The notes: generated from the letters alone by a model not told the origin. A stretch of 64,000 nucleotides of DNA from Myxococcota bacterium (GCA_046075485.1 JBJTQF010000129.1:1824-65823); one strand, 5' to 3'; counted from the stretch's first letter, positions 1 through 64,000 are shown. Made by a program: numbers and translations.

Positions 1-447
1 CGAGCCTTTGGAGAGATCCCGCTCGCCTGCCCCAGCACCCTTCTGGAGGGGATTGCCTTCCTCGTCCAGCGCCACCTCCGGCTGATAGCTGCCACCTTCC
101 TCTTGATGCGTGCTCCAGAGCGTCTGCTGCTGAGCCCGTCGCATCTCTTTCAGACGCGCTTGAGCGTCCGCATACTCAGGCGCACTGGTGGGCACAAGCT
201 GAAGCTCACGCAAGATCTTATCATAGGTGGAATCGGTCGGAGAGAGGGTCTTGCCGTCTTTGGTGGCATCCGCCTCGAGCTGGCGCGCCAACGCCATATG
301 ATCGACCACCGGAGCCGGGGCACCTTGTTCACACCCCATCAGAAACAAGGACCACAGCAGCCCGTGGAGCAGGGCCCCTCGCCATACCTGTTGAGCCCGC
401 CCACGCGGTGTGCGTGACGCCGTTCTTGGCTGAAAAAGGGCCTGCAT
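1..447 (-). CDS. Putative lipoprotein, partial (3' end lies beyond the window start)
   Basis: Manual translation of the reverse strand from an ATG (complement of 445-447) gives MQALFQPRTASRTPRGRAQQVWRGALLHGLLWSLFLMGCEQG... A positively charged n-region and hydrophobic core are followed by a lipobox-like LMGC. The frame stays open to position 1. It is not in the ORF track because it has no stop inside the window. Confidence 0.45.
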   Translation of the reverse strand, partial: MQALFQPRTASRTPRGRAQQVWRGALLHGLLWSLFLMGCEQGAPAPVVDHMALARQLEADATKDGKTLSPTDSTYDKILRELQLVPTSAPEYADAQARLKEMRRAQQQTLWSTHQEEGGSYQPEVALDEEGNPLQKGAGAGERDLSKGS

Positions 448-573
448 AGAGCCTCCACCCGAACAAGTCCGCCGCTGCCGGAGCACCATTTGACACCCAC
501 TCCCCGCTTCACAGAGGGCCTCCGCAGTCGCCTTTCCCTGCTCGGTACGCGATATCATCCGTGCGCACATGGT

Positions 574-1728
574 TCAGTGCGCAAAATAGTTGGCCTTGTC
601 TTTAAACTGAGGATCGTGATCGTCGGTGCGGACCAAGTCGGCCATACTCGCCTGAGCCGACGACGCGCCGGTGTTTTCGTGAATACCCAACACCCGCGCT
701 CGATAGCGTGGCCGGAAATAGTTCACCGAACCGTCCACCGTCTGAAGATCGTCTGAGGGCGGGTAGATCGGATTTTGCGGCACAAAGGAACCCCCTTCGT
801 TGTTATTGTCGGGGTTTTGTGTTCCGATATTGCCCTCGAAAGGTTTGGCCGCCGCATATCCATAGAGCATGTCTGAGGCACTCGACGAGCTGGCATCAGC
901 CCCAAAATAAGAGCCGCCGCGCGTGGCGATGTCGAGGAAGTTCTTCATCGGCACCCCCTTGAGCTTCACCGGATAATAGACCATCCCAGTGTCGAGCTTA
1001 TACACCCACGTATCCATCGACTGCGTATACTGCTGCGGATAGTCGCAGCAACCATCACAACAACGGCAGCTTCGCAGGAAGTTATAACCCACCATCGTGC
1101 CCGTCACCCGCTCCAGATCCACCAGCGTATTGCCGTTGGTGGGGGAGGATGGATTGTCTGAGAAGTTATAAAAGCTCCCCGTCGGCGGATTGGGCAGATA
1201 GTTGTCTCCGTCCTCATCTCCTTGAGGGGGGTCGAGGAAGTTGCGGCCTGCCGTATATCGTGCGGCCTTGTCCGCTAGGGCGGGAACGGTGTTGTTGTAG
1301 TAGACGATCTGCTGATAAATGGAGTCAAAACGCCGCTGATAGACGTTGATGACCTCATTGGCGTCAGGAGAATAATCCAGACAGGAGCACTGAGGCTGGC
1401 TCCAATAGAAGACCGGAGACTCATCCGGGTTGTCGCTGACGATGTAGCTGGGACCATAATTGAGGACCGCACGCAAATTCTGAACCTGACGATAAATCTC
1501 GTTGTTGAGATCGGCCATCTTGTTCATGCCAGCGGCTTGCACATTGGCCCCGGCCACCGCGCTGAGGTCCGCACTGGTCTGCATGCGGATGCGATCATTG
1601 ACCAAGATCCCGGAGTTGACGGCCAAGGCCAAAAACAGCACCATCGTGAACAGACCAAGCGCCGAAAAAACGGCGGCCTGCCCTCGCTGGCCTTCTCGCG
1701 TGCGCACACTCAGATGACTCTGGTTCAT
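574..1728 (-). CDS. TadE/TadG-like (Flp pilus assembly pseudopilin-like) membrane-anchored protein
   Basis: ORF 574..1890 trimmed to the internal start MNQSHLSVRTREGQRGQAAVFSALGLFTMVLFLALAV. The RGQAAV motif followed by a TM helix is the TadE/TadG N-terminal signature. The rest is Asn/Asp/Tyr-rich and Cys-rich (CRCCDGCCD). Confidence 0.5.
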   Translation of the reverse strand: MNQSHLSVRTREGQRGQAAVFSALGLFTMVLFLALAVNSGILVNDRIRMQTSADLSAVAGANVQAAGMNKMADLNNEIYRQVQNLRAVLNYGPSYIVSDNPDESPVFYWSQPQCSCLDYSPDANEVINVYQRRFDSIYQQIVYYNNTVPALADKAARYTAGRNFLDPPQGDEDGDNYLPNPPTGSFYNFSDNPSSPTNGNTLVDLERVTGTMVGYNFLRSCRCCDGCCDYPQQYTQSMDTWVYKLDTGMVYYPVKLKGVPMKNFLDIATRGGSYFGADASSSSASDMLYGYAAAKPFEGNIGTQNPDNNNEGGSFVPQNPIYPPSDDLQTVDGSVNYFRPRYRARVLGIHENTGASSAQASMADLVRTDDHDPQFKDKANYFAH

Positions 1729-1787
1729 GGGATCCTCTCTTCCGCCGCTCCCGCTGTGTCGAAGCGTCTGGCTACGGGAAGTGCGCC

Positions 1788-1830
1788 CCTCAGTGAGCCT
1801 CTCAGTGAGCCCCTCAGTGAGCCTCTCAGA
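1788..1830. repeat. Tandem 12-bp direct repeat (cctcagtgagcc, about 3.5 copies) in the 5' leader of the Tad-like gene
   Basis: Seen directly in the sequence. It translates as TEGLTERLTEG in the upstream extension of ORF 574..1890. Confidence 0.7.
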
Positions 1831-2478
1831 GGCCCCGACGCTATGTCGGAATGGACTTTCACTATAGGGGCGAACACTTCCCTCTGTCAATGGCAGAACT
1901 TTTGAATTAACAAGCAGAATTCATGCCACACGCGACATGCCGCAGAACCTTTACTCGCATGCTGCTAACCATCTGCCTCCATGAAGGATTTAAGCTGCCG
2001 CACCTGCCCAGTATGCCACAGACTGGGACACGCATGAGACAGCTTGCGCAGGTCTGGGAGATCCATGTCCCACCCACACAGATCTCATCGCTCAAAATGT
2101 CGCAGCGCCACCCTCCGAAGTGTCGCCCGTAAGCGCTTATTCCCCCTCGCCGCTGGCACGGATAGGCAGCCTCGAGACTCCCTCGCGCGCACGCGATGCA
2201 CCTCGGCGATGACCGACCCCGTCACCACAGCCACGCCGTGACCACGCCGTGACCTCCGCTCGCACGCGCAGCCCCTCCTCTGCGTCACCGCTTTTGAACC
2301 TCCCACACCGGCTTTTGCCCTTTACCGACCCCTCGCCCCATCCTATACTCAATACAGTCGTCATGACCCGTCGAGATGCACGAGGACATGCTCTTCAGAC
2401 ATCTTCCCAAAAGATGCCGCTCTTGGTCCTCATGCCTCTGACCCATCTCTTGTATGGTGCGCTCACGGAGGATCTTGC

Positions 2479-4527
2479 ATGGGAACCGGCACTCAGATCA
2501 TCGATTTTATCAAGAGTAAGCAGGACGTCCAAGCGTTCAAAGACCTCCACTGGGAGGGATCTTTTGACGAATACTTGGACATTGTGAAGCAGAATCCCGG
2601 GGTGACCCGTTCCGCCTATCAGCGCCTGTATGATATGATCATCTCTTTTGGAACCGAAGAGTATCAAGAGTACAAACGCACCATCATACGATACAAGTTT
2701 TTTGATGATCCTCTCGATCATGGCAAGGATGGAGTCTTTGGCATCGATATCCATCTGATGAAGCTGGTCAATGTACTCAAAGCCGCCGCCGAAGGTTATG
2801 GCGCAGATCGCCGCGTGATCCTGTTGCATGGCCCCGTGGGCTCCGCCAAATCCACCATTGTACGCCTGATCAAAAAAGGGATTGAGCACTACTCTCGTAC
2901 CCCCGAAGGCGCACTCTATAGCTTTAGCTGGGATGAGACACCCCTCGGCGGAGCAGGTTGGCTGCCCTCTCCCATGAACGAAGAGCCCCTGCTGCTGGTC
3001 CCCCTGGAGCTGCGGAGCGCCGTCGAAGAAGAGCTCAACCGTGGCACCTTTGCACGTTATCCCCTCAAGATTCGAGGGGAGCTCTCCCCCGTCAGTCGCT
3101 TCATGTATCGAGAGCTGCTCAAAAAGGTAGACGGTGACTGGGGCACCATGCTCAAGCACATCAAAGTGAGACGACTGGTGCTCTCCGAGAAGGATCGGAT
3201 TGGCATCGGCACCTTCCAACCCAAAGACGAAAAAAATCAAGACTCCACCGAGCTGACCGGTGACATCAACTATCGAAAGATCGCCGAATACGGCTCCGAC
3301 TCCGACCCACGCGCCTTCAACTTTGATGGAGAGTTTTGCATCGCAAACCGTGGGGTGATCGAGTTTATCGAGATTCTAAAGCTCGACGTGGCCTTTTTGT
3401 ATGATCTGCTGGGTGCATCTCAAGAGCACAAGATCAAGCCCAAGAAGTTCGCTCAGACCGATATCGATGAGGTGATCATCGGTCATACCAATGAGCCAGA
3501 ATACCGTCGCCTTCAGAATAACGAGTTTATGGAGGCCCTGCGCGACCGTACCATCAAGATCGATGTGCCGTATATTACCCGCGCCAGCATGGAAGTGAAG
3601 ATCTATCAAAAGGACTTCAATGGACAGCGAGTCAAAAAACACATCGCCCCTCACACCCTCCAGATGGCCGCAATGTGGGCCGTGCTCACCCGCTTGGAAG
3701 ATCCCAAAAAGGCCACCCTCACCCTGCTGCAAAAGCTCAAGCTCTACGACGGCAAAACCTTGCCCGGCTTCACCGAGGACAATATCAAAGAGCTGCGCAA
3801 AGAGGCCATCCGCGAAGGACTGGAAGGCATCTCTCCTCGATATGTGCAAGATAAGATCTCCAACGCACTGGTGCGAGAAGAGTATGCCAGCATCAACCCC
3901 TTCATGGTACTCAATGAGCTGGAGAGTGGCCTCAAGAATCACTCGCTGATCTCCAATGAGGAGGTCAAAAAGCGTTATAAAGAGCTGCTGGCGGTGGTCA
4001 AAAAGGAGTACGAAGACATCGTGAAAAACGAGGTCCAAAAGGCCATCGTCGCCGACGAAGACGCCATCAGCCGCCTCTTCCAGAACTACATCGAAAACGT
4101 CAAAGCCTATACCCAGAAAGAGCGGGTGCGCAACCGCTTCACCGGCCAAAACGAGGAGCCCAATGAGCAGCTCATGCGCTCCATCGAAGAAAAAATCGAC
4201 ATCCCCGCCGCTCGAAAAGATGATTTCCGCCGTGAAGTCATGAACTATATCGGCGCACTGCTCATGGAAGGCAAAACCTTCGACTATCGCAGCAACGAGC
4301 GACTCTACAAGGCACTCGAACGGAAGCTCTTTGAAGATCAGAAGGACTCCATCAAGCTCACCAGCTTGGTCTCCAATGTGGTCGACAAAGAAACCCAAGC
4401 CAAGATCGACATCGTAAAACAACGACTGATCAAGCAGTATGGCTATAACGATGAGAGTGCAACAGATGTGCTCAACTTTGTGGCCAGCATCTTCGCGCGC
4501 GGAGACGCGCGCGGAGACGCACGCTGA
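2479..4527 (+). CDS. prkA: PrkA-family serine protein kinase (AAA+ ATPase domain)
   Basis: 682 aa. Walker [13 protein letters not shown]. Global similarity to PrkA/YeaG (N-terminal AAA domain plus PrkA C-terminal domain). First gene of a conserved prkA-yeaH-spoVR arrangement. Confidence 0.85.
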
Positions 4528-4560
4528 GGCGCACACTGAGGCGCACACTGAGGCGCGCAG
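4495..4560. repeat. Two adjacent short tandem repeats: cgcgcggagacg x2 (encoding the [11 protein letters not shown]-terminus of PrkA) and ctgaggcgcaca x3 just after the stop
   Basis: Direct repeats seen in the sequence at the 3' end of prkA. Confidence 0.7.
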
Positions 4561-4640
4561 GCGCGTGCGTGAGCGGACACACATCCCCTCACGAGCGCGT
4601 ACAGTCGCAGGCGTAGAGGGAACGGTCATCGGGAGGTGCT

Positions 4641-5750
4641 GTGGCGCTGGACATTGAAACCGATATCAATCGTTTCAAACATATTGTGCGTGGAAAGATC
4701 CGAAAGGATCTCAAAAAATACATGAGTCAAGGAGAGATGATCGGACGGAAAGGCCGTCAGTTGGTCTCTATTCCTTTGCCTCAGATCGAGATTCCACGCT
4801 TTAAGTTTGGAAGCCGAAACCAGGGTGGCATCGGTCAGGGTGAAGGTCAGCCCGGCACCCCCATCGGAGACGACGGAGAGCAGCAGCCCGGACAAGGAAA
4901 AGCCGGAGAAGCCCCCGGTGAACACCTGCTCGAGGTCGAGCTGACCCTCGAAGAGCTGGCCGCCATCATGGGCGAAGAGCTCAAGCTCCCCCGCATCAAA
5001 CCCAAAGGCCAAAAGCAGATCGAGACCGAAAAAGACCGCTATGTGGGCATCTCTCGCACCGGCCCCGAGAGCCTGCGGCACTTCAAACATACCTATCGCC
5101 AAGCACTCCGGCGCCAGATCTCCACCGGGAGCTATCAGCCGGATAATCCCATCATCATTCCCATCAAAGAAGACAAACGCTATCGAAGCTGGCGCACCAA
5201 ACCCAAACCACAATCCAATGCGGTCATCATTTATATGATGGATGTCTCCGGCTCGATGGGAGAAGCTCAAAAGGAGATCGTGCGCACCACCGCATTCTGG
5301 CTGGATACGTGGCTCGCCAGTCAATATAAGGGCCTCGAGACCCGCTACATTATCCACGATGCCGCCGCAAAAGAGGTGGATAAGGATACCTTCTTCCGCA
5401 CCAAAGAATCAGGTGGGACGCTGATCTCTTCTGCGTATAAGCTGTGCAAACAGATCATCGTCAATGATTATGATGTGGAAGCCTGGAATATCTACCCCTT
5501 CCACTTCTCGGACGGAGACAACTGGTCCGGCACCGACACACGCGAGTGCTTGGCATTGCTCGATCAGTTCTTCTTTCCAACCTGCAATGTCTTCTGCTAC
5601 GGTCAAGTCGAGAGTGAATATGGCAGTGGTCAGTTTCTCCGCGATCTGAAGGAACACTATGCCACCCACGAGCAGCTCCTGACCGCCAAGATCGATGACC
5701 GGGATGACATCTATAATGCCATCAAGACCTTTCTCGGCAAAGGGAAGTGA
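4641..5750 (+). CDS. YeaH/YhbH-like DUF444 protein (vWA-like C-terminus)
   Basis: GTG start with a GGGAGG RBS. The N-terminus ([20 protein letters not shown]) resembles YeaH. C-terminal [13 protein letters not shown] is a vWA MIDAS-like motif. It lies between prkA and spoVR as in the conserved operon. Confidence 0.75.
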
Positions 5751-5761
5751 GGACGCCGACC

Positions 5762-7387
5762 ATGAGCACTGAATCCGCTGAGCAGTCCCACACCAGCACC
5801 GACACCCACTCCAACTCCCCCGTGGAGACACCTCCCTCTTCTCTGCTGGTCTTGGGCAATGATAAAGACCATAGCCTGCCCCCGGAAATCCGCGAGCTCG
5901 TCGATGAGATCAAAGGATATGCCGATGAGTTTGGCCTCGATACCTTCCCCACCCTCTTTGAGATGCTCGACTACGATGAGATCAATATGGTGGCGGCACG
6001 AGGCGGATTTCCCACCCGCTATCCCCACTGGCGCTTCGGCATGGCGTATGAAGAGCTCTCCAAAGGCTATGAGTACGGCTTGCAGAAGATCTATGAGATG
6101 GTGATCAATAATAATCCTTGTTACGCCTATCTGTTAAAATGTAATGCACTCATCGATCAGAAGATGGTGATCGCGCATGTGTATGGGCACTGTGACTTCT
6201 TCAAGAATAATATGTGGTTCTCCCATACCAATCGAAAAATGCTCGATCAGATGGCCAATCATGCCACCCGAGTACGCCGCTACATCGAACGTTTTGGCGC
6301 GGATCGAGTCGAAGCCTTCATCGACACCTGCTTGAGTGTGGAAAATCTCATCGACTACCATGCACCCTATATCAGACGGCGGGTTGATCCCGACGCCCGC
6401 GCACGGACAGAGCACGATGAGGGCCAAGCCGGAGGGGGGGATGGCATCGACGGGGTATATAAGCTCCGCTCCGACCGGCGTTATATGGATACGTACATCA
6501 ACCCCCCGGAGTTTATCGCCTCTCAGCGCGAGAAGCTCAAAGCGGAAGCCGAAAAAGTCCGCCGCTTTCCCGAAGATCCCGAAAAAGATGTCCTGCTCTT
6601 TCTGCTCGAGAACGCCCCGCTCGAGCACTGGGAGCGAGAAGTCCTCCAGATTGTGCGCGACGAAGCGTACTATTTTGCGCCACAAGGCATGACCAAGATC
6701 ATGAATGAAGGTTGGGCCAGCTACTGGCACACCACCATCATGACTCAACGCGCGATGAAGGACTCTGAAGTCATCGACTACGCCGATCACCACTCCGGAA
6801 CCGTGGCCATGAACCCCGGCAGTCTCAACCCCTATAAGGTGGGCATCGAGCTCTTCCGCGACATCGAAGAGCGATGGAACCGAGGTCAGTTCGGGGTCGA
6901 GTGGGATGAGTGTCACGATCTTGAGGCCAAACGCCGCTGGAATCGACAGCTCGGCCTCGGTCGCCAGAAGATCTTTGAGGTGCGCCGCATCTACAACGAT
7001 GTACAGTTTTTGGACGCCTTCTTGACCGAAGATTTTTGCCACCAGCACAAGCTCTTTGTGTACGACTATGACCAACGTGCCGGAAAATATGTGATCTCCA
7101 GCCGCAAGTTCGCGGATGTCAAACGCCGCATGTTGAGCATGATGACCAACTTCGGCAACCCACGCATCGCCGTGACGGATGGAAACCATAACAACCGAGG
7201 AGAGCTCTATCTTCAACACGAACACGATGGGGTGGACCTCAAGGTGGATTATGCCATCGACACCCTGCGCAACCTGGTGGCCCTCTGGCGTCGTCCGTGT
7301 TTCCTCGAGACCATCGTGGAAGGCCGACGGGTGGTCATGAGCCACGACGGAAAAGAGTTCAAAAGTGTACCTTACGCAAAAAAATAG
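5762..7387 (+). CDS. SpoVR/YcgB-family protein
   Basis: ATG at 5762 with a GAGG RBS; ORF 5747..7387 trimmed. Length and conserved blocks (YAYLLKCNALIDQKMVIAHVYGHCDFFKNN, EGWASYWHTTIM) are typical of SpoVR. Third gene of the prkA operon. Confidence 0.8.
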   Translation: MSTESAEQSHTSTDTHSNSPVETPPSSLLVLGNDKDHSLPPEIRELVDEIKGYADEFGLDTFPTLFEMLDYDEINMVAARGGFPTRYPHWRFGMAYEELSKGYEYGLQKIYEMVINNNPCYAYLLKCNALIDQKMVIAHVYGHCDFFKNNMWFSHTNRKMLDQMANHATRVRRYIERFGADRVEAFIDTCLSVENLIDYHAPYIRRRVDPDARARTEHDEGQAGGGDGIDGVYKLRSDRRYMDTYINPPEFIASQREKLKAEAEKVRRFPEDPEKDVLLFLLENAPLEHWEREVLQIVRDEAYYFAPQGMTKIMNEGWASYWHTTIMTQRAMKDSEVIDYADHHSGTVAMNPGSLNPYKVGIELFRDIEERWNRGQFGVEWDECHDLEAKRRWNRQLGLGRQKIFEVRRIYNDVQFLDAFLTEDFCHQHKLFVYDYDQRAGKYVISSRKFADVKRRMLSMMTNFGNPRIAVTDGNHNNRGELYLQHEHDGVDLKVDYAIDTLRNLVALWRRPCFLETIVEGRRVVMSHDGKEFKSVPYAKK

Positions 7388-7518
7388 AGTCCCCCCGATT
7401 ATTTTTCTGCCTTAAGCCTCCTTTAAGCGGGCCCGGTTATGCTGAGGTCATCACATCAGCGGACCACAAGGTTTCGTGTGGAACCTCAGCGGAACGCCAC
7501 GCTCAAGGAGAATCTTTT

Positions 7519-8115
7519 ATGGAGACGTTACCCCTTCATCCCGCCATTGTCCATCTGCCCCTCGCCCTGTCCCTGCTGGTGCCACTGCTGGCGTTCGGGG
7601 TGGCGCTGTCCATCTGGCGCGGCTGGCTGCCAGAAAAAACCTACGGTGCCGTGATGATCGCGCTGGCGCTGATGGCTGCCTCGGCAGGTGCTGCCATGAA
7701 AAGCGGCGAACAAGAAGAAGAAACCGTCGAACGTGTGGTCTCAGAAAGGGCGCTCGAGCACCACGAAGCACTGGCTGAACGTTTTATGTTTTCGTCGGTG
7801 GGACTGCTGATGGTGTCGCTGGCCGGATTTGCCCTCGGCAGCGGACGACGAGGTCTGGCCAGTGCAGGGGTGGGGGTGCTCTCGCTGGGAGTCGCAGCCC
7901 TCGCGCTGGACGCCGGACACGCCGGAGGTGAGCTGGTCTACAAACACGGGGCTGCCAATGCGTATCTCTCGAGCCGCACGAATGCGGGAGCCGCCACAAA
8001 CGCTGAGGCTGGCGCAAACGCTGAGGCTAGCGCACACGCTGAGGCTGGCGCAGGGATGCCCTCCGTGGATGCCGCTGGGTCTAAAAAACACGAGCATGAC
8101 GAGGATGATCACTGA
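7519..8115 (+). CDS. DUF2231-like small membrane protein with an Ala/Glu-rich repeat tail
   Basis: ATG at 7519 preceded by AAGGAG. Hydrophobic helices (LPLALSLLVPLLAFGVALSIW; MIALALMAASAGA; LLMVSLAGFALG). Tail NAEAGANAEASAHAEAGAG is encoded by a 3 x 18-bp tandem repeat at 7999-8052. Stop overlaps the start of the response regulator. Confidence 0.5.
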   Translation: METLPLHPAIVHLPLALSLLVPLLAFGVALSIWRGWLPEKTYGAVMIALALMAASAGAAMKSGEQEEETVERVVSERALEHHEALAERFMFSSVGLLMVSLAGFALGSGRRGLASAGVGVLSLGVAALALDAGHAGGELVYKHGAANAYLSSRTNAGAATNAEAGANAEASAHAEAGAGMPSVDAAGSKKHEHDEDDH

Positions 8116-8786
8116 TGCGCATTCTGCTGGTGGAAGACGACCCGCTGTTGGGTGATGGCATCCGCACGGGGCTCACGCAAGCGGGTTACGCGGTGGATTG
8201 GGTGCGAGATGGGGTTGAGGCTCAGCTCGCCCTCAAGACCGAGACCTATGCCGGGGTGGTGCTGGACTTAGGTTTGCCTCGCCGCTCGGGGCTGGAGGTG
8301 TTGGCGGAGCTGCGGGCTCGAGGGCTCACCGTTCCCGTGTTGATCTTAACCGCTCGAGACACCACCGCAGACAAGGTGAAGGGGCTCGATGCCGGTGCCG
8401 ATGACTATCTCATCAAGCCGTTTGAGCTCGATGAGCTGCTGGCGCGGCTTCGAGCGCTGCTTCGCCGGAGCTTTGGGCGGACTCAGCCGGTACTTCGGTG
8501 GGGGGAAGTGACCCTGGATCCAGCTTCGCACACGGTCTCACGCGCGGGGGTGCGGGTGGAGCTCTCGCCTCGCGAGTTCAGCGTGCTTCAGCAGCTCCTG
8601 GAGCAGCAGGGGCGCGTGCTCTCCAAAGCGCAGCTCGAGGAGGGGCTCTATGCCTGGGACTCGGAGGGTGTGGAGAGTAATGCCATTGAGGTCTACGTTC
8701 ATCATCTCCGCAAGAAGCTGGGGGCCGAGCTGATCGTGATGCTGAGGGGTGTGGGGTATCTGGTGCCTCGCCGGGAGGACGTTTGA
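8115..8786 (+). CDS. OmpR/PhoB-family response regulator (receiver + winged-helix)
   Basis: MRILLVEDDPLLGDGI, phospho-acceptor region VVLDLGLP, LTARD...DDYLIKPF, and a C-terminal trans_reg_C-like domain. ATGA overlap with the downstream histidine kinase. Confidence 0.85.
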   Translation: MRILLVEDDPLLGDGIRTGLTQAGYAVDWVRDGVEAQLALKTETYAGVVLDLGLPRRSGLEVLAELRARGLTVPVLILTARDTTADKVKGLDAGADDYLIKPFELDELLARLRALLRRSFGRTQPVLRWGEVTLDPASHTVSRAGVRVELSPREFSVLQQLLEQQGRVLSKAQLEEGLYAWDSEGVESNAIEVYVHHLRKKLGAELIVMLRGVGYLVPRREDV

Positions 8787-10292
8787 TGTCGGTGCCTTGT
8801 CATCCTCCCCGTTGGAGGGGTGCTTATCCTCCGCTCTTGGCTCGGGTGATGCGGGGTGCGTCGATTCGTCGGCGTCTCTTGGTGCTGCTCCTGGTGGCGA
8901 TGGGGCTGACCTGGGGGCTGGGCGCGTTCTGGAGCTTCCGCGATGCGCGTCATGAGCTCGATGAGCTCTTCGATGCGGAGCTGGTGCAGAGTGTGCGGCT
9001 CCTGGCCCAATGGCAGGGGCTCGGCGACGAAACAATGGAGCCTCGTTCACCGCCACTGCCGGATGATGCGCTCCCGGAGCTCCCCCCGGATGAGCCAGAA
9101 GTGCTGCTGGCTCCGCGAGGTGCTGATTCGGTGAGCAACTCGGCGGAGGGGCTGCTGTATCATCCGTATCAGCGGAAGGTGGCGTTTCAGCTCTGGAGCA
9201 TGGACGGGCGATTGCTTCAGCGTTCTTCTGCGGAGGTGCCGACGACGCCATTTTCTCGGCGTGCGCGTGGTTTTGATGTGCAGCGCCTGGAGGGGCGGCC
9301 CTGGCGGATCTTCGTGCTGGAGCTTCCCGAGCGGGGTTTGCGCATTCAGACGGCGCAGATGTTGGAGGTACGGCGAGAGCTGGCGGGGGCGATCACCGGC
9401 AATCTTTTCCTGCCACTCTTGGGGTTATTGCCGGTGCTGGCGCTGCTGATCTGGGGGGGGGTGAGTGTGGGACTGCTTCCGCTGGCGCGGCTTGGGGTTG
9501 AGCTGGGGCAGCGTTCGCCTTCTCATCTGGAGCCGCTGGCGACGGAGCCGCTGCCGATGGAGCTTCAGCCGGTGGTACAGGCGCTGAATGGGCTGCTGGC
9601 GAGGCTGGAGCAGGCACTCACGCTGGAGCGTCAGTTTACGGCGGATGCGGCGCACGAGCTGCGGACACCGCTGGCGGCGCTGAAGACGCAGGCGCAGGTG
9701 GCGCTGAGGGCTTCGACGGTGGAGGGGCAGCGGCTGGGGCTGGAGCAGGTGCTGGTCGGGGTGGATCGCATGACGCATTTGGTCGAGCAGCTCCTGTTTC
9801 TTGCTCGACTGGATCCGGCGGGGCAGCCATCGCGGGTTCGGGTGGACTTGAGACCGCTGGTGATCTCGGTGCTGGCGGAGCTGGGGCCGATGGCGGTTCA
9901 TAAGGGGGTGGAGCTGGGGCTCGAGGAGGGGGTGAGTCCTTCGGTCTGGGGGGAGCCGGTGTTGCTGCGGGTGGTGGTGCGCAACGTGGTAGACAATGCG
10001 ATTCGGTATACGCCGAGTGGGGGGGGCGGTGTCGGTGCAGCTTCTGGTGTCGGCTGAGGCTGTGCTGCTGGAGGTGGAGGACACGGGGCCGGGGATTCCT
10101 CTGGAGGAGCGTGAGCGGGTGCTGGACCGTTTCTATCGGGTGTTGGGGTCGGGGATGGAGGGCTCCGGGCTGGGGCTGGCGATTGTGAGCCGGATTGTGG
10201 GCTTGCTGGGGGCCAAGCTCGAGCTGCTGGAGGGACGTTCGGGCCGAGGGTTGCGGGTGTTGGTGCATTTTCCGATCAAGCTGGAGACGTAA
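8786..10292 (+). CDS. Sensor histidine kinase (HisKA + HATPase_c), reading frame broken at a G8 tract (10019-10026)
   Basis: TM helices, H-box AAHELRTPLAALKTQAQ in ORF 8783..10057; the HATPase_c part (N-box, G-boxes DTGPGIP, GSGLGLAIV) continues in ORF 9996..10292 in another frame. Joined at the homopolymer. Either a sequencing indel or a real pseudogene/phase variant. Confidence 0.6.
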
Positions 10293-10299
10293 CGGGAGC

Positions 10300-10430
10300 T
10301 GAAGTCTCGTGTGTGCGGATGCGTGGGTGCGTGCGGATGCGTGTGTGCGGGTGGGTGCGTGTGGGTGGGTGCGTGTGGGTGGGTGCGTGCGAGTGCGTGC
10401 GGATGCGTGTGTGCGGATGCGTGGGTTTTA
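10300..10430. repeat. GT-rich imperfect microsatellite-like tandem repeat (units approx gtgcgtg(g/c)g(g/a)tgc; runs of gggtg) in the convergent intergenic region
   Basis: Seen in the sequence. Lies between the histidine kinase stop and the M23 peptidase stop. Both overlapping ORFs are low-complexity (His/Pro/Thr-rich) artefacts. Confidence 0.7.
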
Positions 10431-11633
10431 TTCGATGGCCATTGCTTCGGGGGGGACGCGGATCCACTGGATGGGGTTGACGGGTTTGCCGTTCTCGCGC
10501 ACTTCCAGATACAGGTAGGGGCCTTGAAAGGAGCCGGTATCGCCGACGAGGGCGATTTTTTCGCCGGTTTTGACTTTGTCTCCTGCGTTTTTGAGGAGCT
10601 TGGAGGCGTGTGCATAGATGGAGTGGTATCCGTCGCCGTGGTCGATGATCATGAGCAGGCCGTAACCTTTGAACCACTCGGCGAGTTTGACTTCGCCCTG
10701 GTAGATGGCTTTGATGTCGGCACCGGCGGGAGCGGTGATGTCGAGTCCTCGGTGTGTCTCGCTGACTTTCATGCCTTCGAGTTTGTAGCGGCCAAAGGCG
10801 CGGGTGACTTTTCCGGCTGGGACGGGATAGGGAAGGCGACCAATCTGTGCGGCGAAGCCAGACTTTTCGTCGGCTTTTTGCCGGAGGGGTGATGCGGGTT
10901 CGGTGGAGCTTTTTTCAGCCACGGGTTTGGGGGGAGGAGGTTCCATCTTCCGGGCGAGTGCTGCGGCGGCCAGCTCCAGCTCTTTGAGTCGGCGAGCGTC
11001 GATGCCTTTTTCGGTGCGCAGCTTCTCGAGCAGCTCTTTTTTGCGGAGCCGTTCGCCCTGGGTTTGGACCATTTGTTGTTCGACGTCGGTGGTGAGTGCT
11101 TGGACTTGCAGGCGTTCGGTCTCGAGCTGTTCTTTGATTTCTCCGGCGCGGGCGATGGCACGGCGTTGTTTCTGGACCAGGGCCATGTCTCGCTCGATGA
11201 TGATCTGGAGGTATTTCATGCGCTTGAGGATCTCGGTGCCGGATCCGCCGCCGAGCAGGGCCTGCATAAAACCTTTGTTGCTGTATTTGTAGAGGGCGCG
11301 GAGCCGCTGTTGGAGGAGGACGCGGCGTTCGACGAGGCCATCTTCCAGCTCGGTGCGTTCTTGCTCGAGGCTGGCGATGCGCTCTTCGACTTGTTTCTGG
11401 CGTGTGCGGGCTTGCTCGAGCTTTTGTTCTTGTTCTTGGATGGCGCGGTCGATGGCTTCGAGGGCGTCGAGTACGGAGTCTTCCTGTTTGAGGGTTTCCT
11501 CGAGCTTTTGACGCTGTTGTTTGAGGGCGTCGGGGGCGGCTTGGCCGAGCAGGAGGGGAAGGATGAGGCATAGGAGGAGCAGCCGCGTGATGCGGAGGGG
11601 GGTGAGGGGGCGGTGTGGGCGGAGAGCGGGCAC
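10428..11633 (-). CDS. EnvC-like murein hydrolase activator: N-terminal coiled coil + C-terminal M23 (LytM) peptidase domain
   Basis: Signal/TM at the N-terminus, long heptad coiled coil (QKLEETLKQ... LEQERTELED...). C-terminal M23 motifs HRGLDI, DHGDGYHSIYAH, GDTGSFQGPYLYLEV. Confidence 0.75.
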   Translation of the reverse strand: MPALRPHRPLTPLRITRLLLLCLILPLLLGQAAPDALKQQRQKLEETLKQEDSVLDALEAIDRAIQEQEQKLEQARTRQKQVEERIASLEQERTELEDGLVERRVLLQQRLRALYKYSNKGFMQALLGGGSGTEILKRMKYLQIIIERDMALVQKQRRAIARAGEIKEQLETERLQVQALTTDVEQQMVQTQGERLRKKELLEKLRTEKGIDARRLKELELAAAALARKMEPPPPKPVAEKSSTEPASPLRQKADEKSGFAAQIGRLPYPVPAGKVTRAFGRYKLEGMKVSETHRGLDITAPAGADIKAIYQGEVKLAEWFKGYGLLMIIDHGDGYHSIYAHASKLLKNAGDKVKTGEKIALVGDTGSFQGPYLYLEVRENGKPVNPIQWIRVPPEAMAIE

Positions 11634-11717
11634 GATGACTCCGGGTAAAACGATGGGGGGGAGGTTGGGATCATTTTAACCAGATGCGACGTAACCTTCA
11701 ATCTCTCTACAAAAAAG

Positions 11718-11856
11718 CAAAACACGGGTCAAGGGATGGAATCCCTTGCTGGTGAGTCTGAGAGGACAGCGTCCTCTCAGCTTAAAAGCCGCTTGGAAAG
11801 CGGCTTTTCTTCTTTATTGAAAGGGCTTTGCCCTTTCAAACTATCCCAGCAAGGGC
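11718..11856. repeat. About 140-bp multi-hairpin repeat element, copy A (inverted relative to copies B and C)
   Basis: Four consecutive perfect stem-loops: aagggat-gga-atccctt; gagagga-cagcg-tcctctc; aaagccgctt-gga-aagcggcttt (followed by a T-run); gaaagggc-ttt-gccctttc. About 90% identical to the reverse complement of 20581..20718. Confidence 0.75.
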
Positions 11857-11876
11857 CAACGGGCCCCTGCACCCCT

Positions 11877-12719
11877 TTAGTATTTCTGACACATACTGCA
11901 AAAGTATGTCGCACGCTGCGCCATCACCTCCCGTCTCAACGGCGCAGCACAGCGTGGACACGGTTCTCCCTCCCGCTGATACACCTGAAAATGATTCTCC
12001 GAGCCCGGCTCACTCAGATACAACACCTCATCCGCCGCTTCCGCCTCCACCGCCCAACGCAGCACCCCCACCACCGCCGAAGCCAGCCGCTCATACCCCT
12101 CGACACTCAGCCCTCGTGCGGGCGTGCGCGGGTGAATCCCAGCTCGAAAGAGCGCCTCCACCGCATAGATATTCCCCACACCCGCCACCCTCGCCTGGTC
12201 CATCAGCGCCACCTTGATCGGCTGGCCCGTGTTCTGCATCACCGCCTGAAGCTCCACCCCACTGAGCCCCTCGAGCAGCGGATCAATTCCCGAGACCTCC
12301 TCCCGCAAGCGCACGGGCCCCTCCTCTCGCGGCCAAACCCAAAGCCCTCCAAAGTTGCGCATGTCCACAAAACACAGCGGCTTTCCCTCATCCAAGAGGA
12401 CTCGCACGCGCGTAAAACGAGGAAGACCCTCCAGCTCCTGCACCCACTTTCCCGTCATTCCAAAGCGCATCAGCCAGCCCACCGGCCCCGAAGTCTCCAT
12501 CCAGATCGCCTTGCCCCGCCGCGTCAGGCCCGTGACCCGAGTCCCCTCCACCCGCTCCGCCGCGCCATCCCCAGACACGCCATCCTCAGACGCTCCGTCC
12601 TCAGACGTTCCAGTCCGAAAACAGCCCGCTCGATAGACCTCCACCCGCACAATCAAGCGGCCCAAAAGCCAACGCTCGAGATTTTGACGCACGATCTCTA
12701 CTTCAGGCAGCTCAGGCAT
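11877..12719 (-). CDS. mutM: Formamidopyrimidine-DNA glycosylase (Fpg/MutM)
   Basis: N-terminal MPELPEVE catalytic motif, H2TH region, C-terminal zinc finger CPRC...CSMC. Carries a small low-complexity insertion (SEDGASEDGVSGDGA) encoded by a short DNA repeat. Confidence 0.85.
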   Translation of the reverse strand: MPELPEVEIVRQNLERWLLGRLIVRVEVYRAGCFRTGTSEDGASEDGVSGDGAAERVEGTRVTGLTRRGKAIWMETSGPVGWLMRFGMTGKWVQELEGLPRFTRVRVLLDEGKPLCFVDMRNFGGLWVWPREEGPVRLREEVSGIDPLLEGLSGVELQAVMQNTGQPIKVALMDQARVAGVGNIYAVEALFRAGIHPRTPARGLSVEGYERLASAVVGVLRWAVEAEAADEVLYLSEPGSENHFQVYQREGEPCPRCAAPLRREVMAQRATYFCSMCQKY

Positions 12720-12758
12720 GAATGTGTCCTCACGGATCAGAGAGTCCAGGAAAAACGC

Positions 12759-15395
12759 TCAGTAACCCGCCCCTTCACCCGACGGGATACCCGGTGTTGG
12801 CGGAATCGGAGGATTTCCCTCCAGCGTCACCGGCGTCAGCGGCTCCCGTACATGCTCCTCTCGCGGCGTCGGCAGCGGCGTGCCACGCTCCCCCAACGAA
12901 AAACAGAGCCGAAATCCCAGCGAGACATTGCTAGACGTCTCGGGATAACCTAAATTTCGCGCTAACCGACAGGTCCGCTCACCAACCGTCCAATTACCGC
13001 CCTTCGTGTTGCGCAAGACACGACTGGTCCCATAAAAATCCGCCGTCCACTCCGAAACACACCCCGCCATGTCCTGCACCCCATACGGCGAGAGGTCTTG
13101 CGGATACCGCCCCACCGGCTCCACCGTGGTACGCCCCGGCTTCGAGTCCCGGTTTTTACAATAAGTGGCCTCAAACGCATCTCCCCACGGAAAAAGACGC
13201 CCGTCCGTACCACGGCCTGCCTTCTCCCACTCCGCCGTCGTCGGGAGTCGATAGGGCTTCCCATCCTGCTTGCTCCGCCACGCCGCATACGCCATCGCGT
13301 CTTCCCAGCGCACGTAGATCATCGGAAAATCAGGCTCCCACCGATCCCCTTCCTCATCCGGCGCGTTCGGGAGGCAAAATCGACCCTCCGCCGTACAGGG
13401 CCAGACCGGTTTGTTGTTCTGTGGCGCGCGGGGCGCTCGTTTTTCAGCCTCCTCCGGTTGAGTCGCTTGCAGATCGTTCAGAAACGCCAGGTACTCCCCC
13501 GCCGTCACCGGCAGACGCCCAATCGCGAAGTCGTCCAACATCCCCGTCATCAAGTCTAAGCTGAACGCCTCCGGGTCGCCCCCCATGCGGAAGAGCCCCC
13601 GAGGAATATAGACAAAATCCGGTCCCAGCTCGTCCTCTCGATAGAGCTGCACCCGCGCCTCAATCTTCTCCGTGCGGCTGATGTAAACCGGAAAGCGCAC
13701 CTCCCGATACCCCTCCAAGCTCAACACCGCCAAGTACGAGCCCACCGGGAGCGAGACCCGCACCGGACCTCGCCCCAGCCGCCGAGGAGTGGCAGGCTTG
13801 AGCGCCCGATCCTCTTCTCGAAAGGTGTACAAGACAATCGAGGCCCCCGGCGGTTCACTCTCGATGCGCAGCTCACCGTCTCCTTTGAGCACCGCACTGT
13901 AGCGGCCTCGCACGTCGAAGGCTTGAACACGCGCCTCAAAGTAGCTCAGCTCTGAGCGGTTTCCACGCGCCTCCGCCTGCAAAAAGCGCTGGAGATAGAG
14001 CTCCGCCAGCTCCTCACGGGCGTCTAAGAAGTTGGTATCATGGCCGATGGCCTGGAGAAAGGTCTTCTCCGCCTCGTTAAACTCCCGCATGGCCGCTTCT
14101 TCCATGCGATCCGCTTGGTTCTGAAGCGCCCACACCGGACGCTTCCGCTCCAGACTGTCCCAGGAGTGGCTCTCGCGCCGCGCATCACTGGCGAGCTGCT
14201 GAAGTCGCCGCGCCTCCTCGTGCAGCGCCTTATATTGACGCGATAAGTTGCGGGCATCTCGAAGGGTGGCCTCCGCCGCACGTCGTCGCCACTCCTGCTC
14301 TCGAGTACCTTCTAAAAAGGCGGTGATATCACTGTGTAAGGCCAACGCGGAGCTGTATCGCTCATCCGGCTCTTTTGCCAGACACTTGAGACAGATCTCC
14401 TCCAGCACAGGCGGGATCCGACGCTCTGGCGCTCGAAGGGAGGGTGGCTCCAGGGCTCCCGAACGAATCCGGTTGTAGAAGTGTTCGTCGGGCTCTCCTG
14501 GCGTGCGCTCAAAGGGCGGGGTCCAGGTGAGGATCTCGTACAAGATCGCCCCCAGGGAGTAGAGGTCGCTGCGCTCGTCCAGACGTGCGATCTCCCCTTC
14601 GAGCTGCTCCGGTGAGATATACGAAGGAGCGCCCACAAATCCCGCCGAGCTCGAGATCGGCAGGGCCGGCCCATGCGAGTCCAGGCTCAGCGCCAAGCCC
14701 CAGTCGAGCAGGAGCACCTCACCGTAGGTTCCAATCATGATGTTGTTGGGCTTCAAATCCCGGTGGATGATGTGGTGACTGTGCGCGTATCCCACCGCGT
14801 TGACCACCTGTAGAAAGATCGTCAGCAGACGCACTCGTCCCCACGCCTCCAGCCGATCCGGCTCACCCCGCTTGAGCGAGCGTAACACCTCCGAGAGACG
14901 TTCGCCCTCCACCCGGCGCATGACGTACCCACACTGACCATCACGGCTCGAGACCAAGTCGTAGATGGGCACGATGTTGGGATGCTCCAGGCGAGCGGTG
15001 AGTCGAGACTCATCCTTGAGCAAGGCGTTGATGCCGGATTCTTCTGCCATTTCCGGCAGCGGAAGTTTGAGGGCCACATTACGCATGAGCAGGCGGTCGT
15101 AGGCCAGCAGAACCAGTCCCATGCCACCGCGCCCCAGCTCCTCCCGCCCAAACTGGTAACGGGAGTGCGGATTGCCTTCCTCCACATGCGGCGCGATGCT
15201 CCGCTCCTGCTCGGTGAGCGCCACCGGTGCCAAACCCTCTCGCGAGAAGGGCAGCCGACTGGATGTTAAGGAGACCGTCGAGATGCGCTTTTCACCTTCA
15301 CTACTTTCGTGGGAGCTGTCGAGGCTCTCGGGTCCGGTGGTCAAAAACTTGTTGAAGCGCCCCCAGAGGGAGTCTTTTGAGGCGTCATCCGCCAT
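12759..15395 (-). CDS. Ser/Thr protein kinase fused to a C-terminal FGE-sulfatase (formylglycine-generating-enzyme-like) domain
   Basis: Kinase motifs GRGGMGLV (Gly-loop), VALK, HRDLKPNNIM, DWGLA. The C-terminus matches the FGE-sulfatase fold (YRLPTTAEWEKAGRG, GNVSEW-like GCVSEWTAD, LGFRLCF). Its start overlaps the stop of the upstream sigma-54 activator by 11 nt. Confidence 0.8.
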   Translation of the reverse strand: MADDASKDSLWGRFNKFLTTGPESLDSSHESSEGEKRISTVSLTSSRLPFSREGLAPVALTEQERSIAPHVEEGNPHSRYQFGREELGRGGMGLVLLAYDRLLMRNVALKLPLPEMAEESGINALLKDESRLTARLEHPNIVPIYDLVSSRDGQCGYVMRRVEGERLSEVLRSLKRGEPDRLEAWGRVRLLTIFLQVVNAVGYAHSHHIIHRDLKPNNIMIGTYGEVLLLDWGLALSLDSHGPALPISSSAGFVGAPSYISPEQLEGEIARLDERSDLYSLGAILYEILTWTPPFERTPGEPDEHFYNRIRSGALEPPSLRAPERRIPPVLEEICLKCLAKEPDERYSSALALHSDITAFLEGTREQEWRRRAAEATLRDARNLSRQYKALHEEARRLQQLASDARRESHSWDSLERKRPVWALQNQADRMEEAAMREFNEAEKTFLQAIGHDTNFLDAREELAELYLQRFLQAEARGNRSELSYFEARVQAFDVRGRYSAVLKGDGELRIESEPPGASIVLYTFREEDRALKPATPRRLGRGPVRVSLPVGSYLAVLSLEGYREVRFPVYISRTEKIEARVQLYREDELGPDFVYIPRGLFRMGGDPEAFSLDLMTGMLDDFAIGRLPVTAGEYLAFLNDLQATQPEEAEKRAPRAPQNNKPVWPCTAEGRFCLPNAPDEEGDRWEPDFPMIYVRWEDAMAYAAWRSKQDGKPYRLPTTAEWEKAGRGTDGRLFPWGDAFEATYCKNRDSKPGRTTVEPVGRYPQDLSPYGVQDMAGCVSEWTADFYGTSRVLRNTKGGNWTVGERTCRLARNLGYPETSSNVSLGFRLCFSLGERGTPLPTPREEHVREPLTPVTLEGNPPIPPTPGIPSGEGAGY

Positions 15396-17220
15396 GCTCC
15401 CTCCTCGGCTTACGACCCCGATGGGCCGGACGATGTTCGTTCAGGTCCAGCTCATGCAGGAGGCGGCTGAGATGCTGACGGGAGATGTCGAGCATGTCCG
15501 CTGCTTCTTGTAGGTTTCGGTCGGTACGCTGGAGGGCTTCGGCCAAGAGCTGACGCTGAAAGTTGTTGGTGGCCTCTTTCCAGGTAGGAAACTCGCGTCC
15601 TTCGGCAGTCGGCAGGGGCGTCGAGCGTCGCTCCATCGAGGCCAGCAGGGATGCGGAGATGGTGCCATCGGGGGCATGCATGGAAGCTCGAGCCAGCAGC
15701 CCTTGAAGCTCCTTCACATTTCCGGCGAGTGGATGGGCCTGGAGCCAGGTGCTGGCCTCTGGGGAGAGGGTAAAGCTCCGGTCCACATTCACCCCCAGGT
15801 TGAGCAGGGTATGCTCGGCGAGCAGGGGGATATCGTCCTTTCGGTCGCGCAGGGGCGGAATTCCGATGCGGAACACGTCCAGCCGTACAAAGAGCTCTTC
15901 CCGAAAGGAACCCGAGGCAATACAGTCCCGCAGATCGGCGGTGGTGGTCGCAATCATACGCACATCGAGGGGCCTGCCGGAGCTCTCGCCCACCCGAGCT
16001 GCGGTGCCATCTCGCAGCAGGCTCACCAAGCGGAGCTGCGCTTCGAGGCTGAGCTTCTCGACATCCTTGAGCATGAGGGTGCCACCATTGGCTTCTTCGA
16101 CTTTGCCGATGCGGTTGCGGTCGGCTCCGGGCACAGCGCCGCGTGAGCACCCAAACAGGAGGGCTTCTTCGAGCAGCTCACCGGGCTGTCCACTCTGAAA
16201 CAACACAAATGGACCACGCGCGCGCCGACTGTTGAAGTGCAAGGCTCGAGCCACCACACTCTTGCCGGTGCCGGTCTCGCCGCTGATCAGCACGGGGGTG
16301 GAGGCGTTGAGATCCAATGACAAGGTGATCAGACGCAATACTTCGGCGAGGGCTTCGGAGCGTCCAACCACTTCTCTGAAGCCATATCGCTCCCGGTGCT
16401 GCGTGGTATGATCCACCGACTCACTGGCGAGGCTCACCAACATCTGCCGGGAGACCCACCGAGAGACGTGGTTCATCACCAGCTCGATGAGCAGCCGATC
16501 TTGCTCAGGGAAGGCGTTGGCACGCTTGCGGTGCTCGAGGTACAACACGCCCAGTCCTTTTCCTTCTCGGTTGAGCAGGGGGGCGCAGAGCACGGTCTTG
16601 AGGCGAAGCAAGCGGACGCTGGCGTGGTCGGCAAAACGTGCGTCACGGATGGCTTCTTCCGTATAAACGGCGGAGCGGGTGGAGAGGGCTCGGCGCACGA
16701 TCCCTTGAGAGAGCTCGAGCTGCTCCCAGACCACGGCGATGTCTTCTTCTTCGCAGCCTTTGGTGACCACTTCGACGGGCTGTCCGCGTACTTCGCCGGG
16801 GCGCGAAAACAGGATGAAGATGCCTTTTTCGGCGTCGGTGAGGCTCACCAATGCGCCCAACACTTGAGATAAATAATTCTTGACCGATGGGACTTCGTCG
16901 CTCTTGAGCAGGGCGCGGAAGAGATCACGCTCGCGGCGGGCGTACTCGCGCTCGTGTACGACGGCTTGATGTTGTCCTTTGAGCTGGACGACCTCGGCCT
17001 CGAGCTTTCGCCTGGACTCCAGCACCTCATTTCGTTCGGCGCGGTAGCCTTGAGCCAGGGTGAAGGCGCTGTTGAGGACGTTCTCGAGCCGTTCATTCTG
17101 TTCAGCACTGAGCTGGGGATTCATGCTCTCAAGGAGCTGCACAACCTCGGGCGGAAAAGCGCGCTGCATAGACCTCATCTCGTTGGCTAAAGGGCTCGGG
17201 TGGACAAGCGTCTGGTGCAA
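15385..17220 (-). CDS. Sigma-54-dependent transcriptional activator (GAF-like sensor + AAA+ sigma-54 interaction domain + C-terminal HTH)
   Basis: Walker A GETGTGKSV, the GAFTGA-equivalent region, ESELFG-like LLEEALLFG, and C-terminal Fis-type HTH (NLQEAADMLDISRQHLSRLL). The start could instead be the internal Met at 17178. Confidence 0.8.
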   Translation of the reverse strand: MHQTLVHPSPLANEMRSMQRAFPPEVVQLLESMNPQLSAEQNERLENVLNSAFTLAQGYRAERNEVLESRRKLEAEVVQLKGQHQAVVHEREYARRERDLFRALLKSDEVPSVKNYLSQVLGALVSLTDAEKGIFILFSRPGEVRGQPVEVVTKGCEEEDIAVVWEQLELSQGIVRRALSTRSAVYTEEAIRDARFADHASVRLLRLKTVLCAPLLNREGKGLGVLYLEHRKRANAFPEQDRLLIELVMNHVSRWVSRQMLVSLASESVDHTTQHRERYGFREVVGRSEALAEVLRLITLSLDLNASTPVLISGETGTGKSVVARALHFNSRRARGPFVLFQSGQPGELLEEALLFGCSRGAVPGADRNRIGKVEEANGGTLMLKDVEKLSLEAQLRLVSLLRDGTAARVGESSGRPLDVRMIATTTADLRDCIASGSFREELFVRLDVFRIGIPPLRDRKDDIPLLAEHTLLNLGVNVDRSFTLSPEASTWLQAHPLAGNVKELQGLLARASMHAPDGTISASLLASMERRSTPLPTAEGREFPTWKEATNNFQRQLLAEALQRTDRNLQEAADMLDISRQHLSRLLHELDLNEHRPAHRGRKPRREHGG

Positions 17221-17482
17221 GCACCCTCCGATACGCTTAAAGACTGAGCAGGAATATTACATATTCTGGAACGAGAGGAGAAGTCAAAGAAAGTTTTTCA
17301 GGCCGTTATTCGCCGTTATTCAAAGAGGGGCATCAGAATTTGAAACGCTTCGATCCTGTGATTACGGAATCTCTCTATTCCGGCTATGGTATATAGCCAT
17401 TTTTGTCCAGCGTCTGCTGGTGTTGGCATACCTGGAACATCTGCTGGTCTTTACCAGCCCCTGCTCGGAAGGAGAGTTGCGC

Positions 17483-18079
17483 ATGAACGCCCTCAAAAGT
17501 TCGCTCTTTCTTGTGACGTTGGTCTCATTGCCTCTGGCGCGTATCGACTCGTGCGGCAATTATGACGGAGACCTCGACGGTTTTGGTGAGGACGATGACA
17601 ACTGCGTCGAGCAGTATAATCCCAGCCAGCAGGACGAGGACGGAGATGGGGTGGGAGACGCATGTGATGCGGACACGCCTCAGCATGATACCCATCTGGC
17701 GCCGTGTTATGTCGCCAACTTCTCTGACTTGAGGGGCATCGGCTGGACGGACATCAAGATGTATCCTTATGTGGATGGTGCGGGCACCAAGTGGATGATC
17801 TTCTGGTGGCCGCCTTCTGATTGGCCCGAGTACGGCATCCAGTACGATAATGGCCAGGATGTATGGTCGATGATCTCCAACGAAGCCAGTGTGGACTGGA
17901 CCAGCACCTGGTTTGAAGCCTTCGGCGTCGAGACCGATGCCACGGGCATGGTGACGGTGCTCGAGGGTCCGGCCATCATGCAGTCGTGTACAAACTGCGA
18001 CACCTCCACCTACTGGGAGAAGTGGTACGAGGGCGTCATGACCGCTGAGGCCACCGACATATCCTTCTGCACCGAATAA
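17483..18079 (+). CDS. Secreted protein with a thrombospondin type-3-like calcium-binding Asp-rich repeat
   Basis: ATG 17483 with a GGAGAG RBS. Signal peptide MNALKSSLFLVTLVSLPLA. DGDLDGFGEDDDNC...DEDGDGVGDACD matches DxDxDG TSP3-like motifs. Divergently transcribed from the sigma-54 activator across an AT-richer intergenic region. Confidence 0.5.
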   Translation: MNALKSSLFLVTLVSLPLARIDSCGNYDGDLDGFGEDDDNCVEQYNPSQQDEDGDGVGDACDADTPQHDTHLAPCYVANFSDLRGIGWTDIKMYPYVDGAGTKWMIFWWPPSDWPEYGIQYDNGQDVWSMISNEASVDWTSTWFEAFGVETDATGMVTVLEGPAIMQSCTNCDTSTYWEKWYEGVMTAEATDISFCTE

Positions 18080-18101
18080 CGCGCCCCTTCTCTCTGCTCT
18101 T

Positions 18102-18186
18102 GAGCCTGCCCTTGTTTTGAGCCTGCCCTTGTTTTTGAGCCAATCCCTGTTTTTGTGCCAATCCCTGTTTTTGTGCCTCTCCCCTC
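18102..18186. repeat. Tandem direct repeats (about 4.5 x 18 bp, g(a/t)gcc(tg/aa)(c/t)ccctgttttt) between the TSP3-like gene and the PaaK-like gene
   Basis: Seen in the sequence. The antisense ORF 18010..18198 (GIGTKTGIGTKTGIGSK) is an artefact of this repeat. Confidence 0.75.
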
Positions 18187-18256
18187 GGTTGGAATCACGT
18201 TATGATGTGCGGTACTGGATTTTTATGTCTCTTGCTCTCCTGCTGGAGTAGATCCC

Positions 18257-19702
18257 ATGCCGTCTTCCGCTCACGCCCTTGATTTGCCTGCCGATTCGCC
18301 CACACGCTGGCGCACGCCACTGTCGGAGCCCTCATGGGAGCAGACCCTAAAGCGGCTGAGAGAACATCCGGGAGCACCTCGCTTTAACCATGAGGCGGGA
18401 GATCGACTGCTCGCCTCGGATGTGACGGCGTTGAGGGCCTTTCGTGAGGAGCTCAGGCAATCGACTCGGCGATGTTTTGAGCGGCGACCACCTCCGGCGT
18501 TGCTGGAGAAGCTGCAACAGGTGCTGCCGCATGTCTCTCACCTCGCGGAGCGGCTGCCCGAAGGGTTCCGGCTGGAGCACTCCTGGGAGGAGCTCCCCAC
18601 GATGTCGCGGGCGGACTTGGCGGAGCATCCCGAGCGGCTGGTGCCAGATAACATCTCCCTGGAGCGGTTGCTGGTGTATCGCACGGCGGGCACGACGGGG
18701 CATGCGCTGCTGGTGCCACATGAGGCGCGGGCGGCGGCAGCGTATCAGCCCTTGATCGAACATGCGCTGTCGCGTTATGGGGTGCAGCTTCCGACGGAGC
18801 CGGACAAGGTCTTATGTTTTCTGTTGGGGGCGCAGGCGCACACGGTGACGTATCCGTGTAATCTGAGCTATTTCGGGGGTGCCGGTTTTGCGAAGCTCAA
18901 CCTGAACGGGGCGGATTGGCCTTCGGAGCAGGCCATGCTGGACTATCTGGCCCACTTTGATCCGCCCCTGTTGACGGGGGATCCGCTGACGTTTGCGGAG
19001 CTGTTGCGGCTCAACCCGATGCTGCATCCCCGCGCACTGCTGAGCACGGCGGTGGCGATGAGTCCGGGGCTCAAGGGGTTGCTGGAGCAGCGTTTTCGAT
19101 GTCCGGTGATCGACTGGTACTCGCTGACGGAGACGGGACCGTTGGGATATGCTTGCCCGCTGGGGCACGGGTATCATCAGCTCTCGGAGGACGTCTTTCT
19201 GGAGGTGTTGCGGGAGGATGGGCTGTGTTTGCCGCCGGGGGAGCGGGGAGAGCTGGTGGTGTCGGGGGGGCGAAATCCCTTCTTGCCGCTGTTTCGCTAT
19301 CGCACGGGAGACTGGGGCTCGCTGGATTTTGAGCCATGTCCGTGTGGGGATCCGCTGCCACGCCTGCGGGGGCTGGAGGGTCGAGCGCCGGTGAAGTTGA
19401 TCTCCACCTCGGGGCGGCTGGTGAATACGGTGGACGTCTCGCGGGTGCTGAGGGCCTTTCCGATCTTGCAGCACGAGCTGGAGCAGGAGCATACCCATCG
19501 CATCCGGCTGAGGGTGAGGCCGTTGGGGGTGGGCACTCCCCTTCGGCTTCCGCTGCTCAAGAAAGCGTTACACGCGCTCTTTGGAGAGGATATGGAGCTC
19601 GAGCTGGAGGTGGATCCGTCGTTGGGGAAGCGGCAAGCAGAGGCAGGCACGGGCGACGGAAAACTCCTTCCATACAAGAGCCGGTTGTTACTGGAGGAAT
19701 AA
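18257..19702 (+). CDS. PaaK/F390-synthetase-like adenylate-forming enzyme (acyl-AMP ligase superfamily)
   Basis: 481 aa. YRTGD motif (FRYRTGDWGSLD) and TAGTTG-like region (YRTAGTTGHALLVPH) are typical of the phenylacetate-CoA ligase / coenzyme F390 synthetase family. The stop is 4 nt upstream of the radical SAM start. Confidence 0.55.
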   Translation: MPSSAHALDLPADSPTRWRTPLSEPSWEQTLKRLREHPGAPRFNHEAGDRLLASDVTALRAFREELRQSTRRCFERRPPPALLEKLQQVLPHVSHLAERLPEGFRLEHSWEELPTMSRADLAEHPERLVPDNISLERLLVYRTAGTTGHALLVPHEARAAAAYQPLIEHALSRYGVQLPTEPDKVLCFLLGAQAHTVTYPCNLSYFGGAGFAKLNLNGADWPSEQAMLDYLAHFDPPLLTGDPLTFAELLRLNPMLHPRALLSTAVAMSPGLKGLLEQRFRCPVIDWYSLTETGPLGYACPLGHGYHQLSEDVFLEVLREDGLCLPPGERGELVVSGGRNPFLPLFRYRTGDWGSLDFEPCPCGDPLPRLRGLEGRAPVKLISTSGRLVNTVDVSRVLRAFPILQHELEQEHTHRIRLRVRPLGVGTPLRLPLLKKALHALFGEDMELELEVDPSLGKRQAEAGTGDGKLLPYKSRLLLEE

Positions 19703-19706
19703 AGGG

Positions 19707-20573
19707 ATGTCTATCCACCCTTCGGCGAGTGTTCTGGAAAAGGAGCGGCAAGCGGTTGTGTTGGGGGAGGCTGAGCGGCAAGCGGTTGTTTTGGGGGAGA
19801 CTGAGCAGCCAGCGGGACGGGGCCACTGGGATGCGCCCACGCCGACGAGACCCCATCGGGTGTATGCGGCGCTGACCAACCACTGTAACCGACGCTGTCC
19901 GTGGTGTAGTACCTGTTCATCACCGGAGGGCGAGACCTGGTTGGACCCGGAGAAGCTCTGGGCCAGCCTTCCGGCAGAGGGGCCGTATGAGCTCCAGCTT
20001 GAGGGGGGAGAGCCGACGTTACATCCGGCATTTTGGTCGCTGGTCGCGCGTGCGAGGCAAGACGAACGCTGTCGGCGGGTGGTGTTGTGTACCAATGGAG
20101 TGGTGCTCCCGCGCACACGAGGGCGGCTGGAGGCGTGGGTGGAGCGGCTGGGGGTGCCGGTGACGTTAAAGTTGTCGTGGAATCATCATGTGCTGGAGCG
20201 GGATCCGGGGTTGCCTGCGCTGGCACAGGCGCTGGTGGAGATCATGACGCGGCTGGGAGGAGAGCGACAGTTTGTGCTCAACGTGCGGCTGAGGCGAGGC
20301 GCGCATGAGGATGATGCGTGGGTGACGGCGCGGGCGGAAGCGGCGGGGATCTTGGGGTATGCGAACGTTTTTTATCTTCAGCGATATGGGTTTGCGTCGG
20401 AGGAGGAGGGGTGGGAGGTGCCGCACTTGGTGGGGTATGATTTTCGGTTGATCAACCCGGATGGGCGGGTTTTTGGGCCAGCGCTGGTGGAACGCTCGGA
20501 GGCGATGCGGCGGCTGATGGACAGCACCACACGAGACGCGCCCCCCCCAACAACAAATGGGGTGCAGGGGTGA
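19707..20573 (+). CDS. Radical SAM protein
   Basis: ATG 19707 with a GGAGG RBS directly after the PaaK-like stop. CX3CX2C cluster CNRRCPWC. Glycine-rich QLEGGEPTLHP. The N-terminal region contains a 2 x 30-bp coding tandem repeat (QAVVLGEAER/QAVVLGETEQ). Confidence 0.65.
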   Translation: MSIHPSASVLEKERQAVVLGEAERQAVVLGETEQPAGRGHWDAPTPTRPHRVYAALTNHCNRRCPWCSTCSSPEGETWLDPEKLWASLPAEGPYELQLEGGEPTLHPAFWSLVARARQDERCRRVVLCTNGVVLPRTRGRLEAWVERLGVPVTLKLSWNHHVLERDPGLPALAQALVEIMTRLGGERQFVLNVRLRRGAHEDDAWVTARAEAAGILGYANVFYLQRYGFASEEEGWEVPHLVGYDFRLINPDGRVFGPALVERSEAMRRLMDSTTRDAPPPTTNGVQG

Positions 20574-20580
20574 GACCCAC

Positions 20581-20718
20581 CCCTGCTGGGAAAGTTTGAA
20601 AGGGCAAAGCCCTTTCAATAAAAAAGAAAAGCCGCTTTCTAAGCGGCTTTTTAAGCTGAAAGGACGCTGTCCGTTCAGACTTTCCTGCAAGGGATTCCAT
20701 CCCTTGACCCGTGTTTTG
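20581..20718. repeat. About 140-bp multi-hairpin repeat element, copy B (direct orientation; contains terminator-like hairpins right after the radical SAM stop)
   Basis: Reverse complement is about 90% identical to 11718..11856. Hairpins gaaagggc-aaa-gccctttc and aaaagccgctttc-taa-gcggcttttt (with T-run), then aagggat-tcc-atccctt. Confidence 0.75.
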
Positions 20719-20780
20719 TTTTTTTGGTTTTTGCGCTGCTGTTTTGTGCACTGCTATTTTTGCACTGCTTTTTTTTACAA

Positions 20781-20841
20781 AGAGGGCGCTGCCCTCTCTG
20801 CACGCTCCCGCAAGGGATTCCATCCCCTGACCCGTGTTTTG
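20781..20841. repeat. Partial third copy (C) of the multi-hairpin repeat element
   Basis: agagggc-gct-gccctct hairpin followed by gcaagggattccatcccctgacccgtgttttg, which is near-identical to the end of copy B. The flanking T-rich gcactgctgttttgtg motif is also duplicated. Confidence 0.6.
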
Positions 20842-20872
20842 TTTTTTTGCACTGCTGTTTTGTGGTTGAACC

Positions 20873-21586
20873 TCATCGCCTCCCGCCCTCCATCCGACAT
20901 CTTCCCAGTCTGACAAGCATCCCCACCTGTGGCTCAAGCGCCTGAGCCAACCCCAAAACCTCCGCCGCCGTCACAACCTGAAGGGCATCCTTCAGCTCCA
21001 AAAACGCAGCCTTCAGCCGAGCCTCCGCCACCGTCTCCGCATGGAGATCCGCGATCACCAAAACGGGCAGGCTGCGCTGACGTTTCCACGCCTGCTGAAG
21101 CCGTGTCAGCGCGCTGTCCACACTGCCTGCCACCTGGACCTCAAACACATGGCTAAAGCGTTCACTCTCTGGGTGTTCTTTCCAAACCACATCATAATGT
21201 TCGACCTCGAGCATCGCTGCAAACCCCAGCCATTCCCCCACGCTCTGAATGGTTTCCTGGAGCCTTCGGTGGAGCGTTCCCTGCGCCGAGGGCTTTTCAG
21301 CTCTTGAGTCCTGGAGAAGCTGCGTTTGCGCCAGCCCTTCCATGTGTGCCACCTCCCGACCACGAGGCGTCAAACGCCAGCGAGCGCGTGCGCGTATGAG
21401 CAGGCCCTCGCGCTCGAGCTGAGCGGCGAGCTTTCGAGTCAAGCCCTCAATGGGAGCCTCATCCGGCTCGAGCAGCGGAAAATGTCGGGCGAGACGTTCC
21501 AGCACGAAGTGGGGTTGGTCCTCACCGCCGAGCGCCTCAAGCTCGCTCAGAAGAGGTATTCGGAGGAGCTCTGGGGTGAGCTTCAT
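20873..21586 (-). CDS. Hypothetical protein
   Basis: 237-aa ORF with reasonable codon usage, not antisense to another gene. No recognisable motif. Confidence 0.35.
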   Translation of the reverse strand: MKLTPELLRIPLLSELEALGGEDQPHFVLERLARHFPLLEPDEAPIEGLTRKLAAQLEREGLLIRARARWRLTPRGREVAHMEGLAQTQLLQDSRAEKPSAQGTLHRRLQETIQSVGEWLGFAAMLEVEHYDVVWKEHPESERFSHVFEVQVAGSVDSALTRLQQAWKRQRSLPVLVIADLHAETVAEARLKAAFLELKDALQVVTAAEVLGLAQALEPQVGMLVRLGRCRMEGGRR

Positions 21587-21766
21587 GTGATGTCTCCCAA
21601 ATGAGCCATTCGGTGCGGTTGATGTCCTGCTGAGAGAGGGCTTCCTGAAAGCGTTTTAGCCTCCCGGTGTGCATTTTGCAACACATTTGCACGATTGGAC
21701 AGGCCTTGCTTGACAGAAGTGCAGACCTGCTGCACCTTAACCCCGCCCCTTATTTGGAGGTCCACC

Positions 21767-24538
21767 ATGCAAAGTCATTTGCCTCGACAGAAGTACCTAA
21801 GTCTTGGATTTGGTGTTGGATTTGCGCTCGGCGCTGTCGCCTGTGGCAGTGCAACGGACGATGACAACAGCAGTCCATCCCCCAGTCCCGCTGAATTGAC
21901 ACCGACTCCTACTGCCACACCTGGCAGTGCAACCCCGACACCCGCGACAACCGACCCTGGAACCGCTGGGCCTTATGAACCCACCGCACAGTCTGTTGCC
22001 GCTCATCCCTTGCCCGCTTGGTATCGTGACGCTCGTTTTGGGCTCTTCATCCACTATGGGCCCTATTCCGTGCCAGCCTTCTCACCTCGCGGAGAGTATG
22101 CAGAGTGGTATTGGTCCCACATCTCCGAAACGCCCCTGGAAGAGGTGATCCTGCACCCCGATCCGATGCCGGAGATGATCCAGTATCACCAGGATACCTA
22201 TGGTGCGGGCTTTGAGTATGAAGACTTCTTCCCCATGCTCTCCACCCGAGATGCCGATCCCGAGGCGCTGATGGCGCTCGCCTACGACGCTGGGATGCGC
22301 TACGTCGTGCTGACCGCAAAACATCACGATGGGTTTGTGCTCTACGACTCCGAGCTCACCGAGCGGGACATGGTGGATGAAGGCTCCGGTGACGATGTGG
22401 TCGCCCCCCTCAAAGAAGCCGCCGAAAACGCAGGGCTGACCTTCGGTCTGTATTATTCGCTGCTCGACTGGGGGGAACCCAGCTATCCCGACCGCGAAGA
22501 CTATATTGATGCGTACCTGCTCCCGCAGCTTAAGGAGCTGATCACCCGCTATGAGCCCCAAGTCTTGTGGGCGGATGGGAACTGGGGTCACTCCAGTCAG
22601 TACTGGCGCAGCGCGGAGCTCATCGCCTGGTACTATAACTATATGCTCTCCAAAGAGAAGGACGTGGTGGTCAACGACCGTTTTGGCCTGCCCGGAGACT
22701 TCGCCACCGTGGAATACGCCACCCTCAGCGACGCCGCTTCCCGCATGACCGAAGTGACCCAGGGCATCGGGGAGTCCTTTGGTTACAACCAGAACGAGAA
22801 GCTGGAAGATCTCAGCAGCGTGGAGACCCTGATCCTGAACCTGATCGATGTGGTATGCCGAGGCGGAAATTACCTGCTCAACGTGGGACCAGATCAGCAC
22901 TTTGGCATCCCAGAAGCACAGTGGGAGATCCTCGAAGGGCTCGCCGCCTGGATGAAGGTCAACGGAGAAGGCATTCACGGCACCCGCGCGTGGGTGAACC
23001 CGACCGATGGCGCCGCACGCTTTACCCTCCGAGACGTGGACGACACCCACGCGATCTTGTACGCCTTTGTGCCCGCCGAGCAGGGAGATCTGCTCCTGCC
23101 CAGCCTGCGCACGGGCACCATCGACATCACCGGGGTGAAGGTCTTGGGCAGTACCAGCGCGGTGAGCTACAAACAGAGTGTCTCTGGGCTGTCCATTACC
23201 CGTCCGAGTGTGAGTGGCACAGCGGCCCTGGCCTATGCCATCAGCTTCAGCCGCTCGGCCCTCGAGTATGGACCGCTGACCGTCGCCGCCAGTGGGGTGA
23301 TGCGCAATACACCGGTGGGGGTGAACCTCACCGTCACCAATCGCTCCGCCACGACCGTGAACGAGACCCTGGAGCTGTACGCCAACGACAGCGTGGTATC
23401 TGTCGCAGACGTTCAAGTCGAAGCGGGTGCAACCTCCCGCGTCGGCTTCGAGTTTGTGGGGTATTCGGCAGGACACTTTGATCTCCGGGTGAAAAATCGG
23501 ACCACCGAGGTGCTGGTGGAGCCCATCTGGAACGACAAGAACAAAGACGGCCTGCGCGACGTGGGAGAGCCCACCTTTGCCAGCCTACGCGATGCGCTCG
23601 AGAGTGTGGAGCCCGGCGATGAGCTACGGCTCGACGCGGGCACTTACCGGAGTGACGTGAACCTCTGGCCGGTGAGCATCGAAGCGGCGGTGCGGGTGAT
23701 CGGGCAGGCAGGTGCCATTCTGGACGGTGGGGGAGCACCCAGCCTGATCAGCGTGGCCGCCAGTGGTGTCAGCGTGGAGTCTCTCCAGATGAAAGGGGTG
23801 GGTGCCGACAGCACGGGCTTGACGGTGGCGGTGAACGTCGAGGCGGTGAACGGCACCTCCCTGCTGAACAACCGGATTGTGGGGGGTGTGCGCTTTTCGG
23901 GAGGCCGAACGCACTTGGTGGAAGGCAACAGTCTCCAGGGAGGGGGCATCTCGGCGCAGAATACCTCGTTGCTGACCATTCGTTCCAACCTGGTGGTGGA
24001 TAACTTTTGGGGAACGGGGATCGACCTGCGGGCCAGCTCGGGCCCTCTCATCCAGGACAACCGCTTAAACGGGAACCTCACGGGCATCGTGATCAGCGAA
24101 GCCACCAATGCACAGGTGCTTGCCAACACCATCGACAGCCGCTGGTGGGGCATTCGTTTGCAGGAGGCGAGTGCCTGTACGGTCAACGACAATCAGGTCT
24201 CGGAGACGATGCGGGGCTTCGACTTGCTGGAGAGCAGTCAGAATACGCTGAACTTCAACCGGTGTACGGACTGCGACACGGGCATGCTCTTTCAGGAGAA
24301 GTCCAACAATAACACGTTAACGGGCAATACGCTGGAGCAAGGGCGGGTGGGGATCTTCCTATGGAACACGGGAACGCAGTTGATTCAGGGGAATAACATT
24401 CTCGACACCGAGAGTTATGTGCTCTTCAAGAACGACACGCCGGTGCAAGAAGCGGACGGCAACTACTGGGGCGGAGATCCCTCGGCACAGCTCGGCGGCG
24501 ACGTCTCGGTAGAGAGCTGGTCAAACGGGCCGTATTGA
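21767..24538 (+). CDS. Putative lipoprotein: GH29 alpha-L-fucosidase domain fused to a C-terminal right-handed parallel beta-helix region
   Basis: ATG 21767 with a GGAGG RBS. Signal and lipobox-like LGAVACGS. GH29 N-terminus (YRDARFGLFIHYGPYSVPAF, EWYW). C-terminal repeated N-x-I/V-x-G and NNRI/DNRL segments are typical of pectate-lyase/NosD-like beta-helices. Confidence 0.65.
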   Translation: MQSHLPRQKYLSLGFGVGFALGAVACGSATDDDNSSPSPSPAELTPTPTATPGSATPTPATTDPGTAGPYEPTAQSVAAHPLPAWYRDARFGLFIHYGPYSVPAFSPRGEYAEWYWSHISETPLEEVILHPDPMPEMIQYHQDTYGAGFEYEDFFPMLSTRDADPEALMALAYDAGMRYVVLTAKHHDGFVLYDSELTERDMVDEGSGDDVVAPLKEAAENAGLTFGLYYSLLDWGEPSYPDREDYIDAYLLPQLKELITRYEPQVLWADGNWGHSSQYWRSAELIAWYYNYMLSKEKDVVVNDRFGLPGDFATVEYATLSDAASRMTEVTQGIGESFGYNQNEKLEDLSSVETLILNLIDVVCRGGNYLLNVGPDQHFGIPEAQWEILEGLAAWMKVNGEGIHGTRAWVNPTDGAARFTLRDVDDTHAILYAFVPAEQGDLLLPSLRTGTIDITGVKVLGSTSAVSYKQSVSGLSITRPSVSGTAALAYAISFSRSALEYGPLTVAASGVMRNTPVGVNLTVTNRSATTVNETLELYANDSVVSVADVQVEAGATSRVGFEFVGYSAGHFDLRVKNRTTEVLVEPIWNDKNKDGLRDVGEPTFASLRDALESVEPGDELRLDAGTYRSDVNLWPVSIEAAVRVIGQAGAILDGGGAPSLISVAASGVSVESLQMKGVGADSTGLTVAVNVEAVNGTSLLNNRIVGGVRFSGGRTHLVEGNSLQGGGISAQNTSLLTIRSNLVVDNFWGTGIDLRASSGPLIQDNRLNGNLTGIVISEATNAQVLANTIDSRWWGIRLQEASACTVNDNQVSETMRGFDLLESSQNTLNFNRCTDCDTGMLFQEKSNNNTLTGNTLEQGRVGIFLWNTGTQLIQGNNILDTESYVLFKNDTPVQEADGNYWGGDPSAQLGGDVSVESWSNGPY

Positions 24539-24621
24539 GGGCGGAGACGCTCCCACCGGTGTGGGGGCGAGGTCACACCCCCCTTTTCCCGCTCCCGCAG
24601 CCCTTGCATATGCATTGATCC

Positions 24622-24650
24622 TTGCCGCATCCGCAGACCCTGCCTATACT
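24622..24650 (+). promoter_or_regulatory. Putative sigma-70-like promoter for the O-methyltransferase gene (-35 ttgccg, 17-nt spacer, -10 tatact), preceded by a perfect 10-bp palindrome tgcatatgca at 24606-24615
   Basis: Sequence inspection only. Position is appropriate, about 70 nt upstream of ATG 24718. Confidence 0.25.
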
Positions 24651-24717
24651 GAACCCTGCCTGTCGAGCCCGGTTGCCTCCCATCCGGGTCATTTTATTCC
24701 CTGTAGGAGAACCTCTC

Positions 24718-25881
24718 ATGAAGCTCAAGGTGGTGCCCACCAACGTCATCGAGCGTGTTCTGGCGCTTGGCAATCAGCTCCCCACCCCGATTGCGGAGAC
24801 CTTTGGCGCCATGATGTTGGCGCGTGCCATTGAAGGTGCCAACAACCTGGGCATCTTCAACTTCTTGGGACAGCGCGGATCTGCCACCTTAAACGAGCTG
24901 TGTACCGCCCTTCAGCTTAACGACGAAGTGGTGGGGGCCTTACTGCATGCCCTGGAAGGTGCGGGTTATATCCTCACCCGTCCGGATGCCTACGCGCGTG
25001 ATGCGCATGGGGAAGCCCTCTTGCGGTACAGCAACACCGCCATTTCCGAACGTTTTTTGGTCGAAGGTTCTCCGCAGTACGTGGGTAATTTTATCCGCTA
25101 CAACGAACAGCAGCTCATGATCTGGATGTCTCTGGAGCATATGGCGCGCATTCGAGGGCGGCGGGCAAGCATGTTTGAGCTGCTGGGCAAGATCATGGAG
25201 GAGCTCAAAGAGCAGATGCCGCAGCTCGAAGAGCATGTATATAACGTGCATCACGGGCTCAAGAGTGAGCGCATCTGGCGCAATTATATGCTGGGCCTGC
25301 GCGACATGGCCAATCTCTCGGTCCCCGAGCTTCAGCTTTACCTGCGTTTTCCGCGTGGTATGACCCGGCTCTTGGATTTGGGGGGAGGCCACGGTGCCTA
25401 CTCGATCTGGATGTGCAAGCGTTATCCGCAGCTTCGCGCCACCATCTTGGATCTCGAAGGAGCCGCTACGGTGGGCCGTGAGCTGGTGGCACGAGAAGGG
25501 CTCAGCGACCGCATCGAGTACGTGACGGGAGATCTGGTGCAGCGGGAGAGTTTTGGCGAAGCCGAGTATGACGTGGCCTTCAGCTTTAACCTCATCCACC
25601 ATCTGAAGAACGAAGAGAACGTGCTGATGTTGCGGAAGCTCTCGCGGGCCTTAAAGCCGGGGGGCTCCTTGGTCCTGTGGGATGAGTTTAAAGACAAGGC
25701 CCTCAAAGAAGACGATCTGGCGCGGTTTATTGGCGTGATGTTTCTGCTGGCCAGCGGGGGCGACAGTTATCCCTTTGAGACTGTGATCGGCTGGCTGGAG
25801 CAAGAAGGCTTCAAGCGCATCAAACGGTACACCATGAAGAGCGCCCCTGGAACGGGCCTGCTCTGGGCCAAGAAAGGATAA
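24718..25881 (+). CDS. Class I SAM-dependent O-methyltransferase (family 2-like, with N-terminal dimerisation/winged-helix region)
   Basis: ATG 24718 with an AGGAGA RBS. SAM-binding motif LLDLGGGHGAYS, acidic ILDLE and TGDL motifs. Confidence 0.6.
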   Translation: MKLKVVPTNVIERVLALGNQLPTPIAETFGAMMLARAIEGANNLGIFNFLGQRGSATLNELCTALQLNDEVVGALLHALEGAGYILTRPDAYARDAHGEALLRYSNTAISERFLVEGSPQYVGNFIRYNEQQLMIWMSLEHMARIRGRRASMFELLGKIMEELKEQMPQLEEHVYNVHHGLKSERIWRNYMLGLRDMANLSVPELQLYLRFPRGMTRLLDLGGGHGAYSIWMCKRYPQLRATILDLEGAATVGRELVAREGLSDRIEYVTGDLVQRESFGEAEYDVAFSFNLIHHLKNEENVLMLRKLSRALKPGGSLVLWDEFKDKALKEDDLARFIGVMFLLASGGDSYPFETVIGWLEQEGFKRIKRYTMKSAPGTGLLWAKKG

Positions 25882-25884
25882 GGA

Positions 25885-26862
25885 GTGCGGCTGCCCAATG
25901 GGGATCTGGAGTGGATGGTCGAAGAAGACACCGCACCGGTCAGGCTCGATCACTACATGCGGCGGCGCATGCCCCGTTTCAGTCGGACCACGATTCAAGC
26001 CTTCATCGACGACCAAACCGTGAGACGGCTGGAGCACACCGGTCAGCTCCTGGTGTTGAAGGCGTCCAGCCGAGTGCAGCCGGGTGACGTGCTGCATCTG
26101 CGGCGTCCGACCCCTCCGCCTCCCGATCCACGCTCCTTGCCCCGCCAAGCCTTGCGTGTGGTGTACGAAGACGAAGCCCTCCTGGTGGTGGACAAACCGG
26201 CGGGTATGTTGGTGCATCCGGCGGGCGTGCGCATCGACGATACCGTGATTGGCATTTTACGTGCTCAATTTCAAGAGATGTACGTCGATCTGGCCCATCG
26301 GCTGGACCGAGAGACCTCTGGCCTGCTGCTCTTGACCCGCTCTCCTGAAGCCAATCGGCTGATCAAAGAAGACTTCAAACATCGCCGGATTCATAAACGA
26401 TATCTGGCCGTAGTACGTGGCGTGCCGAGCTGGGAGCAGCACACCGTCGAGCTCCCGATGGGCAACGGCACCCTGGAGATCCGAGTACGCCAGGTGATCC
26501 GCGACGATGGGTATCCCGCCCGCACCACCTTTGTGCTCAAAGAGAGGCTGGGGAGCCGGGGCGCCCTGATCGAAGCACAGCCTCACACCGGACGGCTGCA
26601 TCAAATCCGTGTCCACCTCGAAGCCCTGGGACTGTCCCTGGTGGGTGATAAGATCTATGGCGGAGATGGCCAAGACTTCATCACCTTTCGCGAAACCGGC
26701 TTAACCGAAGAGCTGCTGACCCGCTTGGGCCACTGGCGACATGCACTTCATGCGTGTCAGCTTACAGTTCTTCATCCGATCCGTAAAAAGTGGATGCAGT
26801 TTCACACGCCACTTCCGGCAGATATGGTAGAATTGTGTGACAAAATGAAAGCGGAACCCTGA
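25885..26862 (+). CDS. RluA-family 23S rRNA/tRNA pseudouridine synthase (with S4-like N-terminus)
   Basis: Catalytic motif HRLDRETSGLLLLTR. Overall RluD/RluC-like organisation. Confidence 0.75.
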   Translation: MRLPNGDLEWMVEEDTAPVRLDHYMRRRMPRFSRTTIQAFIDDQTVRRLEHTGQLLVLKASSRVQPGDVLHLRRPTPPPPDPRSLPRQALRVVYEDEALLVVDKPAGMLVHPAGVRIDDTVIGILRAQFQEMYVDLAHRLDRETSGLLLLTRSPEANRLIKEDFKHRRIHKRYLAVVRGVPSWEQHTVELPMGNGTLEIRVRQVIRDDGYPARTTFVLKERLGSRGALIEAQPHTGRLHQIRVHLEALGLSLVGDKIYGGDGQDFITFRETGLTEELLTRLGHWRHALHACQLTVLHPIRKKWMQFHTPLPADMVELCDKMKAEP

Positions 26863-27051
26863 CGCGGCATCCACTGGCGTTGGGGAGCGGAGAAAACTGC
26901 TGGTTTTCCTGTTTTGCAAGATGCAAACAGGGACACGAGCCGGACGCGGCAGCGGAAGCGGAGAAACGTGGTGCGGAACGCATTCAAAACGACTATTTTA
27001 TCAGATAACAGACACGCGGTTAAAATCAGCAAAATCGAAGCACACGCCACG

Positions 27052-28716
27052 ATGCTGCAACACCGTGGAACGTCTCGTGCTGGTGTGCTGACGGGCCTAC
27101 TCTGTGCCCTGCTGACGGTGGGCTGTGCCACCACGGGACTCCAGAAGGGTCAAACGCTGGTGGAGCGAGGACGCTACACCGAAGCCCTAGAAGTGTATCG
27201 GCAGGAGCTGGAGCGGCGTCCCAACAACCAAGAGCTCAAAGTGGCGCTCAACGCGGCCAAGAAGCTTGAAGCCGAGCGTCTGTGTGGGATGGCCGACGGG
27301 CGGCTGAAGGCCGACGATCCGCAGCGTGCGTTTGAGCTCTTTGCCGATGCCACTCGATACGATCCGAGCTCCGAGCGGGCGAAGGCAGGGCTTGAAGCCT
27401 CACGCGACCTCTGGATCAAACACGGTGAGCGCCAAGAGCAAGCAGGACGGCCCACCGAAGCACGGGCCATCTACGAGCGCATCCTACGTGAGTTCCGAGG
27501 ATATGCACCTTGTGAGGCGGCTCTCAAGCGCATCCAGCTTGCGGGGGCCACCAAACATCGAGCGGCGGCGACGGCCTATCTTCAGGCCAACCAGCCCGGC
27601 AATGCGGTGATTGAGCTGCTGAAAGCCCGCAGGCTCTACACCGACCAGCCGGATCTCGAAGGAGAGCTGCTCAAAGCCGTTCAGAAGCTCAAGGACAATG
27701 CCACCCTCGACGTGGCAGTCTTTGCGCGGCCAAAGTCGGTACTGACGGGGCCTCCGTGGGCGGTGGCTTTTAACGAACGTTTCCGGCAGAACGCCATTCC
27801 GATGCAGGTGATGGCAGGTCCGGTGGAGCGCAGCGTGCGGGTGGAGCTCTTTGGCACCTTCTCCAAACCCGTCAAACGCAGCGAGAAGTCCCAGGCCAGC
27901 ATGACCCTCCCGGCAGGGTTTAAGAGCCGCCCCAATCCCGAGTACGAGGCCCTCAAGCTCCAAGTGGATGCGGCACTCGCCCGGGTTAGGCAAGCAGAAC
28001 AGCCGGTGCGAGAAGCCCAACGCCTGCTCGACTCGATGGTCGAAGAGCGCAAACGCGCCGGAGGGGTGACCGCGCTGCCCGAAGAAGAAGTGCAGCGTAA
28101 GCGGGTCGCCGAGGTGAATAAGCCCTATAAAGCTGCACTCGACGAGTTTCAGCGTTTGAGTCAGCAGCTTGCGCCGATCAAACCGTCCTTTGAAGAGCCC
28201 TTGACCCGGACGGTGAGTTATCCGGTGATGATGAACTATCTGACCCTGGAGCTGACGGGGCAGGTGGTGATCACCGACGCCGCCGGGATGGTGCTGGAGA
28301 CGCTTCCCGTGCTCGAGCGCCTGACGGTGAAAGATCCGTCACATCCGCTGCTCAAAGCCACCCCTGACCGGCCCGAGCTGCCGGTGGATCCGGTCCAGCT
28401 CCCCTCCGAAGCAGAGCTGAAGCAGAAGCTGGAAGCAGGGTTGATGGACAAAGTGGGCGGACGGCTGGAGCATTTTTATCGCGAGCGGCTCTCCAAGCGC
28501 TGGAGTGAAGCCCGTCGGTTGGCCGTGGCAGGCAAGGTCGATGCCGCCGTTGAAATGTTCTTGTTGGCCTGGATTACAGAGCCCCGCCAGGCCCCCGATG
28601 AGGTGCTCCGCTATGTCGGAGAGACTCGCCAGACCCTGGGACTGCCGCTGCTGGAGACCTTACGCGCGCCACAGTCCACCTCCCAGGCGTCACTGCATGA
28701 GGGCTCCAATCTCTGA
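27052..28716 (+). CDS. TPR-like repeat lipoprotein, function unknown
   Basis: Trimmed to MLQHRGTSRAGVLTGLLCALLTVGCATTG (lipobox LTVGC). Helical repeat-rich sequence (TPR-like: YTEALEVYRQELERRPNNQELKVALN). Confidence 0.5.
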   Translation: MLQHRGTSRAGVLTGLLCALLTVGCATTGLQKGQTLVERGRYTEALEVYRQELERRPNNQELKVALNAAKKLEAERLCGMADGRLKADDPQRAFELFADATRYDPSSERAKAGLEASRDLWIKHGERQEQAGRPTEARAIYERILREFRGYAPCEAALKRIQLAGATKHRAAATAYLQANQPGNAVIELLKARRLYTDQPDLEGELLKAVQKLKDNATLDVAVFARPKSVLTGPPWAVAFNERFRQNAIPMQVMAGPVERSVRVELFGTFSKPVKRSEKSQASMTLPAGFKSRPNPEYEALKLQVDAALARVRQAEQPVREAQRLLDSMVEERKRAGGVTALPEEEVQRKRVAEVNKPYKAALDEFQRLSQQLAPIKPSFEEPLTRTVSYPVMMNYLTLELTGQVVITDAAGMVLETLPVLERLTVKDPSHPLLKATPDRPELPVDPVQLPSEAELKQKLEAGLMDKVGGRLEHFYRERLSKRWSEARRLAVAGKVDAAVEMFLLAWITEPRQAPDEVLRYVGETRQTLGLPLLETLRAPQSTSQASLHEGSNL

Positions 28717-28721
28717 GAGGG

Positions 28722-29879
28722 GTGCTTGTGCTCAGTCCGCGTGTTCGTCTGGGGCTCTTGCTGTCATCGCTGGCCCTGCTTTTGGTGGTCATGTATGCCA
28801 TTCGAGGGGTTTTATTGCCCTTCGTGCTGGCTTTTTTGAGTCTTTATCTGCTCAATCCGCTGGTGGAGCGTCTCACGCGCGTGCAGGTGGGCGCACGTCC
28901 GCTCCCGCGCGCGGTGGCGGTGGCGGTGGTATTGATCGGTGTGTTGGGGCTGCTCGCGGGTATTGTCAGCTACTTGGTGCCCGCGCTGGCTCAGGAGTTC
29001 CGTCCATTCCGGCAGAACCTGCCTCAGTATTATTATCAGCTCGTCAATACGCAGCTTCCCAACCTCATCCACTTTTTGCAGCGCACCGCCAACGAAGCGG
29101 GGCTGGAAATCAACGTGCAAGCAGCCCTCTTGGGCGGGCTGCCGGAGACCTTCAGCTCTGAGAATGGCTTCTTTTTGGTGGGAGAAGTGCAGAAGATCGT
29201 CGGGGGGTTTTTTGGCACCCTCTTCCGCTTTATCTTGGTCTTCATCTTGACCATGTTTTTGCTGCTCGACTGGCCCAAGATCCGAGACATCATCGCCAAC
29301 CTCGTACCGCCTCGATTTCGGCAGGTGCTGGGGGAGCTGGTGAAGTCATTGGATCGGGATCTCAGCGGCTCGATTCGAGGACAGCTCAGCATCTGCGCGA
29401 TCAACTTTGTGCTCACCACCCTTGGATTATGGGTACTTGGCGTAAAATATGCCCTCACGCTGGGGGTCATCGCCGGGGTTTTCTCTATTATTCCGGTCTT
29501 TGGCTCCATCATCAGCACCCTGCCGATTGTGCTGGTGTGCCTGACCGTCTCCATGTGGGATGCCGTCAAAGCCGTCCTGATGATCATCTTTATCCACCTG
29601 ATCGAAGCCAACATCCTCAACCCGAAGGTGATGGGCCATCATGTGGAGCTGCACCCGATCATCATTCTGTTTGCCATCATGGTGGGCGAACATCTGCTGG
29701 GACCGGTGGGCCTGCTGATCGGCGTGCCCATTGTGGCCGCGCTGCGCTCGCTCCTGCTCTTTGTGCTGCAACGCATTGCCGAGAACTCCGGCGAAGAGCC
29801 TCCCGGAGAGGGGGCCAACGCTGCTGCCGGAGTCCGTGAAGCCGCCACCTCTACCACCCCGGCCCCCCTCGCCAATTGA
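28722..29879 (+). CDS. AI-2E family transporter (PerM/YdiK/TqsA-like, UPF0118)
   Basis: GTG start with a GAGAGGGG RBS. About 8 TM helices and typical length. Conserved C-terminal region with ...IPIV... and charged tail. Confidence 0.6.
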   Translation: MLVLSPRVRLGLLLSSLALLLVVMYAIRGVLLPFVLAFLSLYLLNPLVERLTRVQVGARPLPRAVAVAVVLIGVLGLLAGIVSYLVPALAQEFRPFRQNLPQYYYQLVNTQLPNLIHFLQRTANEAGLEINVQAALLGGLPETFSSENGFFLVGEVQKIVGGFFGTLFRFILVFILTMFLLLDWPKIRDIIANLVPPRFRQVLGELVKSLDRDLSGSIRGQLSICAINFVLTTLGLWVLGVKYALTLGVIAGVFSIIPVFGSIISTLPIVLVCLTVSMWDAVKAVLMIIFIHLIEANILNPKVMGHHVELHPIIILFAIMVGEHLLGPVGLLIGVPIVAALRSLLLFVLQRIAENSGEEPPGEGANAAAGVREAATSTTPAPLAN

Positions 29880-30043
29880 CCGTTTCTTCCTACACCCATG
29901 CCCCTGACCGTTTCTTCCTACACCCATGCCCTTTGACCGCTGCTTTCTACACCCATGCCCTTTGAACTGTCCGACTTTTCGGACAGTGTCCGACTTTTCG
30001 GACACTCGGACACCCCCTCGGACACCTGCCCGGACACCTCCCA
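29880..30043. repeat. Cluster of tandem direct repeats and repeated hairpins right after the AI-2E stop: 3 x ~28 bp (ccgtttcttcctacacccatgccc...), 2 x tgtccga-cttt-tcggaca hairpin, 4 x cggacacc
   Basis: Seen in the sequence. The units are contiguous with no spacers, so it is not a CRISPR array. The hairpins may be terminators, or operators for the downstream gene. Confidence 0.75.
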
Positions 30044-30170
30044 TCAAGAGACAGGCCCTCACATGGAGCAAAAAACGTCATACTTCCAATGAGTTACACA
30101 CCATCATGTCCTGGCATGCGGATTGCTCTTTTCTCCGTCAAAGCCCTCAACCTTTACGGAGACATCTACC

Positions 30171-30728
30171 ATGCAGCTCAACCCCAGTGTGCCCTCCCCC
30201 TTTGTGTCAGCGCCTCATGAGGATGGAGCGGAGGCGACCCCGACTTCTCCACCTGCGCCCCGTGCGACACCTGCTCCCGCATATTTGCCTGCTGCGCCAA
30301 CGGCTCCGGTGCTACCGGTGAATTTCCCTGAGCGAAGTGAGCTGATGGCCCTGCTTCAAGCATTGGTGGAAGGACTGGTGGAGCATCCCCAGCTCGTCTG
30401 GGTGGAGGAGCTCCGCAGTCGGGAGCGTCGCGTCTTGGAGGTGCATGTGGCCCCTTCGGATCTCTGTCGGCTGCTCGGCCCGTTTGGCTCTACCTTTCAA
30501 GCCTTAAGGACAGCCCTACGACGCTGCACAGGCCCTCACGAGGAAGGGTATCAGCTTCATCTGATCGGAGACCGACAGGTATGGCACGCCACCTCCGACC
30601 CGGACGACGGTCTGTGGGAATATCCCGAGTGGCTCAACGCCTCCGCAGAAGAGCCCAGGGCGACCGTCGAAAGTTCTAACACCCAGAAGAGCCCATCTGG
30701 TACAGGGACTACCGAGTCAAGATTTTGA
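30171..30728 (+). CDS. KH-domain RNA-binding protein (KhpA-like) with a Pro/Ala-rich N-terminal extension
   Basis: ATG 30171 with a GGAGA RBS. LVEHPQLVWVEELRSRERRVLEVHVAPSDLCRLLGPFGSTFQALRTALR resembles the KhpA/YlqC KH fold (VxExxxxxxxxLxLxVxxxDxGRxIG). Confidence 0.45.
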   Translation: MQLNPSVPSPFVSAPHEDGAEATPTSPPAPRATPAPAYLPAAPTAPVLPVNFPERSELMALLQALVEGLVEHPQLVWVEELRSRERRVLEVHVAPSDLCRLLGPFGSTFQALRTALRRCTGPHEEGYQLHLIGDRQVWHATSDPDDGLWEYPEWLNASAEEPRATVESSNTQKSPSGTGTTESRF

Positions 30729-31036
30729 TATGATGGACGTTTTTCGATGTATGCGCCAAACGTTGCAGGGTTACAATTTCGCCATCGCACTGCGACCACT
30801 CGGAGCGGGGACGCGGCGAGAGCCGTCCACATCTGCATCCCCGGGGCGAAGAACTCAGCCGTATATTCGCTTTGTCTTTGCGCTCCCTTGGAGTATATTC
30901 CACTCCTAAGGGTTCTGTTACTTGGACGGCAAGGGAGCCATACCCCGCCGTCATGGTGTACCGCCTCAAAAGAAAGTGGAGTGTGATAACACGCCCGAAA
31001 CGACCGCGCCACCTCCACCCTCAAGAGAGGCCGCTT

Positions 31037-32089
31037 ATGACATCCCCCTTCAACCCAACTTGGCGTCACCTCAAGAGTGCAGCCTTCTCGCTGGAAGAGA
31101 ACAGCACCGCAGGCCATACCCTTCGTTTTCCACTCTGGGGCCGAGACGTGGAGGTGTATGCCAACGCCAACCTCTCCTTATACAGTGCCCAGCCCTGCAA
31201 TGCCCGCTGTGCGTTCTGTGTCGAGGAGCTACGGCCCGCCTCTCGTGGGACCGCCCTGACCCTTCAAAAGCGCGTGGAATCCGACGATGGACGCTATTTT
31301 GCCCGGCTGGAGGAGACCCTCCGGGCGCTCAAGCCGCTCAACCCCAGTGTGAGCATGACCGGTGGTGAGGTGAGCCTCGACCCTCGACTGCCGCAGATGT
31401 TAAGGCTGGTCAAACAATACGAAGGCCGAAAGCGCACGTTGACCACCAACGGCTCGGGCCTGCTGCGGATACAAGACGGGCAGGACATCTTGCAGCATAT
31501 CCTGGAGGGAGGACTGGCCCATCTCAACATCAGCGTGGCCCATCCTGACCCGGAGCGCAGTGCTCGTCTGATGCGGCTCCCCACGCTCTTGACGGAAGCT
31601 GCGTTGCGGGAGATCGCACAGCGGACACAGGCGGGAGGCACACGGCTCCGGCTCTCCTGCGTCCTGCTGCAAGAAGGCGTGCGGGGACTCGAAGAAATGC
31701 GTCAATATCTGGCATTTGCCACACGGCTGGGCGTGGACAACGTAATCTTTCGACAGCTCATGCAGGTGGACATGAACACCGTAGAAGAGAACTTCGTCAC
31801 CCGCTATTCCGCCCGTCAGCGGGTGATGCTTGAGCCCCTGCTCAACACCCTCGACGAGACCCCGGGCTTTGAGCGCGTGCGCCAAGTGATGGGCTACTAT
31901 TATTATGTGGAGGTCTGGCGGGTGAACGGCATGGACGTGGTGTTTGAAGAAGCCGATCTTGCCAGACTGGAGGAGAGCAAGCGCCTGCATCCCGAGCGCA
32001 TCCATGAGCTGATATTTCATCCAAATGGCAGGTTATGCTCGACGTGGCAGCCGTGGGATGGCGTGCTGGGACCGCCAGAAGTGGCCTGA
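31037..32089 (+). CDS. Radical SAM protein
   Basis: ATG 31037 with an AGAGAGG RBS. CX3CX2C CNARCAFC. SMTGGEVSLDP glycine-rich SAM motif. About 350 aa. Confidence 0.65.
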   Translation: MTSPFNPTWRHLKSAAFSLEENSTAGHTLRFPLWGRDVEVYANANLSLYSAQPCNARCAFCVEELRPASRGTALTLQKRVESDDGRYFARLEETLRALKPLNPSVSMTGGEVSLDPRLPQMLRLVKQYEGRKRTLTTNGSGLLRIQDGQDILQHILEGGLAHLNISVAHPDPERSARLMRLPTLLTEAALREIAQRTQAGGTRLRLSCVLLQEGVRGLEEMRQYLAFATRLGVDNVIFRQLMQVDMNTVEENFVTRYSARQRVMLEPLLNTLDETPGFERVRQVMGYYYYVEVWRVNGMDVVFEEADLARLEESKRLHPERIHELIFHPNGRLCSTWQPWDGVLGPPEVA

Positions 32090-32289
32090 AAAACGTTTAA
32101 TCCGCATGTAGCATTTTTGTCGGGTCGCGGGTTTCATTTCATGAGACGCACCGGGCATCGGAAAGGCGAGGGGTCGTTCCGCCGTAAGAATTGACAGTGG
32201 CTTCAGGCCACTTCATACTAAAGGTGAAGACGAGAGGAAAGATCGTCTCGGTCGTCGAAGGCATCCAACATCAACCTGGAGATTGTATC

Positions 32290-32691
32290 ATGACCAAGCT
32301 GACGGGTACGTTGTTTTCACTGATTGCGCTGGCTTCTGTCGGTTCTACCGCAGAGGCTGCGGTCGTGCGTGGCTCAAACTGCGTGGATATCAAGGCTTCG
32401 CTCACCTGCAAGGGCAATGTGGTCAGTGGGACCGGTACGGTGACAAACTGCTCCACCCGTGCCGATACGTTTTTCCTGAATGCCAAGGCGTACACCCCTT
32501 CCGGCGCGCTGGAAGTGGACGAGAGCCAGACCCTGCCGCTGGGTGCAGGCAAAACCTACACCCTGCCCGTGAACTTTGAGATCTGGTCGGGAACGCAATC
32601 CGGTTCCTGGAAGATCGTGCTGACCGCCGACGCAGAGAAGGGCACCGCCCTCAAGACCTATACCTTTTACCTCACCGCCCCCTGCCCCTGA
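32290..32691 (+). CDS. Small secreted protein (133 aa), unknown function
   Basis: ATG 32290 with a GGAGA RBS. Signal peptide MTKLTGTLFSLIALASVGSTAEA. Five Cys residues. Immediately downstream of the radical SAM gene. Confidence 0.45.
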   Translation: MTKLTGTLFSLIALASVGSTAEAAVVRGSNCVDIKASLTCKGNVVSGTGTVTNCSTRADTFFLNAKAYTPSGALEVDESQTLPLGAGKTYTLPVNFEIWSGTQSGSWKIVLTADAEKGTALKTYTFYLTAPCP

Positions 32692-32749
32692 GCCACCATC
32701 CCCGTCGGGGGTCCAGAGGGGTGAGCGCTCTCCCGCAGACCTCACCCGC

Positions 32750-32812
32750 TCTGAGTCTCAGGCTAAGGCTGAGTCTACGGCTGAGTCTCAGTCTCAGGCT
32801 AAGTCTGAGCCA
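32750..32812. repeat. Tandem repeat (ctgagtctca / ggctaag units) in the convergent intergenic region
   Basis: Seen in the sequence. Confidence 0.6.
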
Positions 32813-34049
32813 GCCCTTGCCCTGCCAGCCATCCCATCGTCCACGCACTCTGAAAGTTGAAGCCCCCCGTCACCCCGTCGATGTCCAGCACCTCTCCCGC
32901 CAGAAAGAGCCCAGGACAGACACGGCTCTCCGCCGTCTTCATCGACACTTCTTTGAGCGTCACCCCACCAGCCGTCACAAACTCCTCTTTAAAGACCCCT
33001 TTCCCCGAGACCTCCAGCGACTGAGCCAGGAGCTGCTGCACCAGCCCCCCCAGCTCCTTGCGCGTCAGCTCCGCCCATTTGCGGTCGAGCGGTACCTCCG
33101 CCCGGGTCAGCAGCCACTCCCACAGGCGCTGAGGCAGGCCCAAGATGCTCTGCGTGGAGACCTGGCGTTTGGGATGTGTCTCACGCTCCGCCTGAAAACG
33201 CCCCCGGAGCCCGTCCTCGTGCCACCCCGGAAGCCAGCTCACCCGCAGGCGCGCGTGATACCCGTGTGTGTGTAAAAAACGAGCGCCCCACGCCGAGAGC
33301 TTCAGCACCGCCGGACCACTCAGCCCCCAGTGGGTGATGAGCAGCGGGCCCTCCTGGACCAGCCCCGCCTCCACCAGCTCCACCCGCGCATGAGGCACCG
33401 CATTTCCCGCGAGCGCATGCAGGGAGGCATCCGCCACCTCAAAGGTAAACAGCGACGGCACCGGCGGCACAATCGAGTGCCCGAGCTGCTGAGCCAGCGC
33501 AAACCCGCCTGAGCCTCCCCCGGTGGCCAGCAGCACCTTCTGCGCGTCAAGCGTCTCACCGTGTATGCTGGTCAGTCGAAAGGAGCCGGTGGGCAGCTTC
33601 TCCAGCCGACTCACCCCCCACTGAGTCTTGACCACCACCCCCGCGTCATCCGCCGCTGCTTGCAGACAGTCGATGATCGAGTCCGACCGATCCGAGACGG
33701 GGAACATGCGCCCGTCCTCCTCAGTCTTGAGCGGAACCCCCCGGGACTCAAAAAACGCCACCACATCGCGAGGCTGAAAGCGGGTGAAGGGCCCCAGCAG
33801 CTCGCGTGCGCCACGCGGATAATGTTTGATCAGGGTCTGAGGCTCAAAACAGGCGTGGGTGACATTACAGCGGCCTCCGCCGGAGATGCGCACTTTGGCG
33901 AGGGGACGCGGGGTTTTCTCGAGCACGATCACCGGACGAGCCGGATTTCGTTCGGCGCAGGTGATGGCCGCAAAATAGCCCGCCGCTCCGGCACCCACAA
34001 TCACCACGGGCAGGTTGGAAAGATCCTCAGCAGGCATGGGTTCAGACAT
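32799..34049 (-). CDS. HI0933/YhiN-like FAD-dependent flavoprotein (aminoacetone-oxidase-family)
   Basis: Rossmann VVIVGAGAAGYFAA. Family-specific ISGGGRCNVTH. Confidence 0.65.
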   Translation of the reverse strand: MSEPMPAEDLSNLPVVIVGAGAAGYFAAITCAERNPARPVIVLEKTPRPLAKVRISGGGRCNVTHACFEPQTLIKHYPRGARELLGPFTRFQPRDVVAFFESRGVPLKTEEDGRMFPVSDRSDSIIDCLQAAADDAGVVVKTQWGVSRLEKLPTGSFRLTSIHGETLDAQKVLLATGGGSGGFALAQQLGHSIVPPVPSLFTFEVADASLHALAGNAVPHARVELVEAGLVQEGPLLITHWGLSGPAVLKLSAWGARFLHTHGYHARLRVSWLPGWHEDGLRGRFQAERETHPKRQVSTQSILGLPQRLWEWLLTRAEVPLDRKWAELTRKELGGLVQQLLAQSLEVSGKGVFKEEFVTAGGVTLKEVSMKTAESRVCPGLFLAGEVLDIDGVTGGFNFQSAWTMGWLAGQGLAQT

Positions 34050-34350
34050 AAAAACTCATCGTAGAAGAAGCAGCACACAACCGACAACGGGGGGCAAGAT
34101 AGCATCCCTGACGACACACAACAAGGCAGGAGCAGCGCCCTCACAGCCGAGCCAGCCATCCGCTGCGGGGGTCGCCCGCGTATGTTCAGCGACACAACCC
34201 GACGGGAGCCCATCAACCAGCGCAAGATCTGTCGCGGCTTCGGACGATCTTGCTTGCAACTCGGTACAGATCCAGCTAAAGCACCCTCGCCGACGAGAAG
34301 TGCTGTCCAGCATCCCGCCGGTTTTTGCATAGAGCTGCCCGTTTTGAACG

Positions 34351-35748
34351 ATGGAGGAACCCGTGTTTTCAAAGACCCTTTGGACCCTGCCCTTGCTGTT
34401 GGGCTTCGGACTTCAGCCCGCGCTGACCGCCGATGGATGTGGCGAGACCACCCCCACCCCCACCCCGGCGCCCACACCGACCCCCGTGCCCGACTCCGAC
34501 TATGCCCGCTTTGTCCAGTATATGGAGGCCCTCCGCGCAACCTCAGACGCCGCCACCCGTGATGCCCTCACCCGAGAGTTCTTCTATACCGTCCAATATT
34601 CCGACGGTTTTCCCATCATTGAGGGCAACAGTGTCACCTTCGTCTACCAAGCCAATGGCGAAGCGGCGGAGCCTTATCGAGTGGCAGGCGATTTTAACAC
34701 CTGGAACGCCACCAGCCACAGCATGGCCAAGATTGCTTCCGATTATAATGTGTACTTCTTGACCGTCACCTTGAGCAATCCGCGCGTGCGCAGCATGTAC
34801 AAGCTGGTGGGCAAGAGTGGTGGCTCCGACCTCTATTATGCCGATCCCAAGTCCCGCCGGTATCAATACGACTCCTATGGGATGTATTCGCTGATCTTCG
34901 GGGGAGGCTCCAGCGAGAAGAGCCACTTGGCGCGGTATCCGCTGATGAAGTCCAGCTTCTTGGACTACGACCGCGATCTGTTTCTCTACCTGCCTCCTGG
35001 TTATGACCAAGAGAGCGAGACCTACCCCGTGCTCTACATGCACGATGGCCAGAACCTGTTTGATCCCAACGCTTTTTACGGCGGCTGGAAGGTCGATCAG
35101 GTGATCGACAACCTGCTCACGCAAGGCAAGATGCGAGAGGTGATCGTGGTGGGCATCGCCAACACCCCCGACCGCATGGATGAATATACCCAAGTGGAAG
35201 ACCTGCTCCCCGCGTATGGTGGGCTGCTCGGCGGTGAAGCCGCCCTCTATGCCCAGCACATCGTGCAGGAGGTCAAGCCCTACATCGACGCACACTATCG
35301 CACCCAAGCGGCACGCGAGAGCACGGGCGTGTTGGGCTCCTCCCTCGGCGGTTTAGTGAGCTTCTACGTCGGCTATGACTATCCCGAGGTGTTCCGCTTT
35401 GTCGGGGGCATGTCGAGCACCTTCGGCTGGGGCAGTCTCAACCTGGACAATCCCACCATGATCGACCTGATCGCGGGGGCCTCCAAGCTGCCGCTGCAAT
35501 ATTATCTCGACAGTGGTGGGGATGACGGCGGTGGCTGCCGTGACAGCGACGGAGACGGCATCAACGACGACAACGCCAATGCCGACGACAACTTCTGCGA
35601 GACGCAGCAGATGTACCAAGTGCTGCAAAACAAAGGTCACACCTCCGCCGACCTGAAGTATGTGACCGTGCTGGGCCAAGAGCATAACGAAGCAAGCTGG
35701 AACAGTCGGCTGCCGCTGGTGCTCACCTACTTCTTTCCGAAGCTCTAA
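34351..35748 (+). CDS. Lipoprotein esterase (putative esterase / enterochelin-esterase-like alpha/beta hydrolase) with an N-terminal beta-sandwich domain
   Basis: Signal plus lipobox LTADGC, Thr/Pro linker. Nucleophile elbow GSSLGG. YMHDGQNLFD typical of the PF00756-like esterase family. Confidence 0.6.
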   Translation: MEEPVFSKTLWTLPLLLGFGLQPALTADGCGETTPTPTPAPTPTPVPDSDYARFVQYMEALRATSDAATRDALTREFFYTVQYSDGFPIIEGNSVTFVYQANGEAAEPYRVAGDFNTWNATSHSMAKIASDYNVYFLTVTLSNPRVRSMYKLVGKSGGSDLYYADPKSRRYQYDSYGMYSLIFGGGSSEKSHLARYPLMKSSFLDYDRDLFLYLPPGYDQESETYPVLYMHDGQNLFDPNAFYGGWKVDQVIDNLLTQGKMREVIVVGIANTPDRMDEYTQVEDLLPAYGGLLGGEAALYAQHIVQEVKPYIDAHYRTQAARESTGVLGSSLGGLVSFYVGYDYPEVFRFVGGMSSTFGWGSLNLDNPTMIDLIAGASKLPLQYYLDSGGDDGGGCRDSDGDGINDDNANADDNFCETQQMYQVLQNKGHTSADLKYVTVLGQEHNEASWNSRLPLVLTYFFPKL

Positions 35749-35751
35749 GCC

Positions 35752-37347
35752 TCATGCGGAGGCGGGTGTTTTGGGATCCTCCGGCGGAGCGGAGCCCTTG
35801 AGCACACGCCCTCCTTGCTCCAGCCCCTCCACGATGCTGCGATAGAGCACCACCCCTTGAGAGAGCAGCCCGCCAATCTCCGGCAGAGCCTGATTTCCGC
35901 CCACATGGGTAAAGCTGATCGGCCCGATATTTCCCTGGAGCGCCCTGGCCAGCTCAGGAAGTCCGGTACTCACCAGGGTCTGAAGGGCTCGACCGGCGGC
36001 AAGGGCGGCTTCCACTTCTCCCCTCGCTCGGAGCTCCTCGAGGGCCAGCCGTTTTTCCTGCTCCTGCATCGCCAGTGCTTGCTGCCGACGCCGAAGTGCC
36101 TGCTGATGTTCCAGCTCTTGCAGGGCCATCCGTGCTTCCAGCTCCAACTTCTCCCGGCTCAGTTTCTGCTCGAGCGCCATGCGTGCGAGCTGCTCTTGTT
36201 CGGAGCGTAGAGTGGCTTCTGCCTGGAGTGCGGCCAGCTCCGTCCGCGCTTCGATGCTGCGGCGAGCCTCTTCCGCCTGTGCGTGGGCGAGGGCTTGGGC
36301 CTGCTCCGCCTGAAGCCGTGCCAGCTTTTGTTCTTGCTCCGCCTGCACTTGCGCCAGGGTCTTCTCTTGTTCTGCTCTCAGCCGTCGCAGCTCTTGCTCC
36401 TTCTGAGCGGTGAGAAGCTGGAGCTGTCGTTCGCGGTCTCGTTCGATGCGCAGGAGAACTTCGGCTTGCTCCAGCTCTTGCTTGCGCCGCTGCACCACAT
36501 TTTGGGTCTCAGCGGCCTTGAGGACTTCGCGGGATTCGGTCTCAGCGGCTTCCGATTCGGCCACCGCTTTGAGTACCCGGGTATCTCGCTGGCCCTGGAT
36601 GGAGGCTTCGGCGACTCGGCGTTCGGTCTCCGCCCGGCGCTCGGCCACTTCTCGCTGACGATCCAGCTCCGCTTTTTCGGCTTGAGTGGCGAGGGTCGCG
36701 CGAAAGGGAGCCTGCATGTCCTTGAAGACCTTCTCGGACAAGATGACCACATCTTGGATCTCGATGGAGTCGAGCACCACGCCCCAGCCCTGGTCGGTTT
36801 CGTCGTCTTTTGCGCCTTTGCCGCTGACCACCGGGGCGATCTCCTGGATCAGAAAATCGGAGATGGTCTCTTTGCGACGGGTGAGGCACTCGTCGATGCT
36901 CAGGTTGGCAATCAAACGCCGCGAAGCCCCGATGAACATTTCTCGCATGGTGTGCGAGAGTTTTTCGCTGGCGCGTTCGGTGAAGCTGAAGTTGAGCACC
37001 CGAAAGGCAAGCAGAGGGTTGACGATGCGATAGACGGCCACCCCGGAGATCTCCACCCCGACCTTCTCGCGGGTCACTTGGTCGGCTTTGAAGTCTACCT
37101 GCTGCAAGCTGGTGGGCACGATGGCCACCGACTGCCAGGGCCACTTAAAGACGGTGGTCCCCTGCCCCGAACGGCGCGGATCGATCTTGCCTCCCCGGAG
37201 ACAGATCAGGTACTCGCTGGGATTGGCGGTGATAAATCCCCAACGTTTTATCTTCTCGGGATCTTCGATGGGTTTACCGGCACGCCAGCCGTCCTGATAA
37301 CGCTCTCGTGACTCTTTGGGGGAAGACTTGGTGGCTTGAGTGACCAT
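35752..37347 (-). CDS. SPFH/band-7 (flotillin-like) protein with a long Glu/Ala-rich coiled coil
   Basis: Trimmed to MVTQATK with an AGGAG RBS. N-terminal SPFH-like region followed by about 200 aa of EA-rich heptads (AEQEKTLAQVQAEQEQKLARLQAEQAQALAHAQAEEARR). Confidence 0.55.
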   Translation of the reverse strand: MVTQATKSSPKESRERYQDGWRAGKPIEDPEKIKRWGFITANPSEYLICLRGGKIDPRRSGQGTTVFKWPWQSVAIVPTSLQQVDFKADQVTREKVGVEISGVAVYRIVNPLLAFRVLNFSFTERASEKLSHTMREMFIGASRRLIANLSIDECLTRRKETISDFLIQEIAPVVSGKGAKDDETDQGWGVVLDSIEIQDVVILSEKVFKDMQAPFRATLATQAEKAELDRQREVAERRAETERRVAEASIQGQRDTRVLKAVAESEAAETESREVLKAAETQNVVQRRKQELEQAEVLLRIERDRERQLQLLTAQKEQELRRLRAEQEKTLAQVQAEQEQKLARLQAEQAQALAHAQAEEARRSIEARTELAALQAEATLRSEQEQLARMALEQKLSREKLELEARMALQELEHQQALRRRQQALAMQEQEKRLALEELRARGEVEAALAAGRALQTLVSTGLPELARALQGNIGPISFTHVGGNQALPEIGGLLSQGVVLYRSIVEGLEQGGRVLKGSAPPEDPKTPASA

Positions 37348-37612
37348 GCACAGCTCCTGGGGTTTTATCTCAATCCTGCCACGCCAGAAGAGCAGCGGGC
37401 CGGATTGTGGGCTTGTTTGAGGCATTTGGCTCGCCGTCTGTGGGAGCGCATACTCAAAATTGCATGTGTCATGCCAGCAAAAAATAGGCAGGAGGGACTG
37501 GAAAAAATGCCTTCAGCGCCCGCCGAAGGTGCCGAGTCGGGGCAACATGCGCCAGCGGAGGGCAGGAGAGGTGCATCATTTTGGGGCAGGTGCTCGATAA
37601 CGGTGCAGCACT

Positions 37613-37680
37613 CGCGCATCACGTAGGTACGCGCATCACGCCGGTACGCGCATCACGTAGGTACGCGCATCACTCAGGTA
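37613..37680. repeat. 4 x 17-bp tandem direct repeat (cgcgcatcacg(t/c)(a/c)ggta) downstream of glgC and upstream of the flotillin-like gene
   Basis: Seen in the sequence. Confidence 0.75.
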
Positions 37681-37724
37681 CGGCAGCAGGCGCTCGTGGA
37701 AGGCGACAGCAGGCAGGCGCAGGC

Positions 37725-39053
37725 TCAGATCACCGTTCCAGGCTCGAGCACCCCGTATTTCGGGATGATGATCACCCCTTCGCGGATGAACCAAGCCCCG
37801 TTTTCACCGTCGGCATATTGGAGGTTCCGCTCGTTGGTGAGGCGACAGCCCGCGCCAATACGTGCGTTTTTGTCGATGATCGCTCTGCGCATGACACAGC
37901 CGGGCCCCAGTCCGAGTCCCGGGAGGTTCTCGCTGCTGAAGGCCGCCGCCCGTCGATTTTCGCCGTCAAAGGCATCTGAGCCAAACAGGATGGAGTGGGA
38001 GACCTCACAGCCCGCCCGAATATGCGCACGCACTCCGATGATCGAGCGGGACACCCCGGAAGACTCCACCACCGCACCATCGGCCACCAGCGCCCCGTCC
38101 AGGCTGGACCGATACAGGCGAGCAGGTGGCAAAAACCGCGCATGAGTATAGATGGGCGCTTCGGCATCATGAAAATGAAAGGCCGGATCGTCGAGGGTTA
38201 AGCCCACACTGGCTTCGTAATAGCTCGAGATGGTGCCAATGTCGCGCCAGTAATCGTTATAGACATGACACCAAGTAGAATAATCTCGCACCAGCCGATT
38301 TAAGGTATCTTTGCCCAGATCTTGGTCTTCGGCATGACGCATGAGCTGCTCCAAGACCTCCCGCCGAAACAAATAGATGCCCATAAAACCCAGATACTGC
38401 TCTTCGTGAGGCGCAGGCTGTCGCACCCCAAAGATGGTCCGCTCTTTTTCAGTCAAACGTAAAGGGTCGAGCTGTTCAGGGGTATTCGGCTTGCGCACCA
38501 CTTGCACCAGCCGCCCATTTTCATTGAGCTTAAGCACTCGAAATCGAGCGGCATCGGAGCGCGGAACCACCGCCGCCGCTAAGGTGACATCCGCATTTCG
38601 ATACTCATGCAGCTCCAGCAGTCGGCGCAGATTCAATCGGCACAGGTGATCACCCGGCATGATCAAAACATTCCGAAAAGACGGATTCTGAAGGTAGCGT
38701 AGATTCTGACGAATGGCGTCCGCAGTTCCCTGAAACCAAGAGGGAGAATCAAATCCATATCGCTGCTCAGCGGCCAGAATGGCGACAAAGCCGGTGGCAA
38801 AGGCATCAAATTTATAAGTACGCGCGACATGATTGTTGAGGGAGGCAGAGTTATGCTGCGTGAGCACAAAGATCTGCCGCAGTCCCGAGTTGATGGCATT
38901 GGAGAGTGCCACGTCAATAAAGCGGAACTTTCCACCCAGGGGCACCGCTGGTTTACACCGCTCACGGGTCAGCGGAAAAAGACGGGTGCCCTGTCCGCCG
39001 CCCAAAATCAGGCAGACGGTCTCGCGTTGGAGGTTGTCGGTGAGCATAGGCAA
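37725..39053 (-). CDS. glgC: Glucose-1-phosphate adenylyltransferase
   Basis: LILGGGQGTRLFPLTRERCKPAVPLGGKFRFIDVALSNAINSG is the hallmark GlgC N-terminus. About 440 aa with a C-terminal left-handed beta-helix. Confidence 0.85.
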   Translation of the reverse strand: MPMLTDNLQRETVCLILGGGQGTRLFPLTRERCKPAVPLGGKFRFIDVALSNAINSGLRQIFVLTQHNSASLNNHVARTYKFDAFATGFVAILAAEQRYGFDSPSWFQGTADAIRQNLRYLQNPSFRNVLIMPGDHLCRLNLRRLLELHEYRNADVTLAAAVVPRSDAARFRVLKLNENGRLVQVVRKPNTPEQLDPLRLTEKERTIFGVRQPAPHEEQYLGFMGIYLFRREVLEQLMRHAEDQDLGKDTLNRLVRDYSTWCHVYNDYWRDIGTISSYYEASVGLTLDDPAFHFHDAEAPIYTHARFLPPARLYRSSLDGALVADGAVVESSGVSRSIIGVRAHIRAGCEVSHSILFGSDAFDGENRRAAAFSSENLPGLGLGPGCVMRRAIIDKNARIGAGCRLTNERNLQYADGENGAWFIREGVIIIPKYGVLEPGTVI

Positions 39054-39123
39054 TCACGCTGGCCGCATCACACGGGCCGATAGAATGTGAAGATGAAACC
39101 ACTTGGGCGAAGAGACCCTCTCA

Positions 39124-39429
39124 TCAGCTCCCGTGGCAGCGTTTATACTTTTTGCCGCTGCCACACGGACACGGATCGTTACGCCCCAGCTTCTCAAGGG
39201 TCTCGGGACGAGGCGGCATGGCTTGAGGCCGCAGGCGATGGGCCAGCTCCCGAAACAGCTCCAAGACCGCTTCTTGTTCGTCTGGGCTGGGGTTATCCCA
39301 ATCCGGCTCGAGCTCTTCTTCGTCAGGCGTCTGAGACAATCCCAGCTCAGGCGTCTGCACACCTTCTAAGCTCAGCGGTGGATTTTCAGGAGCCTCTGGC
39401 CCCGGCGGATATTGTGCAGAGTGTCCCAT
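39124..39429 (-). CDS. SEC-C metal-binding-motif protein
   Basis: C-terminal [16 protein letters not shown] is the SecA C-terminal zinc-binding (SEC-C) motif. Acidic N-terminus. Confidence 0.6.
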
Positions 39430-39565
39430 TCAGTGCTCATCTGTGTGCGTTTGAATCTCAAGTGCCTGCTCAAATAATCAAGCATACTTGCGCCTTCTCC
39501 GTCAATTCTTTATGATAACCTCGCAAAATCTATGCTTCAAACTCGTACACCGCTAAGGAGACAGT

Positions 39566-40402
39566 GTGGACACGCTGGAAAAAGTCAGAGGGCAACATGG
39601 CATCGTCGGACGTCAACAGGAGCTGGAAGCCCTCTTTGCCTGCCTCAGCGCCGGTCGGCATGTGCTGCTCGAAGGTCCGGTGGCCGTCGGGAAAACGGCG
39701 CTCGCCCGAGCCTGCGCGGAGGTGCTCGAGCGTGGGGTGCTGCGGGTCGATGGGGATGGGCGCTTCACCGAGCAAAAGCTGGTGGGCCAGTTTGACCCGC
39801 CCGTGGTCATGCGCGAAGGGTATCACGCCGGTGCGTTCCTCCGAGGACCGCTGGTCCAAGCGATGGAGCAAGGGTCCATTCTCTTCATCAACGAGCTCAA
39901 CCGCATGCCCGAAGGGGTCCAGAATGTGCTCCTGCCGGTGCTCGACGAGGGCTCGCTGGTGGTGCCTCATCTGGGTCAGCTCCGCGCGGCACCTGGATTT
40001 TCGGTCATCGCCACGATGAACCCGAGGGAGTTTGTGGCCACCGGGCATCTCTCGGAAGCACTGCTCGACCGCTTCGAGCTGATTCAGCTCCGCCATCAGT
40101 CGGAGGCGGAGGAGCTGGAGATCGTGCTCCGCCATACACGTCCGCCCACACCGGATCGGGCGCTGGCGGAAGAAGCGGTGGCCATCGTGCGCCGGACTCG
40201 CCAGCATCCCCGCATTCGTCGAGGAGCCAGTGTCCGCGCAGCCATCGCACTGGTGGAGGTCGCGCGTGCGTTGGGGGGCATCGAGGCGCTCTCGCGTGCC
40301 GCTCAGGTGGCGCTCCCCGGTCGTATCGAGCTGCGTGAGGCTCAAGAGGGGGTCATGGAAGGGGTGCTGCTCGAGGTGGCGCCCGAGAAAAAAAAAAGAT
40401 AA
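39566..40402 (+). CDS. MoxR-like AAA+ ATPase
   Basis: GTG start with an AAGGAG RBS. Walker A LEGPVAVGKT, Walker B ILFINELNR, sensor region. Length about 280 aa. Confidence 0.7.
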   Translation: MDTLEKVRGQHGIVGRQQELEALFACLSAGRHVLLEGPVAVGKTALARACAEVLERGVLRVDGDGRFTEQKLVGQFDPPVVMREGYHAGAFLRGPLVQAMEQGSILFINELNRMPEGVQNVLLPVLDEGSLVVPHLGQLRAAPGFSVIATMNPREFVATGHLSEALLDRFELIQLRHQSEAEELEIVLRHTRPPTPDRALAEEAVAIVRRTRQHPRIRRGASVRAAIALVEVARALGGIEALSRAAQVALPGRIELREAQEGVMEGVLLEVAPEKKKR

Positions 40403-40437
40403 AACTGGCCACGGAGGATCTCAGCAAGACCGCCTCC

Positions 40438-41313
40438 ATGCAATATGAGGACGACCGCGACCGCAGCTCACCCTTTATTCCCAACCCAGAGGCGGGTGAT
40501 GAGGAGGCCATGCTCCCCGAAGGATGGGAGGCGGCCATCGAATACCACCGGCTCAAGCGGATCATCCCCGAGGGTCGTGTACGTGCGCGGGTGCGTGAGG
40601 CGGCGATTTCGGCGGTGCTCCAGCAGGCGATGGAGTGTGTTCGGCATGCTTCTCGTCCGATGCGGATCCGGGAGCAGGCGTGGCAGGAAGCGCCGGGGGG
40701 GGATATCGACCTGGAGCAGACACTCGACGCGGGTTATCTGCTGGAGCCGGAAGATCCTCAGCGGCTGCGGGTCTTACAACGAGAGGCGCGTGAGGCGGAT
40801 GTGGTGCTGATCCTCGACATGAGCTTGTCCATGACCGGTGAGAAGATCGCGCTGGTGGCGGTGGCAACAACGGTGTTGGCCTTTACCTTGCCAGCGGAGC
40901 GGCTCGGGCTGGTGGTCTTTGATTCTCAAGCGCATGTGCTCAAGCGGCTGGGGGAGGTGTTGCCGTTGCGGGAGCTGGTGCGGCGGCTGCTGGAGTTTCC
41001 GGCGAAGGGCTACACACACCTCTCGGATGGGCTGCGTAAGGGGCTCGAGGTGCTCCGGGAAGGCCGTCAAGCGGTTCGCTGTGGTGTTTTGATGTCGGAT
41101 GGGGTCTATAATGTAGGCTGGGATCCTGCGCCGCTGGCGACCCTCTATCCTCGGCTGCATGTGATCCAGGTGGGGGAGGGAGATGTCGAGTCTCGTGACA
41201 AGGGGCTCAGTCGCCGCATGGCCAGCAACGGGCGAGGCCGGTATGCACGCGCCGAACGTTATGAGGAGCTGCCTTCGATGACTTGGCGGCTGGTGCAGGA
41301 TCTCTTCCGCTGA
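40438..41313 (+). CDS. von Willebrand factor A (VWA) domain protein, partner of the MoxR ATPase
   Basis: MIDAS-like VLILDMSLSM and downstream VLMSDG. Directly follows the MoxR gene, which is the canonical pairing. Confidence 0.65.
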   Translation: MQYEDDRDRSSPFIPNPEAGDEEAMLPEGWEAAIEYHRLKRIIPEGRVRARVREAAISAVLQQAMECVRHASRPMRIREQAWQEAPGGDIDLEQTLDAGYLLEPEDPQRLRVLQREAREADVVLILDMSLSMTGEKIALVAVATTVLAFTLPAERLGLVVFDSQAHVLKRLGEVLPLRELVRRLLEFPAKGYTHLSDGLRKGLEVLREGRQAVRCGVLMSDGVYNVGWDPAPLATLYPRLHVIQVGEGDVESRDKGLSRRMASNGRGRYARAERYEELPSMTWRLVQDLFR

Positions 41314-41343
41314 GGCATGATTCACGCAATAAGATAGGAGCAT

Positions 41344-41754
41344 ATGCGCATGAACGCATGGATGAAGATACCGCAGGGGCTGCTGATGGTGGTGGGGCTC
41401 AGCTTCGCACAGGGCTGTGGGGAGGTGAGTGAGGGAGGACCGGTGTTGCTCTCGGCTCAGGTGAGCTGCTCGGGGGAGGACGCTTGGAGCTTCCAGGCTC
41501 AGGTGTCGGATCCGACGGGGGCGGAGGACATCGCGCAGGTGTATGTGGATGTTTATGACTTGGATATCAGCCTGGACACATCGATTGGCAGCTTGGATCT
41601 GTCGAACGGAGGGGATGGGGTGTGGACGGCGGAGGCTCAACCTTCGGCGGGCAATGGGCTGGGGGCGTGTGAGCGGAAGGACCGCTTCGAGTTCGACTTT
41701 TTTGTGCGAGACTTCGCGGGGGGTCAAGATGGTGGCTCCACGGTGGCAGAATAA
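41344..41754 (+). CDS. Small lipoprotein, paralogue 1
   Basis: Signal plus lipobox FAQGC. Shares the VYVDV(Y/V)D...D and CE(R/Y)..(R/Y)..F(E/D)FDF(F/W) segments with the next gene. Confidence 0.5.
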   Translation: MRMNAWMKIPQGLLMVVGLSFAQGCGEVSEGGPVLLSAQVSCSGEDAWSFQAQVSDPTGAEDIAQVYVDVYDLDISLDTSIGSLDLSNGGDGVWTAEAQPSAGNGLGACERKDRFEFDFFVRDFAGGQDGGSTVAE

Positions 41755-41922
41755 GGGTGGCAGCAAGATTTTTTGAGGGTCTCTGAATAAGTGTCGAGGG
41801 GGCGCGTCTTGAGAGTGTACGCAACGACGTTCAAAGGCCAGGTGCTCAAATCCTCCGCTTGGCGCTTCTCAGTCACAGATGATGCGGGTGTTTTCCCGCT
41901 TGATGTATCAGGAGTCACGATC

Positions 41923-42396
41923 ATGAACGCAATGAATCCTCTGAAGCAGGCTCTTTCTCGAATGATGGCGTTGGCGGGCGTGCTGGCGATCAGTGCTTCC
42001 ACGGCGGGTTGTTTGGTGGTGGTGGATGATAACGATCCGTATGGTCCTTATAACAGTGCGCCGTATTTTGTGGACACGGAGCTGTATGTGAACTGCGGTT
42101 GGGACAGCTACTACCAACAATATCGCTGGGATTTCCAGGCGTTTGTGGATGATCCAGATGGTCCGTTGGATGTCCATGAGGTCTATGTGGACGTGGTGGA
42201 CACGTACATCGACCCGACAGGGCCAGTGGAGAGCTGGAATCTGGTGTATGACGGGAATGGCTGGTGGTCCAACTACATCTATGAGCAGTATTCCGGGTAT
42301 CTGACCTGCGAATACTACTATGATTATGAGTTCGACTTCTGGGCGATTGATACGGGGAATGCGACGGACTCCGTGACGTATGTGCCGTATTACTGA
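41923..42396 (+). CDS. Small lipoprotein, paralogue 2 (Tyr/Asp-rich)
   Basis: ATG 41923 with an AGGAG RBS. Lipobox STAGC. Conserved blocks in common with 41344..41754. Confidence 0.5.
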   Translation: MNAMNPLKQALSRMMALAGVLAISASTAGCLVVVDDNDPYGPYNSAPYFVDTELYVNCGWDSYYQQYRWDFQAFVDDPDGPLDVHEVYVDVVDTYIDPTGPVESWNLVYDGNGWWSNYIYEQYSGYLTCEYYYDYEFDFWAIDTGNATDSVTYVPYY

Positions 42397-42484
42397 GGGG
42401 TCTGAGGTTCCGCGCGGACCTACTTCGATGCACCTCCCGCCTGCCGGACTCCAGCCGAGCTTCCACCCGCACACACCTCACGGC

Positions 42485-43267
42485 TCACCCGCGCGTCTGA
42501 AAACGTCGCCGATAGTCTCGAGGAAGTTCTCCCACAAAACGCTCAAACGCTCCGGTAAAAGCCCCCAGACTCTCAAAGCCGACCTCAAAGGCCACCTCCG
42601 TCACCCGTGCGCCCGGCAGGGAGAGCAGCTCCATCGCCTTCAGCAGCCGGGCATCGTGGAGAAACTGCCGCCAAGTGGAGCCGGTCTCCTGTTCAAAACG
42701 TCGCGCGAGCGTCCGCACCGAGAGACCCGCCGCCTTCGCGCCCTCTTCCATCCCGATGGGCTCTCCCAGGTGCTCCAGGGCAAACTGCATGGCCTTCTGA
42801 AGCTCGGGAGACTGAGCAGTCGGGAGACGCCACAGCCCTGCCGTCTCCGCCCAAGCCAGGGCCAGCTCCCCCAAGACCAGTAGAAAACGTTCGGCGTGAG
42901 CTTCTCGATGGGGGCGCTCTGGACCATACCGGCGGGCAAACAACATCAGCTCTCGGCCCAGCGTATCCAGCGCAAAGACCCGGGTGCTGCTCAACACTCG
43001 AGGCAGGAAGCTGGGCTGAAAATACACCGTGGCCAGCTCCGCTTCCCGTGCGAAGACCCGATGTGGCGTGCCACTCGGAATCCAGGCCGCTCTCTGAGGC
43101 GGCAGGAGCCACTGCGCGTCCTCCACCCACAAGTGCAGCATCCCCTCTGAAGCGTAGAGAAGCTGCTCGTGCTGATGACGATGCCAGTCCGTCTGAACCG
43201 CATGTAAGGACTCACAGAGCGAAAAAGCGGGATGTTCGAGAGTGTCCAGGTCGAGCCGTTCTTTCAT
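42485..43267 (-). CDS. AraC-family transcriptional regulator (cupin sensor + AraC HTH)
   Basis: C-terminal double HTH (GLSVRTLARRFEQETGSTWRQF... EVAFEVGFESLGAFTGAFERFVG). N-terminal cupin-like region with HRHQHEQL. Confidence 0.75.
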   Translation of the reverse strand: MKERLDLDTLEHPAFSLCESLHAVQTDWHRHQHEQLLYASEGMLHLWVEDAQWLLPPQRAAWIPSGTPHRVFAREAELATVYFQPSFLPRVLSSTRVFALDTLGRELMLFARRYGPERPHREAHAERFLLVLGELALAWAETAGLWRLPTAQSPELQKAMQFALEHLGEPIGMEEGAKAAGLSVRTLARRFEQETGSTWRQFLHDARLLKAMELLSLPGARVTEVAFEVGFESLGAFTGAFERFVGELPRDYRRRFQTRG

Positions 43268-43429
43268 CGGGTGCTCCACAAGATGGCAGCCAATCGTAAA
43301 TAAATGGCAGATCCTCGAAAGCACGTCAAGGGGCTCCCGTGTATACTCTGAAACATTCACCGGGGCGGGGCCAGACGTTCCCCGAGCCCCCGAAGCTCCC
43401 AAGTCACGCTTTATCCAAAAGGATCGATC

Positions 43430-44401
43430 ATGAAGACCTTTACGCGCATCAGCCTCTCATCTCTGAGCATGTTTATGTTGACCTCGCTTATGGCAAGCTG
43501 CTCGCCCGCAGAAGAGCAGGCGCTCGAGGTTCACACGTTTACCTCCGATGGCAGCGGATTTGATACCCACAGCTACTGGGTGGATACCGGACGGGAGGTG
43601 GTGGTCTTTGATGCTCAGTTTACCCCCGCTCTGGCGGAACAGATGCGCGCGGAGATCCGCAGTCTCACCGCGTCACCGGTGCGGTACGTGGTGGTGACCC
43701 ATCCCAATCCGGACAAGTTTAATGGGGCGAGTGTCTTCCAAGCAGAAGGGGCCACTCTGGTAGCCTCGTCGGAGACCGCTGCTGCCATGCCTGGGGTGCA
43801 TGCGTATAAAGAGGCGTACTTTACCGGGGTCGGGATGTTCGCGGAAGGCACTTACCCTGCCCTGCCCACAGTGGACATGACCTTCGACGGGACGCTTCGG
43901 CTGGAGCTCGACGCGGATGTGGACATCACACTGCATACGCTGAGTGGTCCCGGGGTCAGCAGCACGCAGACGGTGGCCCTCTTGCAGGGAGCGGTCATCG
44001 CAGGGGATCTATTTGCGAACCAGGTGCATGCCTGGCTGGAAGGTGGCATCGTCGAAGGCGCTCCGCGCCCCACCCTCGAGAGCTGGCAGGCGATGCTCGA
44101 TGAGGTGACACGCCTGTCTGACGCAGCGGCTCAGGTGTATCCCGGACGCGGTGAGCCGGCACCGCTGGAGGAGGCGAGCGCGGCTCAGCAGCTCTACCTG
44201 GAGACGATGGAGGGGCTGGTGGAGACGTATGTCAACACGCTCCCCGATGCGGCGGAGGCGCTGACGGGGGAGCAAGCCTCGACGCACTATGCCAACATCA
44301 CGGCGGAGGCAGAGAAGGCTTTTCCCACGTATGGGCTCTCGTATTTGGTGAGTTATGGGGTGTACGGGCTGGCGCTGCAAAAGGCCGGGGTGCTGGAGTA
44401 A
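43430..44401 (+). CDS. MBL-fold metallo-hydrolase lipoprotein
   Basis: Signal plus lipobox LMASCS. HxHxDK-like VVVTHPNPDKFNG and overall beta-lactamase-fold pattern. Divergent from the AraC regulator. Confidence 0.55.
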   Translation: MKTFTRISLSSLSMFMLTSLMASCSPAEEQALEVHTFTSDGSGFDTHSYWVDTGREVVVFDAQFTPALAEQMRAEIRSLTASPVRYVVVTHPNPDKFNGASVFQAEGATLVASSETAAAMPGVHAYKEAYFTGVGMFAEGTYPALPTVDMTFDGTLRLELDADVDITLHTLSGPGVSSTQTVALLQGAVIAGDLFANQVHAWLEGGIVEGAPRPTLESWQAMLDEVTRLSDAAAQVYPGRGEPAPLEEASAAQQLYLETMEGLVETYVNTLPDAAEALTGEQASTHYANITAEAEKAFPTYGLSYLVSYGVYGLALQKAGVLE

Positions 44402-44541
44402 AAGCCAGCAGGAAGAGGGGAGGGGCACACGCGCCTCAGAGGTGACAGAACAGCGGGCTCTACGCAGGCTCAAGAGTAGCGTGACGCATCAGACGGTACA
44501 TCAATACAAAAATGACTCTCCATCTGATGCGTTATGCTCAC

Positions 44542-45084
44542 TCATGTTTTGGAGGATGAGGACTCTAGCTTGATCGCCGCCAGCTTGTCCTGCAACGTTC
44601 CAAAAGACTGCGAAGGGGTGCCCTCCGTGTACGGCGCAGCGGAAGGTGCTCCAGTTCGACCCGCGACGGTATGATCCGCCCGAGCCTGCCCGGGCCGCTG
44701 TCCCGAGGGATAAGCGGTTCGTGTGCCTGCACCACCGCCATCACCTCCCGAAATCCTTGCTCGTTCTGTCTGTGTTGATTGCTGGGCGCGGGCCAGACGC
44801 CTGAGCCAGCCAAGCTGCCAGCGCAGGTCTGCTTCCGTGGGAGCAAGCGACTGATGTACTGTGTGCAGTAGCCAATCCAACACCTCCTTGTGAGCCTTTT
44901 CGATCTCCTCTCGCGCGGTGAAAGCCGTGTTCTCCAGGCGCTCGAGCAGCTCGACGGCGTCCTGGACACTTCCGCCCTGTGCCAGACATTCGAGCGCATC
45001 CTGCATAAAACGTTCATGGTTTGACGTGTTCATACCGGCGGCGGCCTGTTCTAACTTTTGGAGCGTGTGGGTCTTCGAATGCAC
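44542..45084 (-). CDS. Small alpha-helical protein, candidate Cas11 (Csm2-like small subunit); last gene of the cas operon
   Basis: GTG start with a GGGAGG RBS 8 nt upstream, 1 nt after the upstream RAMP stop. Predicted all-helical about 110-aa core plus a disordered Gly/Ala-rich tail. Assignment is by position and composition only. Confidence 0.35.
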   Translation of the reverse strand: MHSKTHTLQKLEQAAAGMNTSNHERFMQDALECLAQGGSVQDAVELLERLENTAFTAREEIEKAHKEVLDWLLHTVHQSLAPTEADLRWQLGWLRRLARAQQSTQTERARISGGDGGGAGTRTAYPSGQRPGQARADHTVAGRTGAPSAAPYTEGTPSQSFGTLQDKLAAIKLESSSSKT

Positions 45085-45085
45085 G

Positions 45086-46150
45086 TCAACAACCTCCCTG
45101 ATGCAGCGTGATCAGTTGTTTTTCGCCCTCGTTCCATCGATCTTCCCAGCTCACAAAGTGGTCACGAAGCGTCGCACGCTCCATCGATACAAGGTGCCGT
45201 TGGTGATCGTAGAGCTCAATGGACTTCAGCTCCGGCTTGACACGACCGAAGCCGAGCGCACGACCTGCGCCGACCTTGAGATAGGAGGCAGGCTCACATC
45301 CCAGAGCGGTCAGCAGTCCCCCGAGCTCCTCCGGCAAGAGGTTCTGAAAGATCAGCGTGCCGGTGAGCCAGACGTTTTTTGGGATCACCTCGACCTTAAA
45401 GGGCTTGGGCTTTTTGGCATTCGGCGCAGGCGCAGGCGCAGAGACGGTGGCGGTGCTGTTCGAGAGGGCAAATTTACGCCCGTGCAGCGTGCTCACCTCA
45501 AAGTAGGCGTCGCTGTTGGGTGACGATTTTCTTGCAACCCCCAGATGGTGGAGGTTCGGGCTAAACTGAGCTGGGAGTTCCGCCAGCTCAGTGGTCTCGC
45601 CAGACGGTACTGCATACGCTTCTAAGACCAAGTCTGAGCAGGTGAGACGCCCTCGTTGACTCTCTCTGCCTGCACATCCAAAGAGCGCACACGCCGGACA
45701 CATCATTGCGGCGCGCGGATCCACTTGACAGCGATGGAAGGCCGCCCCCTGTATGGCACTCGGGAGGAGCTGCGCGTACCCCACGCGAGTGGTGGAGCGG
45801 ATCTTCTCTTTGTTATGGGCTTTGAGCTTGGTCACACTCACGCAGCTCTTGGTGAGGGCTTCATAACGAGCCCGGAGCAGTCCTTTTAAGCTGGAGCCCG
45901 GAATACCAAGCTGGCCTGCGATGCGCATGCAGCTCCGCACCACCTCGCCGTTGACCAGACGTTTCCCCCCAGAGCCGACATGAACCGGCTGCTCGGTCAA
46001 GAAACGGATCTCCAAACGCCCCGAGAGTGTGCCTTCGCAGCGTCGATCCAGCCTCGCCTCGCGACGCCGTTTACACGCCACATGGGGAGAAACCTGTACA
46101 AACTCATAGCCCTGTGGGATCTGCTTTTTGGAGAGAGTCGATGAGCTCAT
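45086..46150 (-). CDS. cas7: Type III Cas7-family RAMP protein (Csm3/Csm5/Cmr-like)
   Basis: G-rich loop GIPGSSLKGLLRARYEAL. Cys cluster CPACALFGC (RAMP zinc-finger/FG motif). Start overlaps the upstream gene stop (ATGA). Confidence 0.75.
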   Translation of the reverse strand: MSSSTLSKKQIPQGYEFVQVSPHVACKRRREARLDRRCEGTLSGRLEIRFLTEQPVHVGSGGKRLVNGEVVRSCMRIAGQLGIPGSSLKGLLRARYEALTKSCVSVTKLKAHNKEKIRSTTRVGYAQLLPSAIQGAAFHRCQVDPRAAMMCPACALFGCAGRESQRGRLTCSDLVLEAYAVPSGETTELAELPAQFSPNLHHLGVARKSSPNSDAYFEVSTLHGRKFALSNSTATVSAPAPAPNAKKPKPFKVEVIPKNVWLTGTLIFQNLLPEELGGLLTALGCEPASYLKVGAGRALGFGRVKPELKSIELYDHQRHLVSMERATLRDHFVSWEDRWNEGEKQLITLHQGGC

Positions 46151-47091
46151 GTCGCCCCTCCCAGTGTGTTGCGTGCATGTTCTAACCAGGTTTGAAGCTG
46201 CTCCGGTGAGGGCTCAAAGCGAACTGCCAGCCCTCGGCGAAGTCCTGGTTCACCGGTCAGCTCAGCGTCCGGCTCCAGACCGTAGTCCAGCCGTTCCCGC
46301 TCCGTCGCCAGCCTGCCCACGCCGGTTGCTGGAGCACCCTCTCGCCCAGACTGCTCATGCAGAAAGGACTCCACATGCACCCGCACGAAGCCCAGCCCTC
46401 GACTCTTGCCAGAGCCAAGCTGGACAAAACCGAGGTTGAGCTCTTCAAGGGCCGAGGCGACCAGCCCAAGCTGCCAGAGCTGATAGTTTTCAAAGCTCAG
46501 CTCGCCCCAGAAAGAGACCCCCACTGGCACCAGCTCTTGATCAAACGGACCATCGGCCACCGAACCCTTGATGCGGTCAATGGCCACATTCAGCCGAAGT
46601 TCCGTCTTGTTGGCCGCTTGGAGGTTGTGGAGCTGCGCCGCTGAGAGCGGCTCCTCTTGGTTCGGCCAGGGAAAGAAGTCTCGCACTCCGACTCGTCCCT
46701 TGAGGACCGTGGAGCCAAAAGTACGACATGCCGAACAGTGCATTTTGTAAACGTCAGAGGTGGAGAGGGGAGGCTCCTGCTTACGGCGCTTGTGAACACG
46801 AACACTACATGACAGTTCCTGTTCTTTCTTGTTTTCAAATGGATTACACGCCCCTTGCCGCGTCCCAAAAGACGACCCCCGAATGCTCGCTTCCACCGCC
46901 GCACGTAACACCCCCTTAAAGCTCGAGCCCGGGATGTAAACGGTCGAGCCATGCTGAAGGTGTCGCGTCCGAACACACACCAAGTCCGCCAGTGTGGGAT
47001 CCAAGCCTGCAAATCCCGCTCGAATGAGCAGCGGCGAAACCGTCTCGAGACGAAGGCGGAGCACCGCCCGATTATAGCTCTTACGAAACAT
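46147..47091 (-). CDS. cas7: Type III Cas7-family RAMP protein (Csm3/Cmr4-like)
   Basis: YIPGSSFKGVLRAAVEA G-rich loop. CSACRTFGS. C-terminal GSGKSRGLG glycine-rich segment. Confidence 0.8.
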   Translation of the reverse strand: MFRKSYNRAVLRLRLETVSPLLIRAGFAGLDPTLADLVCVRTRHLQHGSTVYIPGSSFKGVLRAAVEASIRGSSFGTRQGACNPFENKKEQELSCSVRVHKRRKQEPPLSTSDVYKMHCSACRTFGSTVLKGRVGVRDFFPWPNQEEPLSAAQLHNLQAANKTELRLNVAIDRIKGSVADGPFDQELVPVGVSFWGELSFENYQLWQLGLVASALEELNLGFVQLGSGKSRGLGFVRVHVESFLHEQSGREGAPATGVGRLATERERLDYGLEPDAELTGEPGLRRGLAVRFEPSPEQLQTWLEHARNTLGGAT

Positions 47092-47989
47092 GTTGAGCCT
47101 CCTTTACCACAAGCGCCAGTGCCTGACGATACTTCTCTAGGCGCTCCAAGAGGTCATCTCCGTTGAGTTTTTCGACACCTTTCCCTTCCAGTAGGCTGCG
47201 AGCATCCAGTCGTTCAAGCGAATCCCAGTGCAGAGAGACACGCCCCAACCCTCGCGAGGTGAAGCCCCCCAGCGCCGTAAACCCTTCGTGGAGCTGGTCA
47301 AAGCCCACGGTCAGCAGTCCCATCGCCCAGGGGGACGGATTGTCAACAAAGACCTCCAGGGTAAAACGAGCGCCTGGCGAGACCACCTCAAAGTCGTACT
47401 TCTGGCTGTTGTGAACAGTACGCAGATCCCGATCAATGGCCACACCATCCCGAAGTTCAATGGGAAGGCGACGACGGCCTCGCCATGCTCGCTCCTGAAG
47501 CAGCAGGTCCGAGAAGCGTACATGGCTGGCCACCGCCCGGGAGCCCAGGATACGACAGATGCAGCAATGCTGCTCCAGCTTCACGGCGTCGTGCCTGCCT
47601 CGTCGATGCCAGCCGCAGCTTCCAGTGCCGTTGCGCTGATCGGACTCCGCCTCGAGCAGCGGATCGCAGGCCCACAGCCCCGAGGTGGGAGGCAAGTCCG
47701 CACCACGAACCAGCGCCTCCAGGGTGGCACGAATGGCTCCCTTCAGGCTGCTACCCGGAATGAATGGGAACCCATCTGCATCTCGCATGACGGGCAGATC
47801 GACGGCGTTGAGCTCGTCGGAGTCTCCCCCGCCGATCCGAAGCCCGGTCTGAGCGACCAACGAGCCCCTGAGCACCAGTCGCTCTCGAAGTGTATGAAAG
47901 TTCGCCACTTCTTCGGCGGAGATCTCAGTGCGGTTCGGGGGGAATGGTGGAGCGGTGAGTGGCTCCTGCTCTGACCTCTCGATGCTCAT
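47081..47989 (-). CDS. cas7: Type III Cas7-family RAMP protein (Csm3/Cmr4/Cmr6-like)
   Basis: FIPGSSLKGAIRATLEAL. CCICRILGS. GGFTSRGLGRV glycine-rich segment. 11-nt overlap with the downstream gene. Confidence 0.8.
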   Translation of the reverse strand: MSIERSEQEPLTAPPFPPNRTEISAEEVANFHTLRERLVLRGSLVAQTGLRIGGGDSDELNAVDLPVMRDADGFPFIPGSSLKGAIRATLEALVRGADLPPTSGLWACDPLLEAESDQRNGTGSCGWHRRGRHDAVKLEQHCCICRILGSRAVASHVRFSDLLLQERAWRGRRRLPIELRDGVAIDRDLRTVHNSQKYDFEVVSPGARFTLEVFVDNPSPWAMGLLTVGFDQLHEGFTALGGFTSRGLGRVSLHWDSLERLDARSLLEGKGVEKLNGDDLLERLEKYRQALALVVKEAQHVS

Positions 47990-50289
47990 GAGCGTGATCC
48001 TCCCTGAGAGCGTGGAGCCGGGGTAGCGTCAGCGCGACGTGTCGCCGGGTGATCGGAGCGTCGGTCACCTGAATGTCGGTCTTTCTCCACCGCTTGATGG
48101 TAGGTGAAGGCCCGTGTGAGAAAGGTTGTATACAGTCTCCAGCCATAGACTCGTAAGGGGTCGTCGTCCTCTGCGATGCTATTCATGGCGGCTTCGGCCC
48201 CACCAATGACGGACTGGACCAGCTTGAGATTCCAGCCGGTGGTTCTTTCTCCCCGTCCTGCCTGATAGCGGAGGTAATTTTTAATCTCGGCCTCTACTTC
48301 TGCTTGGCTACAGATGCCGATGAGATGATTAAACTGGCTCTTATTGGGGGTTCCCTTGCGCTCTGAGTTGAACGCCTCCTCCATGACCCGCTCGGCCTCC
48401 ACGACCAAGTGCTTCCGATAAGGTCTGATGCGGCTGTCCAAGTCTGAGCCTTCCAGCGGGCTGGACTCCTGCTTGTCTGAGGAGAGGTGTCTGCTGTCCA
48501 TGTCGTCTCCTTGTGTAAAAAACGGATCGTAAATCAAGAGCTGACCAAAACCTTGATGACGTCTGTCACCACTTCCAGACGCCTCCAAGTGGGCCAGCCG
48601 TTCGAGCATGTTCTTTTCATCGAGCTGAGCAGGGAAACGCACCACAAAGACGGCTCCCGCTGCGACAGCCTGGACACAGGTCATCTGACCGCTGCGCTGG
48701 TCCCAGCTCCCTTCCCGACTAAAACGACGCTGAGAAAGGAAGAGCTCAGCGCCCAGGTCTTGAGCAATACTCTGCGCGCCATCTCCCCCATCCAGCGGGA
48801 TCAGCGGCGAGAGCAACGTGATGGGCACCAGTCGGCTGGACTGTTTTTCATCCAGCTTGAGCTTCTTCAACAGCTCACGCAGCTTTTGTTGGAACTGTTG
48901 ACGCCGCTCCACCAGCGGCTTCCAGCGGGGTGGCTCGAGCACCTCCACCTGAACCTGCCCCCAGCCGTGAGCACTTCCACGCCCCAGGGCCCGCAAGGAG
49001 TTCAACCCCTGGGCCAGTCGAACGCGGCTCTCCGCAGGAATCTGGCGGATGGAGCCTTCAAAAACAGCTCCCGGCTGAAGCTGCTCCTGACAAAAGAGCT
49101 GCTCGTGGGCTGCGGCATCGCGACCACGATCCAGCGACACTCGAGTACGGGTCTGAGTCGAGGGAGCACTGCGATGGGTACGCCAGCCGTGTGCGTTCCG
49201 CAGCGGCGCGCCACATGTACACGTCAAGCTCCGGATTCGGCTGAGGCGGTTCATCTGCTCGGGCTGCTCGATGAGGGTTGCCGCCATCAGCTCCAGCAGA
49301 GAATCCCGAAGTTTATGTGTTCGTCCCGCTTGTTTACAGAGCATGGCGGTGATCGGAAGGGGGCCCGGCACGCTGTGCGGAAAAACACACGGCTCGGTGG
49401 GGTGCAGAAAGCCAAAGTGAGCACCAGAATTTGCAACCAGTGCTTGAAATGCAGCATCCGCATTAGGATCAAGCGCTTGTGCATTCAGGATCTCCGCGAG
49501 GGTAAACCCAACGGCCCCTCGGAGTGTGCTGCCAGGCACATCCAGCCGACACTCGAGCAGGTTACGCTCACTGACGGGCGCTGCCAATGCAGTCGGCGAG
49601 CGTAGGGTCACGCGCACACTCACGGCGTCGGGAGAGGGAAGCGTAAGGTGCGGTTCAGATGGCGGGGAACACAGCTCGAGCTGGAGCTCGGCGCGTGCCA
49701 TGCCTCGGCTTCTTCCACTGCCGATATGGGTGGTCGCTCGAACGGCGGCCTTGAGATGAAACAGAAGCTGCTCATCCTTGAGGCACCCAGTCGCCTCAAA
49801 ACGGAGCTGGCGGCGAGAGGGCACCCGCTGCATGAAGAGTCGCTGCTCCTCTGCCGAACGAGACGCCCGAGAGCGCCCGAGACCAGGGCGCGTCATCCAG
49901 CCGGGCTCTGTCTGACAATGTGCATCATGCAGATCAAGGGCAGAAAAACGGAGGGATTGTGCGGGTAAATCTTCACGCTGGCCACCAAACAGACGGCAGG
50001 GCACACAAGGCCGTCCATTCTCGAGGGTACAGGGTTGAGCAGCTTGGAGGCTTCCGTAGGGGACACCGGTTCCGCCTGCGCAGACGGGAGCGGGCTGGTC
50101 GGGTGAGGCCATTCCTCTCAGCAGTGCCTCCAGGGATTGGCGGAGGGCTCCTCGGATGGCGGTGGCAGGGATAAAGGCCCTTCCATCCTGAGCGGCGTGC
50201 ATGATATGAACTCCAGCGGGGGCTGCGGACACACCGCCGATCAACAGTCCTCCACTGGGAAAGGTGAGCGTGAGCTTAAGCTGTTTCAT
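47986..50289 (-). CDS. Large (767 aa) fusion protein with two RAMP domains (Cas7/Cas5-like) and a C-terminal helical extension
   Basis: RAMP 1: FIPATAIRGALRQSLEALL, CVPCRLFGG, GSGRSRGMARAEL. RAMP 2: LDVPGSTLRGAVGFTLAE, LGRGSAHGWGQVQVEV. About 230-aa helical C-terminus. ATGA overlaps at both ends. Confidence 0.7.
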   Translation of the reverse strand: MKQLKLTLTFPSGGLLIGGVSAAPAGVHIMHAAQDGRAFIPATAIRGALRQSLEALLRGMASPDQPAPVCAGGTGVPYGSLQAAQPCTLENGRPCVPCRLFGGQREDLPAQSLRFSALDLHDAHCQTEPGWMTRPGLGRSRASRSAEEQRLFMQRVPSRRQLRFEATGCLKDEQLLFHLKAAVRATTHIGSGRSRGMARAELQLELCSPPSEPHLTLPSPDAVSVRVTLRSPTALAAPVSERNLLECRLDVPGSTLRGAVGFTLAEILNAQALDPNADAAFQALVANSGAHFGFLHPTEPCVFPHSVPGPLPITAMLCKQAGRTHKLRDSLLELMAATLIEQPEQMNRLSRIRSLTCTCGAPLRNAHGWRTHRSAPSTQTRTRVSLDRGRDAAAHEQLFCQEQLQPGAVFEGSIRQIPAESRVRLAQGLNSLRALGRGSAHGWGQVQVEVLEPPRWKPLVERRQQFQQKLRELLKKLKLDEKQSSRLVPITLLSPLIPLDGGDGAQSIAQDLGAELFLSQRRFSREGSWDQRSGQMTCVQAVAAGAVFVVRFPAQLDEKNMLERLAHLEASGSGDRRHQGFGQLLIYDPFFTQGDDMDSRHLSSDKQESSPLEGSDLDSRIRPYRKHLVVEAERVMEEAFNSERKGTPNKSQFNHLIGICSQAEVEAEIKNYLRYQAGRGERTTGWNLKLVQSVIGGAEAAMNSIAEDDDPLRVYGWRLYTTFLTRAFTYHQAVEKDRHSGDRRSDHPATRRADATPAPRSQGGSRS

Positions 50290-51818
50290 GGGATCTTCTC
50301 CAGGAGTCGAGCCAGGGTGAGCAGTCCAGGCTTGGGCATGTCGTCGATCATCACCTCTTTCTGCTTCCAGTCGGCGCCAATGCTGGCAAAATAGTGCTTC
50401 CAGCTCTCCGAGCGGGCCACCTGGTAGCGGAATTGGTTATGCGCTTCTTCCATCACCTCTGCTCGATGGATGTCTGCCAACCAGCTCCGTTGGGAGGACT
50501 GCACCCTCTTGAGGGCCTCTGCTCCGATGCGGGTCTGTTTCCAGTCATCGGCATCCAGGGAGAATGGATGTCCGTTGCGGTAGAGGTCCAGTGTTTGTGC
50601 TTCGATGCGGAGCTCTCCTGCGGTCATCAGTGCCACCTCCAACCCGCTGCGCCAGCCTCCTTCGCGGCATCCTTGTTTAGCGTGGTCCTCGAGCTGATGT
50701 GCCAAGCTCAGCAGGCGGGAAGCGGGAAAGGCACCGTTGGCGATGAGCAATCCGACGCCCAGCCCTGCTGCTTTCAGTGTGTTTTTTGCTCCGGTCTCTT
50801 CCAAGACGCTGTATTTACCCACAGAACTTAGAATCTCTGCTGCGTCTGTCAGTCCTTCTTCAATGGTTTGAGTCAGACATAGCACGTAGGTCAGACTGTC
50901 TTTGGGTGCGAGGAAGGCTCTCACATCGTCGCCTCCAGAGGCCACCGAGATGAGGGCATTCCCAACGGCGGCAGCCGCTTTTGTTTGTGCGCCGGCAAAG
51001 ATCTCTCCGACAAGCGCGGACACCGTGGCACACAACTCCAGCGTCGAGAGGCTCGAGAACAACTGTCCCAGGTTATTGCCATCCGCTGAGACCACAGCCA
51101 CCTGCTGATCTGGCGAGAGCTCGATCAGCGAGCCCTGTTTGACGGACTTCCCGCTGAGCCGAATGAAGGCGTCACAGCGAGGACAGATGAGCTCATGGCG
51201 CGCGTCGGGGCGCGGAGAGGGGACAGTCCCTTTGAAGGCATGGCAATCTGCGCAGGCGTCTGCTCGTGAGGTGGGAAGCTCACCGCCGGGAACGGTGGCT
51301 CCATCTTTGGCCAGCTCAAGCCGCGTCCGCAACAGCTCCAGGCAGGATTTGGCGCTTTTCGTATCGTAGGGGGACGAGGCTGTCGCCAGGACGCCCCCGA
51401 AGCTCTGCTCAAAGAAGGTGTGCTTGAGCTCATGCTGAAGCTGTTTCGCTTTGTCCTCTGACGAAGCGAGCAGCATGCCACGGCCTCCGGCGGCGAAGAT
51501 GGCCCCTGCTCTCTTCCGTTGTTGTGTGTCAAACTGCTTCAGCCACTGGCTGGCACCGTACATGGCAATCGGGCGACTATTGGCGGCAATGAGAGACTGA
51601 ATTCCATTGACATCGTAGGCCACCAGCCACGGACGCGCTCCGGCTTGCTGGATGGCCTTACGTGTGTTGGCCTCCGTCTTCTTGCAGAGGGATTTGAGAT
51701 CTGAGCTCAAGCATGCTCCTCCTGTTGAGGGTCGTGATGGTCCCGCAGTGTGGCCTGACGGGTATCTCGATGGAGGGATTGCACGCTGAGTCGGAAGAAG
51801 CTGACACCTGCTCGTCAC
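50286..51818 (-). CDS. cas10: Cas10-like large subunit lacking an HD domain (palm/cyclase domains with GGDD; treble-clef zinc finger)
   Basis: LVAYDVNGIQSL (palm 1), CADCHAF...ICPRCD zinc finger, VVSADGNNLGQLF and ISVASGGDDV (palm 2 GGDD), helical C-terminal domain. No H..HD motif at the N-terminus. The start is uncertain (GTG at 51818, no good RBS). Confidence 0.65.
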   Translation of the reverse strand: MTSRCQLLPTQRAIPPSRYPSGHTAGPSRPSTGGACLSSDLKSLCKKTEANTRKAIQQAGARPWLVAYDVNGIQSLIAANSRPIAMYGASQWLKQFDTQQRKRAGAIFAAGGRGMLLASSEDKAKQLQHELKHTFFEQSFGGVLATASSPYDTKSAKSCLELLRTRLELAKDGATVPGGELPTSRADACADCHAFKGTVPSPRPDARHELICPRCDAFIRLSGKSVKQGSLIELSPDQQVAVVSADGNNLGQLFSSLSTLELCATVSALVGEIFAGAQTKAAAAVGNALISVASGGDDVRAFLAPKDSLTYVLCLTQTIEEGLTDAAEILSSVGKYSVLEETGAKNTLKAAGLGVGLLIANGAFPASRLLSLAHQLEDHAKQGCREGGWRSGLEVALMTAGELRIEAQTLDLYRNGHPFSLDADDWKQTRIGAEALKRVQSSQRSWLADIHRAEVMEEAHNQFRYQVARSESWKHYFASIGADWKQKEVMIDDMPKPGLLTLARLLEKIP

Positions 51819-52006
51819 TTTTTTTGGGGGAGACGCCAGAATCGACGCTGCGCACTCTTTCCGCGCAGGCTGCGAGGTGGGAAAACGTAGGTGGCTGCCT
51901 CAGACGTAGGCTGGTTACGGTGGCTTAGAGACTCACGCCGAAGCAGGGGTGTGTTTCCCCGACAGCTTCGGGCGTATGAGGAGCGGATGGATGCCGGAAG
52001 CCCCCC

Positions 52007-52531
52007 TCACTTACACCGTTGAGCACTGCACGCTTGGCTCAGCGCCGTCACCCCTGCCTGCCCTGCCGGAGAGCGTGCTTCTTCGGCCAGGAGCCGGTGA
52101 CGCCAGCACGCCACACGTTTCATCGTCTGGCGGTCCCAACGCTCCCAGTCTTGTTTGTACTTGATGCGCTGGTACTCCACCCCGCGATCCGCTGGCAGCC
52201 CCTCTCGACTGTTGCCATCCCAGCTATGAGATCTCAACGCAATTAGTTTGTCTTTATCGATCACCATCACCACATGCCCTGCCCCTCGCCCTTCGTCCCG
52301 GTAGACCAGCACATCCCCTGCCAGAAGCGGCTTATCGGCGGGACACTGCTCAAAGTGACGAGCCAGCGCGCTGTTATTTCCCACCATCCCTGCCGTCGCC
52401 ACATACCGGTCCTCCGGCGTGTACGGCAGACCTGCCCGTGTGAAGGCAAACCAGCTCGCCCGCGAACAATCAATCCCGCGTGACAGGTTGATGGCATCCG
52501 AGCTCCCGCTCCAGCCGAGTGGTAGGCGCAC
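52007..52531 (-). CDS. NlpC/P60 (C40 peptidase)-like protein
   Basis: GIDCSRASWFAF...LPYTP (Cys motif), GDVLVY...GHVVMVI (His motif) follow the NlpC/P60 Cys-His pattern. No signal peptide. Confidence 0.4.
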   Translation of the reverse strand: MRLPLGWSGSSDAINLSRGIDCSRASWFAFTRAGLPYTPEDRYVATAGMVGNNSALARHFEQCPADKPLLAGDVLVYRDEGRGAGHVVMVIDKDKLIALRSHSWDGNSREGLPADRGVEYQRIKYKQDWERWDRQTMKRVACWRHRLLAEEARSPAGQAGVTALSQACSAQRCK

Positions 52532-52777
52532 CCTCCGCTCGCCGGACTTTCATCCGGTGGATGCTCGAGCGGATGCGCTCGCTGAAAGCCGGAGCCTCCC
52601 CCCGGTCGAAAAAGGTTGATTTCCGACCCGTGTTTAAACATCCTCCCCTGTCATACCAAGGCACTCGGTTCTTTCCAACGCCGAGCACCGCCTCACACCT
52701 GCCTGCTTCGAGGAGCCCCCACGGAGCAGGCCCCCACGGAGCAGGCCCCCACGTTCGTCATGTGATCAGGAGGCTTT

Positions 52778-54274
52778 ATGAGGATCCCACTCTTGTGCTC
52801 GCTGGTGATAGGTCTGCTGAGTGCGGGTGATTCAGCCCCTTGCCAAGCGGCACCCGGTCCTTCGGCCACGCAGCAGCTTCAGGCACTTTCCCCACTTTCC
52901 GCCAGCAATACATCCATCGTGGATGCCGCAGGAGCTCCCGTGATGCTCCGAGGTGTCAACCTGGGGAGCTGGATCTACAATGAAGCCTGGATCAGCGCCA
53001 TCGACTATCCCTTGCATGGCCGCTTGGCGGTGCTCGGCGAGCAGACGGGCCTGAGCGCCCCGGTCAAAGAAACCCTCGTCGAGCTTGGCCCCTTCGAGAG
53101 TGGCTCCGAAGCCGAATATCTGGCCGCCTTTGAGACCGCCTTGAGCACTCGGGTCTCTGTCGCCGAAGCGCAAGCCCTGACCGAGCAGGCGCTAGATTAT
53201 CCGGTGATTTACGACGATGCGGACCTGAAGCTCCTGGACATGCTGGAGCAGACCTACGGCTTGGATGGACGAGAGGCCATTTATACATCTTTCCTTCAGT
53301 CCTGGATCACTCAATTTGACATTCAGTTTATCGCTGGGTTGGGCATGAATGTGGTGCGGGTGCCAATGGGCTATCGTATGCTCCTCGACCTACCCGCTGC
53401 GGCCAAACCCTCTGCTCCATTGAGATTTCGGGCTTCAACCTTCCAGGCGCTCGACCAGCTCTTAACCTGGTGTGAGCAGGCGGGCATCTATGCGGTGCTC
53501 GATATTCAGGAGGCGCCCGGCGGACAAAATGAATACTCGGGGCCCAGCACCCTCTACACGGACCCCGAGATGCAGCAGCTTACCGTGGAGCTCTGGCTCG
53601 AGCTCTCTCGGCGATACAAGAGCCGGAATGTGGTGGCCGCCTACAGCCTGCTCGCGGAACCTTATAGCGCCCCGGACGTTGAGACCATGATGGCGATGTA
53701 CGACAAGCTCTATGATGCCATCCGAGCGACGGGCGACAACCACTTGCTGGTGATCCACGACGGCTTTAAGGGGATGAACAAGCTGCCTGCGCCCAGCACA
53801 TATGGTTGGAAAAATGTCCTGTACTCCACCCATCTCTTTGAGTGGGGGGCCAAACCCTACGCGGCTTGGAAGACGGTGATCAAGGCCACGGAGACCGCCT
53901 TTAAGAAGGCCCAGGCGAAGCAGAATGTTCCATACTTTGTGGGTTCCTTCTCCACCATGTACGATGAAGACGCGGCATATCGCGCCTTTCGAGACTACTT
54001 GACGACCTTCGATACCAACAAGTGGTCATGGGCGATGTGGACGTATAAGCGCATCGATGACCCGCTGGAGTACGAATATTACGGGACCACCACCGCGTGG
54101 GGCATCTGGCAACGCCTCAACGAGACAGCGGACTGGCAGCGGGCGGATCTCTATCTGGATGGGGAGAGCCTCCTGGTAGAGAAGCTGAGCGGCTATACCA
54201 CGGAGAAGATGCTCCTCAACAACCGGCTCTACACGCTGCTGAGTGATCACTTACGCACACCATCTGTACACTGA
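52778..54274 (+). CDS. Secreted glycoside hydrolase family 5 protein (exo-beta-1,3-glucanase-like)
   Basis: Signal peptide. RGVNLGSW, VLDIQEAPGGQNEYSG, LLAEPYS (NEP-type acid/base position), HLFEWG motifs are consistent with GH5. Confidence 0.6.
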   Translation: MRIPLLCSLVIGLLSAGDSAPCQAAPGPSATQQLQALSPLSASNTSIVDAAGAPVMLRGVNLGSWIYNEAWISAIDYPLHGRLAVLGEQTGLSAPVKETLVELGPFESGSEAEYLAAFETALSTRVSVAEAQALTEQALDYPVIYDDADLKLLDMLEQTYGLDGREAIYTSFLQSWITQFDIQFIAGLGMNVVRVPMGYRMLLDLPAAAKPSAPLRFRASTFQALDQLLTWCEQAGIYAVLDIQEAPGGQNEYSGPSTLYTDPEMQQLTVELWLELSRRYKSRNVVAAYSLLAEPYSAPDVETMMAMYDKLYDAIRATGDNHLLVIHDGFKGMNKLPAPSTYGWKNVLYSTHLFEWGAKPYAAWKTVIKATETAFKKAQAKQNVPYFVGSFSTMYDEDAAYRAFRDYLTTFDTNKWSWAMWTYKRIDDPLEYEYYGTTTAWGIWQRLNETADWQRADLYLDGESLLVEKLSGYTTEKMLLNNRLYTLLSDHLRTPSVH

Positions 54275-54296
54275 GGCGCGCTCTGGCGGAGGGCTG

Positions 54297-55295
54297 CTAC
54301 TGCTCCACCTGTTGCAAAGGTGCGATCCCCCAAAACATCACCACCTCCTCACCATCCTCACGCGCTGCCGCCTGAGCCTCCAGCCGATCCAGCTCCTGAA
54401 CCGTCACATCTCGATGCCAGGGAATGAAGGTCGCCAAGTCCGCCTTCGAGATCCGCGCAATCACCGCTCGCTGCCCAAGCTTCCGCTCAGGACGATCCAG
54501 CACCGACTTCATATAGTCCCGAATTTTACGAAACAGGTCCAAGTGCCCGGCGCGAAAGCGTTCCTTCGGATGGCTCAGCACCAGAGAATGCACCCCCGGA
54601 CGGCTCGACCAGCGCGCAGGCACACGCCGTCTTGCCTCCGTCACCTCCAAGTACCCCGCCCGTTGCAGAAAAACAAGCTGCGCCTGGAGCCGCTCCAGCC
54701 CGAGCACCTTCAGCTCCGGCGACTTGAGGAGCTGCTCGGCACTCATCGGGCGCGCGTGGAGCCGCTGCATGATGTGCAGATGCAGCAGATATTCCTGCTC
54801 CAGCTCCGAGAGCGGCTTCTGCCAGTCCTTCAAGTCAGAAGAGGCAAGCTGGTAACGAAGGTGATGACTGCCCTCTCGCCGAATCAGCCTCCGCGCTTCC
54901 AAGAGCGTCAGACCAATCTGGATGTCCTCCAGCTCGGTGCTTTTGTTAAACGCCTCAAGCAGCGCCCGCTCGGTCTGAGCCCCGGACTCCAGCACGGTGA
55001 TGAGCTTTCGCAGAATGGCCCCCTGCTGCACACTGGCCGCCTCCTTTTGTAAGGTCCGGCTCGCCTGCGCCAAGAGCTTGACCGCCCCTTCACTGTATTC
55101 AAGCTGAATGCTCATCTCTCGCTGCGTGCGATGTTCGGCCTCCAGCTCCCGAAACATCGCCACCTGAAGCAAGCGCACCAGGTTTTTGCCAGAGCCTTGA
55201 TTGGAGCGCAGCGCCACATACACCGCAACCCGCAAGATCTCTATGATGAGCGCCTGCCAATACGTAGAAGGTTGATCGGTCAGCACTTTGGGCAT
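54297..55295 (-). CDS. Hypothetical protein
   Basis: 332-aa ORF, helical, no recognised motif. Confidence 0.35.
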   Translation of the reverse strand: MPKVLTDQPSTYWQALIIEILRVAVYVALRSNQGSGKNLVRLLQVAMFRELEAEHRTQREMSIQLEYSEGAVKLLAQASRTLQKEAASVQQGAILRKLITVLESGAQTERALLEAFNKSTELEDIQIGLTLLEARRLIRREGSHHLRYQLASSDLKDWQKPLSELEQEYLLHLHIMQRLHARPMSAEQLLKSPELKVLGLERLQAQLVFLQRAGYLEVTEARRRVPARWSSRPGVHSLVLSHPKERFRAGHLDLFRKIRDYMKSVLDRPERKLGQRAVIARISKADLATFIPWHRDVTVQELDRLEAQAAAREDGEEVVMFWGIAPLQQVEQ

Positions 55296-55318
55296 AAAAC
55301 ATCCTCATCGAGCACCGT

Positions 55319-55594
55319 TTACGAAGGATCAGAGGTTACACTCAGGCGATTATTGACACGATCTGAAGGAACGTCAAAGAGAATCCACGGTGGGTCAGAC
55401 ACGCTGGGGAGAGGTTGACAGGAAAAGACGATGCAGCTCAGCCCATCCTCACCTGCCCCGGACTCCAGCAACCCATCCTCACCCGCCCCGGACTCCAGCA
55501 GCCCATGCTCGAGAACGCCCGCCCGTGCGTGCGTGGAGGTCATGACAACAATGGTCATCATCAGGAAAAGTGTCAGCTTAAAAGTTCGGATCAT
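55319..55594 (-). CDS. Small secreted protein with a tandem-repeated GLLESGAGED motif
   Basis: Trimmed to MIRTFKLTLFLMMTIVVMTSTHARA (signal peptide). The repeat is encoded by a 2.4 x 30-bp DNA tandem repeat at 55441-55513. Confidence 0.3.
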   Translation of the reverse strand: MIRTFKLTLFLMMTIVVMTSTHARAGVLEHGLLESGAGEDGLLESGAGEDGLSCIVFSCQPLPSVSDPPWILFDVPSDRVNNRLSVTSDPS

Positions 55595-56052
55595 CACAGT
55601 GCCTCTCATCGCGACCGAGGATTTCCCAAGCATGGGAGATGTCCTCGCCAGTCCCAATGACCCGTCCCCTTCGGAGGTGCCGGAGCTTAGCGCCGGGCAA
55701 ACACCTCCCCCGCACCCGTCCGCTGTTCGTGCGGAGGGCCTCAGCGTGGGCTCGAGCCATCAGGTTGGGGGTGAATATTCGGTCCAGTCTCATGTACGAC
55801 AGGCGGAAAGGACTGCCTTATGCAGCCCTTGAACCGAGCCACCGCTCGCCACGTCCGACACCACCAGCTCCCGGGAGGCCGTGTCGTGTCCGTCGCGTGT
55901 TGCGTACAGAGATGAATCTGAGAAATCCCGCCTTGCTGACGGCTCAGGGCCCAAAAGAGGAAAAAAGGTGTGATTTTTTTGGAAGGCACTTCAAGCACGC
56001 ACCCCGGCGCGCTTCACGAGGGCAGGCGCTCAGCAGTCACGGACGAAACACA

Positions 56053-56844
56053 TCACCACGCCACCTCACAACGAACAGCAGCAGGCTCAGGCAGCGGCTT
56101 ACTGCGCTGAAAGTCGGAGTACGCCTGAAGCACATCACTCAGCACTTGTTTCAGATCGCGCATCAACGAGAGCTGTAACAGACACTGCGCCCTGAGATCG
56201 GTTCGTGGAAGCACCGACTGCCCCAGCCGACGCTGAAGCACGGCGGCAGCCTGTCGATTGATCTTGTCTCGCTCCGCCTGCACTTTGTTTTCCTCCGAGA
56301 GCGCCGTCTGATCGTGTGCGACGTGGAGCCGCAGCCGGTTGATGTCCATATACTGATCGGTGTTAAACAGCTCGGCCACCCTGGGCACCTCATACCCATT
56401 GCCCAAGTTCCCCTTAAACAGCGGATTTCCGGGCCCCTGCCCCGCTGCCGGATTCTTCGGCGGATAGGTCCGATTATCCCGCGCCTCCACGAAGGCTTGA
56501 TGAAGGCCGAGGATCCACTCCTGGAATCCTTCAGGGCTGGAGGCCGCCCGTCTCAGCACACTGGCCAGCACCCGCGTGGTCTTCGGACCCACCGCAAACA
56601 GATATCGACCGACCTGGGCCTTCGCCGCCGTGTTGCAGTCGAACCAAAGATCCGCCAGCTTATCCGCCAGCACCCAGAGCTCCTGCGCCGCCATCCCCAG
56701 CGCCTGCTGCTGCGCCTGCTGCTGCCCCATCCGCTGAAAGACCGCCAGCTCCGCCGCCGTTGGTTGAAGCGGAATCTCCACTCGAGTCAGTATCACATCT
56801 CGACAGGAACCCTGGGCGAGCCCCGCAAAATATCCCTCCAACAC
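56053..56844 (-). CDS. Hypothetical protein (last gene of a four-gene operon)
   Basis: 263-aa ORF, Gln-rich. No motif recognised. Confidence 0.35.
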   Translation of the reverse strand: MLEGYFAGLAQGSCRDVILTRVEIPLQPTAAELAVFQRMGQQQAQQQALGMAAQELWVLADKLADLWFDCNTAAKAQVGRYLFAVGPKTTRVLASVLRRAASSPEGFQEWILGLHQAFVEARDNRTYPPKNPAAGQGPGNPLFKGNLGNGYEVPRVAELFNTDQYMDINRLRLHVAHDQTALSEENKVQAERDKINRQAAAVLQRRLGQSVLPRTDLRAQCLLQLSLMRDLKQVLSDVLQAYSDFQRSKPLPEPAAVRCEVAW

Positions 56845-56862
56845 TTCGGTATCACCACACCG

Positions 56863-58068
56863 TTAGGGATCTCCTCCCGCTCGCGCAGCGATCTCACTCA
56901 GGAGCGCATGGTCTGGGATCATATAGGGCTCCGGCGGGGTGGTGATGCCCTTCTCGCGCAGGCGTGCGTGGAGCTGCGTCGCATGACTCACCCCCAGCGC
57001 CTGAACCTGCACCCCCTGGCGTTTATGAATCAGCTCGGCAATGGAGGGGGTATCATCGGTGCTCTCGATCACCTCACCTTGAACATCGCGTGTTTTCAGC
57101 ACATTTTCGGCACCGTCCGAGATGAGCACCACCAGCCGCTCATGCGCAGGGTTGCCGTGACGCACCAGCAGCTCCCCCGCATAAACCAGGGCCCGCCCGA
57201 TGTGGGTCATCCGGCCATTTTCCGCCCTCAAGAGGCTGACCGCATCCTGAAACTGACGCACCACCCCCGGCGAGACCCCCGCATTCAGAGGCAGCAGCCC
57301 TCGCGTGCGCGGAAAGACCTGCTGACATTGATCGGTAAAGGCCACCAGCGCAAAACTCGACGCCCTGCCTGGGGTTTTGGTACGCTGCTCGAGCAGGCGC
57401 AGCAGCGACCGCTGCACCGCATCCATCCGGGTGATGCGCCGACGACCCTCGTGCAGCCCGTACCCCTCGTCGAGGGTCATATCACGAATGTTCATCGAGC
57501 CGCTACAGTCCGCCAAGATCACCACGTCGATGCCCACATGCTGACGAGAGGTAAAGAGCTTCACCCGCGTGTTTGTCCCCACTCGAAAGATTGTTGACAT
57601 CTCATTTGGTGCAGGCTTTTGCTGTCTGACCCGGTACAACACATCGTCGAGGGTGATCAGGAGCCCCTCGCGTGTGCTCGCCGCATCGGTCGTAAAGAGC
57701 AGGTGGGGCAGCTCTCGGCTCTCGTTGAGACACGCCAGGGCCTTGTCGCTGGACAGCTCGATCACCGGCTCCAACCACAGCTCTTCGAGCATCACCACCG
57801 GATTTTCTTGCCAGGTGAGCTGCCAGCGGACCCGCTCCTGCTGCAAGCTGAGGGTCTCGGCCAGACGCGCGCTGAGGGCCACCAAGCCGGGCGGGATGCG
57901 GGGATGAGGCAAGATCTGGACGGGCTCGGCACGGTTCGCGTCCAGGTTGTGCAAAATCCCCACCACCTGTTCCTGGAGCACCTGCGGCGAGAGATAGAGG
58001 CGATTTCCTTGCACCATGCCATTCTGATGCATCACACATAACAGTTGTTCGCTTGAGCTTAGTCTCAT
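56863..58068 (-). CDS. VWA-domain protein
   Basis: MIDAS motif VVILADCSGSM and downstream VVLISDGAEN. 4-nt overlap with the upstream gene. Confidence 0.55.
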   Translation of the reverse strand: MRLSSSEQLLCVMHQNGMVQGNRLYLSPQVLQEQVVGILHNLDANRAEPVQILPHPRIPPGLVALSARLAETLSLQQERVRWQLTWQENPVVMLEELWLEPVIELSSDKALACLNESRELPHLLFTTDAASTREGLLITLDDVLYRVRQQKPAPNEMSTIFRVGTNTRVKLFTSRQHVGIDVVILADCSGSMNIRDMTLDEGYGLHEGRRRITRMDAVQRSLLRLLEQRTKTPGRASSFALVAFTDQCQQVFPRTRGLLPLNAGVSPGVVRQFQDAVSLLRAENGRMTHIGRALVYAGELLVRHGNPAHERLVVLISDGAENVLKTRDVQGEVIESTDDTPSIAELIHKRQGVQVQALGVSHATQLHARLREKGITTPPEPYMIPDHALLSEIAARAGGDP

Positions 58069-59300
58069 AAGCTGTCCTTCTCCCAGCGCAGCGACACACC
58101 CAGCGTCCTTTCCAGGCGTGGTTTGGCCTGCTCCACGGCGCCCCGCATTGGCTTGGGCAGGGAGATAAAGAGCAGGTTCAGCGACGGTTTATAGTCCGTG
58201 GCCTGGATTTCTCGGGCGATCTCAGGTTTTCCCAAGCTCTGGAGGGCCTGCGAGAGCTGCTCTTGCAAGCGCACACGCCGGAGCTCCGACGAATCCACCG
58301 GGGTCTGATCGATGCGCTTGAGGGTCTCCTCCAGCCGGGTGCGGAGCTGCACCTCAAAGGGCGACTTTCCGAGCAGCCGTTGCTGCAACCCGGCATAGAG
58401 GGCTCGAATCTGCGCTTGAGAAGGCGTGCGTTGGAGCTGCTTGATGATGACATGGCGTGTTCCCATATAACCGGGGATTCTGAGCTGCTCGTGTGGAGGC
58501 ATGCGCCGGTTACGCAGGATCGTTCCGGCGGCGAGCTGGTAGATCAGAGCGTCTGGGCTCAAGGTGGACAAGTTCCGGTGTGTGGCGCAGAGCATCAGCC
58601 CTTCCCGCTCGGGGCCGTAGATCTTCCATTGGCGGGCGTGATCAGGACAGACCCGCTGACCACAGGGCTGATGGGTGGAGGACTCCACAAACTCACACGA
58701 GAAGGTGCCGAGCTGTGGACACGGGGTCACCGTACAGCGTGGAAATAACGCATCATAACAGTCTGCGCAATAGCGGCGACTGGGATCATTGGGATGAGAC
58801 GTCCCGTGCAGTACACAGATCGCCTGCTGACAGGGGCCGTCACACCAGCTCGTGGCCCGCCCTGAGCAAGTGCGGCAGGTGGGCACATGCGCGGGACAGA
58901 AGGCATCAAGCGCCCCATCCAATAAGGTGGCGTGCTGAAAACACACCTCCACGTTATCTTTTTGCTCATCCCGGCAGGTCACACACTCAAAGGGTGCATA
59001 CTGCTTGGCCTCTGGCGGACAGGCGGAGCAGAAGTGGGTGAGTGAAGGTCTCTCCAGAATCGACCGCAGGGCCAGGGGGGTACTCGGCTGGAGCGGCTGG
59101 AGAGAGGCCGGGGCCCGAATGATCTCTAAGCGAATCACCCCGGAGCCGCTCTTCATCTGGATGAGCTGTCCGGTCTGGAGCGTTTTTCCCATCAGGCTGG
59201 ACTCAATGGCGGTCCAGAGCCGCTGAAAGGAGGCGGGCTCGAGGGCGGGCACACGAGACTGACGAAGATCCATCACCAGGTCAATGCAGTCCATGACCAC
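58065..59300 (-). CDS. Cys-rich hypothetical protein (multiple CxxC pairs, putative zinc-ribbon-rich)
   Basis: More than 25 Cys in about 200 aa (CSACPP, CVTCRD, CPAHVPTCRTCSG, CDGPC, CADCYD, CPDH). 20-nt overlap with the upstream gene. Confidence 0.4.
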   Translation of the reverse strand: MVMDCIDLVMDLRQSRVPALEPASFQRLWTAIESSLMGKTLQTGQLIQMKSGSGVIRLEIIRAPASLQPLQPSTPLALRSILERPSLTHFCSACPPEAKQYAPFECVTCRDEQKDNVEVCFQHATLLDGALDAFCPAHVPTCRTCSGRATSWCDGPCQQAICVLHGTSHPNDPSRRYCADCYDALFPRCTVTPCPQLGTFSCEFVESSTHQPCGQRVCPDHARQWKIYGPEREGLMLCATHRNLSTLSPDALIYQLAAGTILRNRRMPPHEQLRIPGYMGTRHVIIKQLQRTPSQAQIRALYAGLQQRLLGKSPFEVQLRTRLEETLKRIDQTPVDSSELRRVRLQEQLSQALQSLGKPEIAREIQATDYKPSLNLLFISLPKPMRGAVEQAKPRLERTLGVSLRWEKDSL

Positions 59301-60681
59301 CTCCGTGACGATGCGGCACTTCGTCTTGTGGGGCTGACGATGTTCGTTCCCCAGCGCCGGGCGTCTCTGAGGCGCTGGAAGGTGCAGCCCCCTCGTGTGT
59401 GGTCGTGGCGGCTCCGGCGGGTTGCAGGTGTGCCTCCCACTGCATCATGATCACGGCATACGCGGCTGGATTTTTCATCCGGTTGTAGTCGGCCAGGGAT
59501 GACCATCCTCCTGTTTGCTTCGTCACACGCGCGGCAGCCCCGAGGGGTTCGGCTCCCCCTGCGGCGGGTGCATCCGTCGAAGGCCCCAGCTCGAGCCGCT
59601 GAGTGCGCACCAGGGTTGCCAGACATGCCGGAATCTGGGGAGAAGCCTTATGAAAGTGGCGGCGGAAGAGCTCATTTTCCGACAAGATCCCCTCCAGTCC
59701 TAAGCTGTTGAGGGCCGCCCCGGAGCTCAGCGGGGCCAGCTCCTCCGGGGTCACACCCAGAACATGCAGCTCTCCCACCATGCTGAGCAGCAGGCGCTCC
59801 AGCCGCTCCGCGCTCTTACTCCGCTCGCCGTTGACCGAAATGAGGGGCGCTTGAACCCCTCGAGCGATGGTCTGGGTGCGATTTTTCTCCAGTGTCCGCT
59901 GAGAGATGCCTTCCACGCGCGCGCCCATGCGGGCCATGCGTCGCCCTTGCAGCAGCAGGGCCTGATACAAGATGCTGTGGACACGAGAGGTTGAGAGCAG
60001 GGTCTGTGCATCGGTCAGATGAATACGAAGCTGTGGCAGCGGCTCACCCTGCTCTTGACGGAGCTGGAGGTCGAGGCTTGCCAAGTCGGAGACACCCCGG
60101 TGACGTTTGAGGTGCGCCAGCACCCGGTCGAGATAGGCAGGCTCGCAGCAGCTCAGATAGGGAGACGCCGAAAAACCGGACTGCTCGAGGCGAACAGAGC
60201 CAGCGGGTTGAACGCCCGCCATACCACTTCGACTGCGCCCAGAGATTGCAATCAGCAGGTCTGATTCTTGACGAATGTGATTGTGAATGACCTCCCGCTC
60301 GATGTCATCGTATACCTCCAGCGCGTGCTCATCTTCGCAGCAGAGCCGAGCCCAGGGGATGCCTTCTCGGGGGGCCACCGCAGCGGGATAGAGCTGAGCG
60401 CCTTGTTGCTCCAGCCAAGCAGCCAGCAGCCGGGTGGCCTCCTGGAGCGCCTGAAAGCAGGTCTCCCGCGCCTCATAGCTGTGCAGCCAGCGTAAGCCGG
60501 TGTCGAGCCATACGGGAGTGGCCAGCTCGTGCGGCCCCGGCGGAACGCGCAGGGTGAGGTTGTCTGGAAACTTCGGCAGGTGCTCCGGGCGGGTTAAGAA
60601 TTGAAAATGAGGTGCCACCACCACCCAGCCTTTGCGTAGGCGCTGACGAGAGGGTCCAATTCGATAGAGCTTCACCAGCAT
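59281..60681 (-). CDS. Hypothetical protein (first gene of the four-gene operon)
   Basis: 466-aa ORF with good coding character. No motif confidently recognised. Confidence 0.35.
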   Translation of the reverse strand: MLVKLYRIGPSRQRLRKGWVVVAPHFQFLTRPEHLPKFPDNLTLRVPPGPHELATPVWLDTGLRWLHSYEARETCFQALQEATRLLAAWLEQQGAQLYPAAVAPREGIPWARLCCEDEHALEVYDDIEREVIHNHIRQESDLLIAISGRSRSGMAGVQPAGSVRLEQSGFSASPYLSCCEPAYLDRVLAHLKRHRGVSDLASLDLQLRQEQGEPLPQLRIHLTDAQTLLSTSRVHSILYQALLLQGRRMARMGARVEGISQRTLEKNRTQTIARGVQAPLISVNGERSKSAERLERLLLSMVGELHVLGVTPEELAPLSSGAALNSLGLEGILSENELFRRHFHKASPQIPACLATLVRTQRLELGPSTDAPAAGGAEPLGAAARVTKQTGGWSSLADYNRMKNPAAYAVIMMQWEAHLQPAGAATTTHEGAAPSSASETPGAGERTSSAPQDEVPHRHGGGHGLH

Positions 60682-60723
60682 GATGCAGAGATCTCCTGAT
60701 GGTATGATATGTGGGAGGGCCCT

Positions 60724-61759
60724 TTACAACGGCTTGTCACTCGACGGGGCCTGAAGTCCGTCGAGATCAAAATCGAGGTCGATGTCTAAGGTCATGGCAT
60801 TTGCATGGACCTGAGCAGGAGGTGCTACCGTCGGAGGTGCCACCATGTGACTGATTTGAGTGGGGCCTTCCTCCATCCAAGCGGAGGCCCCAAAGAAGGA
60901 CGTTACCGTGGGTGCTGGAGCCTCCGTTGCTGCTGAAGGCATCGTCGCTGGAGCCACCGTCGCTGGAGCCACCGTCGCTGAGGGCAGCGTCGCTGAAGGC
61001 ATCGCTGCTGAAGCCGTCGCTGCCGGAGCAGACAGCAGGACGTCTTCTTCGGACAAATAAGCGGGGATATGTTCTTTCTGGGGGGCTGCTGAGGACTTCG
61101 CCGAGTCCTCTTCCGTCAAATAAGTGGGGATGTGCTCTCCTTTTTTCGGTGGAGCTGCTTCCACATGGCCGGTCAAGGGGGAGACGGGTGGCCGTTTGAC
61201 GGCCTTTTCTCGAACGGGAGGTGCGGAGCGGGGGGCATACTCCATCACAAACGGAATGGCGGGGGTTGCCAGTACAAAAAACTGACCCAAGAGCACACAT
61301 CCGAAGGCCACCAGTCCCGTCCCTGCTGCGGCACCTGCACTGGCGAACTCCTGAACGGAGGCGCCCTCACCGATGAGCGCGGCCACAAATCCCCCCAGAC
61401 CGCCTCCGAGAAGGCCGCCGGTGAGCACGCTGATCAGCAGCAGGAGCTCCGCCGCCGTGGAGAGCCAGCTCGCCACCGCCCCCCCCGATGGAGGCTACCA
61501 CCAGCCACGCGAGCACACCCGGGGCTCCCTTCGGCTCCGCCCACACCATAATCTGATACATATAATAGAGGAGGTGTCCCAGCAGCAGGGCCCCCACCCC
61601 GTAGCGGCTCCAGCCCATCCAGTGGGGAAGCTCGGGGGTGGCTTCGACTGTGACATCCGCGCTCGCCCCTCTCTCTTCTGAAGGCGTCGGACTCGGGCGC
61701 GCCACACCGCTACTCATCTCGGCTGGAAGGCTCCCTGCTGACCAGAAACCCCATTCCAT
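60724..61759 (-). CDS. Membrane protein with a Pro/Ala/Thr-rich repeat region; frame broken at a G8 tract (complement of 61479-61486)
   Basis: ORF 61367..61759 has an N-terminal TM segment (LLLGHLLYYMYQIMVWA, then VLAWLVVASIGGGG). ORF 60724..61476 has more TM helices plus repeats. They join across the homopolymer in different frames. 6 x 15-bp tandem repeats at 60941-61030 encode the (S/P)ATV(A/L)P repeats. Confidence 0.4.
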
Positions 61760-62103
61760 TGACGATGACTGCTTTTTGAAAAGGATGGGATCTGCTCAAA
61801 AAATGTGGCTGTTTCTTTGTAGGCTTGTACTGTACTGATGGCCTCTTGCCGACTGACCTGAGCATCTCTTGCCTGGATCCTATGGCTGACAACTTCGGCA
61901 TGCATGAGCATGGCAGGGATGGCATGTCCGCTCTTGAGCGCCTGTGTTTTGCAGTAGTCAAACAGCTCACGCCCTGGCCGATATCCGTTCATCTTCAGAA
62001 CATCGTAAAGGCCCTGCCTGACGCTTAGAATGTCGTAAAATCGGGCTCTTATATCGTTGGAGCGGGCGGCTTCTTCGAGGTTCTGCCACTTATCCATATG
62101 CAT
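61714..62103 (-). CDS. Hypothetical protein in a lower-GC patch
   Basis: 129-aa ORF. Local GC is clearly below the window average. Confidence 0.3.
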   Translation of the reverse strand: MHMDKWQNLEEAARSNDIRARFYDILSVRQGLYDVLKMNGYRPGRELFDYCKTQALKSGHAIPAMLMHAEVVSHRIQARDAQVSRQEAISTVQAYKETATFFEQIPSFSKSSHRQWNGVSGQQGAFQPR

Positions 62104-62471
62104 TCCTTTAGCTGTTGATGGCCGATGCCAAACCGGACGTGATCCAAAACGTTGAGGGTCTCTTCTGTGTTAGCATAGCGGTTTAAAAAACAGCCGACAA
62201 CCCTCAAACACACTTGCCCTCACCTTTCTCATGAGGTAAGGTCTGAAGCGTAGAGCCCCATTCCTATGTGGATCATACAAGGTCGTATGGTGTGTTTTTG
62301 GCTAAAATATTGGCCCAAACGTCTCCAACACACACGTTATCCTCGGTCAGCAGCAGGTAAAAGACAGGAGCACGACGTCCATGAGAAGGTCCATCCGCCA
62401 AGATTTGAAGTCCATCCCCGTTTTGGAGGACTTACAACCAGTGATATCTGCCACACACAGGATATACCGCC

Positions 62472-63479
62472 ATGTCTGATGTTTCCCGCTCGCTGCTCGA
62501 CGACCTGGACATTCTGGCGAAACAAGACGCTGAGCCCGCAGCTCGGCAAAAAAGTGTGGAGCACCTTCAGAAAACAATCGAACGCCTTCAGCGCGTCAGC
62601 AAATACAGGCTCACGCGGCAAGACGCCGAGGATGTATGCATGGACGTTATGGAGGCTTTTTACCGAAAGCTCCTCGAAGACTATGCCCTCACCGGAGCAC
62701 TTCCCTTCTCTTCGGATGAGAAAGCCTGTGCTTGCCTCAAAAGAATGATACGTAACAAAACCGTAGATCTCTTTCGCACACAAAAGAAGCAAGCATATAT
62801 CCCCGTAGAAGACGAGAAGTCCGCGAAGAATGAGCCGACACTGCTCCTCGACACGCAAGAGGCGCTCGAGTTTGACCTGCGGAAGCTGCCTCACCACACG
62901 CTGTGGCCCGATGACCGGACGAGTGGCCCCCAGCAGCTCGTCCAGTGGCTGATGGCCTGCTGTATCTGGCCCTTCGAGTTGCGGATGTTGAGCCTATTTT
63001 GGGGTCCACTCATCGACGAAGTGGCGGCGGTGCAAGGGGAAAAGGGGACCACAAACAGCCTTCGAGTCCACCTTGAAGAGCAGCTTGCCCTCTTCCTGGA
63101 GCAGACAACCCATCATCGCCTGGCCCTTCAGCGGCTGAAGACCTCCCCACCCACGCCGGTGGAGCTGGAGAATTACCACAGACGGGAGCCCGACCCCATG
63201 TATCAGCAGGCCAAAAATCGGCTGCATCAGCAGCACAAACGCGCACGCGCTGGGTTACAACAGTATCTGGAGCAGCTTCGAGCGGTGGTTCAGGCGGAGT
63301 CTGGGCTCTCAAGGCCCCTGCTGGCTGCGGAGCCCGTAGCACATTCGCCCCAGCAGCGTCGAATGGGGGCCTCTGCTGCTGCGCTTGTGAAGGCTCATGC
63401 GCTCCAGGAGGACGATGTTGAGCAGCTCCTGCGCCTGAGCGAGCTGCTGCGCACGCGAAAATCCGGTATTCGCCCTTAA
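62472..63479 (+). CDS. Sigma-70 family (ECF-like region 2) domain protein with a long C-terminal extension
   Basis: DAEDVCMDVMEAFYRKL ... KRMIRNKTVDLFRTQKK resembles sigma-70 region 2 (ECF sigma). No clear region 4 was recognised, so it may be an atypical sigma or sigma-like regulator. Confidence 0.35.
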   Translation: MSDVSRSLLDDLDILAKQDAEPAARQKSVEHLQKTIERLQRVSKYRLTRQDAEDVCMDVMEAFYRKLLEDYALTGALPFSSDEKACACLKRMIRNKTVDLFRTQKKQAYIPVEDEKSAKNEPTLLLDTQEALEFDLRKLPHHTLWPDDRTSGPQQLVQWLMACCIWPFELRMLSLFWGPLIDEVAAVQGEKGTTNSLRVHLEEQLALFLEQTTHHRLALQRLKTSPPTPVELENYHRREPDPMYQQAKNRLHQQHKRARAGLQQYLEQLRAVVQAESGLSRPLLAAEPVAHSPQQRRMGASAAALVKAHALQEDDVEQLLRLSELLRTRKSGIRP

Positions 63480-63541
63480 AATGGTGTCACACTGCGTCCA
63501 AGCACACACGAAGACCCCTTAAGTTGAATCAGACGGGAGTG

Positions 63542-64000
63542 ATGATGACAGAGCTGGAGACAATCGAAGCATTGTTGGCGGAAGCGGCGCTGGAACGAGT
63601 GGCCGAGCAGGAACAGCTCGTGGTGGCTCGAGCGAAAAGTGCCTTTGGTTTTGCCCCTCCTCCCGACCGGCTGGCTCCCGACCGGCTGGCTCCAGGGGAC
63701 TGGCGGGAGGCGCTGGGCCTTCACCCCTGGCAGGCCCTGCCTTCTCAGGCGGCGGAGTCGGCGGGCCTCCGGCTTTGGTACGCAGGGGATACGCCCGAGC
63801 TGCTCATGCTTCAGGCGGAGTCCGGTTCCGCCCTCCGGGTGCGCACCCAACTTCAAGCGCACCCCACCACGGGAGCGGATCAGCCGTCAATCCCCGGTGT
63901 CCAGCAGGATCCCCAAGAGCCGGCCCTGGTGTGGCTTGATCTCCGCACGGCTCCACTGGCCCTGGTGCTGAGTGAGACGCAGGAAGGACTTCTGGTGGCA
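63542..64000 (+). CDS. Hypothetical protein, partial (runs off the window end)
   Basis: ATG 63542. Open frame to position 64000. Contains the PDRLAPDRLAP repeat from a 2 x 15-bp DNA repeat. Confidence 0.3.
   Translation, partial: MMTELETIEALLAEAALERVAEQEQLVVARAKSAFGFAPPPDRLAPDRLAPGDWREALGLHPWQALPSQAAESAGLRLWYAGDTPELLMLQAESGSALRVRTQLQAHPTTGADQPSIPGVQQDPQEPALVWLDLRTAPLALVLSETQEGLLVA

Follow-up and report, generated by a model that had tools for sequence, protein, structure and literature searches.

A six-gene operon in a Myxococcota metagenome-assembled genome (MAG) begins with a gene for a genuine Cas10, a minimal type III-D-like large subunit that carries an intact GGDD motif and has no HD nuclease domain. 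The gene occupies positions 50286 to 51710 on the minus strand of a 64-kb stretch of DNA (the window), and the single oddity of the operon is that it stands without a CRISPR array or a signal-responsive effector nearby. Judged from sequence comparisons, the locus as a whole probably specifies a III-D-like complex whose Cas10 signals through cyclic oligoadenylate (cOA), with both guide and effector supplied in trans. The Cas10 is a new member of the known group of HD-less, cyclase-positive III-D Cas10s.

The preliminary description of this DNA had proposed a minimal Cas10 of about 510 amino acids (aa) in an open reading frame (ORF) at 50286-51818, beginning at a GTG that lacks a ribosome binding site (RBS), and had called the start codon unclear. 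The ORF and its quoted motifs (WLVAYDVNGIQ, CADC...CPRC, VVSADGNNLG and SGGDDV) are all present, on the minus strand. The length needs correction, because the start is settled at a TTG at 51710 by three observations: a perfect AGGAGG (51718-51723, minus strand, read directly from the sequence) lies 7 nt 5' of this codon, the 26 homologues all have their N-termini at this same point, and the resulting product of 474 aa plus stop is the protein that NCBI annotates in the same MAG (P0001). The 510-aa version is thus almost certainly wrong. The 474-aa product matches Pfam PF22335, the second palm of Cas10/Cmr2, above the gathering cut-off (E 1e-10), as well as the PADLOC Cas10 and Cas10d models (best E 5.5e-20), and a profile of its family matches the III-Dv Cas10 of Synechocystis (8s9t_C, E 9e-8). 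An AlphaFold2 (AF2) model (pLDDT 90.6, pTM 0.90) retrieved the same chain as its best Foldseek match (E 3e-15, TM 0.72), and all of the top 50 matches were Cas10 chains. These matches lie far beyond chance, at an identity to any solved Cas10 of only about 15%.

The protein consists of an N-terminal helix, Palm1, a zinc finger, Palm2 with the GGDD motif, and a Cas11-like C-terminal helical domain, all encoded on the minus strand. Palm1 (aa 26-115; 51366-51635) was delimited by the strand-helix pattern of the AF2 model; its YDVNGIQ and AGGGRG motifs are invariant or nearly so across the family, and it aligns with the 'yvGGGhayLL' Palm1 segment of the Lactococcus lactis Cas10. A treble-clef finger (CADC...CPRC; C153, C156, C176 and C179; 51174-51254) separates it from Palm2 (aa 200-361; 50628-51113), which is defined by PF22335 and by profile alignment to Palm2 of 8s9t_C. 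Within Palm2, a metal- and phosphate-binding motif, DGNNLG (51066-51083), with its metal-binding Asp, lies upstream of GGDD (aa 259-262; 50925-50936). The C-terminal D4 domain (aa 385-474; 50289-50558) is all-helical in the model, with helices spanning aa 387-472 that are part of the structural alignment with Cas10 chains over the full length. Two tandem Palm-type domains are supported by Pfam, by the L. lactis alignment and by fold, and genes for Cas5, Cas7 and Cas11 adjoin cas10. A finding that the GGDD region is not a palm domain had been named as what would overturn the assignment; profile and fold both identify it as one. The proposed arrangement of an intact GGDD palm flanking a zinc finger also holds, the GGDD and all four cysteines being invariant in 27 of 27 family members. 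These residues and D210-G211-N212 are invariant both across the family and within the effector-less clade described below. The GGDD aligns with that of the Synechocystis III-Dv enzyme, whose Palm catalytic mutant loses cOA signalling (D308A/D309A appears in the plasmid list; PMC11026444). On this conservation, Cas10 is likely to be an active cyclase.

An N-terminal HD nuclease domain is present in canonical III-A and III-B Cas10 proteins, although membership of the Cas10 family does not require it. As the preliminary description had proposed, the domain is absent here and there is no room for it: a single helix (aa 2-23 of the AF2 model) precedes Palm1, the 474-aa protein lacks an HD dipeptide, and the stop codon of the upstream gene lies only 296 nt from the start of cas10. 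All 27 Cas10 relatives are likewise short (458-521 aa) and share a common start point, and about 60 clusters at 50% identity contain Cas10s of 447-520 aa. Because the family shares one start and the spacer is so short, the other circumstance that had been raised as a possible refutation, a cas10 reaching further upstream to include an HD domain, is ruled out. By sequence, the protein appears compact by nature, never having carried the nuclease domain. Type III-D Cas10s are usually without it (PMC11229360, PMC11026444), and one survey found it in only 3% of them. The implication that an HD-less, cyclase-positive Cas10 is unusual was therefore overstated; lack of the domain is the normal state of the subtype, which makes this Cas10 a fairly ordinary one.

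The translationally coupled operon runs, on the minus strand, from cas10 through a cas7-cas5(csx10)-cas11 fusion and three cas7 genes to a conserved gene of 180 aa; ATGA overlaps occur at three junctions, RBSs are present and all six ORFs are intact. A simple scan detected no sigma-70-like promoter upstream, and such a scan is uninformative for Myxococcota. The ATG of the fusion (767 aa; 47986-50289) overlaps the cas10 stop codon. The fusion matches Pfam RAMPs and Cas_Cmr3, NCBIfam Csx7 at aa 34-200, Csx10 at aa 222-591 (TIGR02674, E 1.5e-25; its 90 bits fall short of the equivalog cut-off of 177), PADLOC Cas5_IIId (E 4.7e-27) and Csm2 at aa 617-737, and has weak sequence matches in the PDB to 9wxh_C (E 0.004) and 8s9t_A ('Cas7-Cas5-Cas11'). 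The first cas7 paralogue (302 aa; 47081-47989), joined to the fusion by an ATGA overlap, is Csx7/Csm3-like (TIGR02581, E 5.9e-47, above cut-off), and D63 in its NAVDLPV segment aligns with the Asp in GGIDNPV of Thermococcus onnurineus Csm3, which we take to be catalytic. The second (314 aa; 46147-47091) matches Pfam RAMPs (E 2.5e-22) and PADLOC Csm3 (E 3.9e-34). The third (354 aa; 45086-46150) matches PADLOC Csm3 (E 4.1e-31) and positions 338-532 of TIGR03986 (E 1.1e-28), is similar to the Cas7 found at the C-terminus of TIGR03986 and gRAMP proteins, and, by eye, has no Asp at the catalytic-loop position. The 180-aa protein (44542-45084), recognised as a homologue of the protein whose gene closes the operon in related loci, has a helical N-terminal domain and a low-complexity tail, and no match in Pfam, NCBIfam, PADLOC or PDB sequences. 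Its sister-clade orthologues have 260-290 aa and an extra alpha/beta C-terminal domain, and the AF2 model of a full-length orthologue (pLDDT 85.6) has no Foldseek match in the PDB. A Cas11-like identity for this protein was not supported by hhalign.

An HD-less Cas10, a Csx10-type Cas5 and a set of distinct Cas7 paralogues in place of one repeated Csm3 or Cmr4 are characters of type III-D, and the operon has all three, its Cas7 domains numbering four different ones when that of the fusion is counted; an adjacent array and cas6, also expected of that type, are missing from the 64 kb. The Cas7-Cas5-Cas11 fusion, found as well in related loci L003 (809 aa) and L031 (772 aa), is a III-Dv character, whereas the Cas7-2x double fusion and Cas7-insertion of III-Dv are absent and three separate Cas7 genes are present. 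The III-Dv complex includes Csx19 (PMC11026444), a subunit also of III-D1, and no gene of the operon matches it. The 180-aa protein does not qualify either: its family profile (A2) matched no PDB chain, though 8S9T is in the database, PADLOC returned nothing, and the orthologue model is helical with an alpha/beta domain, whereas Csx19 is beta-rich. Nor is the III-D2 set of a Cas7x3 fusion, GGDE and CorA present, the Cas7 genes being unfused and the motif GGDD.

By both sequence profile and structure, the best match is the III-Dv Cas10 from Synechocystis sp. PCC 6803. It shares a truncated N-terminus without a functional HD domain, two Palms with GGDD, a helical C-terminus that mimics a small subunit, and a Cas7-Cas5-Cas11 partner; it differs in length (575 aa against 474 aa) and is only about 15% identical. 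It makes cOA, which activates Csx1 (PMC11026444). In addition to Cas7-2x, Csx19 and Cas7-insertion, the Synechocystis operon has cas6-2a, adaptation genes, an array of 56 spacers and two CARF effectors, Csm6 and Csx1. In the window the three Cas7 genes are unfused, the 180-aa subunit is an unrelated one, and no Csx19, array, cas6 or effector is detectable. The III-D2 Cas10 of Gammaproteobacteria bacterium HyVt-522 (PDB 9WXH-9WXJ) is a similarly minimal, HD-less Palm1-linker-Palm2-CTD protein partnered by a Cas7-Cas5 fusion, to which the window's fusion shows the 9wxh_C match; it differs in its GGDE motif, its SAM-AMP and SAM-AMP2 products, a CorA effector with a toxin-antitoxin module, a Cas7x3 fusion and single-site cleavage (PMC13294483). 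The III-B SAVED-CHAT/PCaspase system of Haliangium ochraceum shares a myxobacterial host, and its accessory set (SAVED-CHAT, a second caspase-like protease and a sigma factor, with CBASS-type cyclases near) resembles the flanks of the sister clade described below. Its effector complex, however, is Cmr1-6 rather than III-D-like, and none of its accessory genes is in the window. Its signal is cA3, which activates SAVED-CHAT (bioRxiv 10.1101/2023.06.23.546230).

Relatives of the operon fall into a sister clade (Cas10 33-41% identical; loci L001-L029) and the window's own clade. The sister clade, in Myxococcota, is exemplified by Sorangium sp. So ce388 and So ce1099, Polyangium sp. 15x6, Paraliomyxa miuraensis and Kofleriaceae MAGs. 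It has the same order (cas10, cas7-cas5, cas11, three cas7, conserved last gene) and Cas10s of 458-521 aa in which GGDD and the zinc finger do not vary, but cas11 is a separate gene and the last protein is the longer form. Many of these loci, including most with enough flanking sequence, carry SAVED-CHAT or another SAVED protein (a 575-aa SAVED protein or EAD1-SAVED), and some a TIR protein; SMODS is frequent, some loci have a second CHAT protease and an ECF sigma factor, and several also have cas6 and arrays of 36-nt repeats. The window shares its own clade with L003, L031, L034 and probably Byssovorax cruenta (close relative L025). Five members of this clade are 52-57% identical overall, with GGDD, DGN and the zinc finger invariant, and L003 keeps the same six-gene architecture at 50-75% identity. 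In the window, L003 and L031, unrelated housekeeping genes lie directly upstream of cas10, and SAVED and cas6 are absent from the two of these three for which downstream sequence exists. Since Cas11 is separate in the sister clade, its fusion in the window's clade probably arose independently of that in Synechocystis.

The preliminary description had noted no CARF or SAVED gene within 12 kb, and this absence extends to the whole window. No CARF, SAVED or CorA gene turned up in the 64 kb when plausible (non-shadow) ORFs of 200 aa or more were searched with Pfam, in PADLOC and tblastn searches, or when 578 six-frame ORFs were scanned with profile HMMs built from accessory proteins of the relatives, and no adaptation gene was found there. 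A cas6 profile found no cas6, and Tandem Repeats Finder, a repeat finder, a k-mer chain script, Rfam and the sister-clade repeat patterns found no CRISPR array. Such loci have precedent: a survey of complete genomes counted, among 1113 type III loci, 133 that are effector-less with a cyclase-positive, nuclease-deficient Cas10, the same configuration as here. Those loci are over-represented in genomes that carry several type III systems and were proposed to signal to effectors at other loci (Hoikkala et al., PMC11229360).

Because array, cas6 and sensor-effector are all missing from the window, guides and effector would have to act in trans. We propose that the complex takes up crRNA produced at another genomic site, binds complementary RNA, and cleaves it through at least one Cas7 active-site Asp. 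Target binding would turn on the Palm pair of Cas10 to convert ATP into cOA, most likely cA3, and array, Cas6 and a cOA-responsive effector are assumed to reside at other loci. The earlier prediction of cOA synthesis is a reasonable one, because SAVED effectors accompany related loci and the III-Dv Cas10 makes cOA; by analogy, the product is probably cA3.

Loss of SAVED and cas6 in the window's clade could instead mean that signalling has been abandoned and that Cas7 cuts target RNA for defence or regulation, with Cas10 a structural subunit whose cyclase has no receiver in the clade. No sensor or effector is found on the contigs of L003 and L031 either, Cas7 retains D63, and the last operon protein lacks the C-terminal domain that accompanies SAVED effectors. 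The invariance of GGDD, DGN and the zinc finger among the five clade members is, however, hard to explain without selection on catalysis, and we regard RNA cleavage alone as rather unlikely. The same missing partners, with the undetected promoter, might suggest an orphaned, non-functional effector module in decay. Its six intact ORFs with coupled junctions and RBSs argue against this, as does the bare architecture, including fusions of 767-809 aa, kept in independent metagenomic relatives; conservation at 50-75% identity implies long-term purifying selection, and decay is improbable. Least probable, if only slightly so, is that the Palm pair makes SAM-AMP, SAM-AMP2 or another non-cOA nucleotide, a known alternative for GGDE/GGDD Cas10s adopted by the minimal III-D2 enzyme and by the type III-B Cas10 of B. 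fragilis (PMC13294483), as no CorA, NrN or SAM-lyase gene occurs in the window or about 30 related loci (CorA being absent from the window's Pfam matches and from the called genes of eight related loci with Pfam listings), the relatives carry SAVED sensors of cyclic oligonucleotides, the motif is not GGDE, and the nearest solved relative makes cOA. In favour of this alternative, the B. fragilis III-B Cas10 is also HD-less.

A more speculative proposal, to which we give a small chance, is that the window's clade is a distinct, stripped-down derivative of a myxobacterial III-D lineage that fused Cas11 to Cas7-Cas5, truncated its seventh subunit to the helical domain and shed array, cas6 and every SAVED effector while keeping an invariant cyclase site, as a dedicated trans-acting sensor module. 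If so, the clade would borrow crRNAs and supply cOA to SAVED effectors, of CBASS type or otherwise, at distant loci of the genome, and the C-terminal domain missing from the seventh protein, which has no fold match in the PDB, would be what couples the complex to cis effectors in the sister clade.

The open reading frame at 50286..51818 (minus strand) encodes a compact Cas10 protein, and its translation contains the motifs WLVAYDVNGIQ, AGGGRG, CADC-x19-CPRC, VVSADGNNLG, and SGGDDVRAF, including those quoted in the preliminary description of this DNA. That description assigned the protein about 510 residues and left its start codon unclear; the reading frame stands, but the length does not. A GTG codon at 51818 adds 36 residues with no counterpart in any homologue, and an AGGAGG sequence at 51723-51718 precedes, with a 7-nt spacer, an in-frame TTG at 51710. 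The 474-aa product of this TTG matches the database protein P0001 end to end, on a 69,382-bp contig. The AGGAGG sequence and its spacing, the N-termini of the homologues, and the identity to P0001 thus place the start at the TTG. P0001 carries the NCBI title 'MAG: Cas10/Cmr2 second palm domain-containing protein [Myxococcota bacterium]', and public annotation already recognises the protein as Cas10-like.

Profile searches and structural comparison both identified this protein as Cas10. In Pfam the Cas10/Cmr2 second palm domain scored over the gathering threshold (E 1e-10), sub-threshold NCBIfam matches covered Palm1 and the zinc finger (Csm1) as well as Palm2 (Cmr2), and eleven PADLOC Cas10 models matched (best E 5.5e-20), several of them short (370-462 positions) and two labelled Cas10d. 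The top match of a profile of the Cas10 family was the Synechocystis type III-Dv Cas10 (8s9t_C), with weaker matches to III-A, III-B, and Sulfolobus III-D Cas10s. In an AlphaFold2 model built from the family alignment (pLDDT 90.6, pTM 0.90), a single helix at the N-terminus (aa 2-23) leads into Palm1 (about aa 26-115), which a zinc-finger linker joins to Palm2 (about aa 200-361); the C-terminal domain (about aa 385-474) is helical. The top 50 Foldseek matches in the PDB were Cas10 chains without exception, the best being 8s9t_C (E 3e-15, query-normalised TM 0.72). The original observation is confirmed and its interpretation supported overall.

The absence of an HD nuclease domain, also proposed initially, is borne out by several observations. 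The 474-aa protein contains no HD dipeptide, and only 296 nt separate the cas10 start codon from the stop codon of the upstream NlpC/P60-like gene. All 27 of 27 relatives are equally short (458-521 aa) and align from their first residues, and an exhaustive profile search of 1.84 billion representatives recovered some 60 clusters (50% identity) whose full-length members have 447-520 aa, past which it reached a broader set of 500-650-aa Cas10s. Together these sequence comparisons argue that the short Cas10 is the native state of a sizeable family, neither a truncation nor a frameshift product. An upstream HD domain hidden by a frameshift was rejected, since the 36 GTG-TTG codons have no homologue, the relatives start at the equivalent of the TTG, and the intergenic gap is so small. 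HD domains occur in only 3% of type III-D Cas10s (PMC11229360); the III-Dv Cas10 has a truncated N-terminus, keeps GGDD, and produces cyclic oligoadenylate (cOA) (PMC11026444); and in III-D2, Cas10 is a minimal enzyme with the layout Palm1-linker-Palm2-CTD (PMC13294483). A Cas10 that lacks HD and has GGDD is therefore known biology, textbook for type III-D, with structural and biochemical characterisation already at hand for III-Dv and III-D2.

The cas10 gene is the first of six minus-strand genes (44542-51710) whose junctions are ATGA overlaps or roughly 1-base gaps. The second (47986-50289) encodes a 767-aa fusion in which Pfam, NCBIfam, and PADLOC together recognise three parts: Cas7 of the Csx7 type (aa about 15-200), Cas5 of the Csx10 type (aa 222-591), and, at aa about 617-737, a Csm2/Cas11 domain; it has weak PDB sequence matches to the III-D2 Cas7-5 chain 9wxh_C and the III-Dv 'Cas7-Cas5-Cas11' chain 8s9t_A. 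Three separate cas7 paralogues of 302, 314, and 354 aa, recognised by the same libraries, follow on the same strand. D63 (NAVDLPV) of the 302-aa Cas7 aligns with an Asp that we take to be the catalytic one of Thermococcus onnurineus Csm3, in its GGIDNPV segment. The composition of the operon is type III-D-like and identical to neither III-D1 nor III-Dv nor III-D2: the Cas7-Cas5-Cas11 fusion is common to the window and III-Dv, but the operon has neither Cas7-2x nor a recognisable Csx19, and unlike III-D2 it has no Cas7x3.

The partners expected of such a complex were sought throughout the 64-kb window. No CRISPR array was detected by TRF, a direct-repeat finder, Rfam, or a k-mer chain script that did detect arrays in seven related loci, and no repeat resembling those of the related loci was found when their 3' ends were searched with 3 mismatches allowed. 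Genes for cas6, cas1, and cas2 were likewise absent from the 64 kb, as were CARF, SAVED, CHAT, TIR, NucC, and CorA genes, in searches with Pfam on plausible (non-shadow) ORFs of at least 200 aa, PADLOC, tblastn with 21 proteins encoded by accessory or flanking genes in related loci, and six profile HMMs run against all 578 six-frame ORFs. The earlier statement that no CARF or SAVED gene lies within 12 kb holds, and now extends to the whole window.

The genes around the operon are ordinary chromosomal ones, encoding an AraC regulator, an MBL-fold protein, an NlpC/P60 hydrolase, a GH5 cellulase, MoxR/VWA proteins, and a glucose-1-phosphate adenylyltransferase-like protein. A PrkA/DUF444/SpoVR three-gene cluster (2479-7387, plus strand) is followed by a two-component system (8115-10057), and thus the type III module sits among housekeeping genes in no obvious defence island. 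No tRNA gene was found in the window; a scan for a sigma-70-like promoter upstream of the operon found none and is uninformative for Myxococcota. The MBL-fold gene (43430-44401) was considered as a ring nuclease because an MBL gene of a related locus, L002, has weak Apyc1 similarity, and was rejected because the two are unrelated; by eye, both products start with a signal sequence of the lipoprotein type. An ORF of 332 aa (54297-55295, minus strand), located upstream of the operon region, matched no family library, its single lead being a very weak tblastn similarity (E 0.08) to an AbiEii-family gene of L002. Four same-strand ORFs at 56863-61476 (minus strand) encode a 401-aa VWA-domain protein and products of 411, 466, and 250 aa without family matches, the last containing a coding tandem repeat of 15 nt (60914-61029). 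Between the GH5 gene and the divergent NlpC/P60-like gene, just upstream of the former, sits a perfect tandem repeat with a 15-nt unit, GCCCCCACGGAGCAG (2.6 copies, 52715-52753), and a GT-rich degenerate array of about 10 GTGCGTGCGG-like units (10295-10440) lies directly downstream of an M23 peptidase gene (10428-11633, minus strand).

Contigs and genomes bearing homologues split into two groups, a sister clade and the window's own clade. Sister-clade Cas10s, 33-41% identical to that of the window, come from Sorangium sp. So ce388 and So ce1099, Polyangium, Paraliomyxa miuraensis, and many Kofleriaceae and Polyangia MAGs. Their core comprises cas10, cas7-cas5, cas11 as a gene of its own, three cas7 genes, and a last gene encoding 260-290 aa. 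In most loci with enough flanking sequence, cas10 adjoins a gene for a SAVED-CHAT protease or for another SAVED protein, and the product of a gene downstream of the core is often a SAVED protein of 575 aa, an EAD1-SAVED protein, or a TIR protein. Upstream of SAVED-CHAT, three loci carry a second, large CHAT protease (765-823 aa, one copy with faint TPR matches), an ECF sigma factor, and small genes (L001 618-5578, L002 2480-7406, L006 939-5228). In Haliangium ochraceum, SAVED-CHAT, a second caspase-like protease, and a sigma factor form a cA3-driven proteolytic cascade (bioRxiv 10.1101/2023.06.23.546230); the sister-clade set is reminiscent of this PCaspase/PCc-sigma module, but here accompanies a III-D-like rather than a III-B effector. 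By this strong guilt-by-association, the Cas10 family would make cOA, probably cA3. SMODS (CD-NTase-like) nucleotidyltransferase genes lie beside SAVED effectors in many sister loci (L005 136-969, L006 5318-6238, L009 17398-18207, L010, L015, L018, L019, L029), and their recurrence suggests CBASS/type III hybrid neighbourhoods as described for H. ochraceum. Three sister loci have cas6 (L001, L004, L005) and seven have arrays, four with full 31-36-nt repeat consensi; the readable consensi end in ATTGAAGC, ATTGAGAC, or a near variant, one in reverse orientation.

The window's own clade comprises Cas10s that are 52-57% identical (L003, L031/L032/L033, L034, and a 747-bp Byssovorax cruenta contig), with Cas11 fusions of 767-809 aa and a truncated last gene of 180-190 aa. 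The genes upstream of cas10 are unrelated ones (the window has NlpC/P60 there, L031 a FabH-like gene, and L003 an ORF with no assignment), and no SAVED or cas6 gene occurs downstream where sequence exists (the window and L003). A metagenome scan for further members returned only sister-clade loci. In several sister loci cas11 is in frame with cas7-cas5 and tblastn HSPs cross the boundary (window 47986-48489 against L002 12594-13019; also L012, L015, L016, L022, L024), and in L002 little more than a stop codon keeps the two apart. From this shared frame, the fusion in the window's clade looks like simple stop-codon loss, and it is probably independent of the Synechocystis III-Dv fusion. The clade-level pattern of Cas11 fusion, loss of all cis partners, and a truncated seventh subunit is mildly new.

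That seventh subunit, the 180-aa product of the last operon gene (44542-45084, minus strand), was recognised by homology to the last gene of related operons, which is conserved in that place in most with enough downstream sequence. It has no match in Pfam, NCBIfam, PADLOC, or PDB sequences, and comparisons gave no support for Cas11 or Csx19. Full-length orthologues (e.g. L001 13704-14504, P0176-P0198) have 260-290 aa; an AF2 model of one of them (pLDDT 85.6) has a five-helix N-domain and a C-domain of alpha/beta type, and Foldseek matched it to nothing in the PDB. In the window copy just the helical domain remains, followed by a Gly/Ser/Pro-rich tail, and loss of the C-domain coincides with loss of SAVED effectors. 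This subunit is itself new.

The reading with the best support is a type III-D complex that senses RNA under crRNA guidance and has two activities, whose catalytic steps we infer: the Cas7 subunits would cut target RNA, and the HD-less Cas10 would make cOA upon target binding, with guide RNA, Cas6, and a cOA-responsive effector presumably supplied from elsewhere in the genome. 'Inter-locus signalling' of this kind was inferred for 133 of 1113 surveyed type III loci, which were 2.57 times likelier in genomes with multiple type III loci (PMC11229360), and the window locus is in the same situation as those effector-less loci. RNA cleavage only, leaving the complex with the first activity, is less likely, given that GGDD, the DGN motif, and the zinc finger's four cysteines do not vary within the window's clade. 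Synthesis of SAM-AMP, as in III-D2 (PMC13294483), is less likely because the related loci carry SAVED effectors. A decaying remnant is also less likely, all six ORFs being intact.

The novelty of the locus is low, and of its components the seventh operon protein alone has real potential for discovery. The Cas10 of the locus, well conserved and very compact at 474 aa, adds to the diversity of Myxococcota type III-D systems. The sister clade and the window's clade form a clean natural pair, with and without cis effectors, that could serve to test whether effector-less type III loci signal in trans, as has been proposed.
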